In this document: positions 1 to 64,000 of the stretch, piece by piece
How positions within the stretch are numbered: the first letter of the stretch is position 1
Layout: the number at the start of each line of letters is the position of its first letter
NCBI RefSeq assembly: GCF_030384885.1
Contig: NZ_CP128613.1
Length of the DNA stretch: 64,000 bases
Strand: one strand, 5' to 3'
Source of the DNA: Escherichia coli
GTDB lineage: Bacteria > Pseudomonadota > Gammaproteobacteria > Enterobacterales > Enterobacteriaceae
Position numbers and translations under genes: made by a program
The notes under the pieces: model-generated
The model's input: only the letters and a program-made list of their open reading frames with translations
Databases searched by the model: none
What the model was told of the DNA's origin: nothing

Positions 1-510
1 GCGTGTTGCCAGTTCTCTGGCGCGGTTTCTAACCCCTGATAAACCACTCCGCGATACTTTTCTTCGGCGACAAGCTGACGAAATGCATATTCGCGTTCAG
101 TGGCCCAACGTTTGCCGCTGGATTCCGGAAGACCATAAAAAGCAAAGCGGTTAACGCCTTTCTCTTTTAAATGCAAAAATGCGCTTTCAACCAGTGCATA
201 GTTATCGGTGGCAATGTAATGAACGGGTGGGTAACTTTCGGCAAGGTGATACGAGCCACCAACCCCAACAATGGGGACGTCGACATCAGCTAGCGCTTGC
301 TCGATTTGTTTGTCGTCGAAGTCGGCAATGACGCCATCTCCTAACCAGTCCTTGATTTTATCAATGCGGGCGCGGAAATCTTCTTCAATGAAAATATCCC
401 ATTCCGATTGTGACGCCTGTAAATATTCCCCTACGCCTTCTACTACCTGACGGTCATAGGCTTTATTAGCATTGAACAGCAATGTGATGCGGTGACGTTT
501 AGTAAACATG
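1..510 (-). CDS. xylR: XylR xylose operon transcriptional activator (AraC family), N-terminal part; 3' end lies beyond window start
   Basis: Minus-strand ORF starting at ATG 510 with recognisable XylR N-terminus (MFTKRHRITLLFNANKAYDRQVVEGVGEYL...); position downstream of xylH as in xylFGHR. Confidence 0.85.
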
Positions 511-586
511 GTTCTTTTCCTGCTGAATCATGCAAAAACTCAAAACCGGTAATAAGTTACCGGTTTTGAGAAAATTTTTATCAAAA

Positions 587-1768
587 TCAAGAACGGCGTT
601 TGGTTGCGGAGTCCATCCATACTGCCAGCAACAGAATCGCACCTTTAACGATATACTGCCAGAAGGTCGGTACATCCATCATACTCATGCCGTTATCCAG
701 TGAAGCCATGATGAATGCCCCCATTACCGCTCCAGCCACGCTCCCGACGCCGCCTGCCAGACTGGTGCCGCCAATCACACATGCTGCAATTGCGTCCAGC
801 TCGGCGATATTTCCCGCAGAAGGTGAACCAGCGCCAAGTCGAGAACTGAGGATTAATCCGGCGATGGCTACCATTAATCCGTTAATAGCGAACACGGCAA
901 GTTTGGTGCGTTCAACGTTAATCCCGGAGAGCCGTGCTGCTTCCAGATTGCCGCCGATGGCATAAATGCGTCTTCCAAATGCCGTCCGCGTTGCCATAAA
1001 CATTCCGCCGAGTAACAGCAACGTCAGCAGCAGAACAGGAGTGGGAACGCCACGGTAATCATTCAAAAGCCAGATTGCGCCTAAGACGATAATCGCCGTT
1101 AATGCCTGGCGGCCGACAACTGCGGTAGAGGCCGGAGACTGCAAACCCAAAGCCTGACGGCGCATTCTTCCGCGCCATTGCCAGCCAACAAAAGCCATTA
1201 AGCCAAGCGCGCCAATGATGAAGCCGGTGCTTGCAGGTAGATAGCTTTGCCCAATTTGTGACATCGCGGCACTGGTGGGGGAAACCGTCGTGCCGTTGGT
1301 GATGCCAATGAGTATGCCGCGAAATGCCAACATGCCCGCAAGGGTGACAATAAATGAAGGGACTTTGCGGTACGCGACCCACCATCCGTTCCAGGCACCG
1401 AGAAGCAGTCCCAGAACCAACGTCACAATGATGGTAAGTGGCAAAGGCCAGCCTAGCCAGACGTCACAAATCGCCGCGACGCCACCTAATAGCCCCATCA
1501 TTGAGCCGACGGAAAGGTCGATTTCAGCAGAAATTATGACGAACACCATTCCTACCGCGAGGATGCCGGTAATCGCGGTCTGGCGTAACAGGTTGGAGAC
1601 GTTACGGGCGCTTAAGTAGGCACCATCGGTGGTCCAGGTAAAGAACAGCATGATTGCGATGATAGCTGCAATCATCACGAAGACCTGCAAATTCAGTGAC
1701 TTCAGCCCGGAAAAGCCACCGGATGTCGGTACGGCCAATTTCACTTCAGACGGATTGCTTTTCGACAT
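587..1768 (-). CDS. xylH: Xylose ABC transporter permease
   Basis: 393 aa polytopic membrane ORF; synteny xylF-xylG-xylH; overlaps xylG 3' end by 23 nt. Confidence 0.95.
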
Positions 1769-3287
1769 GATGTTCGCTCCTCAATGCGGCTTCCATCACC
1801 TGCTCCTGAGTCAGGTTATGATTTATCAGGTTGGCTTTTAGTTTCCCTTCATGCATCACCAGTACACGATCGCTAAGGCCGAGCACTTCAGGTAATTCGG
1901 AAGAGATGACAATAACGGCAATACCCTGCTGGACGAGTTGGTTAATTAATTTGTAGATCTCGTATTTCGCGCCAATATCGATACCCCTGGTAGGTTCATC
2001 AAGAATGAGAATGCGCGGGTTGAGTAACAGACAGCGAGCGAGGATCGCTTTTTGCTGATTGCCGCCGCTCAAACGTCCAATAGCAAGGTCGGGGGACGAC
2101 GTTTTAACTTTGAGTTGCTGGATTGATTCCAGAATACATTTTTGCTCTGCCGCGTCATCAAGCTGGCTAATACCGCCGGTAAATTTATTGAGTGCGGCGA
2201 GGGTAATATTTTTACCAACCGCCATTACCGGAACGATGCCGTCGCGCTTTCTGTCTTCGGGTACCATCGCAATCCCCTGGGCGATGGCTTGCTGACAGTT
2301 ACGAATATCTACCTGTTTGCCATCAATATAAATTTTTCCTTCCCATTGTCCGGGCCACACGCCAAACAGGCACTGAATGGTCTCGGTACGTCCGGCACCA
2401 ACGAGTCCGGCAATACCCAGTATTTCGCCACGTTTCAGGGAAAACGAGACATCATTAACTCGTTTAATATGACGATTAACCGGATGCCATGCCGTCAGAT
2501 GTTCAATACGTAATATTTCATCTCCGGTGGTATGTGGTTCATTAGGGTAAAGCGCGGTTAACTCTCGCCCGACCATCATGGTGATAATATCGTCTTCACT
2601 CATTCCGGCAGCATCACGCGTACCAATGTGCTGACCGTCGCGAATAACGCAAATCGTATCGGAAATCGCTTTGACTTCGTTGAGCTTGTGCGAAATATAA
2701 ATACAGGCGATACCGTGCTGTTGTAGATCGCGAATAATATCCAGTAAAACCGACGTTTCCTGCTCAGTTAATGAGGCTGTCGGCTCATCGAGAATTAACA
2801 AGCGCACCTGTTTATTAAGTGCCTTAGCAATTTCAACCAGTTGTTGTTGCCCTAGCCCTAAATCGCCAACGCGGGTATCTGGTGAAATAAGTAAACTGAC
2901 CTGTGCGAGCAGCTTCTGACAGCGTAGCGTCATCAGATCATAGTCCATAATACCATTGTGGGTTATTTCGTTACCCAGGAAAATATTTTCCAGTACGGTC
3001 AATTCTTTCACCAGGGCCAATTCCTGGTGAATGATAGCGATACCTTTGCGTTCGGTATCGCGGATGTGACTCGCCTGAATCTCTTCTCCCGCAAAAATAA
3101 TGTCGCCTTCGTAGGAGCCATGGGGATAAATACCACACAGCACTTTCATCAGCGTTGATTTACCAGACCCATTTTCCCCGCAGAGTGAGACGATTTCGCC
3201 GGCATTCAACCGCAAGCTAACGTTATCAATTGCCTTCACACTGCCGAAGGTTTTGGTAATGTTCTTCATTTCAAGTAGATAAGGCAT
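1746..3287 (-). CDS. xylG: Xylose ABC transporter ATP-binding protein (tandem ABC domains)
   Basis: ORF 1746..3323; start placed at internal ATG ([15 protein letters not shown]...) giving 513 aa; two Walker A GxxGxGKST motifs. Confidence 0.95.
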
Positions 3288-3363
3288 AACGACTCCACCT
3301 AAGCCAATTAATTTACACGGCATGGAGAGAAATCACGCCCCGCTCTGTGCCGGGGCGTAACGC

Positions 3364-4356
3364 TTACAGCTCGCTCTCTTTGTGGAATCCGTCTTTAACT
3401 ACCGTATCTTTGATGTTGTTTTTATTCACATCGATCGGTGTCAGCAGGCGGGAGGGAACATCTTTCAGACCATTATTCAGTGTGGTATCTGCTTTTGGTT
3501 CCTGACCATTGCCCAACTCAACGGCAATTTCTGCGGCAGTATTTGCCAACAATGTAATAGGTTTATACACCGTCATAGTTTGCGTACCGGCAGCAATACG
3601 TTTAATACCTGCGAGATCCGCATCCTGGCCGGATATTGCTACTTTCCCTGATAAACCTTGCGCACTTAATGCCTGAATTGCCCCACCTGCGGTGGCATCG
3701 TTTGAGGCAACTACAGCATCAATTTTGTTATTATTGGCGGTTAGCGCGTTTTCCATAATTTTCAATGCGTTTTCCGGTAACCAGCCATCAACCCATTGGT
3801 CACCAACGACTTTAATTTTTCCGGAATCAACGTAAGGTTTTAACACTTTCATTTGTCCGGCGCGGAACAGCTTAGCGTTGTTATCTACCGGCGAACCGCC
3901 CATCAGGAAGTAATTACCTTGCGGAACAATATCGACCAGGGCTTTTGCCTGCAGTTCACCGACTTTTTCATTATCGAAAGAAATATAAAAATCGATATCC
4001 GCATCGTTAATCATACGGTCGTAAGCTAATACTTTAATACCTTCTTGTTTGGCTTCTTTTACAACGTTACTTAATACCTGACCGTTATACGGAATAATGA
4101 CAAGAACATCGACACCCCGGTTAATCATGTTTTCAATCTGCGACATTTGTGTTTCTTCATTGCCATTTGCAGACTGTACAAATACTTTCGCGCCGAGAGA
4201 TTCTGCCTTTTTCACAAAGATATCTCGATCTTTTTGCCAGCGTTCAAGACGGAGATCATCAATCGCCATACCTATTTTGACTTCTTTGGCGTGCGCCGCA
4301 ACGTTGGTAAGCAGAAGTGAGGTGCAAAGGGTGAGTAGAATGTTCTTTATTTTCAT
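3364..4356 (-). CDS. xylF: D-xylose periplasmic binding protein
   Basis: ORF 3364..4434; start placed at MKIKNILLTLCTSLL (signal peptide) giving 330 aa. Confidence 0.95.
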   Translation of the reverse strand: MKIKNILLTLCTSLLLTNVAAHAKEVKIGMAIDDLRLERWQKDRDIFVKKAESLGAKVFVQSANGNEETQMSQIENMINRGVDVLVIIPYNGQVLSNVVKEAKQEGIKVLAYDRMINDADIDFYISFDNEKVGELQAKALVDIVPQGNYFLMGGSPVDNNAKLFRAGQMKVLKPYVDSGKIKVVGDQWVDGWLPENALKIMENALTANNNKIDAVVASNDATAGGAIQALSAQGLSGKVAISGQDADLAGIKRIAAGTQTMTVYKPITLLANTAAEIAVELGNGQEPKADTTLNNGLKDVPSRLLTPIDVNKNNIKDTVVKDGFHKESEL

Positions 4357-4434
4357 GGTGTAGGGCCTTCTGTAGTTAGAGGACAGCTTTAATAAGTAAC
4401 AATCACCGCGATAAACGTAACCAATTTTTAGCAA

Positions 4435-4721
4435 CTAAACAGGGGAAAACAATTACAGATTTTTATCTTTCGATTACGATTTTTGGTTTATTTCTTGATT
4501 TATGACAGAGATCTTACTTTTGTTGCGCAATTGTACTTATTGCATTTTTCTCTTCGAGGAATTACCCAGTTTCATCATCCCATTTTATTTTGCGAGCGAG
4601 CGCACACTTGTGAATTATCTCAATAGCAGTGTGAAATAACATAATTGAGCAACTGAAAGGGAGTGCCCAATATTACGACATCATCCATCACCCGCGGCAT
4701 TACCTGATTATGGAGTTCAAT
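4435..4721. promoter_or_regulatory. Divergent xylA / xylF control region (XylR and CRP dependent promoters by established knowledge)
   Basis: 287 bp AT-rich intergenic region between divergently oriented xylF and xylA; individual operator positions not resolved by eye. Confidence 0.6.
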
Positions 4722-6044
4722 ATGCAAGCCTATTTTGACCAGCTCGATCGCGTTCGTTATGAAGGCTCAAAATCCTCTAACCCGTTAGCATTCCGTCACT
4801 ACAATCCCGACGAACTGGTGTTGGGCAAGCGTATGGAAGAGCACTTGCGTTTTGCCGCCTGCTACTGGCACACCTTCTGCTGGAACGGGGCGGACATGTT
4901 TGGTGTGGGGGCGTTTAATCGTCCGTGGCAGCAGCCTGGTGAGGCACTGTCGTTGGCGAAGCGTAAAGCAGATGTCGCATTTGAGTTTTTCCACAAATTA
5001 CATGTGCCATTTTATTGCTTCCACGATGTGGATGTTTCCCCTGAGGGCGCGTCGTTAAAAGAGTACATCAATAATTTTGCGCAAATGGTTGATGTTCTGG
5101 CAGGCAAGCAAGAAGAGAGCGGCGTGAAGCTGCTGTGGGGAACCGCTAACTGCTTTACAAACCCTCGCTACGGCGCGGGCGCAGCGACGAACCCAGATCC
5201 TGAAGTCTTCAGTTGGGCGGCGACGCAAGTCGTTACGGCGATGGAAGCAACCCATAAATTGGGCGGTGAAAACTATGTTCTGTGGGGCGGTCGTGAAGGT
5301 TACGAAACGCTGTTAAATACCGACTTGCGTCAGGAGCGTGAACAACTGGGCCGCTTTATGCAGATGGTGGTTGAGCATAAACATAAAATCGGTTTCCAGG
5401 GCACGTTGCTTATCGAACCGAAACCGCAAGAACCGACCAAACATCAATATGATTACGATGCTGCGACAGTCTATGGCTTCCTGAAACAGTTTGGTCTGGA
5501 AAAAGAGATTAAACTGAACATTGAAGCTAACCACGCGACGCTGGCAGGTCACTCTTTCCATCATGAAATTGCCACCGCCATTGCGCTTGGCCTGTTCGGT
5601 TCTGTCGACGCCAACCGTGGCGATGCACAACTGGGCTGGGACACCGACCAGTTCCCGAACAGTGTGGAAGAGAATGCGCTGGTGATGTATGAAATTCTCA
5701 AAGCAGGCGGTTTCACCACCGGCGGTCTGAACTTCGATGCCAAAGTACGTCGTCAAAGTACTGATAAATATGATCTGTTTTACGGTCATATCGGTGCGAT
5801 GGATACGATGGCGTTGGCGCTGAAAATTGCAGCGCGCATGATTGAAGATGGCGAGCTGGATAAACGCATCGCGAAGCGTTATTCCGGCTGGAATAGCGAA
5901 TTAGGCCAGCAAATCCTGAAAGGCCAAATGTCACTGGCAGATTTAGCCAAATATGCTCAGGAACATAATTTGTCTCCGGTGCATCAGAGTGGTCGCCAGG
6001 AGCAACTGGAAAATCTGGTAAACCATTATCTGTTCGACAAATAA
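4722..6044 (+). CDS. xylA: Xylose isomerase
   Basis: ORF 4710..6044; start at second ATG ([17 protein letters not shown]...) with GGAG RBS 5 nt upstream; 440 aa. Confidence 0.97.
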
Positions 6045-6115
6045 CGGCTAACTGTGCAGTCCGTTGGCCCGGTTATCGGTAGCGATACCGGGCATTTTTT
6101 TAAGGAACGATCGAT

Positions 6116-7570
6116 ATGTATATCGGGATAGATCTTGGCACCTCGGGCGTAAAAGTTATTTTGCTCAACGAGCAGGGTGAGGTGGTTGCTTCGCAAACGG
6201 AAAAGCTGACCGTTTCGCGCCCGCATCCACTCTGGTCGGAACAAGACCCGGAACAGTGGTGGCAGGCAACTGATCGCGCAATGAAAGCTCTGGGCGATCA
6301 GCATTCTCTGCAGGACGTTAAAGCATTGGGTATTGCCGGCCAGATGCACGGTGCAACCTTACTGGATGCCCAGCAACGGGTATTACGCCCTGCCATTTTG
6401 TGGAACGACGGGCGCTGTGCGCAAGAGTGTACTTTGCTGGAAGCGCGAGTTCCGCAATCACGGGTGATTACCGGTAACCTGATGATGCCCGGATTTACTG
6501 CGCCTAAATTGCTATGGGTTCAGCGGCATGAGCCGGAGATATTCCGTCAAATCGACAAAGTATTATTACCGAAAGATTACTTGCGTCTGCGTATGACGGG
6601 GGAGTTTGCCAGCGATATGTCTGACGCAGCTGGCACCATGTGGCTGGATGTCGCAAAGCGTGGCTGGAGTGACGTCATGCTGCAGGCTTGCCACTTATCT
6701 CGTGACCAGATGCCCGCATTATACGAAGGCAGCGAAATTACTGGTGCTTTGCTACCTGAAGTTGCGAAAGCATGGGGTATGGCGGCAGTGCCAGTTGTCG
6801 CAGGCGGTGGTGATAATGCAGCTGGTGCGATTGGTGTGGGAATGGTTGATGCTAATCAGGCAATGTTATCGCTGGGGACGTCGGGGGTCTATTTTGCTGT
6901 CAGCGAAGGGTTCTTAAGCAAGCCAGAAAGCGCCGTACACAGCTTTTGCCATGCGCTACCGCAGCGTTGGCATTTAATGTCTGTGATGCTGAGTGCAGCG
7001 TCGTGTCTGGATTGGGCCGCGAAATTAACGGGCCTGAACAATGTCCCAGCTTTAATCGCGGCTGCTCAACAGGCTGATGAAAGTGCCGAGCCAGTTTGGT
7101 TTCTGCCTTATCTTTCCGGCGAGCGTACACCACACAATAATCCCCAGGCGAAGGGGGTTTTCTTTGGTTTGACTCATCAACATGGCCCCAATGAACTGGC
7201 GCGAGCAGTGCTGGAAGGCGTGGGTTATGCGCTGGCAGATGGCATGGATGTCGTGCATGCCTGCGGCATTAAACCGCAAAGTGTTACGTTGATTGGTGGC
7301 GGGGCGCGTAGTGAGTACTGGCGTCAGATGCTGGCGGATATCAGCGGTCAGCAACTCGATTACCGCACGGGGGGGGATGTGGGGCCAGCACTGGGCGCAG
7401 CAAGGCTGGCGCAGATTGCGGCGAATCCAGAGAAATCGCTCATTGAGTTGTTGCCACAACTGCCGTTAGAACAGTCGCATTTACCAGATGCGCAGCGTTA
7501 TGCCACTTATCAGCCACGACGTGAAACGTTCCGTCGCCTCTATCAGCAACTTCTGCCATTAATGGCGTAA
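6116..7570 (+). CDS. xylB: Xylulokinase
   Basis: 484 aa ORF, FGGY sugar kinase N-terminus MYIGIDLGTSGVK; directly downstream of xylA. Confidence 0.95.
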   Translation: MYIGIDLGTSGVKVILLNEQGEVVASQTEKLTVSRPHPLWSEQDPEQWWQATDRAMKALGDQHSLQDVKALGIAGQMHGATLLDAQQRVLRPAILWNDGRCAQECTLLEARVPQSRVITGNLMMPGFTAPKLLWVQRHEPEIFRQIDKVLLPKDYLRLRMTGEFASDMSDAAGTMWLDVAKRGWSDVMLQACHLSRDQMPALYEGSEITGALLPEVAKAWGMAAVPVVAGGGDNAAGAIGVGMVDANQAMLSLGTSGVYFAVSEGFLSKPESAVHSFCHALPQRWHLMSVMLSAASCLDWAAKLTGLNNVPALIAAAQQADESAEPVWFLPYLSGERTPHNNPQAKGVFFGLTHQHGPNELARAVLEGVGYALADGMDVVHACGIKPQSVTLIGGGARSEYWRQMLADISGQQLDYRTGGDVGPALGAARLAQIAANPEKSLIELLPQLPLEQSHLPDAQRYATYQPRRETFRRLYQQLLPLMA

Positions 7571-7737
7571 ACGTTATCCCCTGCCTGACCGGGTGGGGGA
7601 TAATTCACATCTATATATATCAGTAATTAATTAATATTTAGTATGAATTTATTCTGAAATCATTTGTTAATGGCATTTTTCAGTTTTGTCTTTCGTTGGT
7701 TACTCGTAATGTATCGCTGGTAGATATGGAGATCGTT

Positions 7738-8079
7738 ATGAAAACCTCAAAGACTGTGGCAAAACTATTATTTGTTGTCGGGGCGCTGGTTTATCTGCTT
7801 GGGCTATGGATCTCATGCCCATTGTTAAGTGGAAAAGGCTATTTTCTTGGCGTGTTAATGACGGCAACTTTTGGCAACTATGCATATCTTCGTGCTGAAA
7901 AACTCGGGCAACTGGATGATTTTTTTATCCATGTCTGCCAGTTGGTAGCGTTAATCACAATCGGTCTCTTGTTTATCGGTGTTTTAAATGCGCCTATCAA
8001 TGCTTATGAAATGGTGATTTATCCCATCGCCTTTTTTGTTTGCTTGTTTGGTCAAATGCGTTTGTTTCGCTCGGCATGA
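7738..8079 (+). CDS. yiaB: Inner membrane protein YiaB (YiaA/B two-helix family)
   Basis: ORF 7696..8079; start at internal ATG with GGAGA RBS gives 113 aa; hydrophobic helices; adjacent to xylB. Confidence 0.8.
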   Translation: MKTSKTVAKLLFVVGALVYLLGLWISCPLLSGKGYFLGVLMTATFGNYAYLRAEKLGQLDDFFIHVCQLVALITIGLLFIGVLNAPINAYEMVIYPIAFFVCLFGQMRLFRSA

Positions 8080-8124
8080 GCAACATAAAGCTCTTACACA
8101 TTCAGGAATGAAAGGAATACTGTG

Positions 8125-8562
8125 ATGGACAACAAAATATCAACCTATTCTCCGGCATTTAGTATTGTGTCATGGATAGCTCTTGTTGGTGGTATCGTTA
8201 CCTATCTATTAGGGCTATGGAATGCAGAGATGCAGTTAAATGAAAAAGGATATTATTTTGCCGTGCTGGTGCTAGGACTGTTTTCTGCGGCATCTTATCA
8301 AAAGACCGTTCGGGACAAGTATGAAGGCATACCGACCACCTCCATTTATTATATGACCTGCCTGACTGTCTTTATTATCTCTGTTGCGTTATTGATGGTA
8401 GGTCTGTGGAATGCGACGTTATTACTCAGCGAAAAAGGTTTTTATGGGCTGGCTTTCTTCTTAAGCTTGTTTGGTGCAGTAGCGGTGCAGAAGAATATTC
8501 GTGATGCCGGAATAAACCCACCAAAAGAAACACAGGTTACCCAGGAAGAATACAGCGAATAA
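8125..8562 (+). CDS. yiaA: Inner membrane protein YiaA (paralog of YiaB)
   Basis: ORF 8122..8562; ATG at 8125 gives 145 aa; tandem paralog of preceding gene. Confidence 0.8.
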
Positions 8563-8603
8563 TTCACATAAGCCCGGTCAGTCCAATGTGACCGGGCTTT
8601 TAT

Positions 8604-9599
8604 TTAACTCACTAGTCTGTTTCTGTCGATTCGTTGTACCAGCATAGAAAGTAACAAACTCGCTGCCAACGTCGCGCAAAAGAGCCAAATAATATCGAGT
8701 ATTGGCCAGTTTTTAAGCTCAATCCCCCGGGTACGCAGTGCATGGATAATCAAGGCGTGGAATCCGTATATACCCAACGAATGGCGGGAGATTAAGCCAA
8801 GTCCGCGAATGGTACGCGTATCCAGCATGTTTTTAACCAGAGTCAATAGCGTGATTGCGCAGATAAAAACCATCGGCCCACAGTAAAGATACCAGGTATC
8901 GGCAAAATTTCCGCGCCACTGCAATTCATATAATGTCCCGCGAGAGATAATAAAAACCCCCGTCGCAAACAGTGCGGCGCACACCCACGACAGTGCTTTA
9001 TGCTGTGTGTCCATCATGCCAACGGCGCGCCCCAACATGCCATACAGGATGTAGTAAAAAGTATCGCCATTGATATATAAGTTAATTGGCAGCCATTCAA
9101 AACCGTCAATTTTCTGCGGCACTGTGTTTGGGTTAGCGATAATACCAATCACCACCATTAGTACCAGCAACATTTTTCCGCCGACGTTCTTCACCTGAAT
9201 CAGCGGTGAAACCAGATAAATCACCGCAATCGCGAAGAAAAACCATAAGTGGTAAAACACTGGCTTTTGCAGCAGGTTTTTCAGCGCTAACTCCACATTG
9301 ATGGAGGTAAACAGCGCAATGTAGAGCAGTGCGATTGCGCTATAAAAAAGCAGACATAAGCCGATACGTAAGAAATGGCGCGGCTGGGCGCTGCGTTCGC
9401 CAAAAAAGAGATAGCCGGAAATCATGAAAAATAGCGGCACGCTGACACGAGAGGCAGAATTCAGAACATTGGCGATATCCCAGGTGACGGGGCTAACACT
9501 ATGAGCATTGGTCACATACCAGGTAGTGGTGTGAATCATCACCACCATTAAACACGCTATACCTCGCAGGTTATCAATCCAGTAAATTTTGGGCTGCAT
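8604..9599 (-). CDS. wecH: O-acetyltransferase WecH (acyltransferase-3 family membrane protein)
   Basis: 331 aa polytopic membrane ORF; synteny between yiaA and ysaB. Confidence 0.85.
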
Positions 9600-9773
9600 C
9601 TGTGTCTCTGTATCTGGTTAAAAAAAGTCTGACCGATAAATCATTCGGTTGGCGCACTGGAATAATCTGAGTTTTATCACTACAGCTTATAGAGGCTTAA
9701 GGAAATTCGTAAGATATCAGCCACTATACCGATATAAATAATAAGACTCACCTGCAAACCAGACGGTAATTTA

Positions 9774-10073
9774 ATGATGATGAACTCTTTCTTTCTGGCA
9801 ATGGCGCTTGTAGTGTTAGTGGGATGCTCGACACCGCCACCCGTGCAGAAAGCACAACGGGTAAAGGTTGATCCTCTGCGTTCGTTGAATATGGAAGCGT
9901 TATGCAAGGATCAGGCGGCAAAACGTTATAACACCGGCGAGCAAAAAATCGACGTCACCGCCTTCGAACAGTTCCAGGGAAGCTACGAAATGCGCGGTTA
10001 TACCTTCCGGAAAGAGCAGTTTGTCTGTTCTTTTGACGCGGATGGCCATTTTTTGCATCTTTCCATGCGTTAA
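9774..10073 (+). CDS. ysaB: Small lipoprotein YsaB
   Basis: 99 aa ORF with signal peptide and lipobox-like LVGCS; upstream of glyQ. Confidence 0.75.
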   Translation: MMMNSFFLAMALVVLVGCSTPPPVQKAQRVKVDPLRSLNMEALCKDQAAKRYNTGEQKIDVTAFEQFQGSYEMRGYTFRKEQFVCSFDADGHFLHLSMR

Positions 10074-10167
10074 GCCCTGCTTTTTCCCGTTTCGTACTGT
10101 ATATCTTCCATCCAGCGGGTATACTGATCCCTTCCTTTAAATCCACACGTATCCAGCACGAAATAAT

Positions 10168-11079
10168 ATGCAAAAGTTTGATACCAGGACCTTCCAGGGC
10201 TTGATCCTGACCTTACAGGATTACTGGGCTCGCCAGGGCTGCACCATTGTTCAACCATTGGACATGGAAGTCGGCGCGGGAACCTCTCACCCAATGACCT
10301 GTCTGCGCGCGCTGGGGCCAGAACCGATGGCGGCTGCTTATGTTCAGCCTTCTCGTCGCCCGACCGATGGTCGCTACGGCGAAAACCCCAACCGCTTACA
10401 GCACTACTATCAGTTCCAGGTGGTCATTAAGCCATCGCCGGACAATATTCAGGAGCTGTACCTCGGTTCCCTGAAAGAGCTGGGCATGGATCCGACTATC
10501 CACGATATCCGTTTCGTGGAAGATAACTGGGAAAACCCGACTTTGGGTGCCTGGGGGCTGGGCTGGGAAGTGTGGCTGAACGGCATGGAAGTGACGCAGT
10601 TCACTTACTTCCAGCAGGTTGGTGGTCTGGAGTGTAAACCGGTTACCGGCGAGATCACCTACGGTCTGGAACGTCTGGCCATGTACATTCAGGGCGTAGA
10701 CAGCGTTTACGACCTGGTCTGGAGCGACGGTCCGCTGGGTAAAACCACCTACGGCGACGTGTTCCATCAGAACGAAGTGGAGCAGTCCACTTACAACTTC
10801 GAATACGCGGATGTGGACTTCCTGTTCACCTGCTTCGAGCAATACGAGAAAGAAGCGCAGCAGCTGCTGGCGCTGGAAAATCCGCTGCCGTTGCCAGCCT
10901 ACGAGCGTATTCTGAAAGCCGCCCACAGCTTCAACCTGCTGGATGCGCGTAAAGCCATCTCCGTCACTGAGCGTCAGCGCTATATTCTGCGCATTCGCAC
11001 CCTGACCAAAGCAGTGGCAGAAGCATACTACGCTTCCCGTGAAGCCCTCGGCTTCCCGATGTGCAACAAAGATAAGTAA
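10168..11079 (+). CDS. glyQ: Glycyl-tRNA synthetase alpha subunit
   Basis: 303 aa [28 protein letters not shown]... Confidence 0.97.
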
Positions 11080-11088
11080 GAGGCGGCT

Positions 11089-13158
11089 ATGTCTGAGAAA
11101 ACTTTTCTGGTGGAAATCGGCACTGAAGAGCTGCCACCAAAAGCACTGCGCAGCCTGGCTGAGTCCTTTGCTGCGAACTTTACTGCGGAGCTGGATAACG
11201 CTGGCCTCGCACACGGCACCGTTCAATGGTTTGCTGCTCCGCGTCGTCTGGCGCTGAAAGTAGCTAACCTGGCGGAAGCGCAACCGGATCGTGAAATCGA
11301 AAAACGTGGCCCGGCAATTGCTCAGGCGTTCGATGCTGAAGGTAAACCGAGTAAAGCGGCAGAAGGTTGGGCGCGTGGTTGCGGTATTACCGTTGACCAG
11401 GCTGAGCGTCTGACTACCGATAAAGGCGAATGGCTGCTGTATCGCGCCCACGTGAAGGGCGAAAGCACTGAAGCACTGCTGCCGAATATGGTCGCCACTT
11501 CGCTGGCGAAGCTGCCGATCCCGAAACTGATGCGTTGGGGCGCAAGCGACGTGCACTTCGTGCGTCCGGTTCACACCGTGACCCTGCTGCTGGGCGACAA
11601 AGTCATTCCGGCAACCATTCTGGGCATTCAGTCCGATCGCGTGATTCGCGGCCACCGCTTTATGGGCGAGCCGGAATTTACTATCGACAATGCCGATCAG
11701 TATCCGGAAATTCTGCGCGAGCGCGGGAAAGTTATCGCCGATTACGAAGAACGTAAGGCGAAGATTAAAGCCGATGCCGAAGAAGCCGCGCGTAAGATTG
11801 GCGGTAACGCTGACTTAAGCGAAAGCCTGTTGGAAGAAGTCGCTTCGCTGGTGGAATGGCCGGTTGTGCTGACCGCAAAATTCGAAGAGAAATTCCTCGC
11901 GGTGCCGTCTGAAGCGCTGGTTTACACCATGAAAGGTGACCAGAAATACTTCCCGGTGTATGCGAACGACGGCAAACTGCTGCCGAACTTTATCTTCGTT
12001 GCCAATATCGAATCGAAAGATCCGCAGCAAATTATCTCTGGTAACGAGAAAGTCGTTCGTCCACGTCTGGCGGATGCCGAGTTCTTCTTCAACACCGACC
12101 GTAAAAAACGTCTGGAAGATAATCTGCCGCGCCTGCAAACCGTGTTGTTCCAGCAACAGCTGGGTACACTACGCGACAAAACTGACCGCATCCAGGCGCT
12201 GGCTGGCTGGATTGCTGAACAGATTGGCGCTGACGTTAACCACGCAACCCGTGCGGGCCTGCTGTCTAAGTGTGACCTGATGACTAACATGGTCTTCGAG
12301 TTCACCGACACTCAGGGCGTTATGGGTATGCACTACGCGCGTCACGATGGTGAAGCGGAAGATGTCGCAGTGGCGCTGAACGAGCAGTATCAGCCGCGCT
12401 TTGCCGGTGATGACCTGCCGTCTAACCCGGTAGCCTGTGCGCTGGCGATAGCTGACAAGATGGATACTCTGGCGGGTATCTTCGGTATCGGCCAGCATCC
12501 GAAAGGCGACAAAGACCCGTTTGCGTTGCGTCGTGCCGCACTTGGCGTGCTGCGTATTATCGTTGAGAAGAACCTCAATCTTGACCTGCAAACCCTGACC
12601 GAAGAAGCAGTGCGTCTGTATGGCGATAAGCTGACTAATGCCAACGTGGTTGATGATGTTATCGACTTTATGCTCGGTCGCTTCCGCGCCTGGTATCAGG
12701 ACGAAGGTTACACCGTTGACACCATCCAGGCGGTACTGGCGCGTCGTCCGACTCGTCCGGCTGATTTCGATGCCCGAATGAAAGCGGTATCGCACTTCCG
12801 TACCCTGGATGCAGCTGCAGCACTGGCGGCGGCGAACAAGCGTGTATCTAACATTCTGGCGAAATCTGACGAAGTGCTGAGCGACCGCGTGAATGCCTCT
12901 ACTCTGAAAGAGCCGGAAGAAATTAAACTGGCGATGCAGGTTGTGGTGCTACGTGACAAGCTAGAGCCGTACTTTGCTGAAGGTCGTTACCAGGATGCGC
13001 TGGTCGAACTGGCTGAGCTGCGTGAACCGGTTGATGCCTTCTTCGATAAAGTGATGGTCATGGTTGATGACAAAGAATTGCGAATCAACCGTCTTACCAT
13101 GCTGGAGAAACTGCGCGAATTATTCCTGCGAGTTGCGGATATTTCGCTGTTGCAGTAA
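11089..13158 (+). CDS. glyS: Glycyl-tRNA synthetase beta subunit
   Basis: 689 aa ORF immediately downstream of glyQ. Confidence 0.97.
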
Positions 13159-13175
13159 TAACGTCGTTATTAAAA

Positions 13176-13201
13176 AGCCTGCCATCTGGCAGGCTTTTTT
13201 A
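13176..13201 (+). terminator. Rho-independent terminator of glyQS
   Basis: Hairpin agcctgcc-atct-ggcaggct followed by T6 run directly after glyS stop. Confidence 0.6.
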
Positions 13202-13479
13202 TCGCTAAATAATAGAGCAACCTTTAATAATCTTCTGATGAATAAAGATTGTCTCATATATTAATTTTATGAGATTTTTTTAGGATTATATCAAGGAGAA
13301 GAAAAGAACTTATTAAGCTAGAATAGCTGCGGGTGCTTGAGACTGTTTGTCTCAGGTATTCACCGAAAGGCAGACAGAGAAAAGCCCCACCTGACTATAA
13401 ATCAAAGTGAGGCTACCCTATGCCTGAACACCATAAGGTTAGCCTCTTACTCGTTAGAAATCAACACAGGAGGCTGGGA

Positions 13480-13632
13480 ATGCCGCAGAAATATAGATTA
13501 CTTTCTTTAATAGTGATTTGTTGCACGCTTTTATTTTTCACCTGGATGATAAGAGATTCACTGTGTGAATTGCATATTAAACAGGGGAGTTATGAGCTGG
13601 CGGCATTTTTAGCCTGCAATTTGAAAGAGTAA
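13480..13632 (+). CDS. hokA: Hok-family type I toxin (50 aa), locus intact
   Basis: MPQKYRLLSLIVICCTLLFFTWMIRDSLCELHIKQGSYELAAFLACNLKE; in-frame upstream extension present in ORF track (mok-like leader region). Confidence 0.85.
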   Translation: MPQKYRLLSLIVICCTLLFFTWMIRDSLCELHIKQGSYELAAFLACNLKE

Positions 13633-13762
13633 GAGTCTTCGGCGGGAAGTTATTCCCGCCTTTCTTACGGCGTTGCGCATTCTCATTGCACCCAAATTTA
13701 TTCTTCACAAAAATAATAATAGATTTTATTACGCGAACGATTATTTATTTCCTGAATAAACA

Positions 13763-13793
13763 AATAAAAAAATCCCCGCCATTTGGCAGGGAT
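13763..13793 (-). terminator. Rho-independent terminator downstream of cspA
   Basis: Hairpin ccctgcc-aaat-ggcgggg followed by U-run on minus-strand transcript. Confidence 0.6.
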
Positions 13794-13820
13794 CTTAGAT
13801 TCTGTGCTTTTAAGCAGAGA

Positions 13821-14033
13821 TTACAGGCTGGTTACGTTACCAGCTGCCGGGCCTTTAGCGCCGCTTTCGATGGTGAAGGACACTTTCTGACCTTCGTCCA
13901 GAGATTTGTAACCATCGTTCTGGATAGCAGAGAAGTGTACGAACACGTCTTTAGAGCCATCGTCAGGAGTGATGAAGCCGAAGCCTTTGTCAGCGTTGAA
14001 CCATTTTACGATACCAGTCATTTTACCGGACAT
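13821..14033 (-). CDS. cspA: Major cold shock protein CspA
   Basis: 70 aa [70 protein letters not shown]. Confidence 0.97.
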
Positions 14034-14192
14034 AGTGTATTACCTTTAATAATTAAGTGTGCCTTTCGGCGATATGGCGTGCTTTACAGATTTTGAAGCG
14101 TTAAAGGAATGTGCACTACGAGGGGTATCAACGATAACTCTTGAAGGGACTTGCCTTACTACACTGCTTTAATGGTCTGTACGTCAAACCGT
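14034..14192 (-). promoter_or_regulatory. cspA long 5' UTR (cold-responsive leader, by established knowledge)
   Basis: Region immediately upstream of cspA start on minus strand; extent taken from known ~159 nt leader, not resolved from sequence alone. Confidence 0.45.
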
Positions 14193-14313
14193 TGATGTGC
14201 ATTAAGCCACGCATTGGCGGGTGATGCAACAATTATTTTTCATATTTATGATTAATCGGTTGGAAAACGGTCCTGTCATCAGGACCGTAAACAGCAATAA
14301 AGTGGATAAAAGT

Positions 14314-14604
14314 CTATTCCATCAACTGCTTACTTAACGCTGGGTTAGCTTGAATCAGACGCATCAATTTTAGTTCGGCACTTGAAGGCTTAACGCGTCG
14401 GGATTCCCATTCCTTTACCATGGCGACGGAAACGCCCAAAACCCGAGCGAAATCATCGATTTTTAACCCCGTACCTTTACGTAACTGCTCAATCTCGGTA
14501 CAGGACGTTGTTCTATGCGTCAGAGTAATCTTCTGCGTTTCATCTTTAAAAACAATCTGTTCCAGGCTGCTCAACAGCTCATGCATGGGATCTTTATATT
14601 CCAT
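14314..14604 (-). CDS. yiaG: HTH (XRE-type) transcriptional regulator YiaG
   Basis: 96 aa ORF with helix-turn-helix segment LGVSVAMVKEWESRRVKP. Confidence 0.85.
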   Translation of the reverse strand: MEYKDPMHELLSSLEQIVFKDETQKITLTHRTTSCTEIEQLRKGTGLKIDDFARVLGVSVAMVKEWESRRVKPSSAELKLMRLIQANPALSKQLME

Positions 14605-15037
14605 TGAAAACTCCTCAAATCACACTGCGGGATCGTGAATTGCATCGAAGCTCATTAAGAATAGTCGGGAAAAGCAGACACAGCGGGAGTAAGGCAGGGC
14701 ATGCTCTGCCTGTGATTCGATTCAGCCTGACACTTAGCGTGACTTATAGCGACCTAACGATCTGATAAATGCCGATATATCTTTTACCACTCCGGGATTG
14801 TAAAGATTTCGAAAATATGGCGTTCTGTAAAGACGTAAATCTCTGGCTAGAAAAAAGGCAACTGCAATGTCATTTTTTATCAATGAAACAACAAATTAAC
14901 CTTGTTTCGTTTTCTCCATTATTTTACCAGGAAGATTACGTAGAAAGGGTATCCTGCAAGCCTGTCCTGGACTATCCTTGTCACGTCAGACACGCGTGTG
15001 TCGTTGTGCGCTTTTTTTGGGTGAAAGGAGTAAGAAA

Positions 15038-15748
15038 ATGGCGACAGGAAAGTCCTGCTCTCGCTGGTTTGCGCCTCTTGCGGCGTTATTAATGGTAGTT
15101 AGCCTGAGTGGGTGTTTTGATAAAGAAGGCGATCAGCGTAAAGCGTTTATCGACTTCCTGCAGAATACAGTGATGCGTAGCGGTGAACGTCTACCAACCC
15201 TGACTGCCGATCAGAAAAAACAGTTTGGTCCTTTTGTCTCTGATTACGCGATTCTGTATGGTTATTCACAGCAGGTGAATCAGGCGATGGATTCCGGTCT
15301 GCGCCCGGTTGTAGACAGCGTTAACGCAATTCGCGTACCGCAGGATTACGTTACGCAAAGCGGCCCACTGCGTGAAATGAACGGTTCTCTGGGTGTGCTG
15401 GCGCAACAGCTGCAAAATGCGAAGTTGCAGGCCGATGCTGCGCACTCTGCGCTAAAACAGAGCGATGACCTGAAACCGGTCTTTGATCAGGCATTCACCA
15501 AAGTGGTAACGACGCCAGCTGATGCTTTGCAACCGTTGATTCCGGCGGCACAAACTTTCACGCAACAACTGGTGATGGTTGGAGATTACATTGCTCAGCA
15601 AGGTACTCAGGTGAGTTTTGTCGCAAATGGCATCCAGTTCCCGACTTCGCAGCAGGCAAGTGAATATAACAAACTGATTGCGCCATTACCGGCACAGCAT
15701 CAGGCGTTTAATCAGGCCTGGACTACAGCAGTCACTGCAACCCAATAA
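15038..15748 (+). CDS. yiaF: Lipoprotein YiaF (DUF3053-type)
   Basis: ORF 14978..15748; start at ATG 15038 with AAGGAG RBS gives 236 aa; signal peptide and lipobox LSGC. Confidence 0.85.
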   Translation: MATGKSCSRWFAPLAALLMVVSLSGCFDKEGDQRKAFIDFLQNTVMRSGERLPTLTADQKKQFGPFVSDYAILYGYSQQVNQAMDSGLRPVVDSVNAIRVPQDYVTQSGPLREMNGSLGVLAQQLQNAKLQADAAHSALKQSDDLKPVFDQAFTKVVTTPADALQPLIPAAQTFTQQLVMVGDYIAQQGTQVSFVANGIQFPTSQQASEYNKLIAPLPAQHQAFNQAWTTAVTATQ

Positions 15749-15796
15749 AGAGTAAAAGCCCGAGCGATTATCGGGCTTTACTTCCCGCAGTCGCGG

Positions 15797-16771
15797 TTAT
15801 TCCGCGACGTGCGGATTCACACAGTTCTTCTCAACTTTTCCCTGTAACGCATTAATCAAATTATCCACGGCGCAGGCGGCCATGCCATAACGCGTCTCAT
15901 GAGTGGCTGAACCAATATGCGGTACCGCGACGACATTTGCCATTGAGAGCAACGGCGAATCTACAGACAGTGGCTCTTGTTCGAATACATCCAGCCCGGC
16001 AGCGTGAATTTCCCCTTTCTGCAATGCTGCAATCAGTGCATTTTCGTCAACCACTGGACCACGTCCGGCATTAATGAAAATGGCGGAGGATTTCATTTTG
16101 GCGAATTGTTCTGCGCCAAACAGATGATGCGTTTCATCAGTTAACGGCAGGATCAGGCAAACGAAATCTGACTCTTGTAACAGTGTATCCAAATCGCAGT
16201 AGCGGGCGTTGAAGCGTTCTTCTGCTTCTTTATGGTGGCGGCGCGCGTTATAGAGGATGGGCATATTGAAGCCAAAGTGCGCACGTTGTGCCAGCGCCAT
16301 GCCGATCCGTCCCATCCCGATAATGCCCAGTGTTTTATGGTGAACGTCAGTGCCGTACCAGTCCGGGCCTATGCTCGCGGTCCATTCGCCTGCTTTTACC
16401 CGTTCTGCTACCTCCACAACCCGACGAGCGGTAGACAACACCAGCGCCATCAGCGTATCGGCGACGGTTTCCGTTAATACGGTTGGCGTGTGCATCAGCA
16501 GGATTTTTCGAGCATTAAGGGCATCGACATCAAAATTGTCATAGCCTACGGAGATCGTTGATGTGGCCCGCAGTTTCGGCATTTTTTCCAGCAATGCGGC
16601 ATCAACATTCTCATTTGAACCCAGTAAACCTTCAGCTTCGGCAAAAATTGCTGCATTTTGTTCGATGGTTTGTGGGCTGAGGTTTGCCACCTGATGAACG
16701 GTGAAATGCTCTTGCAGGCGTTGCAGTAAATCATCAGGTAAGGCTTTGTAGAGGATAACGGACGGCTTCAT
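15797..16771 (-). CDS. ghrB: Glyoxylate/hydroxypyruvate reductase B (2-hydroxyacid dehydrogenase)
   Basis: ORF 15797..16783; start at MKPSVILYK gives 324 aa; NAD-binding GxGxxG motif GIIGMGRIG. Confidence 0.9.
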
Positions 16772-16874
16772 TCTTCTCTCCATTCACTGATAAGGCGATC
16801 ACCTTAGCCTGAAATATGATGAAGGAAAACTGAAGAATGCCAGGTGATTTTTGCATCACCTGGCATGAAAGGGA

Positions 16875-17534
16875 TTACAGCGGGCTTAAGGTAATTTCTA
16901 CACGGCGGTTTTGCGCCTTACCTTCTGCGGTGCTGTTGCTGGCGATTGGGTTAGCCGGGCCAAGGCCCTGAGTACGGATGCGGCTGGCGTCCACGCCCTG
17001 GGTGATCAACGCGCTGGCAACGGAATCCGCACGCTGCTGGGAGAGACGCATGTTCAGGTCGTGACCACCCGTGCTGTCGGTATAACCAATCACGTTAACC
17101 GCCGTTTTCGGATACTCTTTCAGCACCATTGCCACGCCGGTTAGGGTGTTAGCGCCTGCCGGTTTCAGGGTCGCGCTGCTGCTGTCGAAGGTTACATTGT
17201 TCGGCATATTGAGGATAATGTTATCCCCGCTGCGGGTTACGCTAACACCAGTGCCGCGCATTTTGTCACGTAGCTTCGCTTCCTGCACATCCATGTAATA
17301 ACCAACGCCGCCGCCCAGAGCTGCACCCGCTGCTGCGCCAATCAGCGCGCCTTTACCGCGATCTTTCTTCGAAGAAGAGAGCGCACCAATACCCGCGCCA
17401 ACGAGAGAGCCCAGACCTGCACCGATAGCAGATTTACCTGCTTCGCGTTCACCTGTGTAAGGGTTAGTGGTGCAGCCAGATACCGCCAGAGCGCCACTCA
17501 CTACGGCGGCAATAAGATAAACACGTTTCTTCAT
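16875..17534 (-). CDS. yiaD: OmpA-domain outer membrane lipoprotein YiaD
   Basis: 219 aa; lipobox VSGC; C-terminal OmpA-like peptidoglycan-binding region. Confidence 0.9.
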   Translation of the reverse strand: MKKRVYLIAAVVSGALAVSGCTTNPYTGEREAGKSAIGAGLGSLVGAGIGALSSSKKDRGKGALIGAAAGAALGGGVGYYMDVQEAKLRDKMRGTGVSVTRSGDNIILNMPNNVTFDSSSATLKPAGANTLTGVAMVLKEYPKTAVNVIGYTDSTGGHDLNMRLSQQRADSVASALITQGVDASRIRTQGLGPANPIASNSTAEGKAQNRRVEITLSPL

Positions 17535-17686
17535 TGTTAATCCTTAATAACCTTTTTATTCTTTGCCACGGGTTCCGTGGCGGGAGATTATGCCGCGTGA
17601 ACATGAAGATTATTCCTGGGAATACTCGGAAATTTGTAAGTAATATTTAACTGCTCAATACATCTAACCTTTCAGGAGCCTTCGGT

Positions 17687-20020
17687 TTGGCCAACTCATC
17701 CTCACGATATTCCGTTCTGACTGCCGCTCACTGGGGGCCCATGCTGGTTGAAACCGACGGCGAAACCGTGCTTAGCTCGCGTGGCGCGTTAGCCACAGGA
17801 ATGGAAAACTCCTTGCAGAGCGCGGTTCGCGACCAGGTTCACAGTAATACGCGGGTACGATTTCCAATGGTGCGCAAAGGCTTTCTTGCGTCACCGGAAA
17901 ACCCGCAAGGCATTCGTGGGCAGGATGAATTTGTTCGTGTGAGTTGGGATGAGGCGCTGGAGCTTATTCACCAACAACATAAACGTATTCGTGAGGCTTA
18001 TGGTCCGGCATCGATTTTTGCTGGTTCCTACGGCTGGCGTTCAAACGGCGTGCTGCATAAGGCCTCGACATTATTACAACGCTATATGGCGCTGGCAGGC
18101 GGTTATACCGGGCATCTGGGGGATTATTCGACCGGTGCAGCACAGGCGATCATGCCGTATGTCGTGGGGGGCAGCGAAGTTTATCAACAGCAAACCAGTT
18201 GGCCGTTGGTATTGGAACATAGCGATGTCGTGGTGCTATGGAGTGCTAACCCACTCAATACGCTGAAAATTGCGTGGAATGCATCCGATGAGCAGGGGCT
18301 TTCTTACTTTTCCGCACTGCGTGACAGCGGGAAAAAGCTGATCTGCATTGATCCAATGCGATCGGAAACCGTCGATTTCTTTGGCGATAAAATGGAGTGG
18401 GTGGCACCGCACATGGGCACCGATGTTGCGCTGATGCTGGGGATCGCCCATACGCTGGTGGAAAATGGCTGGCACGACGAAGCGTTTCTGGCGCGTTGCA
18501 CCACAGGTTATGACGTCTTCGCCTCTTATTTGCTGGGCGAGAGTGACGGAATAGCGAAAAATGCCGAATGGGCGGCAGAGATTTGTGGGATTAACGCAGA
18601 GAAAATCCGCGAACTGGCGGCTATTTTTCATCAAAATACCACCATGCTGATGGCTGGCTGGGGAATGCAGCGCCAGCAGTTTGGTGAGCAAAAACACTGG
18701 ATGATCGTCACCCTGGCAGCAATGTTAGGGCAAATCGGCACGCCTGGCGGGGGCTTTGGTCTTTCTTACCATTTTGCCAATGGTGGTAACCCTACGCGCC
18801 GCGCTGCGGTGCTTTCATCTATGCAGGGCAGCTTGCCAGGTGGCACCGATGCGGTAGATAAAATCCCTGTAGCCCGTATGGTTGAAGCTCTGGAAAACCC
18901 TGGCGGTGCATACCAACACAATGGCATGAACCGTCACTTCCCGGATATTCGTTTTATCTGGTGGGCGGGCGGCGCCAACTTTACTCATCATCAGGATACC
19001 AATCGCCTGATTCGTGCCTGGCAAAAACCGGAGCTGGTGGTGATCTCCGAATGCTTCTGGACGGCAGCGGCGAAACACGCCGATATCGTCCTCCCTGCAA
19101 CCACCTCGTTTGAGCGTAATGACCTCACCATGACCGGCGATTACAGTAATCAGCATCTGGTGCCGATGAAGCAAGTGGTGCCTCCACGTGATGAAGCGCG
19201 TAATGATTTTGCTGTCTTTGCCGAGTTGAGTGAACGTTGGGAGAAGGGCGGCTATGCGCGGTTTACGGAAGGAAAAAGTGAGCTGCAATGGCTGGAAACG
19301 TTTTATAACGTTGCACGGCAGCGCGGGGCAAGCCAGCAGGTTGAATTGCCGCCATTTGCTGAGTTCTGGGAAGCCAACCAGTTAATTGAGATGCCGGAAA
19401 ACCCGGACAGCGAGCGGTTTATTCGCTTCGCCGATTTTCGCCGCGATCCGCAGGCGCATCCATTAAAAACCGCCAGCGGCAAGATTGAAATCTTCTCGCA
19501 GCGTATTGCCGATTACGCTTATCCGGATTGCCCTGGGCATCCAATGTGGCTGGAGCCGGACGAATGGCAGGGCAATGCCGAACCGGAACAGTTGCAGGTA
19601 CTTTCTGCTCATCCGGCACATCGTCTGCACAGCCAGCTGAATTACAGTTCTCTGCGCGAATTGTACGCGGTGGCAAATCGTGAGCCTGTCACCATTCATC
19701 CTGACGATGCCCAGGCGCGCGGCATACAAGATGGCGATATTGTTCGGTTGTGGAACGCACGCGGGCAAATTCTTGCCGGAGCGGTCATTAGCGAGGGAAT
19801 TAAACCTGGCGTGATTTGCATTCATGAAGGGGCATGGCCGGATCTGGATTTAACCGCTGACGGTATTTGTAAAAACGGCGCGGTGAACGTTCTGACCAAA
19901 GATCTCCCCAGCTCGCGGCTGGGGAATGGCTGTGCGGGTAATACGGCGCTGGCATGGCTGGAAAAATACAACGGTCCGGAACTGACACTTACAGCGTTTG
20001 AACCACCGGCCAGCTCATAA
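17687..20020 (+). CDS. bisC: Biotin sulfoxide reductase (molybdopterin oxidoreductase)
   Basis: 777 aa ORF beginning at TTG with AGGAG RBS; [19 protein letters not shown]... Confidence 0.9.
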
Positions 20021-20429
20021 TCCAGGTGGGTAGTTGGGTTTCATCCTGCCATGCGCAGTCGACAATGTGAAAACCCTGCGCATGGTAAAAATCTATCGCC
20101 GGTTGATTTTTTTGATAAACCTCCAGCATCAGATGGGGATGGCGCTGCTGCACATACTGCATTAGCGCCTTACCAATACCGCGTCTGACGGCCTTCGGTG
20201 CGACAAACATTGCAGCCAGAAATCGGCCTTCCATAATGCTGACAAAACCGAGAAGCTTACCGTCTTCTTCCCAGACCCAGTTTTGCGCGTTGGCAAGATA
20301 GGCATCCCGCACCAGCGGAATGCAATCACGCCAGTAATTCGCTTTTATAAAGGGATGCCCCCAGGTTGTACTTTCCAGCCACAATTCGAGGATCGCGGGG
20401 AGTTCTGAACGTTGCGCTTCCCGAATCAT
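19989..20429 (-). CDS. yiaC: GNAT family N-acetyltransferase YiaC
   Basis: 146 aa ORF; 3' end overlaps bisC 3' end convergently by 32 nt; start overlaps tag stop (ATGA). Confidence 0.85.
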
Positions 20430-20989
20430 GGTTTATTTCCCGGATAGCAACAGCAGCCAACCACATGATCATTCACCAGCCCACATGCCTGCATAAAGGA
20501 GTAACAGATTGTGGTACCAACAAACTTAAAACCACGCTTTTTCAGGGCTTTAGATAGAGCGTCGGAGGCGGGCGTAGATGTAGGGATTTCGCTCAACGTT
20601 GTGGCTTGTGTCACCTGTGGTTGATGATTGACAAACGACCAAACAAAGTCGGCAAACGGTTCGCCGTTCTGTTCCATTTGCAGGTACGCTCGCGCATTGC
20701 CAATAATTGCCTGAATTTTCCCGCGATGGCGGATAATCCCGGCGTCCTGTACCAGTCTTTCGACGTCCTCTTCCTGCATTGCAGCCACCTTCACCGGATC
20801 GAACTGATGAAAGCTGGCGCGATAGTTTTCGCGTTTTTTGAGGACGGTGATCCACGATAATCCAGCCTGCTGCCCTTCAAGGCAGATCATTTCGAACAGT
20901 TTTTTACTGTCAGTTTCAGGCACGCCCCATTCATTATCATGGTAGGCAATATAAAGCGGGTCCTGACTCACCCAGCCGCAACGTTCCAT
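20426..20989 (-). CDS. tag: 3-methyladenine DNA glycosylase I
   Basis: ORF 20426..21226; start at internal ATG (MERCGWVSQDPLYIAYHDNEWG...) gives 187 aa. Confidence 0.9.
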   Translation of the reverse strand: MERCGWVSQDPLYIAYHDNEWGVPETDSKKLFEMICLEGQQAGLSWITVLKKRENYRASFHQFDPVKVAAMQEEDVERLVQDAGIIRHRGKIQAIIGNARAYLQMEQNGEPFADFVWSFVNHQPQVTQATTLSEIPTSTPASDALSKALKKRGFKFVGTTICYSFMQACGLVNDHVVGCCCYPGNKP

Positions 20990-21146
20990 ACTTTCCCTCG
21001 CTATGTACCCGATCGTAAAAATTTCAGCCGCTTTTCTTGACGCATCGGTGAAAAAGTCAATATTTAATACAGGGCTACTATGCCCGATATCCTTCATACA
21101 ATGACAATAATATTGCCGAATTCGGCTCTTCCCTGGAGTCGTGTTA

Positions 21147-21845
21147 ATGATCATAAAAAAAAGCGGTGGTCGCTGACAGTTAAGCCTGCTGGCGAGCGTG
21201 GTAATCAGTGCCTTTTTTCTCAACACAGCTTACGCCTGGCAACAAGAATATATCGTTGATACGCAACCCGGACATTCCACAGAGCGCTACACCTGGGATA
21301 GCGATCATCAACCTGATTACAACGATATTCTGTCGCAACGTATTCAAAGTAGCCAAAGGGCGCTGGGACTGGAAGTCAATCTGGCGGAAGAAACCCCTGT
21401 GGATGTGACCAGCAGTATGAGTATGGGCTGGAATTTTCCTTTATATGAACAGGTTACAACCGGCCCGGTCGCGGCATTACATTACGATGGTACAACCACC
21501 TCGATGTATAACGAGTTTGGCGACAGTACTACTACACTGACTGATCCGTTATGGCATGCCAGTGTGAGTACCTTAGGCTGGCGTGTTGACTCCCGGCTTG
21601 GCGATCTCCGACCCTGGGCGCAAATCAGCTATAACCAGCAATTTGGCGAGAATATCTGGAAGGCGCAATCAGGCTTAAGCCGGATGACGGCGACAAACCA
21701 GAACGGCAACTGGCTGGATGTCACGGTAGGTGCTGATATGTTGCTCAATCAAAATATTGCCGCCTACGCTGCGTTATCTCAGGCAGAAAATACCACGAAC
21801 AATAATGACTATCTGTATACGATGGGGGTTAGTGCCAGATTTTAA
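21147..21845 (+). pseudogene. yhjY: yhjY (autotransporter-like beta-barrel protein) interrupted by in-frame TGA at codon 10 (21174..21176); downstream GTG-initiated ORF 21198..21845 remains
   Basis: ATG 21147 to stop 21845 is 232 codons, matching the recalled YhjY length, but reads MIIKKSGGR-TGA-QLSLLASVVISAFF; ORF track restarts at GTG 21198 without the n-region of the signal peptide. Confidence 0.5.
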
Positions 21846-22073
21846 CGTTATAGAAACAATTGAAACCCATAAATAACAACTAATGTGGCGATAGTGGGGA
21901 CTAACTTACTAAATAATAAATTTGGTGAATAATTGTCGAGTCATTCATTCCTGAACTAATGCATTTCATTCCGTTCTGATGGCATTTCATGCCGTTTTTC
22001 CCCAGGCATAAAGTGCACTTCGTTATGGTTGTCAGCAGAGATTTTTCCTTTTTATTACTGCAGGAATACTGCC

Positions 22074-23282
22074 ATGACACCTTCAAATTATCAGCGTACT
22101 CGCTGGCTGACACTCATCGGTACTATCATTACCCAGTTTGCCCTGGGGTCGGTTTATACCTGGAGTCTGTTTAACGGCGCGCTTTCTGCCAAGCTGGGGG
22201 CTCCGGTAAGCCAGGTTGCTTTCTCTTTCGGCTTGTTAAGTCTGGGGCTGGCAATTTCGTCTTCTGTTGCGGGCAAATTGCAAGAACGTTTTGGTGTTAA
22301 ACGCGTCACTATGGCTTCCGGCATTTTGCTGGGATTAGGTTTCTTCCTGACAGCACATTCCAACAACCTGATGATGCTGTGGTTAAGCGCCGGTGTGTTG
22401 GTTGGTCTGGCGGATGGTGCGGGTTACCTGTTGACGCTCTCTAACTGCGTGAAGTGGTTCCCGGAGCGTAAGGGACTCATCTCTGCTTTCGCTATTGGTT
22501 CTTATGGACTTGGTAGTCTGGGTTTCAAATTTATCGATACGCAACTGTTGGAAACGGTCGGTCTGGAAAAAACCTTTGTTATTTGGGGCGCGATTGTACT
22601 GGTGATGATTATCTTTGGCGCAACGTTAATGAAAGATGCGCCGAAACAGGAAGTGAAAACCAGCAATGGTGTGGTGGAGAAGGATTACACGCTGGCAGAG
22701 TCGATGCGTAAACCGCAGTACTGGATGTTAGCAGTTATGTTCCTGACTGCCTGCATGAGTGGCCTGTATGTGATTGGCGTGGCGAAAGATATCGCTCAAA
22801 GTCTGGCGCATCTTGATGCAATTTCCGCAGCCAATGCTGTGACGGTTATTTCCATCGCCAACCTTTCTGGTCGTCTGGTGCTGGGCATTCTGTCTGACAA
22901 AATCGCCCGTATCCGTGTTATCACCATTGGTCAGGTCATTTCGCTGGTGGGCATGGCGGCCCTGCTGTTTGCACCATTGAATGCAGTGACGTTCTTTGCA
23001 GCGATTGCCTGCGTGGCATTTAACTTCGGCGGCACTATCACGGTGTTCCCGTCACTGGTCAGTGAGTTCTTCGGCCTAAATAATCTGGCAAAAAACTACG
23101 GTGTGATTTACCTCGGTTTCGGAATCGGCAGCATTTGTGGTTCGATTATCGCTTCACTGTTTGGCGGATTCTATGTGACATTCTACGTGATTTTCGCCCT
23201 GCTGATTCTGTCACTGGCGCTTTCTACGACGATTCGCCAGCCAGAGCAGAAAATGTTGCGTGAGGCGCATGGCTCCCTTTAA
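22074..23282 (+). CDS. yhjX: MFS transporter YhjX (oxalate/formate antiporter family)
   Basis: ORF 22029..23282; start at MTPSNYQRTRWLTLIG gives 402 aa; polytopic membrane protein. Confidence 0.9.
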   Translation: MTPSNYQRTRWLTLIGTIITQFALGSVYTWSLFNGALSAKLGAPVSQVAFSFGLLSLGLAISSSVAGKLQERFGVKRVTMASGILLGLGFFLTAHSNNLMMLWLSAGVLVGLADGAGYLLTLSNCVKWFPERKGLISAFAIGSYGLGSLGFKFIDTQLLETVGLEKTFVIWGAIVLVMIIFGATLMKDAPKQEVKTSNGVVEKDYTLAESMRKPQYWMLAVMFLTACMSGLYVIGVAKDIAQSLAHLDAISAANAVTVISIANLSGRLVLGILSDKIARIRVITIGQVISLVGMAALLFAPLNAVTFFAAIACVAFNFGGTITVFPSLVSEFFGLNNLAKNYGVIYLGFGIGSICGSIIASLFGGFYVTFYVIFALLILSLALSTTIRQPEQKMLREAHGSL

Positions 23283-23605
23283 TGACCTGCCGCGAGCTAC
23301 TGGGCTTTAGCCTTAGTGTGAATCAAACGCTTCAACGCAATGTATAAACAATGACGCGTAAAATTTGGGCCAGTGAACTGGCCCTTTTTACTGCTTTTTG
23401 TAACGCTAAAGTCTCTTTTCAAACTTGCATTTTTGTAAATTTGTGCTTCATGCACACTCTTTCCCCACACTTTTTCCCTTTGCTGTGGTCTACTTATTCG
23501 CGCGTGTAGATTTTACTTATCTGACTACCTCCGCACTTTTCCCCTGCCGGGCCTGAAAAGCCACTAAGCAGGGTGTTATCACCTGTTTGTCCAGGGTTTG
23601 TTTGC

Positions 23606-25297
23606 ATGAGATACATCAAATCGATTACACAGCAGAAGCTGAGCTTTTTGCTTGCAATCTATATTGGCCTTTTTATGAATGGCGCGGTTTTTTACCGCCG
23701 CTTCGGCAGCTATGCGCACGATTTTACCGTCTGGAAAGGCGTTTCTGCTGTTGTTGAACTGGTCGCTACCGTACTGGTGACCTTCTTTTTACTGCGTCTG
23801 CTTTCGCTGTTTGGCCGCCGCAGCTGGCGAATTCTGGCATCGCTGGTGGTGCTCTTTTCTGCAGGTGCCAGCTATTACATGACTTTCCTTAATGTGGTCA
23901 TTGGTTATGGCATCATCGCATCCGTCATGACCACCGATATCGACCTGTCAAAAGAAGTTGTTGGTCTGAACTTTATTCTCTGGTTAATCGCCGTAAGCGC
24001 ATTGCCTCTTATCCTTATCTGGAATAACCGCTGTCGCTACACCTTGCTCCGACAACTGCGAACCCCAGGGCAACGTATTCGGAGTCTGGCGGTCGTCGTA
24101 CTGGCAGGTATTATGGTTTGGGCACCGATTCGTTTGCTGGATATCCAGCAGAAGAAAGTGGAGAGGGCGACAGGTGTTGATTTGCCGAGTTATGGTGGCG
24201 TTGTCGCGAACTCTTATCTGCCATCAAACTGGCTTTCGGCGTTAGGTCTTTATGCCTGGGCGCGGGTCGATGAATCTTCCGATAACAATTCTCTCCTTAA
24301 CCCTGCGAAGAAGTTTACGTACCAGGCTCCACAAAACGTTGATGATACATATGTCGTTTTCATTATTGGTGAAACCACGCGCTGGGATCATATGGGCATT
24401 TTCGGCTATGAACGCAATACCACACCGAAACTGGCTCAGGAGAAAAATCTGGCGGCGTTTCGTGGCTATTCTTGTGACACGGCGACCAAACTTTCTCTGC
24501 GTTGCATGTTTGTGCGTCAGGGTGGAGCAGAAGATAATCCGCAGCGCACATTAAAAGAACAGAACATTTTCGCGGTATTGAAGCAGTTAGGATTCAGTTC
24601 TGATCTCTACGCTATGCAAAGCGAAATGTGGTTCTACAGCAATACGATGGCGGACAATATTGCTTATCGTGAGCAGATTGGTGCGGAACCGCGTAACCGC
24701 GGCAAGCCGGTAGATGATATGTTGCTGGTAGACGAAATGCAGCAATCGCTGGGGCGTAACCCGGATGGTAAGCATCTGATCATTCTGCATACCAAGGGGT
24801 CGCACTTTAACTACACCCAGCGTTACCCGCGCAGCTTTGCGCAGTGGAAGCCAGAATGTATTGGTGTTGATAGCGGCTGTACCAAAGCGCAGATGATCAA
24901 CTCCTACGACAACTCGGTGACCTATGTGGATCACTTTATTTCCAGCGTGATTGATCAGGTTCGCGATAAGAAAGCGATTGTGTTCTACGCAGCTGACCAC
25001 GGTGAGTCAATTAATGAACGCGAGCACCTGCACGGCACACCGCGTGAACTGGCACCGCCGGAGCAGTTCCGCGTACCGATGATGGTCTGGATGTCGGATA
25101 AATATCTGGAAAATCCAGCCAACGCGCAGGCATTTGCGCAGCTGAAAAAAGAAGCCGACATGAAAGTGCCACGCCGTCACGTAGAGCTGTACGACACCAT
25201 CATGGGTTGTCTTGGCTATACTTCACCGGACGGTGGTATTAACGAAAACAACAACTGGTGCCACATCCCGCAGGCAAAAGAGGCAGCGGCTAACTAA
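23606..25297 (+). CDS. eptB: Phosphoethanolamine transferase EptB (Kdo-specific)
   Basis: ORF 23573..25297; start at [16 protein letters not shown] gives 563 aa; N-terminal membrane domain plus sulfatase-like domain. Confidence 0.9.
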
Positions 25298-25388
25298 GAA
25301 GCCTGCTGACTTTCTCGCCGATCAAAAGGCATTTTGCTATTAAGGGATTGACGAGGGCGTATCTGCGCAGTAAGATGCGCCCCGCATT

Positions 25389-25465
<77 letters not shown>

Positions 25466-25474
25466 AATTCGAAA

Positions 25475-25501
25475 AGCCTGCTCAGCGAGCAGGCTTTTTT
25501 G
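25475..25501 (+). terminator. Rho-independent terminator after proK
   Basis: Hairpin agcctgctc-agcg-agcaggct followed by T6. Confidence 0.6.
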
Positions 25502-25790
25502 CATTTGAAGCCCATGAGGATGAGAACCTCCGGGGGCGGGGAGGTTCGACTCGAGCGAAGCGAGAGAACGTTGCGCCAGCAACGGCCCGCAGGGCGAGCC
25601 ACGAAGTGGCGAGTAATCCTCTATCACCGACCAATTTAGAAAAACCAGCCTACGGGCTGGTTTTTTGCTTTCTGCGACCTGAAGAGGATAAGAACCTCCG
25701 GGGGCAGGGAGGTTCGACTCGAGCAAAGCGAGAGAACGTTGTGGCAGCAACGGCCCGCAGTGGCGAGTAATCCTCTGGCACCGACCAAAA
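25502..25790 (+). repeat. Two tandem ~155-170 bp repeats, each ending in a copy of the proK 3' terminal 19 nt and containing a degenerate T-arm-like segment
   Basis: aatcctctatcaccgacca at 25615..25633 is identical to the tRNA 3' end (25447..25465); aatcctctggcaccgacca at 25769..25787 has 2 mismatches; gggaggttcgactcgagc occurs in both units. Confidence 0.6.
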
Positions 25791-26380
25791 CGGCCCCGCA
25801 TTCATTGTCGGATACAGCGTACCTGTCTTATCCGATCTAAACGGCAACACACCACATATTTCCCTGCCAAATTTGCGCCCCACATCTCACTATCCATTAA
25901 CGGATTTGTGACAGAATCCATTGTCTTTTTTTATATTTGCTTAAATCTTTTTTTGCGTTACTTATGGCTGGCGCTGGCATTTTCCGCTGTGCGTTTTAGC
26001 GTTCATGGTATTAATCGCTCAGATATCCATCTTTTCCTCAGATTTTTTTCATTAAATGCATAAAACTTAATCACCAAATGTTGCTAAATATTAAGCTGAT
26101 TGTTCTGGTTATGTTGGCGTAGCACAAATTTCTCTGCTGCAAATAGCTGTTTGAAGTTTTTTTAATCTTTGTTTGTGGATTCTCACCGTTGGTGTAAATC
26201 CCGGTTGGCTGTATTGACGTTTTCACATTCTGTTGACAGATTGTAGGTCACGAGGGGCATTTTATGGAGGATCCGCACTGTTACACTGATGTTAATTAGT
26301 ACGGCATCCCCACCTCATAACGTTGACCCGACCGGGTAAAAAACAAAAAAGGTCAGGCAGCGACAACCCACTGCAAAGGG

Positions 26381-26402
26381 TTAAAACAACAAACATCACA
26401 AT
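26381..26402 (+). promoter_or_regulatory. C/A-rich element in dppA leader just upstream of RBS (candidate GcvB sRNA target, by established knowledge of dppA regulation)
   Basis: ttaaaacaacaaacatcacaat immediately upstream of GGAG RBS and dppA ATG at 26415. Confidence 0.4.
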
Positions 26403-26414
26403 TGGAGCAGAATA

Positions 26415-28022
26415 ATGCGTATTTCCTTGAAAAAGTCAGGGATGCTGAAGCTTGGTCTCAGCCTGGTGGCTATGACCGTCGCAGCAAGTGTTCAGGCTAA
26501 AACTCTGGTTTATTGCTCAGAAGGATCTCCGGAAGGGTTTAACCCGCAGCTGTTTACCTCCGGCACCACCTATGACGCCTCTTCCGTACCGCTTTATAAC
26601 CGCCTGGTTGAATTTAAAATCGGCACCACTGAAGTGATTCCGGGCCTCGCTGAAAAGTGGGAAGTCAGCGAAGACGGTAAAACCTATACCTTCCATCTGC
26701 GTAAAGGTGTGAAGTGGCATAACAACAAAGAATTCAAACCGACGCGCGAACTGAATGCCGATGACGTGGTGTTCTCGTTCGATCGTCAGAAAAACGCACA
26801 AAACCCGTACCATAAAGTTTCTGGCGGCAGCTACGAATACTTCGAAGGTATGGGCTTGCCGGAGCTGATCAGCGAAGTGAAAAAGGTGGACGACAACACC
26901 GTTCAGTTCGTGCTGACTCGCCCGGAAGCGCCGTTCCTTGCTGACCTGGCAATGGACTTCGCCTCTATTCTGTCAAAAGAATATGCTGACGCGATGATGA
27001 AAGCCGGTACGCCGGAAAAACTGGACCTCAACCCAATCGGCACCGGCCCGTTCCAGTTACAGCAATATCAAAAAGATTCCCGTATTCGCTACAAAGCGTT
27101 TGATGGCTACTGGGGCACCAAACCGCAGATCGATACGCTGGTCTTCTCTATTACTCCTGACGCTTCCGTGCGTTACGCTAAATTGCAGAAGAACGAATGC
27201 CAGGTGATGCCGTACCCGAACCCGGCAGACATCGCTCGCATGAAGCAGGATAAATCCATCAACCTGATGGAAATGCCGGGGCTGAACGTCGGCTATCTCT
27301 CGTATAACGTGCAGAAAAAACCACTGGATGACGTGAAAGTTCGCCAGGCACTGACCTATGCGGTGAACAAAGACGCGATTATCAAAGCGGTGTATCAGGG
27401 CGCTGGCGTATCAGCGAAAAACCTGATCCCGCCAACCATGTGGGGCTATAACGATGATGTTCAGGACTACACCTACGATCCTGAAAAAGCGAAAGCCTTG
27501 CTGAAAGAAGCGGGTCTGGAAAAAGGCTTCTCTATCGACCTGTGGGCAATGCCGGTACAACGTCCGTATAACCCGAACGCTCGTCGCATGGCAGAGATGA
27601 TTCAGGCAGACTGGGCGAAAGTCGGCGTACAAGCGAAAATCGTTACCTACGAATGGGGTGAGTACCTCAAGCGTGCAAAAGATGGCGAGCACCAGACGGT
27701 AATGATGGGCTGGACTGGCGATAACGGGGATCCGGATAACTTCTTCGCTACCCTGTTTAGCTGCGCTGCCTCTGAACAAGGCTCCAACTACTCAAAATGG
27801 TGCTACAAACCGTTTGAAGATCTGATTCAACCGGCGCGTGCTACCGACGACCACAACAAGCGTGTTGAACTGTACAAACAAGCACAGGTCGTGATGCACG
27901 ATCAGGCTCCGGCACTGATCATCGCTCACTCCACCGTGTTTGAACCGGTACGCAAAGAAGTTAAAGGCTATGTGGTTGATCCATTAGGCAAACATCACTT
28001 CGAAAACGTCTCTATCGAATAA
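26415..28022 (+). CDS. dppA: Dipeptide ABC transporter periplasmic binding protein
   Basis: 535 aa with signal peptide; followed by dppBCDF. Confidence 0.97.
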   Translation: MRISLKKSGMLKLGLSLVAMTVAASVQAKTLVYCSEGSPEGFNPQLFTSGTTYDASSVPLYNRLVEFKIGTTEVIPGLAEKWEVSEDGKTYTFHLRKGVKWHNNKEFKPTRELNADDVVFSFDRQKNAQNPYHKVSGGSYEYFEGMGLPELISEVKKVDDNTVQFVLTRPEAPFLADLAMDFASILSKEYADAMMKAGTPEKLDLNPIGTGPFQLQQYQKDSRIRYKAFDGYWGTKPQIDTLVFSITPDASVRYAKLQKNECQVMPYPNPADIARMKQDKSINLMEMPGLNVGYLSYNVQKKPLDDVKVRQALTYAVNKDAIIKAVYQGAGVSAKNLIPPTMWGYNDDVQDYTYDPEKAKALLKEAGLEKGFSIDLWAMPVQRPYNPNARRMAEMIQADWAKVGVQAKIVTYEWGEYLKRAKDGEHQTVMMGWTGDNGDPDNFFATLFSCAASEQGSNYSKWCYKPFEDLIQPARATDDHNKRVELYKQAQVVMHDQAPALIIAHSTVFEPVRKEVKGYVVDPLGKHHFENVSIE

Positions 28023-28057
28023 TTAAAAGCCATACAAGGTTGATGGCAAACGCAAAA

Positions 28058-28238
<181 letters not shown>

Positions 28239-28329
28239 TTAATTCCTTGTCCTATAAGGGCGGGAATTGATTTGTGAGCAATACAGACTCGCAGTTCCAG
28301 GCTGCGGGTCACTACAGAGAATCCGGGTT

Positions 28330-29349
28330 ATGTTGCAGTTTATTCTCCGACGTTTGGGACTCGTCATCCCCACGTTTATCGGTATTACCCTTCTCACATT
28401 TGCCTTTGTCCACATGATCCCGGGCGATCCGGTGATGATCATGGCGGGTGAACGTGGGATCTCCCCAGAGCGTCACGCACAATTGCTGGCAGAACTCGGC
28501 TTGGATAAACCGATGTGGCAGCAGTATCTCCATTACATTTGGGGTGTAATGCACGGTGATTTAGGCATTTCGATGAAAAGCCGCATCCCGGTTTGGGAAG
28601 AGTTCGTGCCGCGCTTCCAGGCCACGCTGGAACTTGGCGTCTGCGCGATGATTTTTGCGACCGCGGTCGGTATTCCGGTTGGTGTGCTGGCTGCGGTTAA
28701 ACGCGGTTCTATTTTCGATCACACGGCGGTTGGTCTGGCGCTGACCGGCTACTCCATGCCGATCTTCTGGTGGGGCATGATGTTGATCATGCTGGTTTCG
28801 GTGCACTGGAACCTGACGCCTGTCTCCGGTCGCGTGAGCGACATGGTGTTCCTCGATGACTCCAATCCGTTAACCGGTTTTATGCTAATCGACACCGCCA
28901 TCTGGGGTGAAGACGGTAACTTTATCGATGCCGTCGCCCATATGATCCTGCCCGCCATTGTGCTGGGTACTATCCCGCTGGCGGTCATTGTACGTATGAC
29001 GCGCTCCTCGATGCTGGAAGTGCTGGGCGAGGATTACATCCGCACCGCGCGTGCCAAAGGGCTGACCCGCCTTAGGGTGATTATCGTCCATGCGCTGCGT
29101 AATGCCATGCTGCCGGTGGTGACCGTTATCGGCCTGCAGGTGGGAACATTGCTGGCAGGCGCGATTCTGACCGAAACCATCTTCTCGTGGCCAGGTCTGG
29201 GGCGCTGGTTGATTGACGCGCTGCAACGCCGCGATTATCCGGTAGTGCAGGGAGGCGTATTACTGGTGGCGACGATGATTATCCTCGTCAACCTGCTGGT
29301 CGATCTGCTGTACGGCGTGGTGAACCCGCGTATTCGTCATAAGAAGTAA
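28330..29349 (+). CDS. dppB: Dipeptide ABC transporter permease
   Basis: ORF 28267..29349; start at MLQFILRRLGLVIPTF gives 339 aa. Confidence 0.95.
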   Translation: MLQFILRRLGLVIPTFIGITLLTFAFVHMIPGDPVMIMAGERGISPERHAQLLAELGLDKPMWQQYLHYIWGVMHGDLGISMKSRIPVWEEFVPRFQATLELGVCAMIFATAVGIPVGVLAAVKRGSIFDHTAVGLALTGYSMPIFWWGMMLIMLVSVHWNLTPVSGRVSDMVFLDDSNPLTGFMLIDTAIWGEDGNFIDAVAHMILPAIVLGTIPLAVIVRMTRSSMLEVLGEDYIRTARAKGLTRLRVIIVHALRNAMLPVVTVIGLQVGTLLAGAILTETIFSWPGLGRWLIDALQRRDYPVVQGGVLLVATMIILVNLLVDLLYGVVNPRIRHKK

Positions 29350-29358
29350 GGGGACATC

Positions 29359-30261
29359 ATGTCACAGGTTACTGAAAATAAAGTGATTAGCGCACCGGTG
29401 CCGATGACCCCGTTACAGGAGTTCTGGCACTATTTTAAACGCAACAAAGGCGCGGTTGTCGGGCTGGTTTACGTCGTCATCGTGCTGTTTATCGCGATCT
29501 TTGCCAACTGGATTGCACCCTATAACCCAGCGGAACAGTTCCGCGATGCACTGCTCGCCCCGCCAGCCTGGCAAGAAGGCGGCAGTATGGCGCACTTGCT
29601 GGGCACCGATGACGTAGGTCGTGATGTGCTGTCGCGGCTGATGTACGGCGCGCGCTTGTCGCTGCTGGTTGGCTGTCTGGTAGTGGTGTTATCGCTGATT
29701 ATGGGCGTTATTCTCGGCCTGATCGCTGGTTACTTTGGCGGCCTGGTCGATAACATCATCATGCGCGTGGTCGATATCATGCTGGCGCTGCCAAGTCTGC
29801 TGCTGGCGCTGGTGCTGGTGGCGATTTTCGGCCCGTCGATTGGTAACGCCGCGCTGGCGCTAACCTTCGTTGCGCTGCCGCACTATGTGCGCTTAACCCG
29901 CGCCGCCGTGCTGGTGGAGGTGAATCGCGATTACGTCACCGCGTCTCGCGTGGCGGGGGCCGGGGCGATGCGTCAGATGTTTATTAACATCTTCCCGAAC
30001 TGCCTTGCGCCGCTGATTGTTCAGGCGTCGCTCGGTTTCTCTAACGCCATTCTCGATATGGCTGCTCTTGGTTTCCTCGGCATGGGAGCGCAGCCGCCAA
30101 CACCGGAGTGGGGCACCATGCTCTCCGATGTGTTGCAGTTCGCGCAAAGCGCCTGGTGGGTCGTAACCTTCCCCGGTCTGGCGATCCTGCTGACGGTGCT
30201 GGCATTTAACCTGATGGGTGACGGTCTGCGTGACGCGCTCGATCCCAAACTGAAGCAGTAA
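29359..30261 (+). CDS. dppC: Dipeptide ABC transporter permease
   Basis: 300 aa membrane ORF. Confidence 0.95.
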
Positions 30262-30271
30262 GAGGTTCGAG

Positions 30272-31255
30272 ATGGCGTTATTAAATGTAGATAAATTATC
30301 GGTGCATTTCGGCGACGAAAGCGCACCGTTCCGCGCCGTAGACCGTATCAGCTACAGCGTAAAACAGGGCGAAGTGGTCGGAATTGTGGGTGAGTCTGGC
30401 TCCGGTAAGTCGGTCAGTTCACTGGCGATTATGGGGCTGATTGATTATCCGGGCCGCGTGATGGCAGAAAAGCTGGAGTTTAACGGCCAGGATTTGCAGC
30501 GTATCTCGGAAAAAGAGCGCCGCAACCTGGTGGGTGCCGAAGTGGCGATGATCTTTCAGGACCCGATGACCAGCCTCAACCCGTGTTACACCGTAGGTTT
30601 CCAGATTATGGAAGCAATTAAAGTGCATCAGGGCGGTAATAAGAGCACTCGCCGTCAGCGGGCGATTGATCTGCTGAATCAGGTCGGTATTCCCGATCCG
30701 GCATCGCGTCTGGATGTTTACCCGCATCAGCTTTCTGGCGGCATGAGCCAGCGTGTGATGATCGCCATGGCGATTGCCTGTCGGCCAAAACTGCTGATTG
30801 CTGATGAGCCGACCACCGCGCTGGACGTGACCATTCAGGCACAAATCATCGAACTGCTGCTGGAGCTGCAGCAGAAAGAGAACATGGCGCTGGTGTTGAT
30901 TACCCATGACCTGGCGCTGGTGGCGGAAGCGGCGCATAAAATCATCGTCATGTATGCAGGCCAGGTGGTGGAAACGGGCGATGCCCACGCCATCTTCCAT
31001 GCACCGCGTCATCCGTATACTCAGGCATTGCTGCGCGCGCTGCCGGAATTTGCCCAGGACAAAGAACGTCTGGCGTCATTGCCTGGCGTCGTTCCTGGCA
31101 AATACGACCGACCGAATGGCTGCCTGCTTAACCCGCGTTGCCCCTATGCCACTGACAGATGCCGTGCTGAAGAACCGGCGCTGAATATGCTCGCTGACGG
31201 GCGTCAGTCCAAATGCCATTACCCACTTGATGATGCCGGGAGGCCCACACTATGA
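30272..31255 (+). CDS. dppD: Dipeptide ABC transporter ATP-binding protein
   Basis: 327 aa; Walker A GESGSGKS. Confidence 0.95.
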
Positions 31256-32256
31256 GTACGCAAGAGGCCACCCTGCAACAACCGCTGTTGCAGGCTATCG
31301 ACCTGAAAAAACATTATCCGGTGAAGAAAGGCATGTTCGCGCCGGAACGTCTTGTAAAGGCGCTGGATGGCGTTTCGTTTAATCTTGAACGTGGCAAAAC
31401 GCTGGCAGTAGTGGGTGAATCTGGCTGCGGTAAGTCGACCCTCGGTCGGTTGCTGACGATGATTGAAACGCCCACCGGCGGCGAACTGTATTACCAGGGG
31501 CAGGATCTGCTCAAGCACGATCCGCAGGCGCAGAAGTTGCGTCGGCAGAAAATCCAGATCGTCTTTCAGAATCCCTATGGCTCGCTGAATCCGCGTAAAA
31601 AAGTCGGGCAAATTCTTGAAGAGCCGCTGCTTATTAACACCAGTTTAAGCAAAGAACAGCGTCGGGAAAAAGCGTTGTCGATGATGGCAAAAGTTGGCCT
31701 AAAAACCGAGCATTACGACCGCTACCCGCATATGTTCTCCGGCGGTCAGCGTCAGCGTATCGCCATTGCCCGTGGTCTGATGCTCGACCCGGATGTGGTG
31801 ATTGCCGATGAACCGGTTTCCGCGCTGGACGTTTCAGTGCGTGCGCAGGTGCTGAATCTGATGATGGATTTGCAGCAGGAGTTGGGGCTGTCTTATGTCT
31901 TTATCTCGCACGACCTGTCGGTGGTGGAGCACATTGCTGATGAAGTGATGGTGATGTACCTGGGCCGCTGCGTGGAGAAGGGAACGAAGGACCAAATCTT
32001 CAATAACCCGCGTCATCCGTACACCCAGGCGCTACTCTCCGCAACGCCGCGCCTGAACCCGGACGATCGCCGCGAGCGCATTAAGCTCACCGGTGAACTG
32101 CCAAGCCCGCTCAATCCACCGCCGGGCTGCGCGTTTAACGCCCGCTGTCGTCGGCGCTTCGGCCCCTGCACCCAGTTGCAGCCGCAGCTAAAAGACTACG
32201 GCGGTCAACTGGTAGCTTGTTTTGCTGTTGATCAGGATGAAAATCCGCAGCGGTAA
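31252..32256 (+). CDS. dppF: Dipeptide ABC transporter ATP-binding protein
   Basis: 334 aa; Walker [10 protein letters not shown]; start overlaps dppD stop. Confidence 0.95.
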
Positions 32257-32285
32257 CTCACAAAACCGGGGCCATGCGCTCCGGT

Positions 32286-33557
32286 TTACTCAATCAGCTT
32301 CAACAGTGGCGACAAGCATAACAAAATGCCGTACAGCAGAATCATCCAGGCTTTAAACCCGCGAAGTTTTTCCAGTTGTGAGACTTTTGAGATCAGGAAA
32401 AACGGAATGAGGCACGACACAATGCCATATAACGGGCTTCCCAACTGAAAGAACACCAGCACCGATACACGAAACGAAACCCAAATCGTCAACGTAATGA
32501 CGATAAAAGCGCAGATCGCCAGAGTCAGCATACGTGAGTTAATTTTCTGGGTATCAATAATTCGGCTTAACAGATTGAGAATAATGCCTTTAATGGCCTC
32601 GTGGAAACCGAGATAAATGCCAAAGAATGCGGTCAGTACGGCAAAGATATTCAGCACCGTAGAGGTGATATGAATGATATGCCCAGGGATCACCTGCGCG
32701 GCCAGTGCCAGTGCCGAGATATTTTGTTCAAAGGCAGAAACGGCTTCTTCGTGGCTAATTGAGAAGGTAAACGAAAAGGCAAAAAACAGGATCACCGCGA
32801 TGAGCGTGACATAACTAATTCGGTGGGTGCGCAGCGCGAGCCGGGTTGCCAGTACTTTATCCGCTTCCCGTTTACGATAGGCAATATTCATTGGGTTAAG
32901 TACCTGAATAAATACCGCAGAAAAGAAGCAAAAGGGAATGGTAAGCAGGACATCGCGGAAAAAGACGGAGGCTTGCGGGAAGGCGGTTATATTGGCGAAA
33001 TTCCAGTGCGGGATCATCGCAAAACCGAACACGACGATAATCCCTACTTTGACCACCACCATTGGCCCGGAAATCTTAAACAGTAATCGTTCACCACCAG
33101 ACGCAATTGCCACCAGTACGGCGAAAATGGCGACTTTATAAAGTAGAGATTGTGAAAGATCGGCATCGGTTAAACCGAAGGTTTTCAGGTACGAGGCGCT
33201 GTCGAAAACCACGGAGAGAGAGTAGATAAAAATCCCGTGGATAATCATCAAAAAGTAGATAACCCCGAGGAAAATTCCCCAGTTCTTCCCCAGGTAATGA
33301 CTGATAATATCGGTGTAGTCATTACAGGAATCGCTTTCAGAAAGGGTTTTTAAATAAATGTCCTGCACTACCCAGGTGGCAGGATAAGCAATGATCGCTG
33401 CGGTAATAAATACCCAAATTCCCTTCAAGCCAATTTGTACTGGCATCAGCACGGTTCCGGCACCAATCGCCATGCCTATGCATAATAAAACCCAGCCGAA
33501 GTCGTAGCGTGTAAACGGCATTTTCTGATCGTGTTTCGGTAGTGTGTTGTGCTGCAT
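32286..33557 (-). CDS. yhjV: Amino acid permease-like transporter YhjV
   Basis: ORF 32286..33620; start at [15 protein letters not shown] gives 423 aa; polytopic membrane protein. Confidence 0.85.
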
Positions 33558-33914
33558 AAAGTCCTGTCCAGAAAGAAGTCGGCCTCGCAAAAATGAATAA
33601 ACCCAGTTTCTCTTGCGCAACAGGTGGAGAAGTCGAATACGCAGTATGTAAAAAATGAGGCAACAGATTCACTGGGGAGGTCGCGAGGAGGCGCAATTCT
33701 ACAAAATTGCGCATTTCACTACCAGTCTGGAGTCAGCCCGGATATGAACTGCAACTATTGCAAATAAAGAAATTAAGCTGGAAGGCATCACGCAATGAGG
33801 AAGATTGCCGGGTGCTGACGGTAAAAAGCAATCGTAAAAGCAGCGGCAAGCCGGAAAGGTTCCGGTGAGGCGCAATGTTGCGAGGGCTTAATCCCTGGTG
33901 GCATTGGTTGCTGG

Positions 33915-33984
33915 AGAGAGAAAACCCCCGCACGTTGCAGATATTCACCTGACAACATCACGGGGGCTAATCTTGAACCTAGAC
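33915..33984 (-). ncRNA. rdlD: Rdl-like antisense RNA (copy 1), approximate ends
   Basis: Minus-strand gtctaggttcaagattagcccccgtgatgttgtcaggtgaatatctgcaacgtgcgggggttttctctctcc with terminal hairpin cccccgc/gcggggg plus U-run, upstream of ldr ORF; boundaries estimated. Confidence 0.45.
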
Positions 33985-34032
33985 CACTCAAGAATAGCCG
34001 CGAAACGTTGTCATTACAACACAGGCGGCTAT

Positions 34033-34140
34033 ATGACGCTCGCAGAACTGGGCATGGCCTTCTGGCATGATTTAGCGGCTCCGGTCATTGCTGGCATTCT
34101 TGCCAGCATGATCGTGAACTGGCTGAATAAGCGGAAGTAA
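34033..34140 (+). CDS. ldrD: Ldr-family type I toxin peptide (35 aa), copy 1
   Basis: MTLAELGMAFWHDLAAPVIAGILASMIVNWLNKRK. Confidence 0.85.
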   Translation: MTLAELGMAFWHDLAAPVIAGILASMIVNWLNKRK

Positions 34141-34190
34141 CGTGTCAGACGGGCGTCAGGCTGCCGTAATGGCAATTTGCGCCCGGACCA

Positions 34191-34223
34191 GGCCGCAGGG
34201 ATAAAACTCTGCGGCCTTTTTCG
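34191..34223 (+). terminator. Rho-independent terminator after ldr copy 1
   Basis: ggccgcag-ggataaaact-ctgcggcc followed by T5. Confidence 0.5.
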
Positions 34224-34397
34224 TAAGAAAAATGCAACGGTTGCAAGCGGATAATATTCTGCGGAATGCGCAGCACAGAGTGAAGAAGTGATGGATTCCG
34301 GAACAGAAAAACAGTCGTAGAATCAGCGGCAAGCCGGAAGGGTTCCGGTGAGGCGCAATGTTGCGGGGGCTTAATCCCTGGTGGCATTGGTTGCTGG

Positions 34398-34467
34398 AGA
34401 GAGAAAACCCCCGCACGTTGCAGGTATGCACCTGACAACATCACGGGGGCTAATCTTGAACCCAAAC
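34398..34467 (-). ncRNA. Rdl-like antisense RNA (copy 2), approximate ends
   Basis: Duplicate of copy 1 offset by 483 bp with a few substitutions. Confidence 0.4.
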
Positions 34468-34515
34468 AACTCAAGAATAGCCGCGAAACGTTGTCATTAC
34501 AACAGAGGCGGCTAT

Positions 34516-34623
34516 ATGACGCTCGCAGAACTGGGCATGGCCTTCTGGCATGATTTAGCGGCTCCGGTCATTGCTGGCATTCTTGCCAGTCTGATCGTGA
34601 ACTCGCTGAATAAGCGGAAGTAA
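34516..34623 (+). CDS. Ldr-family type I toxin peptide (35 aa), copy 2 (variant)
   Basis: MTLAELGMAFWHDLAAPVIAGILASLIVNSLNKRK; differs from copy 1 at two positions (M26L, W30S). Confidence 0.8.
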   Translation: MTLAELGMAFWHDLAAPVIAGILASLIVNSLNKRK

Positions 34624-34709
34624 CGTGTCATGCGGGCGTCAGGCTGCCGTAATGGCAATTTGCGCCCGGATCAGGCCGCAGGGGTGAAACTCTGCGGCCT
34701 TTTTCGTTC

Positions 34710-36389
34710 TTATTGCGGGTAAGGCACCCAGTCGCCGCCGTTCAGGCGAACGTACGGTTTATCCTGGTATTGAATAACTACTGCATTTGAGTTCTCGGAG
34801 ACCGGTGCTGTTTGTGGCAACCCACTGGTGAGTTTTTTCCAGTCAACATTGTCTTCGGTGAAAATCTTACCATCAAGAACGCGAACCACCAGATCGGAGA
34901 TAGCCAGGAAGCTGCTCGGTTGGTTGATGACAATCGGTGCCCCCTGATGTGGTGCCTTCATGCCGAAGAATTTCACCCCAACGGGGACGTCTGTGATAGA
35001 CGGGCTAGGGATATCACGTAGGCCAGATACCTGCATTCTGTCGCCCTTCAGCGCGCCACCGTGTTCCGGCACCACTACCACCATCACTTTACGACCCGAT
35101 TTCTCCAGTTCAGTAAAGAAGGCGTCCAGCTCATCAAAGAATTTCTGCGCTCGCGCTTTGTAATCCGCTGTTTTGCTGACGCCCGGATAATGGTTGCCGT
35201 CATGCAGTGGAAGCGTGTTGTAGAACGTGGCACTACGGCTGTTTTTATCTTTTTCGGTAACGTCCAGCCAGCGGTTAAGCACGGCGGTATCGTCATAAAC
35301 CGGCGAACCATCAAAGCCCAACAAAATAACCGGCAGATTTGTTTGATCCATCAATTCGGTCTGCATGCCGCCATTTTCGCGAACTTCTTTCAAAAAACCG
35401 CCGAACTGGCCGTTATGTCCCATCATCAGGTGCTGGGTAAAGCCCAGTTTCGACAGGTTATCAAACAGATAGCAGTCGTTATTTGCCGGTTGATACAGAT
35501 TAGTGTGCGAAGTCTGCCCGCAGCTGGCGCGCAGTAAACGGATCGCTGCCGGGCCACTGTAGGAGGTGGCGGAGTTAAAGTTCTTGAACTCAATATCGAA
35601 ATGCGACCACAGCGGATGCGACATCAACCCGGCGGCTTCAATATCCGACCAGGAAAGCGAACAGATATTAATCACCAGTAGTTCAAATGGCTGAGCATCA
35701 GCGGGCAGCGAAGACGGGAAGGTCGATTTACGTTTCGCCTCCGCGTTATAGAAATTATTCAGCCAGGCGTTAAGGTTCGCCGTTGTTGGCGGTGCAGTTT
35801 GTGCGGGCATATCACCCACTACCGGTGCGCCACCCGTCGCCGCAACGGTTGCCGCTGCGTTACCACCCGTCGTTGTTACAGTGGTCGTCGGTTGACCGGC
35901 AGGCCACAAGGAGAAACTTGGTCCCGCCAGGGTAAGTACGTTCAGCCATAGCAGAATGGCAACCACAAAAACGGTAATGCGAATCCATTGTGATAGGAAT
36001 AACCAGGCCACTAATAAAACAAAAATGGCCCCAATCATCTGCCAGTTAATAAAGCGTGTGACAAGGTCGATTAAATAATCGGTACTGAACCCCGCCACCT
36101 GCGAACCCTGGCTCATTATGCTTTCCGGGCCAGGCAACCAGGTGTCATGCCAGAACAAAGCAAAGCCGATCGGCAGGGCAATCCAGTGGCGTAAGCGATG
36201 CAGGCTGTAGCGCGGAATGGGCATCAGCAGAAACGCGGCAAACACCAGATTGAGGAGCGGATGGAAGTTAAGATATCCCGCCCACAACAGGCCGAACTTA
36301 ACCAGAAAATAGAAGTTCCAGCCGGAAAGGCCGCGCCAGTATTGCCAGAGGGAAGAAGGCATGGCGGTATTTTGCGTAAATTGAGTCAT
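34710..36389 (-). CDS. bcsG: Cellulose biosynthesis protein BcsG (phosphoethanolamine transferase for pEtN-cellulose)
   Basis: 559 aa; N-terminal membrane helices plus periplasmic alkaline-phosphatase-like domain; last gene of bcsEFG. Confidence 0.95.
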
Positions 36390-36577
36390 TTTTTGGTTGC
36401 CCTGGCTTTTTCCGTGCGGCGTAACGTCCCGGCCGGTTTAACATAACGAGGTTTAGCAAAGAACAAACGTAAGGTGTCGCGAATGCGTCGCAAAGAGTGC
36501 CGCGCCAGATAGCCCAGCGGGAAAAATATCAGTGCGCAAACGACAATAATTTCAATGATATCGCTGATGGTCATCAT
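36386..36577 (-). CDS. bcsF: Cellulose biosynthesis protein BcsF (small membrane protein)
   Basis: 63 aa single-helix ORF; overlaps bcsE stop and bcsG start. Confidence 0.85.
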
Positions 36578-38145
36578 GATGAGCGCTCCACAGTATCATC
36601 TAACAGTCGCATTGGTTCTGGTATTCTTCGCCAGTGGCGACCATCGTGCTCGGCATTGATGACCGGTTTAGAACTTTGCGTTAAAGGCAGCGGCATGCCC
36701 CATTGTTCTGGAGCAAGCAGGCGCATCTGCACCAGCTCGGCACTGATTTGATCATCTTCAAACCAGACCATACGGTTTGAGAAAATGTCGCCAGTCGGCA
36801 ATGGGAAAATATGATTCAACGCGGTATCCAGATCGTTAATCCGACAGAATGAGAGAAACAGCACCAGCCGATTACCGCCAATGGTCATGATATCGCCGGT
36901 ACGGTTAGGGCGACACAGCGTCAGGGCTTGCTCAACGCGGATACCCGGTACCGGACGTAGGGCAACCAGAACGCCTTTACCATGTGCAGGCAAGAGAGGG
37001 TTATTCATCATGTTGTTAACGGCATTACAGAACACATCCCACTTCTGGAAACCACGTAGTTTGAGCGGCTGGGTCATTGACAGCAAGGTAGTGATATCTT
37101 CCGGCACATAGCGACTAAACTTCTGCCCTTGCACGCTTTCGATCATCGTCAGACAGCGGGAGAGTGGCGCATTCCACGGGATAACCATATTTGCACCGCA
37201 GGCCAATAACAAACGTTCATCGGTGGCGCGCAAGCTTGCGGTATTTTCCCGTACGAGGATTTTCATCGCACTACCGCGCTGGCGACGCAGAGTATGAATG
37301 CTGCGGGCCAGTGGCTCGATTTGCGCATTTTGCTGTAAAGAAAAGACCACCGTTGCCGCCTGAGCGGTACGGGCTTCATTGAACAGAATTTCGTTATTGT
37401 TGAACAGTTGCCAGTGTTCCGATAGCGGCGGCGCACCTTCCAGTACAGCAACATTACTCAGAATGCGTTTTTCGTCGCTGCGTGGTTGGATCTCCGCCTC
37501 TTCGCTTTGAACTAATGTCCAGATACCTTTTTGTTGCTGAACGCTAAGCTGCTGACGGGCGCTGACCCCTTTTTCGTTGCACCAGAAGGCAATATCCAGC
37601 AAATGTTGGTCGCCCTGAAAACGCAAACTGGCAAGACCAAAAAGTGAACGGTATTCCTCAAGCAACAATGAAAATTGTTTATCGTTATTATTTCCGGGAT
37701 TAATTACCAAAAGCGAACAATGGTTTAACCTGCTCCATTTATTCATTTTATCCAACCATGAGCGAAGCCGCTCGGCAGGAATGTTTTGCCATGCGTTATT
37801 TGCGCAAACAAGAATAAAAAGGTAATTATTGGGAACAATAGAACACTGCAAATCACGGGCCAAATAGTATAGACCTTTTTCATGATTTAGCATTGAAAAT
37901 AATTTTATTTTTTCCGGCCCTTGAGAATCATCTAATTGAAAGATTTTCGCCGGATCGCTGTCCATGCTAATGACCGCGACGTGTGCGGTTTCAGCCTGGG
38001 ATGCAATTGTTTGATTCGCCAGACTGATAGCATCTTCATGGCGATCGACGTTAAACCACCAGACGCCGCCTGCTGGCATATGTCGCAGCTCATCCCATAA
38101 TGATGAGATACCGATAGAGAATACAGGGTCCACAATGTCCCTCAT
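36574..38145 (-). CDS. bcsE: Cellulose biosynthesis protein BcsE (c-di-GMP binding, GIL domain)
   Basis: 523 aa; divergent from bcsR. Confidence 0.95.
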
Positions 38146-38416
38146 GTCACCATTTTGTCTGATTATCAGTTTACTAGCGAAAGCTAAGAAATAAACCTAC
38201 CATTGAAATTAAAACTTATCAGATTTAGCATGTGAATCAATTTAGCAGGTCACAAGACGTGTGATTTTAGTCTTTTCGTTTTTAACTTTTTTTGTTGCGT
38301 AACGGAAAGTCAAAAAGTGAGCAAATTCCCGTCTCGCCGTAAACAATAAACCGGCGAAATGCTCACGGTTAGAATTGTCTCATGAACGGTGCGGTTATTT
38401 CATAGGGATCAAGCAA

Positions 38417-38605
38417 ATGAATAACAATGAACCAGATACTCTGCCTGATCCCGCGATAGGCTATATCTTCCAGAATGATATTTTGGCGTTAAAGCAGGCG
38501 TTTTCACTGCCTGATATTGATTATGCCGATATTTCCCAACGCGAACAGTTGGCCGCGGCATTAAAACGCTGGCCGTTGCTGGCAGAGTTTGCGCAACAAA
38601 AGTAG
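38417..38605 (+). CDS. bcsR: Cellulose biosynthesis regulator BcsR
   Basis: ORF 38375..38605; start at MNNNEPDTLPD gives 62 aa. Confidence 0.85.
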   Translation: MNNNEPDTLPDPAIGYIFQNDILALKQAFSLPDIDYADISQREQLAAALKRWPLLAEFAQQK

Positions 38606-38616
38606 GGGATTGGTGA

Positions 38617-39369
38617 ATGGCCGTACTGGGATTGCAGGGGGTGCGGGGAGGCGTGGGAACAACAACCATCACTGCCGCATTAGCCTGGTCATTACAAATG
38701 TTGGGAGAAGATGTCCTGGTGGTCGATGCCTGCCCGGACAACTTGTTGCGCCTGTCATTTAACGTTGATTTTACCCACCGTCAGGGCTGGGCCAGAGCCA
38801 TGCTGGACGGTCAGGACTGGCGTGACGCCGGGTTGCGCTATACCTCGCAACTCGATTTGCTGCCTTTTGGTCAGTTATCCATTGAAGAACAAGAAAATCC
38901 ACAGCACTGGCAAACCCGGCTGAGCGATATTTGCTCCGGCTTACAGCAACTAAAAGCCAGCGGGCGTTACCAGTGGATTTTAATCGACTTACCGCGTGAT
39001 GCCTCGCAGATAACCCACCAGCTGCTGAGTTTGTGCGATCACTCGCTGGCAATCGTCAATGTGGATGCCAACTGCCATATCCGGCTGCATCAGCAGGCGC
39101 TGCCGGATGGCGCGCATATTTTGATTAATGACTTCCGCATTGGCAGTCAGGTTCAGGACGATATTTACCAGCTTTGGTTGCAAAGCCAGCGCCGATTACT
39201 GCCAATGCTCATTCATCGTGATGAAGCGATGGCTCAATGCCTGGCGGCTAAGCAACCAGTCGGTGAATACCGCAGTGATGCGCTGGCGGCTGAAGAGATA
39301 CTGACGCTGGCTAACTGGTGCCTGTTGAACTATTCCGGGCTGAAAACGCCAGTCGGGAGTGCATCATGA
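38617..39369 (+). CDS. bcsQ: Cellulose biosynthesis protein BcsQ (ParA/MinD-like ATPase), intact reading frame
   Basis: 250 aa uninterrupted ORF MAVLGLQGVRGGVGTTTITAALAW; codon 6 is TTG (Leu). Confidence 0.9.
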   Translation: MAVLGLQGVRGGVGTTTITAALAWSLQMLGEDVLVVDACPDNLLRLSFNVDFTHRQGWARAMLDGQDWRDAGLRYTSQLDLLPFGQLSIEEQENPQHWQTRLSDICSGLQQLKASGRYQWILIDLPRDASQITHQLLSLCDHSLAIVNVDANCHIRLHQQALPDGAHILINDFRIGSQVQDDIYQLWLQSQRRLLPMLIHRDEAMAQCLAAKQPVGEYRSDALAAEEILTLANWCLLNYSGLKTPVGSAS

Positions 39370-41984
39370 GTATCCTGACCCGGTGGTTGCTTATCCCGCC
39401 GGTCAACGCGCGGCTTATCGGGCGTTATCGCGATTATCGTCGTCACGGCGCGTCGGCTTTCAGCGCGACGCTCGGCTGTTTTTGGTTGATCCTGGCCTGG
39501 ATTTTTATTCCGCTGGAGCACCCGCGCTGGCAGCGTATTCGCGCAGAACATAAAAACCTGTATCCGCATATCAACGCCTCGCGTCCGCGTCCGCTGGACC
39601 CGGTCCGTTATCTCATTCAAACATGCTGGTTACTGATCGGTACATCGCGCAAAGAAACGCCGAAACCGCGCAGGCGGACATTTTCAGGTCTGCAGAATAT
39701 TCGTGGACGTTACCATCAATGGATGAACGAGCTGCCTGAGCGCGTTAGCCATAAAACACAGCATCTCGATGAGAAAAAAGAACTCGGCCATTTGAGCGCC
39801 GGGGCGCGGCGGTTGATCCTCGGTATCATCGTCACCTTCTCGCTGATTCTGGCGTTAATCTGCGTTACCCAGCCGTTTAACCCGCTGGCGCAGTTTATCT
39901 TCCTGATGCTGCTGTGGGGTGTAGCGCTGATCGTACGGCGGATGCCGGGGCGCTTCTCGGCGCTAATGTTGATTGTGCTGTCGCTGACCGTTTCTTGCCG
40001 TTATATCTGGTGGCGCTACACCTCTACGCTGAACTGGGACGATCCGGTCAGTCTGGTGTGCGGGCTTATACTGCTGTTCGCTGAAACGTACGCGTGGATT
40101 GTGCTGGTGCTCGGCTACTTCCAGGTGGTATGGCCGCTGAATCGTCAGCCAGTACCGTTGCCGAAAGATATGTCGCTGTGGCCGTCGGTAGATATCTTTG
40201 TCCCGACTTACAACGAAGATCTCAACGTGGTGAAAAATACGATTTACGCCTCGCTGGGTATCGACTGGCCGAAAGACAAGCTGAACATCTGGATCCTCGA
40301 TGACGGCGGCAGGGAAGAGTTTCGCCAGTTTGCACAAAACGTGGGGGTGAAATATATCGCCCGTACCACTCATGAACATGCGAAAGCAGGCAACATCAAC
40401 AATGCGCTGAAATATGCCAAAGGCGAGTTCGTGTCGATTTTCGACTGCGACCACGTGCCGACGCGCTCATTCCTGCAAATGACCATGGGCTGGTTCCTGA
40501 AAGAAAAACAGTTGGCGATGATGCAGACGCCGCACCACTTCTTCTCACCGGATCCGTTTGAACGTAACTTGGGGCGTTTTCGTAAAACGCCAAACGAAGG
40601 CACGCTGTTTTATGGTCTGGTGCAGGACGGCAATGATATGTGGGATGCCACTTTCTTCTGCGGTTCCTGTGCGGTGATTCGTCGTAAGCCGCTGGATGAG
40701 ATTGGCGGCATTGCTGTCGAAACGGTAACCGAAGATGCGCATACTTCTCTGCGTTTGCACCGTCGTGGCTACACCTCTGCATATATGCGTATTCCGCAGG
40801 CGGCGGGGCTGGCGACCGAAAGTCTGTCGGCGCATATCGGTCAGCGTATTCGCTGGGCGCGCGGGATGGTGCAAATCTTCCGTCTCGATAACCCGCTCAC
40901 CGGTAAAGGGCTGAAGTTTGCTCAGCGGCTGTGCTACGTCAACGCCATGTTCCATTTCTTGTCGGGCATTCCACGACTGATCTTTCTGACTGCGCCGCTG
41001 GCGTTCCTGCTGCTGCATGCCTACATCATCTACGCGCCTGCGTTAATGATCGCTCTGTTTGTGCTGCCGCATATGATTCACGCCAGCCTGACCAACTCGA
41101 AGATTCAGGGTAAATATCGCCACTCTTTCTGGAGCGAAATCTACGAAACGGTACTGGCGTGGTATATCGCACCACCGACGCTGGTGGCGCTGATTAACCC
41201 GCACAAAGGCAAATTTAACGTCACCGCCAAAGGTGGACTGGTGGAAGAAGAGTACGTCGACTGGGTGATCTCACGGCCCTACATTTTCCTGGTATTGCTC
41301 AACCTGGTCGGTATTGCGGTCGGTATCTGGCGTTACTTCTACGGCCCGCCAACCGAGATGCTCACTGTCATCGTCAGTATGGTGTGGGTGTTCTACAACC
41401 TGATTATTCTCGGTGGTGCGGTAGCGGTATCGGTAGAAAGCAAACAGGTTCGCCGATCGCACCGCGTGGAGATGACGATGCCCGCGGCAATTGCCCGCGA
41501 AGATGGTCACCTCTTCTCGTGTACCGTTCAGGATTTCTCCGACGGTGGTTTGGGGATCAAGATCAACGGTCAGGCACAGATTCTGGAAGGGCAGAAAGTG
41601 AATCTGTTGCTTAAACGCGGTCAGCAAGAATACGTCTTCCCGGCCCAGGTGGCGCGCGTGATGGGTAATGAAGTTGGGCTGAAATTAATGCCGCTCACCA
41701 CCCAGCAACATATCGATTTTGTGCAGTGTACGTTTGCCCGTGCGGATACATGGGCGCTCTGGCAGGACAGCTATCCGGAAGATAAGCCGCTGGAAAGTCT
41801 GCTGGATATTCTGAAGCTCGGCTTCCGTGGCTACCGCCATCTGGCGGAGTTTGCGCCTTCTTCGGTGAAGGGCATATTCCGTGTGCTGACTTCTCTGGTT
41901 TCCTGGGTTGTATCGTTTATTCCGCGCCGCCCGGCGCGGAGCGAAACGGCACAACCATCGGATCAGGCTTTGGCTCAACAATGA
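39366..41984 (+). CDS. bcsA: Cellulose synthase catalytic subunit (GT2, PilZ domain)
   Basis: ORF 39318..41984; start at MSILTRWLLIPPVNARL gives 872 aa; overlaps bcsQ stop (ATGA). Confidence 0.95.
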   Translation: MSILTRWLLIPPVNARLIGRYRDYRRHGASAFSATLGCFWLILAWIFIPLEHPRWQRIRAEHKNLYPHINASRPRPLDPVRYLIQTCWLLIGTSRKETPKPRRRTFSGLQNIRGRYHQWMNELPERVSHKTQHLDEKKELGHLSAGARRLILGIIVTFSLILALICVTQPFNPLAQFIFLMLLWGVALIVRRMPGRFSALMLIVLSLTVSCRYIWWRYTSTLNWDDPVSLVCGLILLFAETYAWIVLVLGYFQVVWPLNRQPVPLPKDMSLWPSVDIFVPTYNEDLNVVKNTIYASLGIDWPKDKLNIWILDDGGREEFRQFAQNVGVKYIARTTHEHAKAGNINNALKYAKGEFVSIFDCDHVPTRSFLQMTMGWFLKEKQLAMMQTPHHFFSPDPFERNLGRFRKTPNEGTLFYGLVQDGNDMWDATFFCGSCAVIRRKPLDEIGGIAVETVTEDAHTSLRLHRRGYTSAYMRIPQAAGLATESLSAHIGQRIRWARGMVQIFRLDNPLTGKGLKFAQRLCYVNAMFHFLSGIPRLIFLTAPLAFLLLHAYIIYAPALMIALFVLPHMIHASLTNSKIQGKYRHSFWSEIYETVLAWYIAPPTLVALINPHKGKFNVTAKGGLVEEEYVDWVISRPYIFLVLLNLVGIAVGIWRYFYGPPTEMLTVIVSMVWVFYNLIILGGAVAVSVESKQVRRSHRVEMTMPAAIAREDGHLFSCTVQDFSDGGLGIKINGQAQILEGQKVNLLLKRGQQEYVFPAQVARVMGNEVGLKLMPLTTQQHIDFVQCTFARADTWALWQDSYPEDKPLESLLDILKLGFRGYRHLAEFAPSSVKGIFRVLTSLVSWVVSFIPRRPARSETAQPSDQALAQQ

Positions 41985-41994
41985 TGATAACGCG

Positions 41995-44334
41995 ATGAAA
42001 AGAAAACTATTCTGGATTTGTGCAGTGGCTATGGGGATGAGTGCGTTCCCCTCTTTCATGACGCAGGCGACGCCAGCAACGCAACCACTGATCAATGCTG
42101 AGCCAGCTGTAGCCGCCCAGACGGAACAAAATCCGCAGGTGGGGCAAGTGATGCCGGGCGTGCAGGGCGCTAATGCCCCCATCGTGGCGCAGAACGGTCC
42201 TTCGCGTGATGTGAAGCTGACCTTTGCGCAAATTGCGCCACCGCCGGGCAGCATGGTGCTACGTGGCATTAACCCGAACGGCAGCATTGAGTTTGGTATG
42301 CGCAGCGATGAAGTGGTGACGAAGGCGATGCTCAACCTCGAATACACGCCATCGCCATCGTTACTGCCTGTCCAGTCGCAGTTAAAGGTTTATCTCAATG
42401 ATGAACTGATGGGCGTGCTGCCAGTGACCAAAGAACAGTTGGGTAAAAAAACGCTGGCACAAATGCCAATTAACCCACTGTTTATTACCGACTTCAACCG
42501 TGTGCGGCTGGAGTTTGTCGGTCATTATCAGGACGTGTGCGAAAACCCGGCCAGCACCACGCTTTGGCTGGATGTTGGGCGGAGCAGTGGACTGGATCTG
42601 ACCTATCAGACCCTGAATGTGAAGAATGATCTGTCACACTTCCCGGTACCATTCTTTGACCCGCGTGATAACCGCACCAACACCTTGCCGATGGTCTTTG
42701 CGGGTGCGCCGGATGTTGGGCTGCAACAAGCATCTGCCATTGTCGCCTCGTGGTTTGGTTCGCGTTCTGGCTGGCGTGGGCAGAACTTCCCGGTGCTCTA
42801 TAACCAACTGCCGGATCGCAATGCCATCGTTTTTGCCACTAATGACAAACGCCCGGACTTCCTGCGCGATCATCCGGCGGTAAAAGCCCCGGTGATTGAG
42901 ATGATCAACCATCCACAGAATCCTTACGTCAAACTGCTGGTGGTCTTTGGTCGTGACGACAAAGACCTGTTGCAGGCAGCAAAAGGTATCGCTCAGGGTA
43001 ACATTCTGTTCCGTGGTGAAAGCGTGGTAGTGAATGAAGTAAAACCGCTGCTACCGCGTAAGCCGTACGATGCGCCGAACTGGGTGCGTACCGATCGCCC
43101 GGTCACCTTTGGTGAACTAAAAACCTATGAAGAACAGTTACAATCCAGCGGTCTTGAGCCAGCAGCGATTAACGTTTCGCTAAACCTGCCGCCGGATCTC
43201 TACCTGATGCGCAGTACCGGCATTGATATGGATATCAACTATCGCTACACCATGCCGCCGGTGAAAGACAGTTCGCGGATGGATATCAGCCTGAATAACC
43301 AGTTCCTGCAATCCTTCAACCTGAGCAGTAAACAGGAGGCGAACCGCCTGCTGCTGCGTATTCCGGTATTACAAGGTTTGCTGGATGGCAAAACGGATGT
43401 CTCTATTCCGGCGCTGAAACTGGGCGCGACCAACCAGTTGCGGTTCGACTTTGAGTATATGAACCCGATGCCGGGCGGTTCGGTGGATAACTGTATTACC
43501 TTCCAGCCGGTGCAGAATCATGTGGTGATTGGTGACGACTCCACCATCGACTTCTCGAAGTATTACCACTTCATCCCGATGCCGGATCTACGCGCCTTTG
43601 CTAACGCGGGCTTCCCGTTCAGCCGGATGGCGGATCTGTCACAAACCATCACCGTGATGCCGAAAGCGCCTAACGAAGCACAGATGGAAACCTTGCTGAA
43701 TACCGTTGGCTTTATCGGTGCGCAGACGGGCTTCCCGGCGATTAACCTGACGGTGACCGATGATGGCAGCACCATTCAGGGCAAAGATGCCGACATCATG
43801 ATCATCGGTGGTATCCCGGACAAACTGAAAGACGACAAGCAGATCGACCTGTTGGTGCAGGCGACCGAAAGCTGGGTGAAAACGCCGATGCGCCAGACCC
43901 CGTTCCCCGGCATTGTGCCGGACGAGAGCGATCGCGCGGCAGAAACTCAATCAACGCTGACCTCTTCCGGTGCGATGGCAGCGGTGATTGGCTTCCAGTC
44001 GCCGTATAACGACCAGCGTAGCGTGATTGCGCTGCTGGCAGATAGCCCACGCGGTTATGAAATGCTTAACGATGCGGTGAACGATAGCGGCAAACGCGCC
44101 ACCATGTTCGGCTCGGTCGCGGTGATCCGCGAGTCCGGTATCAATAGCCTGCGTGTTGGCGACGTCTATTACGTTGGCCATCTGCCGTGGTTCGAACGCT
44201 TATGGTATGCGCTGGCAAACCATCCGATTCTGCTGGCAGTGCTGGCGGCAATCAGCGTCGTGCTGCTGGCCTGGGTACTGTGGCGTTTGCTGCGTATTAT
44301 CAGCCGTCGTCGTCTTAACCCGGATAACGAGTAA
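41995..44334 (+). CDS. bcsB: Cellulose synthase periplasmic subunit BcsB
   Basis: ORF 41908..44334; start at MKRKLFWICAVAMGMSA (signal peptide) gives 779 aa. Confidence 0.95.
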   Translation: MKRKLFWICAVAMGMSAFPSFMTQATPATQPLINAEPAVAAQTEQNPQVGQVMPGVQGANAPIVAQNGPSRDVKLTFAQIAPPPGSMVLRGINPNGSIEFGMRSDEVVTKAMLNLEYTPSPSLLPVQSQLKVYLNDELMGVLPVTKEQLGKKTLAQMPINPLFITDFNRVRLEFVGHYQDVCENPASTTLWLDVGRSSGLDLTYQTLNVKNDLSHFPVPFFDPRDNRTNTLPMVFAGAPDVGLQQASAIVASWFGSRSGWRGQNFPVLYNQLPDRNAIVFATNDKRPDFLRDHPAVKAPVIEMINHPQNPYVKLLVVFGRDDKDLLQAAKGIAQGNILFRGESVVVNEVKPLLPRKPYDAPNWVRTDRPVTFGELKTYEEQLQSSGLEPAAINVSLNLPPDLYLMRSTGIDMDINYRYTMPPVKDSSRMDISLNNQFLQSFNLSSKQEANRLLLRIPVLQGLLDGKTDVSIPALKLGATNQLRFDFEYMNPMPGGSVDNCITFQPVQNHVVIGDDSTIDFSKYYHFIPMPDLRAFANAGFPFSRMADLSQTITVMPKAPNEAQMETLLNTVGFIGAQTGFPAINLTVTDDGSTIQGKDADIMIIGGIPDKLKDDKQIDLLVQATESWVKTPMRQTPFPGIVPDESDRAAETQSTLTSSGAMAAVIGFQSPYNDQRSVIALLADSPRGYEMLNDAVNDSGKRATMFGSVAVIRESGINSLRVGDVYYVGHLPWFERLWYALANHPILLAVLAAISVVLLAWVLWRLLRIISRRRLNPDNE

Positions 44335-44340
44335 TTGAAG

Positions 44341-45447
44341 ATGAATGTGTTGCGTAGTGGACTCGTGACGATGCTGCTGCTGGCTGCCTTTAGTGTTCAG
44401 GCAGCCTGCAACTGGCCTGCCTGGGAGCAGTTCAAAAAGGATTACATCAGTCAGGAAGGGCGCGTCATCGACCCCAGCGACGCGCGCAAAATCACCACCT
44501 CCGAAGGGCAAAGTTACGGCATGTTCTTTGCCCTGGCGGCTAACGACCGTGCAGCTTTCGATAATATTCTCGACTGGACGCAGAACAATCTCGCTCAGGG
44601 TTCTTTAAAAGAACATTTGCCCGCCTGGCTGTGGGGCAAGAAAGAGAACAGTAAGTGGGAAGTGCTGGACAGCAATTCGGCCTCTGATGGTGATGTCTGG
44701 ATGGCCTGGTCACTGCTGGAGGCGGGGCGTTTGTGGAAAGAGCAGCGTTATACCGACATCGGCAGCGCGTTGTTAAAACGTATTGCGCGGGAGGAAGTGG
44801 TGACGGTGCTTGGGCTGGGTTCCATGTTGTTGCCGGGCAAAGTGGGATTTGCTGAGGATAACAGCTGGCGTTTTAACCCCAGCTACCTGCCGCCGACGCT
44901 GGCGCAGTATTTCACCCGCTTTGGCGCGCCGTGGACTACGCTGCGCGAAACCAATCAACGTTTATTGCTGGAAACCGCCCCGAAAGGCTTTTCGCCAGAC
45001 TGGGTGCGCTATGAGAAAGACAAAGGCTGGCAGCTAAAAGCCGAAAAAACATTGATCAGCAGCTACGACGCTATCCGTGTTTACATGTGGGTAGGCATGA
45101 TGCCTGACAGCGATCCGCAAAAAGCGCGGATGCTCAACCGGTTTAAACCGATGGCGACATTCACCGAGAAAAACGGCTATCCGCCGGAAAAAGTCGATGT
45201 GGCTACGGGGAAAGCGCAGGGTAAAGGACCGGTCGGTTTTTCTGCCGCCATGCTGCCCTTTTTACAAAACCGCGATGCACAGGCCGTTCAGCGCCAGCGC
45301 GTGGCCGATAACTTTCCCGGCAGCGATGCCTATTACAACTATGTGCTGACCCTGTTTGGACAAGGCTGGGATCAACACCGTTTCCGCTTCTCGACAAAAG
45401 GTGAGTTATTACCTGACTGGGGCCAGGAATGCGCAAATTCACACTAA
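44341..45447 (+). CDS. bcsZ: Endo-1,4-beta-glucanase (GH8) BcsZ
   Basis: ATG at 44341 ([21 protein letters not shown] signal peptide), 368 aa. Confidence 0.95.
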
Positions 45448-48400
45448 ACATATTCACGCTTTCCCTCGGTCTGGCCGTCATTCCGATGGTTGAGGCAGCA
45501 CCAACCGCTCAGCAACAGTTGCTGGAGCAAGTTCGGTTAGGCGAAGCGACCCATCGTGAAGACCTGGTGCAACAGTCGTTGTATCGGCTGGAACTTATTG
45601 ATCCGAATAACCCGGACGTCGTTGCCGCCCGTTTCCGTTCTCTGTTACGTCAGGGCGATATTGATGGCGCGCAAAAACAGCTCGATCGGCTGTCGCAGTT
45701 AGCGCCGAGTTCAAATGCGTATAAATCGTCGCGGACCACAATGTTACTTTCTACGCCGGATGGTCGTCAGGCACTGCAACAGGCAAGATTGCAGGCGACT
45801 ACCGGTCATGCAGAAGAAGCTGTGGCGAGTTACAACAAGCTGTTCAACGGTGCGCCGCCAGAAGGTGATATTGCCGTCGAGTACTGGAGTACGGTGGCGA
45901 AAATTCCGGCTCGCCGTGGCGAAGCGATTAATCAGCTAAAACGCATTAATGCGGATACGCCGGGCAATACGGGCCTGCAAAACAATCTGGCGCTATTGCT
46001 GTTTAGTAGCGATCGGCGTGATGAAGGTTTTGCTGTACTGGAGCAGATGGCGAAATCGAACGCCGGGCGCGAGGGAGCCTCTAAAATCTGGTACGGGCAG
46101 ATTAAAGACATGCCTGTCAGCGATGCCAGCGTGCAGGCGCTGAAAAAATATCTCTCTATCTTTAGCGATGGCGACAGCGTAGCTGCTGCGCAATCGCAAC
46201 TGGCAGAACAGCAAAAACAGCTGGCCGACCCTGCTTTCCGCGCTCGTGCGCAAGGTTTAGCGGCAGTGGACTCTGGCATGGCGGGTAAAGCCATTCCCGA
46301 ACTACAACAGGCAGTGCGGGCGAACCCGAAAGACAGTGAGGCACTGGGGGCGCTGGGCCAGGCGTATTCTCAGAAAGGCGATCGCGCCAATGCGGTGGCG
46401 AATCTGGAAAAAGCCCTCGCACTGGACCCGCACAGCAGCAACAACGACAAATGGAACAGTCTGCTGAAAGTAAACCGCTACTGGCTGGCGATCCAGCAGG
46501 GTGATGCCGCGCTGAAAGCCAATAATCCTGACCGGGCAGAACGCCTGTTCCAGCAGGCGCGTAACGTTGATAATACTGACAGCTATGCAGTGTTGGGGCT
46601 GGGCGATGTGGCGATGGCGCGAAAAGATTATTCCGCCGCCGAACGCTATTACCAGCAGACCTTGCGTATGGACAGCGGCAACACTAACGCCGTGCGCGGG
46701 CTGGCGAATATTTACCGCCAGCAGTCGCCAGAAAAAGCAGAAGCGTTTATCGCCTCGCTCTCTGCCAGCCAGCGGCGCAGCATTGATGATATCGAACGTA
46801 GCCTGCAAAACGATCGTCTGGCACAGCAGGCAGAGGCACTGGAAAACCAGGGCAAATGGGCGCAGGCAGCAGCACTTCAGCGGCAACGACTGGCACTGGA
46901 CCCCGGCAGTGTATGGATTACTTACCGACTTTCGCAGGATCTCTGGCAGGCCGGACAACGCAGCCAGGCTGATACATTAATGCGCAATCTGGCACAGCAG
47001 AAGCCGAACGACCCGGAGCAGGTTTACGCTTACGGGCTGTACCTCTCAGGTCACGACCAGGACAGAGCGGCACTGGCTCATATCAACAGCCTGCCGCGCG
47101 CGCAGTGGAACAGCAATATTCAGGAGCTGGTTAATCGGCTGCAAAGCGACCAGGTGCTGGAAACCGCTAATCGCCTGCGAGAAAACGGTAAAGAGGCAGA
47201 AGCAGAAGCGATGCTGCGCCAGCAACCGCCTTCCTCGCGTATTGATCTGACGCTGGCTGACTGGGCGCAACAACGACGTGATTACGCTGCTGCCCGTGCT
47301 GCATATCAGAATGTCCTGACGCGGGAGCCAACTAACGCTGATGCCATTCTTGGCCTGACGGAAGTGGATATCGCTGCCGGTGACAAAGCGGCGGCACGTA
47401 GCCAACTGGCGAAACTGCCTGCCACCGATAACGCCTCCCTGAACACACAGCGGCGCGTGGCGCTGGCGCAGGCGCAGCTTGGCGATACCGCAGCGGCGCA
47501 GCAGACATTTAACAAGCTGATCCCGCAGGCAAAATCTCAGCCACCGTCGATGGAAAGCGCGATGGTACTGCGCGACGGTGCGAAGTTTGAAGCGCAGGCG
47601 GGCGATCCAAAGCAGGCGCTGGAAACCTACAAAGACGCGATGGTCGCATCCGGTGTGACCACGACGCGTCCGCAGGATAACGACACCTTTACCCGGCTGA
47701 CCCGTAACGACGAGAAAGATGACTGGCTGAAACGCGGCGTGCGCAGCGATGCAGCGGACCTCTATCGCCAGCAGGATCTTAACGTCACCCTCGAGCACGA
47801 TTACTGGGGGTCGAGCGGCACCGGTGGTTACTCCGATCTGAAAGCGCACACCACCATGTTGCAGGTGGACGCACCGTATTCTGACGGGCGGATGTTCTTT
47901 CGCAGTGATTTCGTCAATATGAACGTCGGCAGTTTCTCCACTAATGCCGATGGCAAATGGGATGACAACTGGGGCACCTGTACATTACAGGACTGTAGCG
48001 GCAACCGCAGCCAGTCGGATTCCGGTGCCAGCGTGGCGGTCGGCTGGCGAAATGACGTCTGGAGCTGGGATATCGGCACCACGCCGATGGGCTTCAACGT
48101 GGTGGATGTGGTCGGCGGCATCAGTTACAGTGATGATATCGGGCCGCTGGGTTACACCGTTAACGCCCATCGTCGGCCCATTTCCAGTTCTTTGCTGGCC
48201 TTTGGCGGGCAAAAAGACTCCCCGAGCAATACCGGGAAAAAATGGGGTGGCGTGCGTGCTGATGGCGTAGGACTAAGCCTGAGCTACGATAAAGGTGAAG
48301 CAAACGGCGTCTGGGCATCGCTTAGCGGCGACCAGTTAACCGGTAAAAATGTTGAAGATAACTGGCGTGTGCGCTGGATGACGGGCTATTACTATAAGGT

Positions 48401-48902
48401 CATCAACCAGAACAATCGCCGCGTGACAATCGGCCTGAACAACATGATCTGGCATTACGACAAAGACCTGAGTGGGTACTCACTCGGTCAGGGCGGTTAC
48501 TACAGCCCGCAGGAATACCTGTCGTTTGCCATTCCGGTGATGTGGCGTGAGCGGACAGAAAACTGGTCGTGGGAGCTGGGGGCGTCTGGTTCGTGGTCGC
48601 ATTCGCGCACCAAAACCATGCCGCGGTATCCGCTGATGAATCTGATCCCGACTGACTGGCAGGAAGAAGCTGCGCGGCAATCCAACGATGGCGGCAGCAG
48701 TCAGGGCTTTGGCTATACGGCGCGGGCATTACTTGAGCGTCGCGTCACATCCAACTGGTTTGTCGGTACGGCAATTGATATCCAGCAGGCGAAAGATTAC
48801 GCGCCCAGCCATTTCCTGCTCTACGTACGTTATTCCGCCGCCGGATGGCAGGGTGACATGGATTTACCGCCGCAGCCGCTGATACCTTACGCCGACTGGT
48901 AA
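45429..48902 (+). CDS. bcsC: Cellulose synthase outer-membrane subunit BcsC (TPR repeats plus beta-barrel)
   Basis: 1157 aa; signal peptide; TPR-rich N-terminal region; start overlaps bcsZ 3' end. Confidence 0.95.
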
Positions 48903-48983
48903 GTTTTCAGATAGCGCCTCTCTTAATGCCGCTGCGATCGGGTATACTCGGGCGGCAATCTGGGATTTCCGGGGGGAGACAAT

Positions 48984-50972
48984 TTGCGCGTAAGTCGCTC
49001 GTTAACAATCAAGCAGATGGCAATGGTGGCAGCCGTTGTCCTGGTGTTCGTTTTTATTTTTTGCACCGTTTTGCTGTTCCATCTGGTCCAGCAGAATCGC
49101 TATAACACGGCTACGCAACTGGAAAGCATTGCTCGCTCTGTCCGCGAACCCTTATCTTCTGCCATTTTGAAAGGCGATATTCCCGAAGCGGAAGCTATTC
49201 TTGCCAGCATTAAACCGGCAGGCGTGGTCAGCCGTGCCGATGTGGTGCTGCCTAACCAGTTCCAGGCGCTGCGTAAAAGTTTTATTCCAGAGCGTCCGGT
49301 GCCGGTAATGGTTACTCGCATGTTTGAGCTACCGGTGCAAATCTCGCTGGGCGTTTACTCGCTGGAACGTCCGGCAAACCCGCAGCCAATTGCCTATCTG
49401 GTGCTACAGGCGGATTCCTTCCGCATGTATAAGTTCGTGATGAGCACCCTCTCAACGTTAGTGACCATTTACTTACTTTTGTCGTTAATATTGACGGTGG
49501 CGATTAGCTGGTGCATTAACCGCCTGATTTTGCATCCGTTACGCAATATTGCTCGTGAACTTAACGCCATCCCAGCCCAGGAGCTTGTTGGTCACCAACT
49601 GGCATTACCACGTCTGCATCAGGACGATGAAATCGGTATGCTGGTGCGCAGTTACAACCTCAACCAGCAATTGCTGCAGCGCCATTATGAAGAACAGAAC
49701 GAAAATGCGATGCGCTTCCCGGTGTCGGATTTGCCGAACAAAGCCTTGCTGATGGAGATGCTGGAGCAGGTTGTCGCGCGTAAACAAACCACCGCGCTGA
49801 TGATTATCACCTGTGAAACCCTGCGTGATACTGCGGGCGTGCTGAAAGAGGCGCAACGAGAAATTCTGCTGCTGACGCTGGTGGAAAAACTCAAATCGGT
49901 ACTGTCGCCACGTATGATCCTCGCGCAAATTAGTGGTTATGACTTTGCTGTCATTGCCAACGGTGTACAGGAACCGTGGCATGCTATTACTTTAGGTCAG
50001 CAAGTGCTCACTATCATGAGCGAGCGCCTGCCGATTGAACGTATTCAACTTCGTCCGCACTGTAGCATTGGCGTGGCGATGTTCTACGGCGATCTCACCG
50101 CCGAACAGCTTTACAGTCGCGCTATTTCTGCGGCATTTACCGCTCGCCATAAAGGTAAGAATCAGATTCAGTTCTTTGATCCGCAGCAGATGGAAGCCGC
50201 CCAACAGCGGTTGACGGAAGAGAGCGATATCCTTAATGCACTGGAAAATCATCAGTTTGCGATTTGGTTACAGCCACAGGTCGAGATGACCAGCGGTAAA
50301 CTGGTCAGTGCGGAAGTGTTACTGCGTATCCAGCAACCGGATGGCAGTTGGGATCTGCCGGATGGCTTAATCGATCGCATTGAGTGCTGTGGGCTGATGG
50401 TTACCGTCGGTCACTGGGTGCTGGAAGAGTCCTGTCGACTGCTGGCTGCCTGGCAAGAGCGCGGCATTATGTTGCCCTTGTCGGTAAACCTCTCAGCGCT
50501 GCAACTGATGCACCCGAATATGGTAGCGGATATGCTGGAACTGTTAACCCGCTATCGCATTCAGCCGGGAACACTGATTCTGGAAGTGACAGAAAGCCGA
50601 CGTATTGACGACCCTCATGCAGCGGTGGCAATCCTCCGCCCGTTGCGTAATGCCGGCGTTCGGGTGGCGCTGGATGATTTCGGCATGGGCTACGCAGGGC
50701 TGCGTCAGCTGCAGCATATGAAATCGTTGCCAATCGACGTGTTAAAAATCGACAAAATGTTTGTTGAAGGCTTGCCGGAAGATAGCAGCATGATTGCTGC
50801 AATTATCATGTTGGCGCAAAGCCTGAACTTACAAATGATTGCCGAAGGCGTGGAGACTGAAGCACAACGCGACTGGCTGGCAAAAGCGGGCGTTGGTATT
50901 GCCCAGGGCTTCCTTTTTGCTCGCCCACTCCCTATTGAAATCTTCGAAGAGAGTTACCTGGAAGAAAAGTAG
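48984..50972 (+). CDS. pdeK: c-di-GMP phosphodiesterase PdeK (HAMP-GGDEF-EAL membrane protein)
   Basis: 662 aa from TTG with strong GGGGGGAG RBS; alternative ATG 31-37 nt downstream lacks RBS; EAL domain in C-terminal half. Confidence 0.88.
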
Positions 50973-51118
50973 CTACCCCAAACTGATTACAAAACTTTAA
51001 AAAGTGCTGGTTTGTGCGAGCCAGCTCAAACTTTTTAACCTTTTTGTTTCAATTATGATCCAGGTACATTTCTGTGATGTTGTCTGGGTGTTATTTTAAG
51101 GCCGCAGGTACCCCATAA

Positions 51119-52441
<1,323 letters not shown>

Positions 52442-52455
52442 TCTCACCACTTATG

Positions 52456-52487
52456 CCCGCACTCCCTTCCCCGAGTGCGGGTGTTTG
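52456..52487 (+). terminator. Candidate rho-independent terminator after dctA
   Basis: Hairpin cccgcactc-ccttcccc-gagtgcggg followed by tgtttg. Confidence 0.5.
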
Positions 52488-52660
52488 CGCATAATTGACC
52501 CCTGTGCCTGAACTTACCACCTGGGTGAGTTCAGGTTTATTTCACTTCTTCCGTGACATTTTCATGTTCTTGCGGTCTAACACGAAGTGTTTTTAATGTC
52601 ATTTAGACTGACCGACAACGGGCAGTTTTTTATTACCAGGATAGTTGATCAGGGGTTCAC

Positions 52661-54157
52661 ATGCAGGGCACAAAAATTCGACTTTTAGCGGGCGGTTTGC
52701 TGATGATGGCCACTGCTGGCTATGTGCAGGCAGATGCGCTCCAGCCTGATCCAGCATGGCAACAGGGGACGCTTTCCAACGGTTTACAGTGGCAAGTGCT
52801 GACCACGCCCCAGCGTCCCAGCGATCGCGTTGAAATTCGCCTGCTGGTTAATACCGGTTCGCTCGCCGAAAGTACACAACAGAGCGGTTACAGTCACGCC
52901 ATCCCTCGTATTGCGTTAACGCAAAGCGGTGGCCTTGAAGCAGCACAGGCGCGTTCATTGTGGCAGCAGGGGATCGACCCTAAACGCCCGATGCCGCCGG
53001 TAATTGTCTCTTATGACACCACGCTGTTTAATCTGAGTTTGCCCAATAACCGTAACGACTTGCTGAAAGAAGCGCTCTCTTATCTGGCAAATGCCACTGG
53101 CAAACTGACTATCACGCCAGAAACCATCAACCACGCGCTGCAAAGTCAGGACATGGTGGCAACCTGGCCTGCCGATACTAAAGAGGGCTGGTGGCGCTAT
53201 CGTCTGAAAGGATCAACCTTGTTAGGTCACGATCCTGCCGATCCGCTGAAACAACCCGTTGAAGCGGAAAAGATTAAAGATTTCTATCAGAAATGGTACA
53301 CCCCGGATGCAATGACGCTGCTGGTGGTGGGAAACGTGGATGCGCGCTCGGTTGTCGACCAAATCAACAAAACGTTTGGCGAACTGAAAGGCAAACGTGA
53401 AACACCGGCTCCGGTGCCGACGCTTTCTCCGCTGCGTCCTGAAGCGGTGAGTATTATGACCGATGCGGTACGTCAGGACCGGTTATCTATCATGTGGGAT
53501 ACGCCGTGGCAGCCTATTCGTGAATCAGCCGCACTGCTGCGCTACTGGCGTGCGGACCTGGCCCGTGAGGCGCTGTTCTGGCACGTTCAGCAAGCGTTAA
53601 GCACCAGTAACAGCAAAGACATCGGTCTTGGATTTGACTGCCGTGTGCTGTATCTGCGTGCGCAGTGTGCCATCAACATCGAATCACCAAACGACAAGCT
53701 GAACAGCAACCTTAATTTGGTAGCGCGTGAGCTGGCAAAGGTTCGCGATAAAGGTCTGCCGGAAGAAGAGTTCAATGCGTTAGTGGCGCAAAAGAAACTG
53801 GAGCTGCAGAAACTGTTTGCCGCCTATGCGCGAGCTGATACCGATATTTTGATGGGTCAGCGGATGCGTTCGTTGCAAAATCAGGTCGTTGATATCGCGC
53901 CGGAGCAATATCAGAAACTGCGCCAGGACTTCCTTAACAGCCTGACGGTGGAGATGTTAAATCAGGATCTGCGTCAGCAGTTGTCGAACGATATGGCGTT
54001 AATTCTTCTGCAGCCGAAAGGCGAGCCAGAATTTAACATGAAAGCGTTGCAGGCGGCCTGGGATCAAATCATGGCCCCATCTACTACTGCTGCCACAACC
54101 TCAGTTGCCACGGATGACGTACATCCTGAAGTGACGGATATTCCACCCGCACAGTAA
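52661..54157 (+). CDS. yhjJ: Periplasmic zinc-peptidase-like protein YhjJ (M16 family-like)
   Basis: 498 aa with signal peptide; synteny after dctA. Confidence 0.9.
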   Translation: MQGTKIRLLAGGLLMMATAGYVQADALQPDPAWQQGTLSNGLQWQVLTTPQRPSDRVEIRLLVNTGSLAESTQQSGYSHAIPRIALTQSGGLEAAQARSLWQQGIDPKRPMPPVIVSYDTTLFNLSLPNNRNDLLKEALSYLANATGKLTITPETINHALQSQDMVATWPADTKEGWWRYRLKGSTLLGHDPADPLKQPVEAEKIKDFYQKWYTPDAMTLLVVGNVDARSVVDQINKTFGELKGKRETPAPVPTLSPLRPEAVSIMTDAVRQDRLSIMWDTPWQPIRESAALLRYWRADLAREALFWHVQQALSTSNSKDIGLGFDCRVLYLRAQCAINIESPNDKLNSNLNLVARELAKVRDKGLPEEEFNALVAQKKLELQKLFAAYARADTDILMGQRMRSLQNQVVDIAPEQYQKLRQDFLNSLTVEMLNQDLRQQLSNDMALILLQPKGEPEFNMKALQAAWDQIMAPSTTAATTSVATDDVHPEVTDIPPAQ

Positions 54158-54360
54158 TAAATCACCCGGCAGCGTTTCTTCTGCGCTGCCGGGATTAACG
54201 GTAATAAATTAGTTACCGTGATATAACCGCAGATATTTTTCCTGGCACGGCGGTAGCGCGCAGATAACCATTCATTATTAAAATAAACTTACCGTAGAGT
54301 GGGTTTAATTATTTATTAGCTGAATAAATTATACCGGTGCCTCCTGGAAGGAGTGAGTTT

Positions 54361-54786
54361 ATGCTTGTGTTAAAATCACAATCGATTGGATTCAGGATTT
54401 CCACAGCTTATTTATCTTTAACATATACAGAGTCTGATGGCGTCAAGATTAAAGTAGATGCTCTGGAGTTAATATCAACAGAGAGAGATTATGTTCAAAT
54501 TGAACTGGTCTTCACTACTGTTGCTGAAGTTAAGTGTGCTACCGTCAATTTTTATGAAGCCAACTATAACAATATTGTTATTAAGAAGGTTGATGGTGAA
54601 AATCTGGACTCCGGTATATATCAAGTAATGAATTCTGTACCGCTTGAAGAAAAAGAGAAATTATATGATCCTAAAAAACGGTTGAAGTTAAAACATTATA
54701 TTATAGCAGGTTATGATAGTTATGTTGAGATTTTAGCTACTGGTTTTAGCTGTATACGATGCCAGGCAATAGATGGTGTTAAATAA
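54361..54786 (+). CDS. Hypothetical protein (141 aa), first gene of AT-rich accessory cassette; no signal peptide or TM segment
   Basis: ATG with AGGAG RBS 7 nt upstream; about 33 percent GC; stop overlaps next start (TAATG). Confidence 0.6.
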   Translation: MLVLKSQSIGFRISTAYLSLTYTESDGVKIKVDALELISTERDYVQIELVFTTVAEVKCATVNFYEANYNNIVIKKVDGENLDSGIYQVMNSVPLEEKEKLYDPKKRLKLKHYIIAGYDSYVEILATGFSCIRCQAIDGVK

Positions 54787-55040
54787 TGGCCTATCATATA
54801 GAAATATTGAAAATTGAAGAAACTGATAAAGTAGTAAAATATGAATTTGGACCTACATCTTCTGACTATTGTAGATCTGATTACGGCGAATTCGTGATAG
54901 ATAAAAGAACGGGTGAGATGACATTAGTCAGAATGGTTAAAAACGATTCAGCTAATAAATTTTATTTGCGAGCGAGTTTTAAGATTCTGACCTGTTGGCG
55001 AAAGGGCTATTTGCCAAAAAATGAGGAATGGGCTTCTTAA
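54786..55040 (+). CDS. Hypothetical small protein (84 aa), translationally coupled to upstream ORF
   Basis: ATG overlaps upstream stop by 1 nt; AT-rich; no recognisable motif. Confidence 0.55.
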   Translation: MAYHIEILKIEETDKVVKYEFGPTSSDYCRSDYGEFVIDKRTGEMTLVRMVKNDSANKFYLRASFKILTCWRKGYLPKNEEWAS

Positions 55041-55139
55041 TAAGTAACTTTGCAGAATAAGTGAATTTTCCCATTTTTTTGGGGGCAGTCGTTGATTCTT
55101 ACACAGTTTATGTTATGGGTGCCAAATTTAGGATAGGCT

Positions 55140-55619
55140 ATGGATTTTCACTTGGATATTTTGCTCCCTACACAATTCGCTCCAGAGGAACTAGATCTAC
55201 AAGAGGTTATGATTCACTGGGGTGGGGAAACCTTTCATCGCGACCCTCCGGTATACGCCTGGTGTAATCATCATCTTTTGCAGAGATGCAATCTACCGAT
55301 TACTTATGGCCCACCTTTAGATGAGCACATAGACTTTAATGAATATCATGTTTACAACTTCAATGGTTCTTTAGTCGATGACCTGGAAATGGCTGTGAAT
55401 AAAGGAAAGGATATTTCAACCAATCCTATAATTAAATTTATTAACAACCTGGTTAGCAAAAATTACGGGGGGTGGGTAATCTTGTCATTAGATGATGAAA
55501 AAATAGAAGTGATTAAAAATATAAGCTTCCAGTATTCTTTTCTATCATTATTAGTTGATGGACTAAAATGGGAAAGACCGCATGGGGTGGCAATATTATA
55601 TAATTCACACTTAATTTAA
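55140..55619 (+). CDS. Hypothetical protein (159 aa), cytoplasmic-type
   Basis: ATG with AGGATAGG RBS; AT-rich; no TM. Confidence 0.6.
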   Translation: MDFHLDILLPTQFAPEELDLQEVMIHWGGETFHRDPPVYAWCNHHLLQRCNLPITYGPPLDEHIDFNEYHVYNFNGSLVDDLEMAVNKGKDISTNPIIKFINNLVSKNYGGWVILSLDDEKIEVIKNISFQYSFLSLLVDGLKWERPHGVAILYNSHLI

Positions 55620-55640
55620 TTAATTAATGAATGGAAACAT

Positions 55641-55943
55641 ATGTATCGTGTAAAGGTTGTTTGGCTTACAGAAAATGAAGGTGGCAGAAGGAGCGCACCT
55701 CCTATCGGTAGATATTATCCCGTCTCCAGGTTTCCAGAGGAGAAAACTGACTGGCAAAATAATGCATGGAGTGTTGTTTTTGAATTGGAAAAACCTAATG
55801 TAACCGATGGACGTATCGTTTCAATGGGGTGCGTTCAGTTCCTTTTCGATACCGCCCCTGAACAATGGATGACTAAGTACGAGGCATTTGAGATCTACGA
55901 AGGACCAAGAAAAGTCGCAGATGTATTATTGATAGGGAATTAA
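55641..55943 (+). CDS. Hypothetical small protein (100 aa) with apparent similarity to the C-terminal beta-barrel (domain 3) of EF-Tu-type translational GTPases
   Basis: By-eye alignment to E. coli EF-Tu domain 3: VKVVWLTENEGGRR vs EVYILSKDEGGRH, RYYPV vs GYRPQ, C-terminal AFEIYEGPRKVADVLL vs RFAIREGGRTVGAGVV. Confidence 0.55.
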   Translation: MYRVKVVWLTENEGGRRSAPPIGRYYPVSRFPEEKTDWQNNAWSVVFELEKPNVTDGRIVSMGCVQFLFDTAPEQWMTKYEAFEIYEGPRKVADVLLIGN

Positions 55944-56004
55944 TTTTATTTATGTCAGGCTATTTAATTATATTTGCGACCTCAACGCATTTTCAGGAGT
56001 ATAA

Positions 56005-56538
56005 ATGCGTAACAAAAAACGCATACTATTCTTGCTAACAGTCATTTTTTGCTTAACAGGTCTTTATTCCTGCAACAAAAATTTTCTCTTACTCTGGGAT
56101 GCCAATAATATGTATGTCAGCACAAGAAATAATATCGATAAAGACAAGGTAAAAATAGAATTCGGTATCAGCGTCAACACGATCAACCGAGAAACGGATG
56201 CCGAATTATTTGCTGACAGAGATAAGTATGCAGTGCTCTTCGATGGTAGCCTGAAAAATAAGATGATAAGCGAATACGGAGAAAATGATTTTTTAATTAC
56301 CTACGATAACCGCTGCTATTTATCATTTCGTCAATTTAAAACAAATCGTCGTCATCAACATGACTATTATTTTGACTTCTTTAACAAGGATGGGAATGTC
56401 TTCGTCACGGTCGAAATTAAAGGTGAGAACCCGCTTAAATTTACGCGTAGTTTTAATGATATGCGTCAGCAGTTTTCACCATTCCGTAAGGGTAGCCCTT
56501 CTCACTCCTGCAAGGTTATTTCTTCAGATCCTTCTTAA
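56005..56538 (+). CDS. Hypothetical lipoprotein (177 aa)
   Basis: AGGAG RBS; N-terminus MRNKKRILFLLTVIFCLTGLYSC resembles lipoprotein signal peptide; 3' end overlaps convergent gene by 23 nt. Confidence 0.6.
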   Translation: MRNKKRILFLLTVIFCLTGLYSCNKNFLLLWDANNMYVSTRNNIDKDKVKIEFGISVNTINRETDAELFADRDKYAVLFDGSLKNKMISEYGENDFLITYDNRCYLSFRQFKTNRRHQHDYYFDFFNKDGNVFVTVEIKGENPLKFTRSFNDMRQQFSPFRKGSPSHSCKVISSDPS

Positions 56539-58510
56539 ACACTGGTTCTGGACAATCACGACCAAAATGCGCCGCCCAGTCAAAAGATTTACCGTTTTTC
56601 ACGTAGCGTTGATAAATTAATGCACCGGTTTCTGGATCAAGATATCTGATCCAACTTGCAGCATGGCATAACACGGCAGCCCAAGCCTGGGTTTTAGGGT
56701 GAAGTAAATCGGCTGATTGTCCGGCCCATTCCGCAGCCTGCCAGCGGTAATGCAAAAAATGCTCATCAACAGTGGGGATTGCGTGGCGGAAACGTTGTTT
56801 TTCTTTACGACTTATCCACTGATCGTTATTGCTGTATTCAAAGGGTTCTGAATACTGCCCGCTGGTAATGGCATAATCGGGATACATTTCATAAGCCGCC
56901 AATTCGATACCACTGAAACGCAAAAGCCGCGCAGCTTCGTATTGCGCCTGGGCGCGTTGCTTATCAGGGATGTTTTTATTTTTTGCTATCGCCATTAAAT
57001 CAGCCAGTTTTTGTGCGGCCTGGCGATAATTGGGAATATCAAACCAATTGATGGCCTGCTGGTACTGGCCATGACGAATTAATCGTCTACCCAATAACGC
57101 CCGTAATTTAACATCCGTTGGAATGATATCTGGCGAAAGATAATAACCGTCATTGTTATTATTTAAATCTACAGGTTTTAAAGGGTGCTGAGGTACCGGT
57201 ACGTTTTTTTCAACAAACGCCTGTAACTCCGGTAAGGTCAAAACGTTTTCTGCAACCCAGGCTAAATCGGCCCAATAGAGATCTTTGGCCTGGTAAAACA
57301 ATGCGGTGGCCTGAAGATAATCATCGCGTTTTAATGCCAAAATCGCCTGCTCACTGGCAATACGGCAAGATGGGATAATAACTTTATCTCCATGATAATA
57401 AGGACTTTCCGGGTCCATACTTCCCCACACTTCATCGGTCGGGAACATCGGGGCTGCGCGAGCATAGTGACGCGTTGCCAGTGGAATATCTCCGGCTCGT
57501 AATGCCATTTTTGCTTTTAACCATTCGCTTAATCCACTTTCTGGCGCATCCTGCAACAGCGTTTGTGCTAACGAATAATTTCCTGCCCGATACGCCAGTG
57601 CTGCCAGGCGATCGCTATAACTAAATCCTTTAACTCTGTGTTGACTTAGCAACTTAATTAAACGGTCGCGATGCGTTGGACAGGTATAATCTACAAGGTC
57701 CTTAGTACAGGCTTCGCTAACATACCCCCAGTCATGACGAATAAAGAGCTCTGCGATTACCAGTTGCTGAACCAGAGAATCATTAATAACCGACTCCAGC
57801 AGTGGTAAATTTTTCTCCCTGGTTATATACAGCGAAATCATCCGTAGCGACGCTTTCCCGGAGGGCGAACCCTGGGCCGCTTGCCGGGCATACATTTTTA
57901 CTGCCGCAGCGACATCACCTTTTTTCAGATAATAATGCCCAATCTGACCGAGACTGGCGAGAGAGAGCAATTCAGGATCGGCTGCGCCATTACGCACTTC
58001 TTCAATGATTTGCTGATAACGCTGTATGGCCTGCTCAGCAAGTTCCTGATTAAAGCCACCTTTATTGATTATAAGATCGAGATCGTCGTCAGAGGCATCA
58101 AATCCCCCCCTTGCCAGACTATATAGCGCAGCCAGCCGCCATTCTCCTTGCTCTGTTTTCGGCAAGGCTAATAATTGCTGAAAGTATGGGCTATCGTATT
58201 TTCCCTGATGGAAATCCTTAGCTCCTGAATAATAAAGTTCCAGTGCCCGATTTTGCACAGGAGGTTCAGCATCTGTATCTGTCTGCGTTGCCTCTTCAGG
58301 CGTATTTTCTTGCCATACTGGTAAACCAGGATCGCGTTTAACCAACTGTTGTACTTCAAAGACAAAACTGCCATTTGGCATTTCCAGCAGTGCGCTATTG
58401 CGGTCAGTTAACAGATGATTGGGAATAAATGGTCCACAGGCATTAACGTTGGCGCTAATTAGCGAGAGAAATACAACAACGGAAAGCCGCGATATTTTAG
58501 GGGATAACAT
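56516..58510 (-). CDS. Hypothetical large lipoprotein (664 aa) with helical repeat (TPR/Sel1-like) character
   Basis: ORF 56516..58735; start placed at ATG 58510 (MLSPKISRLSVVVFLSLISANVNAC, lipobox) with AGGAGAG RBS; near-native GC; start overlaps upstream gene stop by 14 nt. Confidence 0.75.
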   Translation of the reverse strand: MLSPKISRLSVVVFLSLISANVNACGPFIPNHLLTDRNSALLEMPNGSFVFEVQQLVKRDPGLPVWQENTPEEATQTDTDAEPPVQNRALELYYSGAKDFHQGKYDSPYFQQLLALPKTEQGEWRLAALYSLARGGFDASDDDLDLIINKGGFNQELAEQAIQRYQQIIEEVRNGAADPELLSLASLGQIGHYYLKKGDVAAAVKMYARQAAQGSPSGKASLRMISLYITREKNLPLLESVINDSLVQQLVIAELFIRHDWGYVSEACTKDLVDYTCPTHRDRLIKLLSQHRVKGFSYSDRLAALAYRAGNYSLAQTLLQDAPESGLSEWLKAKMALRAGDIPLATRHYARAAPMFPTDEVWGSMDPESPYYHGDKVIIPSCRIASEQAILALKRDDYLQATALFYQAKDLYWADLAWVAENVLTLPELQAFVEKNVPVPQHPLKPVDLNNNNDGYYLSPDIIPTDVKLRALLGRRLIRHGQYQQAINWFDIPNYRQAAQKLADLMAIAKNKNIPDKQRAQAQYEAARLLRFSGIELAAYEMYPDYAITSGQYSEPFEYSNNDQWISRKEKQRFRHAIPTVDEHFLHYRWQAAEWAGQSADLLHPKTQAWAAVLCHAASWIRYLDPETGALIYQRYVKNGKSFDWAAHFGRDCPEPVFKKDLKK

Positions 58511-59705
58511 TGAACTCTCCTTGTAAATTTGGGGTGCATCGCGCCCATCCCAGCGCACTGCTTTCACCAGCACGCAACTGCCTGGTACTGATGCGAATAA
58601 AACGTAACGAGGATGCGTTGGTTTGTGCCTGATAATGGCCTGCGCCATCAGCATATGTGCATTGAGCAGCAGGCAGCTCGATCTGTTGTGGCAATGGCGC
58701 GTCAATATCACCATTGTTTTTAATGGCCAAATCAATAAGTTGCTTGTCAGCCTGTGGCGAAATTATCAAAGACCAGCGCGGCGTCAAAGGTTTATGGTGA
58801 ATAACGGCATCTAAAGTAGACAGGGACCAGGCGCGGCGATCATTTGCCAGCGGGAGTCGGAACCAGATAAATCCCTGTAACCCTGAGGGCGGTTTTTGTT
58901 CCAGCTGTTGGGTAAAATCAGCCAACGTTTGTGGCGCCACACTCAGCTCCCGCAACTCTTGTGCAATATACAGTGGGGCTTCGCTTTCAATACGGTTATC
59001 GCGCGTCAGCGCAGAACCGTAAGCCGGCAGAGCGATGTAAAAAGGATGGGGAGAAATACGTGCATATTGCGTGCTCCAGCGCTTAGCCAGTTTACTGTCG
59101 AATAATCCCTGTTGCGGCGATAACACCGTATGCACCTGCAAAACAGAAATATCGGCGTCAGCCAGCAGCGCAGGCAGATGTGGTGAATTCAGCCAGTCAG
59201 GTAATGCAGTAATACTGAGTTTTAATTCTGCAGGAAGATTCTGGCGCAATGTCCTTAGCAACTGTTGGTATTCCACCAGTTTTGCCGTTGGCGCATCGAA
59301 ATCAATTTCAATGCCAGCCAGCTTAATACCCGCCTCTTTCCACTCATTCATTGTTCGTACAATGTTCTGCACAACATTTTGTTGATTAATATGAGAGAGC
59401 TTACCGTCCAGTCGCGCAACCAGCCAGACGGGGCGATCATCTTGTTTTATAAATGTTTTATTAACGGCGGTGTAGCGTATACCTTCCTGAGGATGAACTT
59501 GTAGCTCCAGAATGCGTAGCGTTGAGAACAGATTACGGCTCTGTTTTAGTGCGTGCTCATGTTGCGCGGTCCACAAACGCTGCCAGATATAGACTTGTTG
59601 ATCGAGGGGGCGTGTTTTTTGCGGCATAAGCCGGGTCAGCAGCCCATATCCAGAGCCGATAAAAACGATGAGTGAAATGGCAAAAATCCATTTGCGAGAG
59701 GGCAT
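58497..59705 (-). CDS. Hypothetical membrane-anchored periplasmic protein (402 aa); alternating beta-strand/helix pattern and GIEIDFD motif suggest a TIM-barrel glycosidase-like fold (inference)
   Basis: N-terminal TM helix IFAISLIVFIGSGYGLL; motifs VWLVARLDG, AGIKLAGIEIDFDAP, ISVLQVHTV; translationally coupled to downstream lipoprotein gene. Confidence 0.75.
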   Translation of the reverse strand: MPSRKWIFAISLIVFIGSGYGLLTRLMPQKTRPLDQQVYIWQRLWTAQHEHALKQSRNLFSTLRILELQVHPQEGIRYTAVNKTFIKQDDRPVWLVARLDGKLSHINQQNVVQNIVRTMNEWKEAGIKLAGIEIDFDAPTAKLVEYQQLLRTLRQNLPAELKLSITALPDWLNSPHLPALLADADISVLQVHTVLSPQQGLFDSKLAKRWSTQYARISPHPFYIALPAYGSALTRDNRIESEAPLYIAQELRELSVAPQTLADFTQQLEQKPPSGLQGFIWFRLPLANDRRAWSLSTLDAVIHHKPLTPRWSLIISPQADKQLIDLAIKNNGDIDAPLPQQIELPAAQCTYADGAGHYQAQTNASSLRFIRISTRQLRAGESSALGWARCTPNLQGEFNVIP

Positions 59706-59758
59706 TTGAACCCGGAATCCATGTGGTCAATAACAGAAAGTATACTGCGGAACTATTT

Positions 59759-59790
59759 AGCGGAGAAATTATTCCATTAATTTCTCCGCT
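59759..59790. terminator. Perfect 13-bp-arm hairpin between kdgK stop and the downstream operon (candidate terminator/attenuator)
   Basis: agcggagaaatta-ttccat-taatttctccgct; no canonical U-tract on the kdgK transcript side. Confidence 0.4.
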
Positions 59791-59806
59791 ATGATTGATG
59801 TGTTAT

Positions 59807-60736
59807 TTACTGAGGCATGGCTTCGCGAGGAATAATCGCGCCGCGATACTGAATAACGGTACTTGCGGTCAGGTGCCCGCGTTTCGCCGCATTTTCCGCA
59901 CTGGCGCCCGTCAAACGTACCGCCAGATAACCGGCACTGAAAGAGTCGCCAGCTGCAGTGGTATCGATCACTTTTTCTTTTGGCAGTTTCACCGCCGGAA
60001 CATCCACTAACCCCTCGCCAGCAATGGACACCAGGCAAGAATCCGCCCCGCGTTTCACCACCACTTCTTTCACGCCCGCGTTATGGGTGCGCGCAATGAC
60101 GTCTTCCACCGGTTGTTGACCCCACAGCGCGTCTTCGTCGTCCAGCGTCAGGAAGGCGATATCCGTGCATTCCAGCATTTGCTGGTACATCTGCTGTGTC
60201 TCTTCTTTGCTGGCCCACAAGCGCGGACGGTAGTTATTGTCGAAAATCACTTTTCCACCGTTAGTGCGGCATTCGCGCAGCAGGGAAAGCAGCTTTTCGC
60301 GGCTGGTCGGGCTTAAGATTGCCAGGCTAATCCCGCTCAGGTAGAGATAATCAAAATTCGCCAGCTCTGCACAAATCGCTGCGGATTGCTCACTCTCCAG
60401 CCAAAATTTGGCGGCGGCTTCGTTACGCCAGTAGTAGAACGTACGTTCGCCAGTGCTGTCGGTTTCAATGTAGTAAAGACCCGGCAGACGGTTTTCCATC
60501 CGCTGGGTCAGGGAAGTATCAACGTTCTCGCCGTGCCAGGCGTCCAGCATCTGCTGACTAAAACTGTCCGTTCCCAGCGCCGTCACGTAATGAACGGTTA
60601 ATGCCGCAGGATCGACCTGACGGGCGATATAGACGGAAGTGTTCAGGGTATCGCCGCCGAAACCGCGCTTAACGTCCGCGCCTTTCTCGGAAAGCTCAAT
60701 CATGCATTCGCCAATCACGGCAATCTTTTTGGACAT
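59807..60736 (-). CDS. kdgK: 2-dehydro-3-deoxygluconokinase
   Basis: 309 aa; MSKKIAVIGECMIELSEKGADVKRGFGGDTLNTSVYIARQV; PfkB family. Confidence 0.95.
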   Translation of the reverse strand: MSKKIAVIGECMIELSEKGADVKRGFGGDTLNTSVYIARQVDPAALTVHYVTALGTDSFSQQMLDAWHGENVDTSLTQRMENRLPGLYYIETDSTGERTFYYWRNEAAAKFWLESEQSAAICAELANFDYLYLSGISLAILSPTSREKLLSLLRECRTNGGKVIFDNNYRPRLWASKEETQQMYQQMLECTDIAFLTLDDEDALWGQQPVEDVIARTHNAGVKEVVVKRGADSCLVSIAGEGLVDVPAVKLPKEKVIDTTAAGDSFSAGYLAVRLTGASAENAAKRGHLTASTVIQYRGAIIPREAMPQ

Positions 60737-60800
60737 AGTCGTGAACCTGATCTGTAAAAATTAGCGTTAGTTTGCGCTGTGGTGGTTTGCTGGTCAACCA

Positions 60801-60822
60801 TATTAAAACAGTGTTCCATTAT
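60801..60822. promoter_or_regulatory. Candidate KdgR operator upstream of kdgK
   Basis: Imperfect palindrome ttaaaacagtgttccatt resembling the KdgR box (AAAACA n TGTTTC-like half sites). Confidence 0.35.
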
Positions 60823-60891
60823 TTTTTTGAGCCAGAACGTATTCCTGAAAGATTCCGTAGTGGAGTGGGGAAATTTAACCCGGTCAGGCGG

Positions 60892-60918
60892 TAAAGTTCT
60901 GCTCTTGCGCGCCGATAA
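60892..60918 (+). promoter_or_regulatory. Sigma-28 (FliA) class 3 flagellar promoter for pdeH
   Basis: TAAAGTTC - 11 nt - GCCGATAA, matching FliA consensus TAAAGTTT-N11-GCCGATAA, about 50 nt upstream of pdeH ATG. Confidence 0.65.
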
Positions 60919-60966
60919 TCTTTGTCAAGTCCGGGCAGCATCACTTTTAAACACAGGACATCTTTG

Positions 60967-61734
60967 ATGATAAGGCAGGTTATCCAGCGAATAAGCAACC
61001 CTGAAGCAAGCATCGAGAGCTTGCAGGAACGGCGTTTTTGGTTGCAGTGTGAGCGTGCTTACACCTGGCAGCCGATCTATCAAACCTGCGGACGGTTAAT
61101 GGCCGTGGAGCTATTAACGGTGGTCACGCATCCCTCGAACCCTTTACAACGTCTGCCGCCGGATCGCTATTTTACTGAAATCACCGTCAGCCATCGGATG
61201 GAGGTTGTGAAAGAGCAGATTGATTTGCTGGCGCAAAATGCCGACTTCTTTGTCGAGCACGGCCTGCTGGCATCGGTCAATATTGATGGTCCTACGCTCA
61301 TCGCCCTGCGTCAGCAACCAAAAATCCTGCGCCAGATTGAGCATCTTCCCTGGCTGCGTTTCGAACTGGTAGAACACATCCGCCTGCCAAAAGACTCAAC
61401 CTTTGCCTCGATGTGTGAATTTGGTCCGCTGTGGCTGGATGATTTCGGCACTGGGATGGCAAATTTCTCTGCGCTAAGTGAAGTACGTTACGACTACATC
61501 AAAATCGCCCGTGAGCTGTTTGTGATGCTGCGTCAGTCGCCGGAAGGACGCACGCTCTTTTCTCAGCTTTTACATCTAATGAATCGCTATTGTCGCGGGG
61601 TGATTGTCGAAGGTGTGGAAACGCAGGAAGAGTGGCGCGATGTACAAAATTCGCCTGCATTTGCCGCACAAGGCTGGTTTCTTTCACGCCCGGCACCGAT
61701 AGAAACGCTGAATTCGGCAGTTCTGGCGCTATAA
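60967..61734 (+). CDS. pdeH: c-di-GMP phosphodiesterase PdeH (EAL domain)
   Basis: ORF 60922..61734; start at MIRQVIQRISNPEAS gives 255 aa. Confidence 0.92.
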   Translation: MIRQVIQRISNPEASIESLQERRFWLQCERAYTWQPIYQTCGRLMAVELLTVVTHPSNPLQRLPPDRYFTEITVSHRMEVVKEQIDLLAQNADFFVEHGLLASVNIDGPTLIALRQQPKILRQIEHLPWLRFELVEHIRLPKDSTFASMCEFGPLWLDDFGTGMANFSALSEVRYDYIKIARELFVMLRQSPEGRTLFSQLLHLMNRYCRGVIVEGVETQEEWRDVQNSPAFAAQGWFLSRPAPIETLNSAVLAL

Positions 61735-61789
61735 GCTGCCTCATTTTCTGCCTGGCTGGACTATCTTTAGGACTGGCACAGGAAGAAAT

Positions 61790-63865
61790 ATGAGGAAGCG
61801 AATGATGAGCAAGGCAGGCAAAATAACCGCTGCGATTTCAGGGACTTTCTTGTTGTTGATTGTCGTGGCGATCATTTTGATTGCAACATTTGACTGGAAT
61901 CGACTCAAACCGACCATCAACCAGAAAGTCTCTGCGGAGTTGAATCGTCCATTCGCTATCCGTGGCGATCTGGGCGTGGTGTGGGAGCGGCAAAAACAAG
62001 AAACCGGCTGGCGCAGCTGGGTGCCGTGGCCTCATGTGCATGCAGAAGACATCATTCTTGGCAATCCGCCGGATATTCCCGAAGTAACAATGGTGCATTT
62101 GCCGCGGGTAGAAGCGACGCTGGCCCCGCTGGCGTTGCTGACCAAAACGGTCTGGCTGCCGTGGATAAAACTGGAGAAGCCCGACGCGCGTCTGATTCGT
62201 CTCTCTGAAAAGAACAATAACTGGACCTTTAATCTCGCCAATGATGACAACAAAGACATGAATGCAAAGCCGTCTGCGTGGTCGTTTCGACTGGATAATA
62301 TTCTGTTCGATCAAGGGCGGATCGCTATTGATGACAAAGTAAGCAAAGCGGATCTGGAAATTTTTGTCGATCCGTTAGGCAAGCCGCTGCCGTTCAGTGA
62401 AGTTACCGGATCGAAAGGTAAAGCGGACAAAGAAAAGGTGGGCGATTACGTTTTTGGTCTGAAGGCGCAGGGACGTTATAACGGTGAACCGCTCACGGGC
62501 AAAGGTAAAATCGGCGGTATGCTGGCACTACGCGGCGAAGGTACACCGTTTCCGGTACAGGCTGATTTCCGCTCCGGGAATACTCGCGTCGCTTTTGATG
62601 GCGTCGTGAATGACCCAATGAAGATGGGCGGTGTCGATTTACGGCTTAAATTTTCTGGCGATTCGCTGGGTGATCTCTATGAACTGACGGGCGTTCTGCT
62701 GCCCGATACCCCGCCGTTTGAAACGGATGGTCGGCTGGTAGCGAAAATCGACACTGAAAAATCGTCGGTCTTTGATTATCGCGGTTTTAATGGGCGCATT
62801 GGCGATAGCGATATCCACGGTTCTCTGGTCTACACCACCGGCAAGCCACGACCAAAACTGGAAGGTGATGTCGAATCGCGGCAATTGCGGCTGGCAGATT
62901 TAGGGCCATTGATTGGCGTTGATTCTGGAAAAGGTGCAGAAAAGTCGAAACGGTCTGAGCAGAAGAAAGGCGAAAAAAGCGTTCAGCCTGCGGGCAAAGT
63001 GCTGCCTTATGACCGCTTCGAAACCGATAAATGGGACGTCATGGATGCCGATGTCCGCTTCAAAGGTCGGCGCATTGAACATGGTAGTAGCTTGCCGATT
63101 AGCGATCTCTCTACCCATATCATTCTCAAAAATGCTGACCTGCGCCTGCAACCGCTGAAATTTGGCATGGCAGGCGGCAGCATTGCGGCGAATATTCATC
63201 TGGAAGGCGATAAAAAGCCGATGCAAGGGCGGGCTGATATTCAGGCGCGTCGGCTGAAACTCAAAGAACTGATGCCCGATGTAGAACTGATGCAGAAGAC
63301 GCTGGGGGAAATGAACGGTGACGCGGAACTACGCGGTAGCGGTAACTCGGTGGCGGCGCTTTTAGGCAACAGTAACGGCAACCTGAAACTGTTGATGAAT
63401 GACGGGCTGGTGAGCCGCAACCTGATGGAGATTGTCGGCCTGAATGTCGGCAACTACATTGTCGGTGCGATATTTGGTGATGATGAGGTGCGGGTGAACT
63501 GCGCGGCAGCGAATCTGGATATTGCCAACGGTGTAGCGCGTCCGCAGATTTTTGCTTTTGATACTGAGAATGCGTTGATCAATGTTACCGGCACGGCAAG
63601 TTTTGCTTCGGAGCAACTGGATTTGACTATCGATCCAGAAAGTAAAGGGATTCGGATTATCACACTGCGTTCGCCGCTGTATGTGCGTGGGACATTTAAA
63701 AATCCGCAGGCTGGGGTGAAAGCCGGACCGTTGATTGCTCGCGGAGCCGTCGCGGCGGCACTGGCAACGCTGGTAACACCGGCGGCGGCGTTACTGGCGC
63801 TGATCTCTCCTTCCGAAGGGGAGGCTAATCAGTGTCGGACGATTTTGTCGCAGATGAAGAAGTGA
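61790..63865 (+). CDS. yhjG: AsmA-family protein YhjG
   Basis: 691 aa from first ATG (alternative starts at 61802/61805 give 687/686 aa); N-terminal TM helix. Confidence 0.88.
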   Translation: MRKRMMSKAGKITAAISGTFLLLIVVAIILIATFDWNRLKPTINQKVSAELNRPFAIRGDLGVVWERQKQETGWRSWVPWPHVHAEDIILGNPPDIPEVTMVHLPRVEATLAPLALLTKTVWLPWIKLEKPDARLIRLSEKNNNWTFNLANDDNKDMNAKPSAWSFRLDNILFDQGRIAIDDKVSKADLEIFVDPLGKPLPFSEVTGSKGKADKEKVGDYVFGLKAQGRYNGEPLTGKGKIGGMLALRGEGTPFPVQADFRSGNTRVAFDGVVNDPMKMGGVDLRLKFSGDSLGDLYELTGVLLPDTPPFETDGRLVAKIDTEKSSVFDYRGFNGRIGDSDIHGSLVYTTGKPRPKLEGDVESRQLRLADLGPLIGVDSGKGAEKSKRSEQKKGEKSVQPAGKVLPYDRFETDKWDVMDADVRFKGRRIEHGSSLPISDLSTHIILKNADLRLQPLKFGMAGGSIAANIHLEGDKKPMQGRADIQARRLKLKELMPDVELMQKTLGEMNGDAELRGSGNSVAALLGNSNGNLKLLMNDGLVSRNLMEIVGLNVGNYIVGAIFGDDEVRVNCAAANLDIANGVARPQIFAFDTENALINVTGTASFASEQLDLTIDPESKGIRIITLRSPLYVRGTFKNPQAGVKAGPLIARGAVAAALATLVTPAAALLALISPSEGEANQCRTILSQMKK

Positions 63866-63871
63866 TGGAAA

Positions 63872-63975
63872 CTGCCGGATGCGGCGTGAACGCCTTATCC
63901 GGCCTACAAATCCTTGCGAATTCAATATATTTTATGGAAATTCAGGCCTGATAAGCGTAGCGCATCAGGCTTTTC
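63872..63975. repeat. REP elements (two inverted REP-like units) downstream of yhjG
   Basis: tgccggatgcggcgtgaacgccttatccggcctac and aggcctgataagcgtagcgcatcaggc. Confidence 0.65.
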
Positions 63976-64000
63976 ACTCTTATTACAACGACTGATGTCG

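Follow-up and report, generated by a model that had tools for sequence, protein, structure and literature searches.

An IS150-free chromosomal hokA/sokA locus of Escherichia coli that is probably a complete type I toxin–antitoxin system

Escherichia coli K-12, in which a 1.44-kb IS150 stands between glyS and hokA (gene order glyS, IS150, hokA, ysaE, cspA), is an atypical, damaged reference for the hokA locus. A copy without such an element occurs in the stretch of E. coli chromosome analysed here (64,000 nt, hereafter the window, to which all positions refer), and it raises the question of whether an uninterrupted hokA is also a complete one, and of what completeness would mean for activity. 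An original prediction made from the sequence had described an intact hokA at 13202-13632. Our analysis indicates that 13319-13693 is, with high probability, a complete and uninterrupted chromosomal hokA/mokA/sokA type I toxin–antitoxin (TA) locus, most likely working in the manner of hok/sok of plasmid R1. The word intact holds at the level of sequence and RNA structure.

The gene order in the window, glyS–hokA–cspA–yiaG, is that of annotated E. coli genomes. Upstream, glyS (11089-13158, + strand, stop at 13158) is followed by its intrinsic terminator (13172-13201, +; hairpin GCCTGCC/GGCAGGC and then a T-run), which bounds the TA locus from outside and gave only sub-threshold matches to Rfam STnc370. 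Downstream lies the convergent cspA (13821-14033, −), with yiaG beyond it; the boundary on this side is the cspA mRNA (13766-14193, −; Rfam RF01766, 500.9 bits), whose terminator is at 13796-13769. From the glyS stop codon to the hok ATG the distance is 321 bp, matching the roughly 320 bp first estimated, and a similar spacing of ~320 bp is found in most syntenic orthologues. The absence of an insertion sequence noted at first was likewise borne out, the glyS–cspA interval of the window containing neither a transposase ORF nor IS sequence. Over 13100-13850 the window shows 100% identity to the chromosome of E. coli 2013C-4282 (NZ_CP027579.1), in which the ORF is annotated as hokA, and 95-97% identity to nearly all other E. 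coli; the segment is colinear with uninterrupted genomes and does not show the K-12-type IS150 disruption. The allele is rare, 26 of 5425 matching genomes being ≥99% identical over the locus.

The hok-family toxin ORF predicted beyond the glyS terminator occupies 13480-13632 (+) and consists of 50 codons and a stop, with the product MPQKYRLLSLIVICCTLLFFTWMIRDSLCELHIKQGSYELAAFLACNLKE. This product matched the NCBIfam equivalog NF007290 (126.5 bits, cutoff 89, E 2.8e-37), the Hok subfamily model and Pfam HOK_GEF (PF01848; 79.3 bits, cutoff 22, E 1.5e-22), and it is annotated as WP_001135727.1 in NZ_CP027579.1. On the strength of the equivalog match and the glyS–hokA–cspA synteny, the locus is identified as hokA. 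The putative Shine-Dalgarno sequence, GGAGG (13469-13473, +), lies 6 nt before the ATG at 13480 and agrees with the consensus across genera; in several E. coli alleles it reads GGGGG. Codon 15 (13522-13524) specifies Cys (VICCTLL), at a position occupied by Phe or Tyr in other E. coli and by Phe, Leu, Val, Thr or Ser in other genera; the Cys15 protein WP_001135727.1 was found in at least one other strain. The F15C substitution in the candidate toxin may count against an R1-like reading.

The leader of hokA had been put at about 280 bp, which proved too long: the predicted mRNA leader is 149 nt (13331-13479, +), and 13202-13318 is an AT-rich spacer before the hok promoter. The putative −10 box of the hokA mRNA, TAGAAT (13319-13324, +), is present in 11 of 11 syntenic orthologues that retain the leader, lies six bases upstream of the start of the Rfam match (GGGUGCUUGAG), and aligns with TATGAT of the R1-type locus; the hok −10 box of R1 has been validated by mutation (PMC9841398). 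There is no good −35 hexamer, and a stringent sigma-70 consensus scan did not call this promoter. The sigma-70 and terminator consensus scan in fact missed the hok promoter, the Sok promoter and the Sok terminator, its thresholds being too strict for weak or bulged elements, and the promoter and terminator calls rest instead on positional homology and family-wide conservation. The Rfam covariance search proposed for the leader returned a full-length match to RF01794 (model 1-157) at 13331-13482 (+), with 123.2 bits (gathering score 59; E 1.4e-28) and ending on the hok ATG; the R1-type locus scored 87 bits and IS150-broken copies 70 and 83 bits. An AT-rich hairpin (GUCUCAUA…UAUGAGAU, then U7; 13251-13282, +; −8.9 kcal/mol, z −2.6), situated past the glyS terminator and ahead of the hok promoter, may be a second, weak terminator insulating hokA from glyS read-through.

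At its other end the locus does not stop at 13632, as first supposed, but extends to the fbi (fold-back inhibitory) element, UCUCAUUGCACCC, at 13681-13693 (+). This element pairs with tac (translational activator), GGGUGCUUGAGAC, at 13331-13343 (+), in a predicted duplex of 6 bp, an internal loop and 5 bp (−17.2 kcal/mol). Between the two lie ucb (upstream complementary box), AGCCCCAC (13383-13390, +), which matches the first helix of the Rfam consensus and is nearly invariant in orthologues, and dcb (downstream complementary box), GCCUC (13442-13446, +), which in the Rfam consensus helix around the mok start pairs with the segment GAGGC of the mok Shine-Dalgarno region; four of the five dcb bases are invariant among orthologues and the fifth nearly so. 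In the minimum free energy (MFE) fold of 13331-13700 (z −7.6), 13331-13342 paired with 13681-13693, that is tac with fbi, and ucb paired with the mok Shine-Dalgarno region. When the leader was folded by itself tac was paired to ucb, and in the MFE fold of the RNA lacking fbi tac paired with the adjacent downstream segment, forming a 5' metastable hairpin instead of tac–ucb. The 5' metastable hairpin, tac/fbi, ucb, dcb and mok coupling have all been described for R1 (PMC9841398). For the window, the alternative ucb and dcb pairings are read at the level of complementarity, and the folding pathway is a prediction.

The 3' untranslated region carries, after the hok stop codon, a GC hairpin flagged as terminator-like (GGCGGGAAG-UUAU-UCCCGCC; 13641-13660, +). 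It appeared in every fold predicted and is present in all HokA-like loci, its loop varying and its stem being compensated; the R1-type locus has its homologue after hok. By fold and scan, no convincing hokA mRNA terminator was found between fbi and cspA (13694-13800, +); the sole hairpin there is the convergent cspA terminator, which lacks a U-tail on the + strand and is far stronger on the − strand (−21.9 kcal/mol) than on the + strand (−12.4 kcal/mol). The Kluyvera and Enterobacter orthologues have a clear terminator 20-40 nt after fbi.

The two further components expected in the leader, the mok frame and the antisense Sok RNA, could both be placed. The candidate mok ATG is at 13420, with the Shine-Dalgarno sequence GAGG (13409-13412, +) 7 nt upstream; the arrangement GAGGC…CCCTATG is common to orthologues, and the R1-type locus has GAGGC…ATG. 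On the opposite strand, the putative sokA promoter (13436-13464, −) consists of a −35 element, TTGATT (13464-13459), a 17-nt spacer and a −10 element, TAACCT (13441-13436), and was too weak for the stringent sigma-70 consensus scan. The pattern TTGnnn-17-TAnnnT nevertheless occurs at the homologous site in all 32 unique loci, the R1-type plasmid copy included, against 2.4 expected from shuffles; the inner positions of the −10 element vary and T1, A2 and T6 are fixed. The predicted SokA RNA (13376-13432, −) has its 5' end at 13429-13432 and its 3' end at about 13376-13380, and its resulting length of ~52-55 nt agrees with the hokA target of 52 nt given by PMC3562002. Its 5' single-stranded tail is complementary to the region of the mok start. 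Two E. coli alleles of the segment that covers the mok start and the Sok 5' tail (13413-13433; columns 267-287 of alignment A3) differ at 5 of 21 positions, GCTACCCTATGCCTGAACACC in the window and GCCCCTCTATGCATAGACACC elsewhere; of the two, the former alone carries CUGA, a YUNR-like motif, in the loop predicted as target.

The Sok terminator consists of a 14-bp hairpin (13414-13383) and a UUUUCUCU tail, with a folding energy of −19.7 kcal/mol (z −3.1) on the − strand. The same interval folded as the + strand reached just −9.0 kcal/mol (z −1.6), since several of the pairs are U·G on the Sok strand and turn into A·C mismatches on the strand of hok. Twelve hokA-clade sequences retain the hairpin, all changes being wobble-compatible on the Sok strand; within this clade no double-sided compensatory changes were seen, and the support comes from conservation, wobble-only changes and strand asymmetry. 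A missing sok promoter or terminator had been named as the sign of a decayed locus, and both are present on the − strand.

For the window copy, events from transcription and processing through translational coupling to RNase III decay and toxicity can be sketched by analogy with the R1 paradigm. A weak promoter (−10 TAGAAT) would give rise to a stable hokA mRNA starting near 13331. In the full-length RNA tac would pair with fbi and ucb would hide the mok Shine-Dalgarno sequence, allowing neither translation nor Sok binding. Slow trimming from the 3' end would take off fbi, upon which tac would pair with ucb and a hairpin would form around the mok start; ribosomes initiating at the mok ATG would then open the hok start region, and the 50-aa membrane toxin HokA could be made. 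SokA, short and unstable, made from the promoter at 13464-13436 and ending in the hairpin at 13414-13383, would pair with the mok start region and block the mok-dependent step. Such structural completeness may not entail R1-like activity, because hokA of the IS-free strain E. coli C is reported in a preprint citing Pedersen & Gerdes 1999 (bioRxiv 10.1101/2025.08.07.668861) to show neither post-segregational killing nor activation by rifampicin.

Comparison across genera bears on the same point. Every sequence element of the locus could be placed and is conserved, with covariation between tac and fbi and strand asymmetry of the Sok hairpin, and the agreement of the window with the cross-genus consensus at all key positions makes the locus structurally complete. 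Scanning a single genome per species yielded 38 HokA-like loci, those downstream of glyS coming from Escherichia, Pseudocitrobacter, Kluyvera, Citrobacter sedlakii, Phytobacter and one further Enterobacteriaceae bacterium. The 149-nt leader is 87-91% identical to its orthologues in other genera, against 54-65% for glyS third codon positions; the hok coding sequence is 69-82% identical, and its third positions 56-74%. The leader is therefore more conserved than the toxin gene that it precedes, and conservation collapses right after fbi. Pairing between tac and fbi was found in 33 of 33 loci compared, with fbi 50-68 nt past the stop codon, and was preserved through compensatory changes (A12:U to G12:C; G9:C to A9:U; G11:C to A11:U; U7 to C7 with A to G); among them are changes from GAGAC/UCUC to GAGGC/GCCUC, GAAAC/GUUUC, UUAAGGC/GCCUUA and GCCUGAG/UUCAGGC. 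Cognate tac–fbi duplexes averaged −21.2 kcal/mol, as compared with −17.4 kcal/mol for non-cognate ones. Such patterns point to purifying selection that still acts on the RNA elements, at least when the whole lineage is considered.

The state of the locus within E. coli is divided. In K-12, the presence of IS150 between glyS and cspA was stated correctly in the original prediction, but its precise site is inside the hokA leader: the left flank ends at the equivalent of 13408 and the right flank begins at that of 13448. K-12 lacks 38-39 bp there, and with them the mok Shine-Dalgarno sequence and ATG, the Sok target loop, the Sok −10 element and the Sok 5' end. In strain CUVET21-424 the IS150, at 13403-13409, is oriented the other way round and no sequence is deleted. 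The junctions fall at 1040-1060 and 2495-2510 in the K-12 locus (L002) and at 1550-1565 and 2995-3010 in a second interrupted locus (L003), and at 13403-13448 in window coordinates. An uninterrupted hokA locus was found in 2812 of 5426 complete E. coli genomes (52%). In an evenly spaced sample of 60, 31 loci were intact, 11 were broken at 13403, 17 were broken at 13448 and one was different; all four interrupted loci that were inspected carry IS150. There are two IS150 configurations, of opposite orientation and with an almost shared left junction, which together account for ~46% of the sampled E. coli genomes and all fall within 45 Sok-encoding bp. Recurrent insertion of IS150 into this stretch could reflect a hot spot for insertion, or inactivation that was selected repeatedly; a literature search for hokA together with IS150 gave no relevant paper.

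Two further E. coli alleles show other kinds of change. In the O145 strain RM8988-C1 (L047), TGTACTG replaces the AGG of the mok Shine-Dalgarno sequence (13407-13412 equivalent; columns 262-272 of alignment A3), which is thereby destroyed. This heptanucleotide is identical to nucleotides 1-7 of the IS150 inverted repeat and stands at the usual IS150 junction, and it has the look of a scar from a lost element. The IS-free locus of uk_P46212 (L044) has TGGAAT for TAGAAT at the −10 box, ACACCC for GCACCC in fbi and a 1-nt deletion between the hok Shine-Dalgarno sequence and ATG, changes that may represent decay by point mutation in that lineage.

How far the uninterrupted locus is alive can be argued in two ways. 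The first, a possibility that falls short of an even chance, is that it is a regulatory RNA module under active maintenance, serving the host in some way other than by stabilising plasmids, and not a decaying relic. Conservation of the leader and the Sok gene far above that of neutral sites supports this reading, as does the covariation of tac with fbi across the family, and the recurrent targeting by IS150 together with one apparent excision scar suggests that an active toxin system has repeatedly been switched off. On balance unlikely is that the locus is complete in sequence but a functionally silent chromosomal relic, conserved through recent ancestry or the constraint of overlapping features rather than through TA activity. 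The behaviour of E. coli C hokA fits such silence, and the original authors are said to have suggested that chromosomal hok loci are inactive, and the K-12 loci are described as non-functional. The locus is moreover dispensable, to judge from the ~48% of complete E. coli genomes with IS150 in the leader; its promoters are weak, a dedicated terminator was not seen, and some IS-free alleles, that of uk_P46212 among them, have point changes in the −10 box and fbi. A silent relic fits less well with leaders that are 87-91% identical between genera when neutral sites are 54-65% identical, with a tac–fbi pairing kept by compensatory changes, with an antisense promoter whose spacing and key bases are kept in 32 of 32 loci, or with a window copy that has the cross-genus consensus at every key site; HokA is, besides, reported to be toxic on overexpression (bioRxiv 10.1101/2025.08.07.668861). 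An IS-free strain like the present one would be the right background for finding out what hok/sok systems do on the chromosome.

The nearest described counterpart is hokA/sokA of E. coli C, an IS-free strain in which, according to PMC3562002 (citing Pedersen & Gerdes 1999, Mol Microbiol 32:1090), the locus has been characterised and sokA regulates hokA. It lies at the same glyS–cspA site without IS150 and, like the window, has hokA, a mok frame and an antisense sokA; just allelic differences are to be expected between the two, which we compared by way of the published description, the window allele being rare and encoding HokA F15C. An intact, IS-free hokA has also been noted in the adherent-invasive strain AIEC NRG857c (PMC7232551). 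The hokA of K-12 has the same position, flanks and ORF and is 97% identical to the window downstream of 13448, but differs by IS150 and the accompanying 38-39-bp loss, damage that the window does not have; this comparison had been proposed at the outset. Papers citing Pedersen & Gerdes 1999 describe the hok loci of K-12 as inactivated by IS elements, point mutations or rearrangement. Another hok homologue on the E. coli chromosome, hokC/gef–sokC/sof, likewise has counterparts of mok and sok and is IS-disturbed in K-12 too, but its locus and toxin clade are different; there an IS186 downstream disrupts fbi, whereas the IS150 of hokA sits in the leader.

The plasmid-borne hok/sok (parB) of R1 shares with the chromosomal window copy the order of elements (−10, tac, ucb, mok Shine-Dalgarno sequence and ATG, dcb, hok Shine-Dalgarno sequence, hok, 3' hairpin, fbi), the Rfam family and an antisense promoter with a 17-nt spacer that likewise begins GCCTCTTAC when read on the hok strand. 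It differs in its toxin, Hok being 52 aa long and HokA 50 aa, with only distant similarity between them, and in that the window has no dedicated terminator after fbi; the reported lack of post-segregational killing sets hokA apart as well. As a discovery the window locus matters little, since an IS-free hokA/sokA was described in 1999 and is the majority state in E. coli; the locus is well described, and the copy here is an ordinary one. Its value is for annotation: hokA is currently marked as a CDS alone, and the coordinates given above add the positions of mokA, SokA, tac, ucb, dcb and fbi.

The relation of mok to hok also differs between the window and R1. The mokA frame of the window (13420-13632, +; 70 codons) is in frame with hokA and open through hok, and the mok ATG precedes the hok ATG by 60 nt, in frame, in the window, other E. 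coli and the Pseudocitrobacter, Kluyvera and Citrobacter (C. sedlakii) orthologues. It might accordingly be supposed that the real product is a 70-aa, N-terminally extended HokA begun at 13420, and that there is no separate regulatory mok: the upstream ATG has its own Shine-Dalgarno sequence, GAGG, no stop codon intervenes, and the in-frame layout is kept in intact E. coli and in the three other genera. We regard this as improbable. In Phytobacter the distance is 59 nt and the upstream ATG is out of frame, and in R1 the mok and hok starts, at 116 and 174, are 58 nt apart and in different frames (PMC9841398), so that across the family, as far as the aligned loci indicate, the position of the mok start is conserved and its frame is not. 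In R1, only translation of mok as far as the hok start matters. Further, hok has a strong Shine-Dalgarno sequence of its own (GGAGG, at 6-nt spacing), its ATG is conserved in all loci, and the NCBIfam HokA model is 50 aa long. A regulatory mok that opens the start of a 50-aa HokA is the preferred reading.

That the + strand match at 13331-13482 to RF01794, a family named 'sok antitoxin', denotes an antitoxin RNA encoded on the hok strand upstream of hok is almost certainly wrong, given that the match starts at the conserved mRNA 5' end and stops exactly on the hok ATG, that the promoter motif and the far stronger hairpin with its U-tail are on the − strand, and that the canonical R1-type locus is matched on its hok-coding strand likewise. 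In the test on that plasmid locus the match (L042 232-403, +) also ended on the hok ATG, and the naive reading of a + strand sok was rejected on this result. Judged by this behaviour, RF01794 models the hok mRNA leader, the complement of Sok, and not the antisense RNA itself; automated annotation based on it would place sok on the wrong strand.

Two smaller features adjoin the 3' end of the locus. A ysaE-like ORF of 23 codons (13609-13680, −) runs antisense to the hokA 3' end and the 3' hairpin. Its product, MRNAVRKAGITSRRRLLLFQIAG, is identical at 20 of 23 residues to K-12 'protein YsaE' and is hypothetical in NZ_CP027579.1; it had no match in Pfam or NCBIfam, and in the literature the name ysaE turned up solely in unrelated senses. 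Some E. coli carry, between fbi and cspA, an insert of ~390 bp with a 123-aa ORF annotated 'yidD' (990-1361 in strain 47538, L051; ~1700-2240 in L004). The window is without this insert, which begins just past fbi and so marks the 3' edge of the conserved hokA module.

Follow-up and report, generated by a model that had tools for sequence, protein, structure and literature searches.

The window, i.e. the whole 64,000-nt stretch of Escherichia coli DNA that was analysed, carries yhjY within the gene order bisC-yiaC-tag / yhjY / yhjX-eptB, which is the same in the window and in the reference genomes. A 901-nt region matched 5,422 of the 5,426 complete RefSeq E. coli genomes, and among the matches listed the locus is labelled yhjY, 'autotransporter outer membrane beta-barrel domain-containing protein'. 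An earlier note on this DNA had assigned the open reading frame to yhjY, and its placement between tag and yhjX in these 5,422 genomes bears out the assignment. The window gene has the same coordinates as the corresponding CDS of E. coli 2013C-4282, to which it is 99.6% identical at the nucleotide level, and also lies between tag and yhjX. In all three records examined in detail, the CDS begins at the equivalent ATG and comprises 699 nt and 232 aa. The normal length of 232 codons given in the earlier note is accordingly that of both WP_000584470.1 and WP_001299523.1. The features discussed below are compiled in the table.

Features at the yhjY locus (positions are those of the window)
Feature	Position	Strand	Description
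Shine-Dalgarno (SD) GGAG	21135..21138	+	8 nt upstream of the yhjY ATG; anti-SD duplex -5.9 kcal/mol
yhjY frame	21147..21845	+	232 codons plus TAA, broken at codon 10; RefSeq CDS at identical position, 699 nt
Signal-peptide coding region	21147..21236	+	30 codons; n-region MIIKKSGGR, h-region (W)QLSLLASVVISAFFL, c-region NTAYA
A8 homopolymer	21155..21162	+	codons 3-5; intact in the window; recurrent indel site in other strains
RybB complement	21159..21170	+	12 nt contiguous including G-U pairs, to RybB nt 1-12; yhjY codons 5-8
Premature stop TGA (W10*)	21174..21176	+	G>A at 21176; tetranucleotide context TGA-C (C = 21177)
Residual ORF	21198..21845	+	longest ORF left; GTG start, 215 aa, reported by gene callers; without SD; signal sequence truncated and uncharged
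T6 tract	21213-21218		within the signal-peptide coding region

Translation of the frame from the ATG at 21147-21149 gives MIIKKSGGR, followed by the TGA at 21174-21176 as codon 10. Beyond this stop, the frame remains open for another 222 codons up to the TAA at 21843-21845, which amounts to 232 sense codons if the TGA is counted as a codon. All coordinates of the earlier note were reproduced in this way, including the GTG-initiated ORF at 21198. In an alignment with yhjY of other E. coli, codon 10 is TGG in all three intact alleles examined, which stem from the strains 2020CK-00188 and 2013C-4282 (both WP_000584470.1) and from one K-12 strain (WP_001299523.1). The window differs from them at this codon by a single G>A transition at 21176, and the change from Trp (TGG) to TGA that had been proposed before is therefore what the alignment returned. 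If residue 10 were W, the window product would agree with WP_000584470.1 throughout.

YhjY is predicted to be a small outer-membrane beta-barrel domain protein of the autotransporter type. When the conceptual protein with W at residue 10 was used as query, residues 88-209 matched the Pfam profile PF03797 at profile positions 119-253 of 255 (46.5 bits, curated cutoff 26), and residues 88-232 matched TIGR01414 at profile positions 285-432 of 432 (21.7 bits, curated cutoff 16). The intact allele further encodes a basic n-region, a 14-residue hydrophobic run, an A-x-A site and the C-terminal sequence ...GVSARF, the aromatic end of which agrees with an outer-membrane protein beta-signal; in the window allele, the stop interrupts the signal peptide. 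The Pfam profile search returned no additional domain match, and thus neither a passenger nor a lipase domain. Photorhabdus Lip1, a GDSL-lipase autotransporter, has been named as a remote relative of YhjY (PMC6637259), and the old label 'putative lipase' would reflect similarity to the barrel of Lip1 only. A profile search of PDB sequences yielded no sequence relative, and AlphaFold2 predictions of intact YhjY from 15- and 77-sequence alignments reached mean pLDDT values of 33.6 and 36.6, which is too low for use. Previously, YhjY has been included in a list of the E. coli OMP-ome, with a homology model described as a 'deformed or broken barrel' (PMC7383365). The gene has also been placed among the RpoS-controlled genes of O157:H7 EDL933 (PMC2907692), and it is tabulated, with a value of 3.88, among genes that change during a growth transition of O157:H7 Sakai (PMC2241611).

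The N-terminal layout of the protein is conserved. All 15 aligned orthologues, representing at least seven genera, share the same Met, a basic n-region (M-x-I-K-K-x-x-G-R), a hydrophobic core and the A-x-A site. The residues WQQEY following A-x-A are nearly invariant, and the C-terminal Phe is likewise common to all, while residue 10 varies between W, R, Q and H. According to the A-x-A rule, cleavage is predicted between AYA and WQQEY. The orthologues, from E. albertii, E. fergusonii, Salmonella, Citrobacter, Superficieibacter, Kosakonia, Enterobacter and Pseudenterobacter, are uninterrupted and 229-235 aa in length; in the window, the frame that starts at the conserved Met is broken by the TGA at codon 10. 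The predicted anti-SD duplex at the native start (-5.9 kcal/mol) equals the median of the 25 annotated plus-strand starts in the window, compared to a median of -2.5 kcal/mol at random positions. The earlier note had considered that the reference gene might start at the GTG and encode a shorter product. This is not the case, as the three intact alleles all start at the ATG, a start which is also upheld by the conservation of the Met and the signal-peptide layout from Escherichia to Kosakonia.

Compared to K-12, the window yhjY has 20 synonymous and 3 nonsynonymous differences, corresponding to a dN/dS of 0.038, and the gene is therefore normally under strong purifying selection. From the two nearest intact alleles it is separated by 1-2 synonymous and no nonsynonymous differences; this marks the stop as a recent event, after which the gene has not decayed further. 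The surrounding DNA is also in good order. Over 64 kb, the window is colinear with the chromosome of 2013C-4282, with 227 substitutions and no indels, and 53 of the 54 annotated window CDSs are intact, yhjY being the only one with an internal stop. The window is therefore not a region in Shigella-like decay, nor is the assembly of low quality. The 54 annotated CDSs contain 364 TGG codons, and one nonsense codon by itself is no statistical anomaly.

The divergence from 2013C-4282 is patchy. The flanks (1-20000 and 49000-64000) have 0-1 differences per 2 kb, and up to 35 differences per 2 kb, nearly all synonymous, occur in tag-dppF and bcsG-bcsC (about 20400-33600 and about 34700-48900), a distribution that looks typical of homologous-recombination patches. 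For the yhjY region, the closest strain is 2020CK-00188 and not 2013C-4282. Elsewhere in the window (54361-59705), a block of seven CDSs annotated as hypothetical or DUF3142 in 2013C-4282 is situated between yhjJ and kdgK; five of these are encoded on the plus strand and two, including that for a 664-aa protein, on the minus strand, and the window retains the block with 100% or near-100% conservation.

Based on these findings, the window very probably carries a genuine, recent and lineage-specific nonsense mutation (TGG>TGA, W10*) in an otherwise intact chromosomal yhjY, which would make it a young pseudogene or a strong hypomorph. The gene has a premature stop where its close relatives have a sense codon, and no compensating recoding signal, as is characteristic of a nonsense pseudogene. 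Ribosomes that start from the native SD and ATG would stop after nine residues, inside the signal peptide, and the lineage would consequently make little or no YhjY. Two minor routes may bypass the lesion. In the first, near-cognate Trp-tRNATrp would read the weak UGA-C and give the exact wild-type precursor, presumably at the percent level or below. In the second, inefficient restart at the GTG at 21198 or at a CTG at 21186 would give a product devoid of the basic n-region and of about half of the hydrophobic core, which should not be exported by the Sec pathway and should therefore be absent from the outer membrane. The likeliest status of W10* is a null or strongly reduced allele that is at most leaky.

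With respect to the first route, bacterial termination has been documented to be inefficient where C follows the UGA (PMC5289835), and UGA read-through, the outcome of competition between Trp-tRNATrp and RF2, amounted to about 2% at 37 °C and about 4% at 25 °C in a K-12 reporter (PMC10570021). Because the ancestral codon encodes Trp, read-through would regenerate the exact wild-type precursor. K-12 carries an unusually weak RF2 variant, and read-through in the present, non-K-12 lineage would probably be lower than the figures from the K-12 reporter. The earlier note had left room for read-through of the TGA. Of this, a low-level leak that restores Trp is retained, as it is expected from the UGA-C context, and programmed recoding is rejected on the evidence given below.

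The 5' end of yhjY also contains the putative pairing site of the small RNA RybB. yhjY has been named as a new RybB target in a TRIC-seq preprint, and the contiguous 12-nt seed complement found here supports this call. A seed match of 12 pairs was reached by 2 of 2,000 shuffles, and two such sites occur in 128 kb. The predicted RybB-yhjY duplex has an energy of -21.0 kcal/mol, which is unexceptional against the background, and it is the contiguous match to the 5' seed alone that stands out. The mutated base lies 6 nt beyond the end of the pairing (21170-21171), and the TGA and TGG alleles give duplexes of equal energy, so that an influence of the mutation on RybB pairing was ruled out. The other 12-nt RybB seed match in the window, at 60057-60068 on the minus strand, falls midway within the kdgK CDS and probably arose by chance. 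An effect on a promoter-like hexamer on the minus strand (CTGTCA, 21179-21174) was rejected as well, since neither allele agrees with the consensus at the mutated position; near the lesion, promoter-like sites are no more frequent than expected (2 found, 2.7 expected).

Lesions in the 5' part of yhjY are not restricted to the window allele. Among 5,422 complete E. coli genomes, the A8 tract is extended to A9 in 28 and shortened to A7 in 46. Three of the five displayed places with the 215-aa ORF have an altered A-tract and no TGA (A9 in SRR21389232, A6 in ERR14116781 and ERR14116790). An A7 tract fuses an upstream out-of-frame ORF (ATG 21080 or 21101) in frame to yhjY, resulting in 247-254 aa with the KK..R residues kept. 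Truncated or partial copies of yhjY are represented among database proteins, including those of Shigella flexneri. In addition, the database proteins P0012, P0007 and P0130 ('...ERGNQCLFLNTAYAWQQ') pass from the upstream -1 frame into that of yhjY near 21213-21218, which probably implies frame-restoring indels in or near the T6 tract of other strains. RefSeq calls such 5'-disrupted copies CDSs of 219 aa (from a CTG) or 247 aa (from an upstream ATG) and not pseudogenes, as observed in the PGAP-annotated records NZ_CP043211.1 and NZ_CP033605.1. Because PGAP labels them as ordinary CDSs, the disrupted alleles are invisible in searches by product name. From the sequences compared, yhjY appears as a gene that is conserved overall and sporadically struck at its 5' end, W10* being one more case.

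These recurrent lesions raise the question of whether W10* is a tuned allele, that is, whether the 5' end serves as a recurrent target of inactivation or phase-like variation and the leaky UGA-C as a selected dimming of an RpoS-dependent outer-membrane protein. The many independent A7, A9, A6 and T-tract changes and the truncated S. flexneri copies would fit adaptive down-regulation, as would the return of the exact wild-type protein by read-through. A synonymous change in yhjY moreover recurred in five laboratory populations. Against this, the low dN/dS marks the gene as normally conserved and the TGA allele comes from one lineage only. Some of the A7 and A9 calls may be homopolymer errors of long-read sequencing, and of the 28 genomes with A9, at least 8 belong to one clone derived from K-12 CV601. 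We therefore consider adaptive tuning very unlikely. The corresponding picture of the 5' end as a recurrent and possibly selected off/dim switch, composed of the A8 and T6 tracts, the leaky UGA-C at a substitution-tolerant residue and the adjoining or overlapping RybB site, would turn W10* into a 'dimmer' that provides a few percent of wild-type YhjY instead of a dead gene; we regard this picture as an unlikely one.

A further alternative to a nonsense allele with little or no product is that a functional, N-terminally shortened YhjY is produced from the GTG at 21198 or the CTG at 21186. An uninterrupted ORF of 215 codons is indeed left, and RefSeq calls comparable 5'-disrupted copies shortened CDSs, for example one of 219 aa from an in-frame CTG in PG20180050. 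Termination 22 nt upstream of the GTG could also permit some re-initiation. However, the predicted SD duplex at the GTG reaches -2.7 kcal/mol, as at random positions, compared to the -5.9 kcal/mol of the native start. The restart product, beginning with MVISAFFLNTAYA, is without positive charge: the net charge of the first ten residues is 0 (GTG) versus +3 (ATG), and the hydrophobic run is reduced from 14 to 8 residues. This confirms the earlier statement that the GTG-initiated ORF lacks the charged n-region, and all 15 of the aligned orthologues have kept the basic n-region and h-region complete. Because the yhjY family consists of exported outer-membrane barrels, and a barrel that is not exported cannot function, the GTG product is expected to be non-functional. 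A working shortened YhjY is thus a very improbable reading, and the earlier suggestion of a pseudogene or an N-terminally altered product gains support from the conserved ATG start and from a restart without SD and n-region.

Another possibility is that the stop results from an error in sequencing or assembly, the true base at 21176 being G and the gene intact. A single-base difference is the commonest type of error. A search with an 80-nt query on the site found no exact match to the TGA allele in complete RefSeq E. coli genomes among the matches listed, the best of which differ from the query by exactly one base; these cover 3,000 of the 5,426 genomes, and absence overall assumes that exact matches rank first. 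An exact-pattern scan of the GTDB species-representative genomes did not find the allele either. In contrast, Logan contigs of two SRA runs, SRR28813876 (6,648 nt) and SRR34938331 (2,398 nt), contain this TGA as well and match the window at 100% identity, flanks included, and eight further similar places were grouped with the SRR28813876 contig. Among the matches listed, two of the five displayed places with the 215-aa ORF carry the TGA, and public protein collections (NCBI and Logan) contain an exact copy of the 215-aa protein initiated at the GTG (P0001). Site 21176 is located outside any homopolymer. The lack of indels over 64 kb relative to the nearest relative and the 80% of transitions among the 227 substitutions are as in real divergence. 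Recovery of the same allele from independent runs on one lineage makes a chance miscall very unlikely. These runs could be re-sequencing of one strain, in which case they would still disfavour a random error and barely inform on the spread of the allele. The earlier note had kept a sequencing error in play; the single lesion it described proved to be real, and an intact gene with a miscalled base is now extremely unlikely.

Finally, the TGA could be a functional sense codon. As for recoding ALTERNATIVES, 10 of the 54 window CDSs end in TGA as their normal stop, and tRNA-Pro is the only tRNA gene in the window, so that no suppressor tRNA is present within the 64 kb; reassignment of UGA and a local suppressor were ruled out on these grounds. 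No SECIS-like hairpin was detected in the 67 nt from the UGA, which fold less stably than their shuffled counterparts (MFE -13.6 versus a shuffle mean of -17.4, z = +1.26), no Rfam family matched the UGA region, and Cys is absent at residue 10 from the relatives examined, which have W, R, Q or H instead. The gene therefore has neither a SECIS hairpin 3' of the UGA nor relatives with Cys or Sec, as would be expected of a selenoprotein gene, and selenocysteine or structured recoding was discarded. Rescue by a -1 frameshift on A_AAA_AAA was rejected because the -1 frame, while bypassing the TGA, ends at a TGA at 21257-21259 (ORF 21080..21259) and never rejoins the yhjY frame. Programmed UGA recoding, by selenocysteine or a dedicated read-through signal, has next to no chance of being correct: the UGA is in frame, in a leaky UGA-C context and followed by an undecayed ORF, but it has no hairpin or Rfam element behind it, it is TGG in every close relative examined and R, Q or H but not Cys in more distant orthologues, it would place a catalytic Sec in a cleaved signal peptide where it makes no sense, and TGA terminates ten other genes of the window.

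The nonsense mutation W10* is hence an ordinary knock-out of a known gene and no new biological feature. As a private nonsense allele of the gene for a non-essential outer-membrane protein, it carries little weight for biology, but it is a clean marker of its lineage, and the 42-mer AAAAAAGCGGTGGTCGCTGACAGTTAAGCCTGCTGGCGAGCG could serve as a sequence tag for carriers of the yhjY TGA allele. It would also provide a natural near-knock-out of an outer-membrane protein that depends on RpoS and is targeted by RybB, for comparison with closely related TGG strains such as 2013C-4282. In addition, the case calls for caution in annotation: gene callers derive 'autotransporter beta-barrel domain' proteins of 215-219 aa without a working signal peptide from such alleles, and these then enter the databases.

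When compared with known systems, the predicted barrel of YhjY belongs with the barrel domains of type Va autotransporters (PF03797 / TIGR01414), as residues 88-232 match the C-terminal half of both profiles. Unlike classical autotransporters, YhjY has no passenger; of the about 202 residues of the predicted mature protein, only about 57 lie ahead of the matched region. The yhjY of K-12 (b3548, UniProt P37663, WP_001299523.1) has the same locus, start and length, and the window product differs from the K-12 protein by three residues; at codon 10, the WP_000584470.1 and K-12 alleles have TGG and the window has TGA. With ordinary strain-specific nonsense pseudogenes, the window gene shares the premature stop. 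The autoregulatory stop of prfB, a leaky UGA-C (cited in PMC5289835), resembles that of yhjY in that UGA is followed by C and Trp-tRNATrp competes with termination. In contrast to prfB and similar cases, the yhjY UGA has no frameshift site, hairpin or other stimulatory element, and any read-through in yhjY would be a basal leak and not a programmed event.

Follow-up and report, generated by a model that had tools for sequence, protein, structure and literature searches.

The single ldrD/rdlD type I toxin-antitoxin unit of E. coli K-12 lies between yhjV and bcsG. The E. coli chromosome studied here carries two such units at this site, and the toxins that they encode differ at two residues. This raises two questions: is the second unit a peculiarity of this strain, and does its variant peptide still behave as an Ldr toxin? 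We analysed a 64,000-nt stretch of contig NZ_CP128613.1 (assembly GCF_030384885.1), called the window below, and all positions are those of the window. We conclude with high confidence that the region is a two-unit LDR-D (ldrD/rdlD) type I toxin-antitoxin array at a conserved yhjV-bcsG site, and that it represents one allele of a polymorphism that runs from one to six units.

Two head-to-tail LDR-D units lie between yhjV and bcsG

We found two head-to-tail LDR-D units at positions 33824-34707, flanked by yhjV (minus strand, end at about 33620) and bcsG (minus strand, 34710-36389). A repeat search returned a direct repeat of 300 nt (33824-34123 versus 34307-34606) with 95% identity and a start-to-start spacing of 483 nt, and a repeat of this length and identity excludes chance. 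Pairwise alignment stretched the homology to 33824-34224 versus 34307-34707, both on the plus strand. The first of these segments is unit 1, which is yhjV-proximal, and the second is unit 2, which is bcsG-proximal and the last unit of the array. The conserved core of the 483-nt repeat is about 400 nt long and differs at 19 positions between the two units. An 82-nt spacer (34225-34306) separates them and is present solely where two LDR-D units abut; we infer that it should hold the -35 region of the unit-2 ldr promoter. A strict sigma-70 consensus scan of 33600-34800 found no promoter. The guides to promoter positions are homology to K-12 and weak hexamers spotted by eye, and no coordinates are given here.

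We also considered a relic third unit upstream of the array, suggested by a 20-nt family at 33678-33697 that resembles 33857-33876. This candidate was rejected as a chance resemblance. When 33558-33823 was compared with the full unit by sensitive blastn, the best match was only 10 nt long (E = 0.18).

Both units encode 35-residue Ldr peptides

Each unit contains a 35-codon ORF on the plus strand. The first, at 34033-34140, encodes MTLAELGMAFWHDLAAPVIAGILASMIVNWLNKRK (RefSeq WP_001295224.1), and the second, at 34516-34623, encodes MTLAELGMAFWHDLAAPVIAGILASLIVNSLNKRK (WP_000170736.1). Pfam PF13940 (Ldr_toxin) matches all 35 positions of both peptides, with 93.1 bits for copy 1 and 83.3 bits for copy 2, and the copy 2 peptide matches the LdrD structure PDB 5LBJ with E = 1e-16. 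Neither peptide was matched by the NCBIfam HMMs. The copy 1 peptide is identical to K-12 LdrD apart from F3L. The two copies differ from one another at residues 26 (M in copy 1, L in copy 2) and 30 (W in copy 1, S in copy 2), and codon 25 carries one synonymous change. The translated ORFs thus agree with the earlier note, which had reported M26L and W30S in the second copy relative to the first. Both exact peptides are widespread, with WP_001295224.1 and WP_000170736.1 each found on at least 1000 contigs in the protein collection.

An in-frame upstream extension of the ldr ORFs to 80 codons (GTG at 33898 for unit 1 and GTG at 34381 for unit 2) was rejected since it is not conserved: one E. coli unit has an in-frame open stretch upstream of ldr of just 24 codons, and in Salmonella and Citrobacter this stretch is 20-28 codons long. 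The 35-codon ORF was compared across 20 units, in which 5 of 23.7 synonymous sites and 5 of 81.3 nonsynonymous sites were variable. The resulting nonsynonymous to synonymous ratio per site of about 0.3 in these 20 units indicates purifying selection on the ldr ORF type as a whole.

Each unit has its own antisense RNA, terminators and candidate leader ORF

The Rfam rdlD model (RF01813, gathering score 50) matched each unit once over its full length of 1-66, in both cases on the minus strand. The first match, Rdl 1, lies at 33919-33984 and scores 85.5 bits, and the second, Rdl 2, lies at 34402-34467 and scores 90.4 bits. Both end 49 nt upstream of the respective ldr ATG. Because of this cis-antisense arrangement each 66-nt Rdl is fully complementary to the 5′ UTR of its ldr mRNA. 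A terminator scan placed a terminator-like site at the end of Rdl 1 (33941-33927, minus strand) and of Rdl 2 (34424-34410, minus strand). On the plus strand the same scan found an intrinsic terminator for ldr mRNA 1 at 34190-34222, in which a hairpin at 34190-34217 with an 11-bp stem (8 G-C pairs) is followed by TTTTT. The corresponding terminator of ldr mRNA 2 (34673-34705, hairpin 34673-34700) lies 5 nt from the stop codon of bcsG, which is on the opposite strand.

The ldr 5′ UTR of unit 1 also contains a 25-codon ORF at 33875-33952, and unit 2 has its counterpart at 34358-34435, both on the plus strand. Each starts 158 nt upstream of the ldr ATG, and its 3′ end is overlapped by Rdl. Almost every Escherichia unit retains this ORF, as does S. 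arizonae. A leader-ORF hypothesis has been described for ldrX (PMC4147584), and the 25-codon ORFs are candidates for ldrX in the two units.

The array resembles the K-12 LDR-D locus and other E. coli LDR-D arrays

The LDR-D locus of K-12 (Kawano et al. 2002, cited by PMC4147584 and PMC8309996) likewise lies between yhjV and bcsG. It encodes a toxin of 35 residues, has an antisense RNA of 66 nt directed at the 5′ UTR, and carries two terminators. At the DNA level the unit shows 95-96% identity. It differs in having one unit instead of two, in lacking the L26 and S30 of the window's second peptide, and at a few positions of the Rdl 5′ tail. The closest complete genome, E. coli 2013C-4282, is 99.9% identical to the window over 1.6 kb, and its RefSeq annotation reads yhjV, two genes labelled "type I toxin-antitoxin system toxin Ldr family protein" (WP_001295224.1 and WP_000170736.1) and bcsG.

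The ldrABC/rdlABC cluster of K-12 is also a tandem Ldr/Rdl array; it falls into the Pfam and Rfam families of the LDR-D units and, like them, tends to duplicate within one intergenic region (PMC2887945). However, it occupies another chromosomal locus and belongs to the LdrB group, whose peptides end in WWRNRK. Its units are about 80% identical in DNA and have a period of about 540 nt, and its inter-unit spacer is unrelated to that of the window. The E. coli ibs/sib modules are again type I systems repeated in tandem within a single intergenic region, with antisense RNAs encoded in cis (PMC2887945), and they may offer an analogy for cognate-specific antitoxin recognition between repeats, although their toxin and RNA families are unrelated to Ldr and Rdl.

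These results agree in most respects with the earlier note. It had described two tandem ldrD/rdlD-type units, and the repeat, the Pfam and Rfam matches and the comparison with the K-12 locus bear this out. It had assigned to each unit an Ldr ORF, an antisense Rdl with a terminator of its own and a downstream terminator, all of which were recovered as ORFs, RF01813 matches and hairpins. It had placed a single unit at this position in K-12, which is what BW25113 has between yhjV and bcsG. The near identity of the two units also stood, while the unit size of about 380 bp did not, given a core of about 400 nt and a period of 483 nt. Of the two K-12 comparisons that it had proposed, ldrD proved to be the same locus and type, while ldrABC is a separate locus and subgroup.

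Multi-unit LDR-D arrays are the common state in E. coli

We searched 5426 complete E. coli genomes with a 136-nt query (34200-34335) that spans the inter-unit junction. The junction was present in 3305 of these genomes (61%), with 6997 junctions in total. A search with a 375-nt unit query returned 12411 units in 5405 genomes, with a median of 3 and a range of 1-6. An inflation of the junction count by ldrABC-type arrays was considered and ruled out: the junction query did not match any of three ldrA-type loci, two of which have two units each, and the difference between 12411 units and 5405 genomes agrees with the 6997 junctions. Among 60 genomes sampled at even spacing, we counted 20 single-unit, 7 two-unit, 25 three-unit and 8 four-unit arrays. 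Taken from the match counts and this 60-genome sample, the copy-number distribution has its mode at three units, and two units are found in roughly 10-12% of genomes. The single-unit state of K-12 is therefore a minority state (39%).

The arrays that we inspected had one unit in BW25113 and ST648, two in 2013C-4282, three in S6, four in IAI39 and strain 104, and five in 042. All lie between yhjV and bcsG with a spacing of 483-484 nt. The multi-unit arrays of IAI39, 042, S6 and 2013C-4282 share with the window the 483-nt period, the flanks and both peptides. The arrays of IAI39 and 042 contain internal units that are absent from the window, and the number of internal units is the only difference.

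The earlier note had regarded the duplication as noteworthy relative to K-12. With two or more units in 61% of complete E. coli genomes and a median of three, this view does not hold. The note had itself allowed for a duplication that is common and ancestral with two equivalent peptides, and on the first of these points the multi-copy state is common and old. Tandem duplication of ldr-rdl is a known trait, and lineage-specific duplications have been reported (Fozo et al. 2010, PMC2887945). We found no population survey of ldrD copy number in the literature. Apart from the recurrent toxin allele of unit 2, which lacks a family-signature tryptophan, the array is real but ordinary: the literature and RefSeq already cover the module, its repetition in tandem and the two peptides.

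The second unit carries a Ser30 allele of the family-signature tryptophan

An exact 81-nt piece that contains the L26 and S30 codons was found in 304 of the 5426 complete E. coli genomes. These include IAI39, SMS-3-5, CE10, 042 and ST648, which belong to phylogroups D and F. In all four multi-unit arrays inspected the S30 peptide is encoded by the bcsG-proximal unit, as it is in the window, and in strain ST648 it is the sole LDR-D toxin.

We compared the two variable residues with 46 species-representative Ldr peptides. Residue 26 is L in 23 of them, A in 17, M in 4 and V in 2, and Leu26 also occurs in E. albertii, E. whittamii, Salmonella and Citrobacter. Since Leu26 is both the commonest residue and the outgroup residue, it is the ancestral state, and the Met26 of copy 1 and K-12 is derived. 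The polarity of "M26L" as a change in copy 2 is thus the reverse of that implied by the earlier note. Among these peptides only W30S appears as unusual in copy 2, Trp30 being the signature residue of the Ldr/Fst family. Copy 1 has the Ldr/Fst signature, with W30 followed by KRK. In contrast, copy 2 has S30 and no Trp at 30 or 31 while keeping the KRK tail, and every one of the 46 comparison peptides has Trp there. The PxxxG motif (P17-V-I-A-G21) is present in both copies and in 44 of the 46 peptides.

Since W30S removes a residue found (as Trp at 30 or 31) in all 46 peptides, a substantial loss of function in copy 2 is possible. One explanation built on this is that copy 2 encodes a disarmed toxin, in which W30S abolishes or strongly weakens membrane anchoring and toxicity, and that all the unit still provides is additional Rdl, or that it is neutral repeat DNA kept by recombination. 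Consistent with this, the tryptophan is stated to be a signature of the Ldr/Fst superfamily (PMC2887945, PMC7472228), the Pfam score of copy 2 is 10 bits below that of copy 1, and Rdl 2 is fully intact. However, 304 complete genomes of deep lineages, among them IAI39, SMS-3-5, CE10 and 042, share this open ORF with an identical sequence, a frameshift or stop was seen in none of the five copies inspected, and ST648 has no other LDR-D toxin. In addition, Fst of pAD1 has Val at the Trp-equivalent position and is still toxic (PMC7472228), so the signature Trp is not obligatory in the superfamily, and copy 2 retains the PxxxG motif that Fst and Lpt cannot do without (PMC7472228). We consider a disarmed copy 2 unlikely, if worth keeping in mind.

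Taken together, the toxicity of Fst of pAD1 with Val, the intact PxxxG motif and an ORF that is open in every copy seen speak against S30 as an inactivation. Copy 2 looks intact, with an open ORF, PVIAG and KRK retained, and an Rdl 2 that scores above Rdl 1. The S30 peptide would still insert into the membrane and remain under Rdl control, and its toxicity would be unchanged or moderately weakened but not abolished. We found no published mutagenesis of LdrD, either in PMC8309996 or in our literature searches.

The 5′ ends of the Rdl RNAs are the most variable part of the unit

The fold energies of the two antisense RNAs are -29.1 kcal/mol for Rdl 1 and -31.7 kcal/mol for Rdl 2, with a z of about -5.0 for each. 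Both are predicted to fold into an 11-nt unpaired 5′ tail followed by a long terminator hairpin. Rdl 1 and Rdl 2 differ at 4 of 66 positions, of which two are in the 5′ tail, one is in the apical loop and one changes a G-U to a G-C pair.

When units from different strains were compared, the most variable part was the 22 nt at the Rdl 5′ end, where 8 of 22 sites vary versus 50 of 373 elsewhere (Fisher p = 0.008; 20 non-independent units from 7 strains). The mean pairwise difference is 0.143 in this segment and about 0.03 elsewhere.

Variability at the Rdl 5′ end would fit a diversified antitoxin-target recognition between tandem units. Carried further, this leads to the proposal that the units are functionally insulated paralogues, in which each Rdl is specific for its own ldr mRNA, the two toxins are regulated independently and the S30 peptide has a shifted activity or target. 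The concentration of variable sites in the 22-nt segment speaks for it, as does the finding that three of the four Rdl 1/Rdl 2 differences fall at predicted unpaired positions and the fourth strengthens a pair, and the units are old and retained across strains (see below). But with only 4 of 66 positions different, cross-pairing may still be allowed, and the variability comes from 20 non-independent units of 7 strains. [quoted passage not shown] Full insulation of the units therefore strikes us as doubtful. We give a similarly low weight to the broader idea that the S30 peptide is a naturally diverged Ldr toxin, attenuated or re-targeted, which has long been kept at the bcsG-proximal end in one lineage group, is the sole LDR-D toxin of some strains and, together with the hypervariable Rdl 5′ tails, would make the units individually addressed and non-redundant.

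The two units are older than the split between strains

We aligned 20 units from 7 strains over 395 compared positions; recombination between units blurs the resulting unit tree. The nearest relatives of unit 1 are first units elsewhere, namely those of IAI39 (7 of 395 differences) and strain 104 (9 of 395). The nearest relatives of unit 2 are last units elsewhere, namely the fifth unit of 042 (2 of 395) and the fourth unit of IAI39 (5-6 of 395), and also the single unit of ST648 (7-8). Positional orthologues from different strains thus differ at 2-9 sites while the window's own two units differ at 19, and the paralogues are therefore older than the strain split and are not the result of a recent duplication. 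An assembly artefact or a private recent duplication in this strain can be set aside with near certainty: assembly errors do occur in tandem repeats, and at 99% identity or more the 1.6-kb region has matches in only 2 records, but 19 sites separate the two units, each of which is closer to units of other strains, the two-unit arrangement recurs with both peptides in the complete genome of 2013C-4282, and the junctions are present in 3305 complete genomes.

The single unit of ST648 is a chimera, with a 5′ half that is first-unit-like and a 3′ half that corresponds to the S30 last unit. By this pattern the ST648 unit is a visible product of unequal crossing-over. The two-unit form in the window is probably a longer array that was reduced by the loss of internal units through unequal crossing-over.

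The locus is also found outside E. coli. A degenerate DNA pattern that encodes FWHDLAAP was run over the contigs of a single genome for each species. It located ldr beside bcsG, yhjV or both in two subspecies of Salmonella enterica (arizonae and diarizonae) and in Citrobacter, Kluyvera, Pseudocitrobacter and other Escherichia, mostly in single copy; these counts are soft, as draft assemblies may collapse repeats. The presence of ldr beside bcsG or yhjV in several other taxa indicates that the locus is ancient. Single copies were seen in S. enterica subsp. arizonae and diarizonae and in many Citrobacter, and Kluyvera sichuanensis has three copies with a different period. Within Escherichia, we saw a single unit in E. 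whittamii and two units both in Escherichia sp. E1V33 and in a divergent "E. coli" representative. The outgroup state thus appears to be a single copy, and the amplification looks to have occurred within Escherichia before E. coli diversified.

Discussion

Our analysis provided the anatomy of the array, its family membership, its population frequency and the age of its units. Toxicity, repression by Rdl and the RNA duplex are taken from the K-12 literature, and what we infer are the promoters, the leader ORF, the reduction of a longer array by deletion and how far the S30 peptide is functional. Overproduction of LdrD in K-12 stops growth, kills cells and condenses the nucleoid within minutes, and co-expression of RdlD prevents this toxicity (PMC4147584, PMC8309996). 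[quoted passage not shown] The ldrD-rdlD duplex forms in vivo in K-12 and is a substrate of RNase III (PMC7373196).

By analogy with K-12, each unit in the window would be transcribed rightward into an ldr mRNA in which a long 5′ UTR precedes the 35-codon ORF of a small membrane-helix toxin, with an intrinsic terminator of its own. Each would also produce a leftward 66-nt Rdl, whose start lies a short way upstream of the toxin ORF, whose sequence is fully complementary to the 5′ UTR and whose end is formed by a separate terminator hairpin. Pairing of Rdl with the ldr mRNA would then keep the toxin from being made. Unequal crossing-over between the 483-nt repeats would maintain the copy-number polymorphism of one to six units, and the strain studied here would have kept a first-type and a last-type unit, most likely after losing the internal units of a longer array.

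For the LDR-D locus it is K-12 that is the atypical strain, with one unit versus about three in most E. coli. It would be of some value to learn whether a recurrent allele without the tryptophan and the variability of the Rdl tails make the units of an array functionally distinct. For structure-function work on LdrD, the S30 allele already offers a natural change of the signature tryptophan, and the variable Rdl tails are a simple way into antitoxin specificity within arrays.

Array collapse in E. coli ST648

We examined the sole LDR-D unit of E. coli ST648 (L006, NZ_CP008697.1; ldr at 2957-3064, and flanks) and found that it encodes the S30 peptide, which lacks the signature tryptophan. This unit is chimeric, its 5' half being of the first-unit type and its 3' half of the last-unit type. 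The chimeric unit is a footprint of array collapse through unequal crossing-over.

Surroundings of the array

The terminator of ldr mRNA 2 and the stop codon of the convergent gene bcsG lie together at 34673-34709 of the window. The bcsG stop codon is only 5 nt from the end of the terminator, and thus the ldr and bcsG transcripts converge on one hairpin. On the bcsG strand the hairpin is not followed by a T-run, so it does not evidently serve in both directions. bcsG is intact in the window, whereas the array-adjoining bcsG of E. coli IAI39 (L004, 3151-6081) is interrupted by an IS4 element.

Further Rfam matches in the window were to a sok antitoxin, belonging to another type I module (13331-13482, plus strand), the cspA thermoregulator (13766-14193, minus strand), a tRNA with two RtT repeats downstream (25389-25787, plus strand) and the ES036 sRNA (28081-28123, minus strand). 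All of these are expected in this region of the E. coli chromosome.

ldr units outside E. coli

In Kluyvera sichuanensis (L047, 6743-7793) three tandem ldr units adjoin bcsG, with a spacing of 496-532 nt and identical peptides. This amplification occurred at the same conserved site and is independent of the Escherichia array. An LdrD-like peptide (MPFAELGMAFWHDLAAPVIAGILASMIVNWLNKRK) is also encoded on a 503-nt contig with a coverage of 0.66 labelled Bacillus sp. EB106-08-02-XG196 (L051); its presence in that assembly is almost certainly E. coli contamination.

Leader ORF and Rdl tail

Each unit in the window carries a 25-codon ORF (MLRGLNPWWHWLLERENPRTLQ..T) on the plus strand (33875-33952 and 34358-34435), 158 nt 5' of the ldr ATG, and Rdl covers its 3' end. 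The ORF is kept in nearly all Escherichia units, and the S. arizonae version has 28 codons. We consider it a candidate for ldrX, the leader ORF proposed in K-12 (PMC4147584).

Among 20 LDR-D units from seven strains (the window and L002-L007), variability peaked in the segment that holds the unpaired 5' tail of Rdl (minus strand; 33963-33984 and 34446-34467 in the window). We found 8 of 22 sites variable in this segment compared to 50 of 373 in the rest of the unit (Fisher p = 0.008), and a pairwise difference of 0.143 compared to ~0.03 elsewhere. This variability may reflect diversifying antitoxin-target recognition between tandem LDR-D units.

Follow-up and report, generated by a model that had tools for sequence, protein, structure and literature searches.

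The window, a stretch of 64,000 nucleotides of Escherichia coli DNA (contig NZ_CP128613.1), contains nine bcs genes that are organized in two divergent operons, bcsRQABZC and bcsEFG, with the control region of both in between (Table 1). Each of the nine encoded proteins scored above the cut-off value of its NCBIfam equivalog model, and the matches spanned the full length of the Bcs proteins as well as of PdeH and PdeK. In addition, BcsA matched over its full length the cryo-EM chains in PDB entries 9FMV, 7LBY and 9B8V, and BcsG, with matches to 9B8V and 6PCZ, likewise aligned with the cryo-EM chains from end to end. The E. coli Bcs structures (BcsRQ in 6YBU and 6YAR; the macrocomplex in 9FMV, 9FNN and 9FP0; also 9B8V and 7LBY) represent constructs from producer strains.

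Table 1. Genes, RNAs and other features located in the window. Differences are amino-acid differences from the K-12 protein.
Feature	Position	Strand	Description	Family model: bits (cut-off)	Differences
sok	13331-13482		antitoxin RNA of hok/sok module
cspA 5'-UTR	13766-14193	-	thermoregulator
tRNA	25389-25462		Pro in the annotation of the nearest genome
ES036	28081-28123	-	sRNA
rdlD	33919-33984	-	RNA, Rfam RF01813
ldr	34033-34140	+	ORF
rdlD	34402-34467	-	RNA, Rfam RF01813
ldr	34516-34623	+	ORF
bcsG	34710-36389	-	pEtN transferase, 559 aa	TIGR03368: 818 (410)	3
bcsF	36386-36577	-	63 aa	TIGR03493: 116 (56)	0
bcsE	36574-38145	-	c-di-GMP-binding protein, 523 aa	NF011619: 1182.7 (929)	6
bcsE-bcsR region	38146-38416	.	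divergent intergenic (control) region, 271 nt
bcsR (yhjR)	38417-38605	+	first gene of bcsRQABZC, 62 aa	NF040717: 75.8 (46)	1
bcsQ	38617-39369	+	ATG start, 250 sense codons, TGA stop	NF007460: 539 (399); TIGR03371: 293.9 (157.85)	3 (incl. *6L)
bcsA	39366-41984	+	catalytic cellulose synthase, 872 aa	NF008558: 1791.6 (992)	8
bcsB	41995-44334	+	periplasmic synthase subunit, 779 aa	NF008325: 1386.9 (922)	8
bcsZ	44341-45447	+	periplasmic GH8 endoglucanase, 368 aa	NF008305: 592 (299)	5
bcsC	45429-48902	+	TPR and outer-membrane channel protein, 1157 aa	NF008520: 2199.7 (858)	11
pdeK (annotated hmsP)	48984-50972	+	662 aa, TTG start as in K-12	NF008807: 780.6 (733)	4
dctA	51155-52441	+	located by blastn with the K-12 gene
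yhjJ	52661-54157	+	located by blastn with the K-12 gene
accessory island	54158-59806		5.6 kb, between yhjJ and kdgK
kdgK	59807-60736	-	located by blastn with the K-12 gene
pdeH (yhjH)	60967-61734	+	255 aa, intact	NF008617: 459.5 (190)	7
yhjG	61805-63865	+	located by blastn with the K-12 gene

To compare the locus with that of K-12, we ran blastn with the K-12 genes dppB through yhjG, one by one, against the window. The alignments contained no gap openings and recovered every gene at full length, save for 7 nt at the end of kdgK, where the alignment stopped early at a terminal A309Q difference while the length of the ORF (930 nt) was that of K-12. For the genes from yhjV to yhjG, which were translated and compared, starts and stops were as in K-12. 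Gene order, gene lengths and overlaps of the bcs locus are likewise those of K-12 MG1655 and W3110, including a 19-nt overlap between bcsZ and bcsC. Neither the gapless alignments nor the translations, which were free of internal stops, revealed a hidden frameshift, stop or truncation between dppB and yhjG. The preliminary description of this DNA had listed bcsRQABZC and bcsEFG as intact and had named an overlooked frameshift or stop within the bcs genes as one event that could overturn this; the alignments and translations were searched for such a lesion, none was found, and the statement stands.

The same description had counted pdeK and pdeH as intact c-di-GMP genes adjacent to the locus. 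Both are intact, and pdeK, the product of which has been described to serve the cellulose synthase as a local sink for c-di-GMP (PMC7397504), indeed adjoins the operon, as it starts 81 nt 3' of bcsC. The adjacency does not hold for pdeH: its start lies 12,065 nt past the stop of bcsC, and the interval is occupied by pdeK, dctA, yhjJ, the accessory island and kdgK.

The sixth codon of bcsQ

The bcsQ gene sits between bcsR and bcsA and shares an ATGA overlap with the latter (39366-39369), an arrangement that fits translational coupling. Its codon 6 (38632-38634) reads TTG and specifies Leu, whereas the same position in K-12 MG1655 (NC_000913.3) reads TAG. Accordingly, the opening codons are ATG GCC GTA CTG GGA TTG CAG in the window and ATG GCC GTA CTG GGA TAG CAG in MG1655; the wider 5' region reads ATGGCCGTACTGGGATTGCAG in the window versus ATGGCCGTACTGGGATAGCAG in K-12. 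The open 250-codon frame, its coordinates and the identity of codon 6, as given in the preliminary description, were confirmed on the sequence and its translation. The TAG of K-12, cited there as established knowledge, was found both in the MG1655 record, in which bcsQ (b3534) carries a pseudogene annotation, and in the literature (PMC7397504, PMC5944007). The window thus does not carry the K-12-type null allele of bcsQ.

Over the whole gene, bcsQ showed 97.2% nucleotide identity to its K-12 counterpart in blastn, with 21 nucleotide differences of which three alter the protein, the restored Leu (*6L) being one of these. The NF007460 equivalog model covered residues 1-250 of the 250. The N-terminus of the protein reads MAVLGLQGVRGGVGTTTITAA, and the P-loop GVRGGVGTTT (residues 8-17) is encoded 3' of codon 6. 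When compared with the crystallised BcsQ (PDB 6YBU / 6YAR), 246 of 250 residues were identical (98.4%) over the full length. The P-loop is common to both proteins and the four differing positions are all located elsewhere, the window having D32 for N, D172 for N, Q207 for E and A249 for K. Considering this degree of identity, BcsQ of the window would be predicted to bind ATP, form a complex with BcsR, localise to the pole and be required for cellulose secretion.

Conservation among E. coli genomes

The nine bcs genes showed between 95.5 and 100% nucleotide identity to those of K-12, bcsF being identical at the nucleotide level. Together, the nine Bcs proteins differ from K-12 at 45 amino-acid positions (0 to 11 per protein), the restored Leu of BcsQ included. 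The substitutions comprise S63F and P157L in BcsZ, E489N in BcsG, S236Q in BcsC and, outside the Bcs proteins, G599E in PdeK. According to the Nei-Gojobori method, the differences in the nine genes amounted to 388.5 synonymous and 46.5 non-synonymous ones, which yields a dN/dS of 0.034. A ratio this low implies strong purifying selection and thus that the genes are maintained.

We checked whether the residues directly involved in catalysis and c-di-GMP binding are preserved. BcsA has kept the catalytic GT-2 motifs DxD, TED and QxxRW (DCD at 360, TED at 455 and QRIRW at 493) as well as the c-di-GMP motifs RxxxR and DxSxxG of the PilZ domain (RRSHR at 696 and DFSDGG at 723). In BcsG, C243, S278, H396, E442 and H443 are all present; S278 is the nucleophile and the other four are the metal ligands. 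For BcsE, BcsZ and PdeH we used motif definitions from the structural literature, and recovered an RTGD motif at 415 in BcsE (the RxGD c-di-GMP site), E55 and D243 in BcsZ and an ELL motif at 48 in PdeH. With K-12 as the numbering reference, no substitution between the window and K-12 was located on any of the checked catalytic or c-di-GMP-binding residues. PdeK contains EVL at 444-446 and E624 in the numbering of the 662-aa protein, which is offset by +13 relative to the 649-aa numbering in which the EAL-domain motif has been described as E431/V432 and the catalytic Glu as E611 (PMC7397504).

The non-coding sequence has changed little. The spacers bcsR-bcsQ, bcsA-bcsB, bcsB-bcsZ, bcsC-pdeK and pdeK-dctA are identical to K-12, and the bcsE-bcsR region differs by three substitutions and by being 1 nt shorter (271 versus 272 nt). 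The aligner placed this gap in the last column, directly 5' of the start codon of bcsR (38400-38416); in the nearest complete genome, that of E. coli 2013C-4282, the region has the same length as in the window. A promoter scan of the region returned a single consensus-like site, which equals the number expected by chance, and a terminator scan returned two terminator-like sites, both within the coding sequence of bcsR.

Of the 5426 complete E. coli genomes, 5137 contained the 17.2-kb locus at a coverage of at least 80%. In the same 5426 genomes the state of codon 6 was surveyed by exact matching of a 40-nt probe centred on this codon. The TTG version was found in at least 4790 genomes and the TAG version in 349. 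All inspected carriers of TAG (the 40 best-ranked plus an even sample of 60, of the 349) were laboratory derivatives of K-12 or K-12 transconjugant recipients, among them J53, C600, DH5alpha, MC4100 and BW25113. TTG at codon 6 is the ancestral and majority state in E. coli, and the TAG of laboratory K-12 is the exception. A nonsense mutation in BcsQ has been reported to be common to ST167, ST617 and ST744 (PMC10881479). That this might be the K-12 allele, circulating in natural isolates of the ST10 complex, was rejected given that the inspected 100 of the 349 matches were all K-12-type strains; the nonsense mutation of the ST10 complex therefore probably affects a codon other than 6.

For each of the nine Bcs proteins, public collections already contain an identical sequence under its Bcs name. 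The number of contigs per protein ranges from 17 to at least 1000, and the less common alleles are those of BcsZ (17 contigs), BcsE (48) and BcsC (57). The draft assembly GCA_025828115.1 differs from the window by a single mismatch over 21,107 nt (34341-55447), a stretch that takes in bcsG and reaches the beginning of the island. The nearest complete genome, 2013C-4282 (NZ_CP027579.1), aligns to positions 18823-64000 without gaps and shares the gene content of the window, including the island and two copies of ldr. The two sequences are separated by 224 SNPs and no indels. The SNPs are strongly clustered in the interval from 20.6 to 46.7 kb (20600-46750), where they are densest in dppB-dppF, in bcsQ-bcsA and in the 5' part of bcsC; between 46.8 and 64 kb only three were counted, and positions 1-25000 of the window are 99.9% identical to 2013C-4282. 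On sequence grounds the clustering across the cellulose locus looks like patches of homologous recombination, and the clusters over bcsQ, bcsA and bcsC could reflect allele exchange at this locus.

Predicted cellulose competence and alternative readings

Given the above, the locus is very probably the standard wild-type cellulose secretion locus of E. coli, with the ancestral TTG and with bcsRQABZC and bcsEFG followed by pdeK, and should in itself form no obstacle to the production of pEtN-cellulose. The roles of BcsRQ, BcsA-BcsB, BcsG, BcsZ, BcsC and PdeK in the Bcs machine are established. In the strain at hand, the two genes that open the operon would thus provide BcsR and the MinD/ParA-like ATPase BcsQ that works with it, bcsA would be translationally coupled to bcsQ via the ATGA overlap, and BcsRQ would help to assemble BcsA-BcsB. 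Binding of c-di-GMP from DgcC to the PilZ domain of BcsA would then lead BcsA-BcsB to polymerise UDP-glucose, with PdeK acting as a local c-di-GMP sink. In the periplasm, BcsG, controlled by BcsE and BcsF, would add phosphoethanolamine to the glucan, which would be trimmed by BcsZ and exported by BcsC.

The relevance of codon 6 follows from work on K-12, which is cellulose-negative owing to the TAG at this position, a defect that has been explained either by the absence of BcsQ or by a polar effect on the downstream genes (PMC7397504, PMC5944007). Replacement of TAG by TTG at codon 6 alone renders K-12 W3110 proficient in pEtN-cellulose (strain AR3110; PMC7397504, PMC5944007). Because this single repair suffices, the other bcs alleles of K-12 must be functional. 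With regard to codon 6, the window resembles the repaired derivative AR3110, which makes pEtN-cellulose (PMC7397504), and not the unrepaired K-12.

The reading of bcsQ as a functional gene could in principle be undermined if the open frame were a chance ORF or an artefact of assembly. We found no point in support of this. A random frame of 250 codons would stay open with a probability of around 6e-6 ((61/64)^250), and the identity to K-12 bcsQ, the conserved synteny, the occurrence of the exact BcsQ protein on 584 contigs and the independent draft assembly that is identical across the locus bar one mismatch rule it out for practical purposes. Another concern is that open frames can mislead when a missense change silently inactivates one of the Bcs proteins. 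The 45 amino-acid differences from K-12 provide room for such a change, and alterations in BcsB, BcsC and BcsQ have been speculated to explain cellulose-negative strains (PMC5944007). Nevertheless, we consider it improbable, in view of the low dN/dS, the absence of substitutions on the checked catalytic or c-di-GMP-binding residues and the fact that each exact protein is present in many independent assemblies while the haplotype as a whole recurs; such recurrence would be unexpected of a decaying locus.

A further alternative concerns the phenotype only and is compatible with an intact genotype: the strain may be cellulose-negative, or conditionally positive, due to a change in csgD or its promoter, dgcC/adrA, mlrA, rpoS, dgcE or dgcM. 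Activation of the cellulose synthase specifically requires DgcC, which is under the control of the RpoS/MlrA/CsgD cascade (PMC7397504). Moreover, calcofluor fluorescence was observed for only one (1094) of six phylogroup-A strains, and BL21 and H10407, which possess all bcs genes with amino-acid changes only, gave no detectable calcofluor signal (PMC5944007). Against this, the window shows no sign of a regulatory defect, the changes in the bcsE-bcsR region being limited to those described above. We regard this alternative as a real though minority possibility. The csgD, dgcC, mlrA and rpoS genes are encoded outside the window, and actual production of pEtN-cellulose depends on their products. 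For this reason, the competence for pEtN-cellulose that was predicted in the preliminary description is not established from the window alone; the term is to be read solely as a statement that the bcs locus, as judged from its genes, would not stand in the way.

An intact bcsQ within an intact cellulose locus is already known and is what wild-type strains ordinarily have at this well-characterised locus. The result amounts to a non-K-12 E. coli in which the cellulose locus is not inactivated; it brings neither a new mechanism nor a new question. The intact state is the species default and no distinguishing feature of the strain. The overall significance of the result is low. Of the ST95 genomes, 55.3% have been reported to carry loss-of-function mutations in bcs, and such mutations affect more than 80% of the strains of 14 out of 76 common sequence types (PMC10881479). 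As the loss recurs in some pathogenic clones, an intact locus is modestly informative for strain typing, and its gene content would place the present strain in the matrix-capable group.

Accessory and RNA features of the flanks

The island between yhjJ and kdgK is lacking in K-12 and consists of two parts. The first (~54.3-56.5 kb) has a GC content of 33-39% and contains five small ORFs on the + strand (141, 84, 159, 100 and 177 aa), for which no match was obtained in NCBIfam, PADLOC or PHROGs; it occurs in around 170 of the 5426 complete genomes with 98.5% identity. The second (56.5-59.7 kb, - strand) encodes a putative lipoprotein of 664 aa that is weakly TPR-like and a protein of 402 aa with an N-terminal hydrophobic segment, and is found in around 30 complete genomes with 87% identity. 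Both parts together were recovered in only two of the 5426 genomes, with 100% identity in 2013C-4282. A search of NCBIfam, PADLOC, PHROGs, Pfam and PDB with the island proteins identified the 402-aa protein as DUF3142 (PF11340, E=3e-73) with a weak match to PDB 8Y6T, and yielded nothing else; a search of the literature on DUF3142 retrieved nothing functional. The island lies 5 kb from the cellulose locus. One could speculate that the pair represents an uncharacterised envelope- or polysaccharide-related accessory module that modifies matrix production in the few lineages possessing it, but we think this very unlikely.

On the other side of the locus, two tandem ldrD/rdlD type I toxin-antitoxin modules (33919-34623), around 483 nt apart, are found beside bcsG, where K-12 has a single one. 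The remaining RNA features are standard elements of the backbone and include sok, the 5'-UTR of cspA, ES036 and the tRNA, which is followed by two RtT repeats (25389-25787 for tRNA and repeats together).

Follow-up and report, generated by a model that had tools for sequence, protein, structure and literature searches.

The window analysed here, a 64-kb stretch of DNA (64,000 nt) from Escherichia coli 2013C-4282, contains a strain-variable island at positions 54159–59813, which replaces the 95-bp spacer between yhjJ and kdgK of E. coli K-12. Homology to K-12 ends at 54158 and resumes at 59814, and the two convergent genes, separated by only 95 bp in K-12, which has no island, lie 5.65 kb apart in the window. 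The first 2.4 kb of the island (approximately 54200–56600) has a low GC content (33–40%, against about 52% in the flanks), and its five plus-strand genes, here called ORFs A to E, follow one another with gaps of -1, 99, 21, and 61 nt.

ORF A (plus strand, 54361–54786) encodes 141 amino acids; a strong Shine-Dalgarno sequence, GGAAGGAG (plus strand, 54346–54353), lies 7 nt upstream of its ATG at 54361. ORF B (plus strand, 54786–55040) encodes 84 amino acids. Direct reading of the sequence showed that ORF A ends with GGT GTT AAA TAA (54775–54786) and that ORF B starts with ATG GCC TAT (54786–54794); the two thus form a TAATG stop/start overlap (plus strand, 54784–54788) in which base 54786 is common to the stop codon of ORF A and the start codon of ORF B, as a preliminary description of the locus had reported. 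The same two CDSs are annotated by PGAP in the source genome as WP_000960685.1 and WP_000323301.1, each as a hypothetical protein. The only Shine-Dalgarno-like sequence of ORF B is a weak GGTG 7 nt upstream of its start; the homologs of ORF B that are linked to rhs genes carry GGGAG. Since the N-terminal residues M1, A2, Y3, H4, and I5 (MAYHI) are invariant in 10 of 10 aligned homologs, the predicted start of ORF B can be regarded as secure. The maximal Kyte-Doolittle mean over 19 residues was 1.17 for ORF A and 0.11 for ORF B, and neither protein has a stretch hydrophobic enough for a transmembrane segment or a signal peptide, in agreement with the preliminary description; judged by hydropathy, both proteins are cytoplasmic.

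Both ORFs are genuine coding genes under purifying selection, with dN/dS ratios of 0.08–0.14 for ORF B and 0.25–0.31 for ORF A, toxin-less variants of the island included. Between the window and the variant island L016, both of which are toxin-less, the ratios were 0.10 for ORF B and 0.31 for ORF A, and since they are low even in such a comparison, we argue that ORFs A and B are being maintained.

By itself, the overlap carries little information. The 64-kb window contains five annotated stop/start overlaps of 4 nt (yiaC/tag, dppD/dppF, bcsG/bcsF, bcsF/bcsE, and bcsQ/bcsA) and three further same-strand overlaps longer than 4 nt, and yiaC and tag are functionally unrelated genes, yet they overlap. 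Since overlaps are common among unrelated operon neighbors such as these, the junction of ORFs A and B is ordinary and, taken alone, says nothing about a stoichiometric partnership of the two products. The window also holds two Ldr-family type I toxin genes and hokA (34033–34623 and 13480–13632), which are unrelated to the A-B pair.

Downstream of ORF B, the spacer to ORF C (plus strand, 55041–55139) is an apparent deletion scar of a TriTu-family gene, of which it keeps the first bases (...atgttatgggtgc). The array continues on the plus strand with ORF C (55140–55619, 159 aa), which is without a family match, ORF D (55641–55943, 100 aa), which belongs to a rare family found in Citrobacter and Serratia, and ORF E (56005–56538, 177 aa). 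The N-terminus of ORF E, MRNKKRILFLLTVIFCLTGLYSC, is a signal-peptide-like hydrophobic stretch ending in Cys (…LTGLYSC); the protein is a probable lipoprotein and could be an immunity protein facing the periplasm. At the 3' end of ORF E the window strain and E. coli 042 differ, homology stopping at 56475. The right half of the island (minus strand, 56516–59705) consists of two overlapping genes for a TPR-like protein of 664–739 aa and a 402-aa DUF3142 protein, both of which are present in E. coli GF4-3 and missing from 042. Directly past the yhjJ stop codon, at 54165–54193, lies a GC-rich inverted repeat (cccggcagcg…cgctgccggg) that is island-specific and kept in GF4-3; it lacks a T-run, and no terminator was called there.

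Searches of NCBIfam, PADLOC, and PHROGs gave no significant family match for any of the five proteins, and Pfam returned none except a meaningless Staphopain_pro match of ORF E (E 0.011). An anti-phage defence reading of the island was rejected for want of a PADLOC match, as was a prophage origin for want of a PHROG match. A six-frame scan of 54159–56620 for toxin motifs (DPxGL, PxxxxDPxG, VENN, and Rhs) found none, and a PDB sequence search with ORF A, ORF B, and the two Rhs toxin domains described below produced chance-level matches only. In a scan of the island for promoters and terminators, sites were no more frequent than in shuffled sequence.

Distribution and variation of the island

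The A-B segment was found in 172 of 5426 complete E. coli genomes (approximately 3%), once in each and always on the chromosome; E. coli 042, one of these strains, has only 54159–56475 of the island in common with the window. A plasmid collection gave a single match, the E. coli record NZ_CP141089.1 of 4.94 Mb, which is evidently a mislabelled chromosome.

The content of the island varies among strains. In the variant island L016, ORFs A and B are followed by genes for proteins of 150 and 109 aa, by a TriTu gene (PF24689), by genes resembling ORFs D and E, and by others. In E. coli GF4-3 (L033), ORF A is cleanly deleted, and a frameshifted ORF B is followed by a gene annotated by PGAP as "immunity protein TriTu family protein" and by ORFs C, D, and E. 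The deletion junction in GF4-3 (5950–6301) reads …gaataaatt|gccagga… and leaves only the last 24 nt or so of ORF A, and a 1-nt indel in ORF B replaces the invariant C-terminus EEWAS, PGAP annotating no gene there. The intact TriTu-family gene of GF4-3 (6315/6363–6611) stands at the position of the B-C spacer of the window, and since this spacer keeps the first bases of that gene, it looks like a deletion scar. TriTu itself is an experimentally proven immunity protein against the Salmonella Rhs toxin TreTu (PMC9825190).

Such losses could be read as a sign that ORFs A and B are relics left by the decay of an earlier Rhs locus, without a present function, and that their overlap is an accident of deletion. 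The lack of a toxin in the island, its absence from 97% of E. coli, the TriTu scar between ORFs B and C, and the state of GF4-3, with ORF A deleted and ORF B frameshifted, would all fit decay. However, both ORFs are intact in 171 of the 172 genomes, at 98% identity, their dN/dS ratios of 0.08–0.31 include toxin-less variants, ORF A has retained a strong Shine-Dalgarno sequence, and the AF2 models of both proteins are confident, and we therefore regard decay as improbable.

Genomic context of the relatives of ORF A and ORF B

When 100,044 species were scanned, each represented by a single genome, ORF B was recovered at three loci only. One of these is a 2.76-kb contig of a metagenome-assembled genome named "Collinsella sp." (L022, JAIJJM010000440.1), which encodes ORFs A to E at 89–100% protein identity to E. 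coli and is almost certainly a mis-binned E. coli contig. The family of ORF B, which is unnamed and restricted to Enterobacteriaceae, forms 14 clusters among 5.8 billion proteins; the AF2 model of ORF B is confident (pLDDT 86) but gave only generic fold matches.

In Citrobacter youngae ATCC 29220 (L023), an ORF of at least 1298 aa with YD repeats and an Rhs_assc_core match (81 bits, NCBIfam cutoff 32.5) ends in ...NPLKYIDPLGL followed by about 128 aa, and a homolog 68% identical to ORF B begins 3 nt past its stop codon, the Rhs ORF ending at 3997 and the homolog starting at 4001. The canonical place of an RhsI immunity gene is immediately after rhs, and its product is specific for the C-terminal domain of that Rhs protein (Poole et al., 2011; PMC3150448); lying 3 nt after a full-length rhs gene, the C. 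youngae homolog thus occupies the canonical position of an RhsI gene. The same C-terminal domain precedes B homologs, likewise by 3 nt, as an orphan fragment in Salmonella enterica, in Citrobacter werkmanii, and in the enteric loci L009–12, and in S. enterica another Rhs C-terminal region, an Imm9 gene, and symE adjoin. The Rhs-linked homologs of C. youngae, Salmonella, and C. werkmanii are 65–68% identical to ORF B, and a 58%-identical homolog is part of a metagenomic array whose small genes all lie on one strand and include Colicin_immun and Cys_rich_CPCC. A homolog of ORF A was found by tblastn at none of these loci (C. youngae, C. werkmanii, Salmonella, L009–12, and the metagenomic array). 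By genomic context, ORF B is predicted to be an orphan immunity protein of the RhsI type.

ORF A belongs to another unnamed family, of approximately 130–150 aa, with 12 clusters among 5.8 billion proteins and, by profile search, 91 representatives among 1.84 billion. In Photorhabdus namnaonensis (L025), genes for DcrB, PAAR, a 1186-aa Rhs protein, and a 133-aa protein are followed by a 153-aa ORF and, 12 nt on, by a homolog of ORF A (the 153-aa ORF ends at 5988 and the homolog starts at 6001), and in Xenorhabdus poinarii (L026) a 187-aa counterpart of the 153-aa ORF, ending at 5992, is followed after 8 nt by such a homolog, starting at 6001. Both upstream ORFs read ...YYNRFRYYNPQTGQY...NPTNFIDPYGL followed by about 140 aa, and these orphan Rhs fragments match Rhs_assc_core with 59.5 bits (cutoff 32.5, E = 3e-16). 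The A-linked Rhs C-terminal regions are orphan fragments only, and a full-length Rhs protein with this C-terminus was not retrieved. The two A homologs share 43–45% identity with ORF A, and since they lie 8–12 nt after an Rhs C-terminal region, ORF A likewise has relatives in the RhsI position, behind a toxin domain different from that of ORF B.

Further relatives of ORF A were found in other settings. At L029–31, the A homolog closes an array of genes for Rhs and proteins of 195, 99, and 131 aa and overlaps the unrelated 131-aa gene by 4 nt, and at L027 it follows a Toxin-deaminase protein and its 117-aa neighbor. A homologs stand alone in Paenibacillus-type genomes, and in the E. coli/Shigella variant islands L013–15, at the same yhjJ site, ORF A is followed by an unrelated gene of 76–91 aa, H-repeat-associated transposase fragments, and DUF6708. 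A tblastn search found no B homolog at the Photorhabdus, Xenorhabdus, L027, L029–31, Paenibacillus-type, and L013–15 loci. The AF2 model of ORF A is confident, and its best match is the solved polymorphic-toxin immunity protein PIM7. An assignment of ORF A to Imm50 (PF15594) was rejected, as Pfam gave no match even at E ≤ 10 and the structural resemblance to one Imm50-annotated AFDB model was weak (E 2e-6, TMq 0.55). In a metagenomic protein of 238 aa (P0047), an A-family domain is followed by an additional C-terminal domain of some 100 aa, a fusion that recalls "polyimmunity proteins"; the additional domain shows no similarity to ORF D. By its genomic context, ORF A too is predicted to be an orphan immunity protein, with a Rhs C-terminal toxin of the Photorhabdus/Xenorhabdus type as its putative cognate toxin.

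Outside the Rhs core, neither the C-terminal Rhs domain linked to the B homolog (L023, 3610–3997; …LLRHEQFESRFEGIFGTDYRVAHDAAERSGRVWE) nor that linked to the A homolog (L026, 5429–5992; SSFDPFIHGDITDFPKDLHFGQNRIAPNF…) matched an NCBIfam family or a PDB sequence, and Pfam, run on the Citrobacter-type domain of L023 only, gave no match for that domain. Both immunity families and both Rhs toxin domains are unnamed in Pfam and NCBIfam. The DNA coding for the toxin of the Citrobacter module was matched in none of the 5426 complete E. coli genomes; the adjoining part that corresponds to ORF B was matched in 172, once in each.

The preliminary description had called such coupling typical of stoichiometric partners, e.g., toxin-antitoxin, effector-immunity, or enzyme-chaperone pairs. 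If ORFs A and B were cognate partners of this kind (as a toxin-antitoxin pair, of type II), the overlap would hold their ratio fixed. In the E. coli island lineage some observations suit cognate partners: the 1-nt overlap and the weak Shine-Dalgarno sequence of ORF B, the fact that L016 and 171 of the 172 E. coli carrier genomes have both ORFs, and the coincidence in GF4-3 of the loss of ORF A with a frameshifted ORF B, as expected if ORF A neutralized a toxic ORF B. In the 13 distinct contexts that tblastn revealed outside this lineage, however, homologs of the two never occur together. B homologs without A were found in six contexts (C. youngae, C. werkmanii, Salmonella, L009–12, the metagenomic array L008, and E. 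coli GF4-3), and those of the two Citrobacter species, Salmonella, L009–12, and L008 are intact; A homologs without B were found in seven informative contexts (Photorhabdus, Xenorhabdus, L027/28, L029–31, two Firmicute-type loci, and the E. coli/Shigella variant L013–15). B homologs thus occur independently of A homologs, the very finding that the preliminary description had named as refuting it. Moreover, B relatives take the immunity position after a full-length Rhs and A relatives stand after another Rhs C-terminal region, ORF A has neither an Rhs core nor a DPxGL leader, and the overlap is not conserved (see below).

In type II toxin-antitoxin systems, the two genes co-occur, one of them encodes a toxin, and a DNA-binding domain is usual in the antitoxin. 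This assignment was rejected for ORFs A and B, as their co-occurrence fails across contexts, neither matches a toxin-antitoxin family in Pfam or NCBIfam, and there is no HTH family match. Also rejected was a Rhs-CT/RhsI module with ORF A as the toxin and ORF B as its immunity protein, because ORF A lacks PxxxxDPxGL, is unlike the Rhs C-terminal regions that precede B homologs (tblastn), and has a Shine-Dalgarno sequence and ATG of its own. By their independent assortment, the reading of ORFs A and B as each other's partners appears largely refuted, and we consider it highly improbable. The effector-immunity option of the preliminary description does point to the right kind of system; where the context reveals a partner, ORFs A and B each have one of their own, and these are different Rhs C-terminal toxins.

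ORFs A and B might also cooperate against one incoming toxin, as two immunity proteins or as an immunity protein and a helper. The tight linkage of the two genes in the E. coli island lineage, with possibly coupled translation, would agree with cooperation, and a precedent exists, a Bacteroides toxin reportedly being neutralized by two cognate immunity proteins (PMC11699363). Against this, each family is found alone directly after a different toxin domain, and none of the loci surveyed by tblastn has a toxin together with both A and B, which makes cooperation quite improbable as well.

The junction of ORF A and ORF B

Comparison with homologous loci showed that the overlap is not conserved: in L016, the closest variant island, the start of B (MAYHIEI) lies 2 nt after the stop of A, and in Citrobacter and Salmonella it lies 3 nt after the Rhs stop, without overlap. 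Sequence similarity of the window to the Rhs-linked B loci reaches no farther than about 10 nt upstream of the ATG of B (TAAAT[T/A]ATGGC). Farther upstream, no significant homology to the 3' end of the Rhs C-terminal region was detected, 16 of 24 positions being identical but only 7 of 14 outside the last 10 nt. The conserved part of ORF A stops near residue 133, and the tails beyond it vary with the island variant (QAIDGVK, QGIKAD, and GN). Since the overlap is absent from L016 and the Rhs loci and the tail of ORF A is variable, the 1-nt overlap is peculiar to the island allele of the window.

The TAATG may have arisen where a B cassette, with its own homology from about 10 nt before the ATG, joined the non-conserved 3' tail of ORF A, and we infer that the overlap is a by-product of this variable tail ending within the leader of the captured cassette. 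It would then represent operon compaction at a cassette junction and no sign of an A-B complex. Physical coupling of translation is plausible, the overlap and the weak Shine-Dalgarno sequence of ORF B being its sequence precondition: ribosomes finishing ORF A may re-initiate on ORF B, whose own Shine-Dalgarno sequence is weak. As a point of method, a stop/start overlap is poor evidence for protein partnership, and it is the comparison of neighborhoods that settles the question.

A putative polyimmunity island and its known counterparts

Taken together, the genomic contexts make it probable that the array of ORFs A to E is a small heterogeneous polyimmunity locus opened by two independent orphan immunity genes, ORFs A and B, with different Rhs toxins as their targets. 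Between yhjJ and kdgK, the locus would comprise A and B as the first two cassettes, a TriTu-family scar, and then C, D, and E, and it may be transcribed as a single message starting upstream of ORF A. Each small cytoplasmic protein would bind and block one toxin domain injected by a competitor via type VI secretion, and the carrier cell would itself make none of these toxins. More tentatively, the island may be a working, toxin-free "acquired interbacterial defence" array of E. coli with at least two unnamed immunity families, possibly giving protection in the gut against Rhs toxins of the Citrobacter/Salmonella type (ORF B) and the Photorhabdus/Xenorhabdus type (ORF A), the overlap serving to express the promoter-less, weakly initiated ORF B by re-initiation. 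The prediction provides a testable function for two families of hypothetical proteins (WP_000960685 and WP_000323301) and for two unnamed Rhs toxin domains, and it identifies, in approximately 3% of E. coli, a small immunity island whose chromosomal site is fixed; the enteroaggregative reference strain 042 is among the carriers.

In sharing a base between the stop of ORF A and the start of ORF B, with a weak downstream Shine-Dalgarno sequence, the pair resembles translationally coupled genes with ATGA or TAATG junctions. Rhs-CT/RhsI modules also occur as orphan copies arrayed downstream of the main rhs gene (Poole et al., 2011, PMC3150448; Koskiniemi et al., 2014, PMC3967940; TreTu-TriTu, PMC9825190). 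The homologs of ORFs A and B conform to these modules in lying a few nucleotides after an Rhs C-terminal domain that follows PxxxxDPxGL. In contrast, the island of the window has no rhs gene, no Rhs C-terminal fragment, and no DPxGL motif, and its putative immunity genes are parted from their toxins and stand at an unrelated chromosomal site.

Heterogeneous polyimmunity loci are tandem genes in the same orientation with small spacers, never interrupted by toxin genes or cassettes and differing in content by strain, an extended locus having four or more genes (Zhang, de Souza, Anantharaman, Iyer, and Aravind, 2012, Biol Direct 7:18; PMC3482391), and they have been proposed to guard pre-emptively against the toxins of non-kin strains (PMC3482391). 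Like these loci (PMC3482391), the island has five plus-strand genes with gaps of -1, 99, 21, and 61 nt, has no toxin motif in 54159–56620 and no toxin-family match for ORFs A to E, and differs in content among the window, 042, GF4-3, L013–15, and L016, K-12 being without it. Toxin-adjacent relatives, a further mark of polyimmunity genes, are seen by genomic context for ORF A, ORF B, and the TriTu gene of the sister islands, and not for ORFs C, D, and E. Unlike the described polyimmunity loci, none of the five proteins belongs to a named Pfam Imm family, no recombinase is adjacent within the window, and the array is short, with five genes.

The order Bacteroidales reportedly carries acquired interbacterial defence (AID) clusters, and orphan T6SS immunity arrays are said to occur in Vibrio; both guard against effectors that the carrier itself does not encode. 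The island is similar to both in being a toxin-free, strain-variable set of immunity genes that, to judge from its low GC content, was horizontally acquired, its protective role in E. coli being predicted. It differs from them in that no mobile-element or recombinase machinery was seen and in that the cognate toxins would be of the Rhs type and come from other Enterobacterales. If the predicted protection is true, the island would be an example from E. coli of defence against the type VI and Rhs toxins of competitors by gathering immunity genes unaccompanied by their toxins, a strategy known mainly from Bacteroidales and Vibrio.

Follow-up and report, generated by a model that had tools for sequence, protein, structure and literature searches.

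Two overlapping genes on the minus strand of the window, the 64,000-nt stretch of Escherichia coli DNA analyzed here, encode a membrane-tethered DUF3142 protein of 402 aa and an exported helical-repeat protein of 664 aa, and the two genes travel together across genera with their overlap conserved. On balance we judge it probable that the pair is a self-contained two-subunit periplasmic module for glycan processing.

The gene pair and its junction

Both ORFs are genuine genes, not chance ORFs. Each protein has homologues at E<1e-100, and the RefSeq/PGAP annotation of NZ_CP027579.1 gives identical coordinates for both genes (Table 1). Measured against the alleles of SMS-3-5, the 402-aa gene has a dN/dS of 0.15 and the 664-aa gene one of 0.28; the value of 0.15 indicates that selection on the 402-aa enzyme is purifying, not diversifying. 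A 739-aa TTG-initiated frame in the mechanical ORF list was rejected, because the 664-aa start has a Shine-Dalgarno sequence, a signal peptide and the conserved overlap.

A reading of this DNA made earlier from the sequence alone had described a 14-nt overlap between the stop of the 402-aa gene and the start of the 664-aa gene, and the positions of the stop and the ATG bear this out. The start codon is at the same offset in 78 of 80 loci (73 ATG, 3 GTG and 2 TTG), and the junction consensus across loci is AGGAG, 6 nt, ATG, 8 nt, stop. That reading had also noted that the GC content of the pair is above that of the adjoining cassette, as it is (0.45-0.50 versus 0.33-0.39). Small orphan genes form an AT-rich block next to the pair.

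Between kdgK and the 402-aa gene is a 116-nt region with a folding energy of -29.7 kcal/mol (z -3.8), and the kdgK-proximal hairpin there was the only hit of the repeat search. Rfam recognized no RNA family between 53.5 and 61.5 kb, and the signals in a scan for promoters and terminators did not exceed the shuffled expectation. On the other side of the pair, the convergent 177-aa gene, whose product is 88% identical in SMS-3-5 and had no family match, lies beside the pair in Escherichia only and is absent there in other genera; it is probably outside the module.

Table 1. Positions in the window of the two genes, their parts and adjoining features
Feature	Coordinates	Strand	Basis or remark
402-aa DUF3142 protein gene	58497..59705	-	ORF list; membrane-tethered GH18-like putative glycoside hydrolase
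N-terminal hydrophobic helix (signal anchor), residues 4-26	59628..59696	-	hydropathy and model helix 4-26
(beta/alpha)8 barrel, residues 35-300	58806..59603	-	secondary structure of model
GIEIDFD motif, G131-D137, strand 4	59295..59315	-	position of GH18 catalytic motif DGxDxDxE
C-terminal beta-sandwich, residues 311-402, Cys pair C349/C390	58500..58775	-	model strands 311-401
Coupling junction	58497..58522	-	AAGGAG 58517-58522; ATG 58508-58510; stop TAA 58497-58499
664-aa partner gene	56516..58510	-	ATG at 58510, end at 56516; exported TPR-like helical-repeat protein; no described family matched
Signal peptide, residues 1-24, and invariant Cys25 (58436-58438)	58436..58510	-	Cys25 opens motif CGPxFPxxLL
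177-aa hypothetical gene	56005..56538	+	convergent; 3' end overlaps 664-aa gene by 23 nt
Perfect 14-bp stem-loop	59758..59791	-	inverted repeat I10, between kdgK stop and 402-aa start; no U tract after

Domains and motifs of the two proteins

The 402-aa protein, named a DUF3142 domain-containing protein in RefSeq, matches Pfam DUF3142 (PF11340) at E 3.4e-73, with model positions 1-201 of 202 covering residues 89-286, and its three-dimensional fold is that of the solved DUF3142 member TfeC (8Y6T). The sequence-only reading had seen an N-terminal transmembrane helix, a TIM-barrel-like domain and a GIEIDFD motif in this protein, and all of these hold: the hydropathy maximum in a 19-residue window falls at residues 6-24, inside the model helix; the barrel is of the GH18 type; and the acidic residues of the motif are invariant in homologues. 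Since residues 4-26 contain no Cys, the protein has no lipobox. In 38 of 72 DUF3142 homologues a lipobox replaces the N-terminal helix, with a median of 13 residues from the Cys to the barrel. Conserved Cys pairs also speak for export; C349 and C390 of the beta-sandwich are at least 90% conserved in DUF3142 homologues, and the pair is compatible with a periplasmic disulfide.

Across 72 homologues of 30-49% identity, E133, D135 and D137 never vary, and neither do many aromatic residues. The 20 invariant residues include Y39, W41, Q42, W45, R98, T166, P169, W171, Q190, H192, W281, P285 and D289 besides the acidic three, and most lie at or just past the C-terminal ends of barrel strands, as judged by eye from conservation against the secondary structure of the model. 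In all 72 homologues Asp (D137) stands at the position of the GH18 acid/base Glu, in the sequence A-G-I-E133-I-D135-F-D137; the positions were matched through a weak SleL alignment and by comparing patterns by eye. That alignment, from a PDB profile search, puts D135/D137 on the D-x-E of the GH18 protein SleL at E 0.96, which alone is not significant.

The relationship to GH18, represented by chitinases and the peptidoglycan N-acetylglucosaminidase SleL, is one of barrel fold, with identities of 10-18%. The motif here is E-x-D-x-D where GH18 has D-x-D-x-E, the acid/base residue here being Asp, so that the 402-aa protein lacks the GH18 catalytic motif DxxDxDxE with its Glu acid/base. In a Pfam scan at E<=10 DUF3142 was the sole family, with no Glyco_hydro_18 match, and an hhalign comparison of the DUF3142 alignment with E. 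coli ChiA gave E 0.27, short of significance. The GH18 motifs SxGG and MxYD were not seen when the homologue consensus was inspected by eye. DUF3142 is a family separate from GH18 that has the fold in common with it.

For the 664-aa partner, the sequence-only reading fared less evenly. It had called the protein a lipoprotein from the sequence ANVNAC; Cys25 is there and is invariant, but the lipoprotein call itself is doubtful. All 99 distinct partner N-termini have A at position -1 and C at +1; position +2 is G and position +3 is P in 98 each, and position -3 is A, G, S or V in 97. The residues at -3 together with the constant Ala at -1 give the AxA pattern that signal peptidase I recognizes. 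None of 75 distinct family N-termini has the strict lipobox [LVI][ASTVI][GAS]C, and 31 fit a permissive, PROSITE-like pattern; the E. coli sequence VNAC fails both. Given the invariant Cys, the protein may nevertheless be lipidated. Most Pseudomonas partner homologues, and many other non-enterobacterial ones, have a C-terminal membrane helix instead. Conserved residues of the partner include E387, E421, E428, R475, R479, R531, D545, E570, R573, H587 and R589.

Of the TPR/Sel1-like character also proposed for this protein, the helical part stands, the protein being a helical-hairpin solenoid with CpoB/YbgF and BamD-type TPR proteins among its best matches. The best Pfam TPR match of the E. coli protein has E 0.6, and 40 homologues gave one TPR_16 and one TPR_12 match at E<=0.001 and none to Sel1. 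Searched as a profile against PDB sequences, the helical family gave no match. An NCBIfam PrsT match (15.6 bits, cut-off 312) was rejected as noise from TPR similarity.

Pairing and genomic neighborhood

Pairing is obligate in the informative loci, with the helical gene directly downstream of the DUF3142 gene in 77 of 77. In two loci, of Tahibacter sp. (L004) and a Rhodanobacteraceae metagenome-assembled genome (L007), the helical gene is present without an adjoining DUF3142 gene. The module is found in many proteobacteria, among them Pseudomonas, Serratia, Escherichia, bacteria of the Xanthomonadales type and acetic-acid bacteria, and the arrangement recurs in Chania and in metagenome-assembled genomes. 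DUF3142 matched 1599 cluster representatives at E<=0.001 and occurs in 455 species genomes by a strict peptide pattern alone. Among complete E. coli genomes the pair is present in 30 of 5426, a frequent loss which implies that it is dispensable. Two proteins that join both domains, P0145 and P0193, were rejected as evidence for interaction because they are unreliable; P0145 keeps an internal signal peptide, has a truncated beta-sandwich and probably arose through a frameshift or an error of gene calling. The AFDB entry A0A8S0H9A0 was likewise not counted as evidence.

The Escherichia pair has yhjJ on one side and kdgK on the other, with pdeH, hmsP and bcsC close by, and the sequence-only reading had accordingly linked it to the kdgK, cellulose and c-di-GMP genes. 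As an accessory to these genes, the pair would trim or export cellulose or a different biofilm polysaccharide, or process oligosaccharides derived from pectin or alginate at a step before KdgK. A periplasmic glycosidase together with a TPR protein is indeed typical of synthase-dependent exopolysaccharide systems, as in BcsZ/BcsC, PgaB/PgaA and PelA/PelB, and two homologues are labelled "cellulose synthase operon protein C" by JGI, a label that most likely reflects generic TPR similarity. Comparison among genera does not support the link. Only the two genes themselves are common to 20 loci from at least 10 genera, which share no synthase, porin or sugar-catabolic neighbor, and the Pfam-annotated neighbors include no synthase and no porin. 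In Serratia and Chania the pair is flanked on one side by a PanZ-like acetyltransferase gene and liv-type ABC transporter genes and on the other by sigma-factor (rpoH-like) and FtsX/FtsE-like genes, and the contexts differ again in Klebsiella, Phytobacter, Budvicia, Iodobacter and Pseudomonas. Further, the pair is missing from many E. coli strains that possess bcs and kdgK, and the fold resembles that of GH18, a family specific for N-acetylhexosamine, and not that of GH8 or a lyase. These observations argue against a function connected with kdgK or the cellulose genes, which we consider very improbable.

The pair also differs in makeup from PgaB/PgaA, PelA/PelB, BcsZ/BcsC and AlgL/AlgK. No synthase, outer-membrane porin domain or c-di-GMP receptor accompanies it, so the co-located synthase and outer-membrane porin of synthase-dependent secretion are missing, and the partner belongs to a distinct TPR-like family with a conserved N-terminal CGPxFP motif and, in most lineages outside the enterobacteria, a membrane helix at the C-terminus.

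A putative periplasmic glycan-processing module

The only characterized DUF3142 protein is TfeC of Yersinia pseudotuberculosis (PDB 8Y6T/9VTV), described in two reviews and the title of its PDB entry as an antifungal chitinase delivered as an effector by T6SS4 (PMC13008689). Our literature searches found DUF3142 merely named in a list and returned nothing for PF11340, 8Y6T or 9VTV. TfeC, of 262 aa, is 22% identical to the 402-aa protein and lacks the C-terminal beta-sandwich and, as far as the deposited sequence shows, the membrane anchor, so its chitinase activity may not carry over to the 402-aa protein. The D-x-D (D135-x-D137) is common to the two; the QIDFD of TfeC matches the strand-4 motif, with Gln where the paired subfamily has the invariant E133. 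TfeC is exported by a T6SS, whereas the 402-aa protein has a Sec-type membrane anchor.

In the two-subunit module that we favor, the N-terminal helix would anchor the 402-aa protein in the inner membrane, and a tether of about 10 residues would hold the GH18-like barrel and beta-sandwich at the periplasmic face. Because the strand-4 motif is at the position of the GH18 D-x-D-x-E, we infer that E133-x-D135-x-D137 cuts a glycosidic bond beside an N-acetylhexosamine; by analogy with the chitinase TfeC, D137 would be the acid and D135 the assisting residue. The ribosome-binding site inside the end of the 402-aa gene would favor coupled synthesis of the two proteins. The 664-aa protein would be exported by its Sec signal peptide, and its TPR-like solenoid may bind the enzyme, the glycan or both, as a scaffold, a substrate-presenting subunit or a regulator; it is the gene order that suggests a physical interaction between enzyme and partner. 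Short tethers would place the active site near the membrane surface, which favors a membrane-proximal substrate. Candidates are a nascent or lipid-linked GlcNAc-containing glycan, such as peptidoglycan strands or another envelope polysaccharide, and imported chito-oligosaccharides.

The precedent of TfeC raises a different reading, by analogy, in which the DUF3142 protein is an exported antifungal or antibacterial effector and the helical protein protects the producer or escorts the toxin. The enzyme allele of this strain is highly divergent (66.8% identity, dS 1.58) beside a conserved partner, a pattern sometimes seen at conflict loci, and the orphan-gene block alongside also speaks for this reading. 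Nevertheless, the enzyme has a Sec-type anchor, or in homologues a lipobox about 13 residues from the barrel, which T6SS effectors lack; the partner has a signal peptide of its own, and its 664 aa far exceed the size of a typical immunity protein; and no T6SS, Rhs or VgrG gene is common to the 20 loci compared. Lack of a Sec signal, T6SS linkage and a small immunity gene, the marks of a T6SS effector-immunity pair, are thus not found here. PADLOC, PHROGs and NCBIfam gave no meaningful match for either protein or for five cassette proteins, and the dN/dS of the enzyme also weighs against a toxin. We give hardly any credence to this reading.

A non-catalytic, chitinase-like lectin with a TPR adaptor, in which the barrel only binds glycan as an envelope tether or sensor, is somewhat less improbable but still decidedly unlikely. 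Non-catalytic GH18-like proteins have usually lost the acidic motif residues; here the E-x-D-x-D triad is invariant across distant homologues. Moreover, D-x-D is present in TfeC, which is reported to be an active chitinase (PMC13008689).

As an envelope enzyme with a TPR adaptor, the proposed glycan-processing module is similar in concept to NlpI/MepS, LpoA/LpoB with the PBPs, and CpoB. MltG, a glycan-strand cutter, is likewise membrane-anchored with a short linker. None of these is related in sequence to the pair, and they are core genes whereas the pair is accessory and often lost. A bolder version of the proposal, which we think possible but rather unlikely, is that of a widespread, hitherto unrecognized periplasmic machine, held at the membrane, that cuts lipid-linked or nascent N-acetylhexosamine glycan, for example to terminate or edit peptidoglycan or some other polymer carried on undecaprenyl. 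In that case the partner, through its invariant N-terminal Cys-Gly-Pro motif and its highly conserved C-terminal half, would have a specific regulatory or second catalytic function and not be a generic scaffold. If true, this would add a new glycoside hydrolase family activity and a new family of partner proteins.

The pair is a rare accessory locus in E. coli, so its direct medical or physiological weight there is probably modest. Its interest lies in the family. DUF3142 is large, and its sole characterized member is an atypical secreted effector. The putative strand-4 catalytic motif is now defined for the 402-aa protein, and comparison of homologous loci shows that the common form of DUF3142 is a predicted membrane-tethered periplasmic GH18-like enzyme with a large, unclassified helical partner, joined to it by an unusually conserved 14-nt overlap.

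Gene structure and conservation of the pair

The sequence-only reading had placed two ORFs here, encoding proteins of 402 and 664 aa, and had proposed that they overlap by 14 nt and are translationally coupled. PGAP gives both genes the coordinates of the ORF call (see the table), and the overlap is confirmed, with the stop of the 402-aa gene at 58497-58499 and the ATG of the 664-aa gene at 58508-58510. An AAGGAG Shine-Dalgarno sequence lies within the 402-aa gene, six bases upstream of this ATG. Hundreds of homologues were found for both proteins, and against the alleles of E. coli SMS-3-5 the 402-aa gene has a dN/dS of 0.15 and the 664-aa gene one of 0.28. On this sequence evidence, the two ORFs are real genes.

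With one genome scanned per species, relatives turned up in 455 species genomes. The best 80 loci were fetched, and came from Escherichia, Phytobacter, Klebsiella spallanzanii, Serratia, Budvicia, Enterobacillus, Iodobacter and about 65 Pseudomonas. In 77 of these best 80 loci the gene for the helical partner lies directly 3' of the DUF3142 gene (the 402-aa gene or its homologue) on the same strand, and the other three are truncated just past the DUF3142 gene. The arrangement is also found in Chania and in two metagenome-assembled genomes. At 78 of 80 junctions a start codon (73 ATG, 3 GTG, 2 TTG) lies inside the first gene, exactly 14 nt from its end, and the junction consensus has AGGAG six bases upstream of it. 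That the overlap has been kept in different orders speaks strongly, on comparative grounds, for translational coupling, far more so than an observation in a single genome could.

By sequence comparison the pair is an obligate, autonomous unit, with two exceptions: Tahibacter sp. (L004, 8001-10283) and a Rhodanobacteraceae MAG (L007, 8001-10172) carry the partner gene next to queA-tgt and have no adjacent DUF3142 gene. Variants of the arrangement include the order DUF3142, partner, DUF3142 on one contig (L010, 2388-7230) and two tandem partner paralogues without the 14-nt overlap in Enterobacteriaceae bacterium B14 (L025, 7024-12331). Single ORFs of 981-1176 aa join the two domains in P0145 (L009, 525-4055), P0193 and AFDB A0A8S0H9A0. 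P0145 was rejected as a true fusion and is probably an artefact of a frameshift or of read-through, since the partner signal peptide is still present inside it and its beta-sandwich is truncated.

Features of the gene pair, its surroundings and the 402-aa protein
Feature	Position	Strand	Source or remark
AT-rich block, five small hypothetical genes	54158-56538		GC 0.33-0.39
Last gene of the block, 177 aa	56005-56538		lipoprotein-like N-terminus, LTGLYSC
664-aa gene	56516-58510	-	ORF call and PGAP
402-aa gene	58497-59705	-	ORF call and PGAP
Inverted repeat, perfect 14 bp, 6-nt loop	59758-59791		~15 nt downstream of kdgK stop, upstream of 402-aa gene
Membrane helix, 402-aa protein	residues 4-26		AlphaFold2 model
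(beta/alpha)8 barrel, 402-aa protein	about residues 35-300		AlphaFold2 model
Beta-sandwich, 402-aa protein	residues 311-402		AlphaFold2 model

History of the locus in E. coli

The window is 100% identical to the chromosome of E. coli 2013C-4282 (NZ_CP027579.1), and the local order is hmsP, dctA, yhjJ, the five small AT-rich genes, the 664-aa gene (-), the 402-aa gene (-), kdgK (-), pdeH and yhjG. The pair has a GC content of 0.45-0.50, against 0.33-0.39 for the AT-rich cassette, whose five proteins have no NCBIfam, PADLOC or PHROG match. No U tract follows the hairpin between kdgK and the 402-aa gene; the region folds at -29.7 kcal/mol (z -3.8), and the hairpin could be an RNA-stabilising or terminator-like element.

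Of 5426 complete E. coli genomes only 30 have the pair, and the other 29 carriers are of the SMS-3-5 type, at the same site. At the SMS-3-5 site the convergent 177-aa gene is present and the four other cassette genes are absent. These four are found at about 98.6% identity in 169 of the 5426 genomes, far more than carry the pair. EcPF15, a strain with the cassette only, has 92 nt with a hairpin (L091, 5819-5910) in place of the 3338 bp of 56476-59813. These 3338 bp take in the pair, the intergenic region and the 3' end of the 177-aa gene; the fifth cassette gene of EcPF15 is thereby 194 aa long, with an overlap into kdgK. Hence the pair forms a discrete indel unit, about 3.3 kb long, at the yhjJ-kdgK site. 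Escherichia sp. E1V33 carries the pair at the same site, and the exact enzyme and partner proteins of the window strain occur also in E. fergusonii. This distribution agrees with a long-standing presence in the genus and repeated later loss.

A divergent block at about 58548-59896 takes in the 402-aa gene, the region between it and kdgK, and the final ~90 nt of kdgK. It is only 60-79% identical to SMS-3-5 and E1V33, which share 91-97% with each other. Against the SMS-3-5 allele, the 402-aa protein is 66.8% identical (dS 1.58, dN/dS 0.15); the partner gene is 93% identical with a dS of 0.12, and the flanking genes have a dS of about 0.1, both of them ordinary values. The partner gene and flanks are 88-100% identical except in one indel window, and the breakpoint of the block falls at the 14-nt gene junction. 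By these comparisons the locus is a mosaic. The partner alleles of SMS-3-5 and E1V33 are 680 aa long, with 16 gap columns in the alignment. At 58146-58253 (partner residues ~86-122, overlapping the low-confidence model region 70-85) nucleotide identity falls to 0.69.

The DUF3142 protein and its helical partner

The 402-aa protein belongs to Pfam DUF3142, as a full-length member (E 3.4e-73). With 72 homologues as input, AlphaFold2 gave a model of very high confidence (pLDDT 94, pTM 0.89), and the earlier guess of a TIM-barrel-like fold was a good one: the model has a (beta/alpha)8 barrel, with the GIEIDFD motif as strand 4. Twenty residues are invariant in the 72 homologues, which are 30-49% identical: Y39, W41, Q42, W45, R98, E133, D135, D137, Y146, T166, L168, P169, W171, Q190, H192, E242, P258, W281, P285 and D289. 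Most lie at or just past the C-terminal ends of the model's barrel strands, where the active sites of TIM-barrel enzymes are found. By pattern and a weak alignment to the GH18 protein SleL, GIEIDFD aligns with the GH18 motif DGxDxDxE, E133, D135 and D137 replacing D, D and E. No significant GH18 match was obtained in a Pfam scan, a PDB profile search that included SleL, or hhalign against E. coli ChiA; for this reason, and because the acid/base residue is Asp, membership in GH18 was rejected. DUF3142 is, as sequence and model indicate, a distinct family with a GH18 fold and an analogous acidic motif. About half of the homologues are of lipoprotein form, with a median of only 13 residues from the lipidated Cys to the barrel; the E. 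coli protein has instead a membrane-helix anchor, with a similarly short tether.

TfeC of Yersinia pseudotuberculosis matches the 402-aa protein by sequence (profile E 1e-13, phmmer E 1e-6), and has QIDFD where the latter has EIDFD in strand 4. TfeC is described as a T6SS4-delivered antifungal chitinase in two reviews citing Zhu et al. 2026, Nat Microbiol 11:240 (PMC13008689, PMC13162877). The 402-aa protein is a new architectural variant of a family with this single, recently characterised member.

The 664-aa protein belongs to an undescribed family, with strong and specific conservation: an N-terminal motif CGPxFPxxLLxDR, invariant charged residues in the C-terminal half (E387, E421, E428, R475, R479, R531, D545, E570, R573, H587 and R589) and conserved C615 and C653. 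It had been called a lipoprotein. In 99 of 99 distinct N-termini a Cys follows the signal peptide; this invariant Cys sits in a flexible, low-confidence region of the model. Ala precedes it in all 99; position -3 is A, G, S or V in 97, and position -2 is L, Q, Y, M, N, R, H or W, so that the residues before the Cys read as the small-x-Ala pattern of signal peptidase I. None of 75 distinct family sequences fits the lipobox [LVI][ASTVI][GAS]C, and V-N-A-C of the E. coli protein departs even from a permissive pattern. A hydrophobic helix followed by an Arg-rich tail, resembling in sequence a C-terminal membrane anchor or sorting signal, ends most non-enterobacterial homologues: 63 of the 78 fetched-locus sequences, nearly all of them from Pseudomonas, and 18 of 40 aligned partner homologues, all 18 non-enterobacterial. 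The loci and proteins concerned lie among L022-L090 (Pseudomonas), L004, L007, L008 and P0031-P0055; the Enterobacterales and Iodobacter versions lack the helix. Because no sequence fits the lipobox and many homologues carry this C-terminal helix, the lipoprotein call is doubtful.

Gene context and possible function

The location beside kdgK and near cellulose and c-di-GMP genes had been taken to make a role in envelope polysaccharide processing or export plausible, which the comparison did not bear out. In a clustering of 20 loci from at least 10 genera, the DUF3142 and helical genes were the only ones common to them, and no glycosyltransferase, porin, transporter, T6SS or sugar-catabolic gene travelled with the pair. 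In both Serratia and Chania the pair has a PanZ-like acetyltransferase gene and liv-type ABC transporter genes on one side and sigma-factor (rpoH-like) and FtsX/FtsE-like genes on the other; contexts in other genera are unrelated. The kdgK/bcs/c-di-GMP position is therefore Escherichia-specific and uninformative on function, and with so variable a context a role tied to the cellulose or KDG genes is very improbable. The likeness to TfeC raises the alternative of a toxin-immunity pair, which we consider just as improbable, given the Sec anchors on the enzyme, the size of the partner and its own signal peptide, the absence of T6SS linkage, and the purifying selection on the enzyme. That the barrel is a non-catalytic, lectin-like domain is less far-fetched, though still unlikely, as the acidic triad is invariant and common to active TfeC.

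We lean, with some reserve, towards a paired periplasmic glycan-processing module. Sequence and model show two Sec-exported proteins whose genes are coupled and travel together: a GH18-like barrel that is tethered to the membrane and has an invariant acidic motif, and a large TPR-like solenoid. By analogy with GH18 enzymes and TfeC, the barrel would be a glycosidase acting beside N-acetylhexosamine, and the partner may bind the enzyme, the glycan or both. The very short tethers would hold the active site near the membrane surface, which would favour envelope glycans that are nascent or lipid-linked, or chito-oligosaccharides taken up from outside, rather than the bulk cell wall farther away. 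On a rough split, peptidoglycan or nascent glycan is a tentative candidate for the substrate, chito-oligosaccharides a less likely one and an exopolysaccharide such as PNAG less likely again, the rest going to something else. In sum, this accessory module is widespread, though few E. coli genomes have it.
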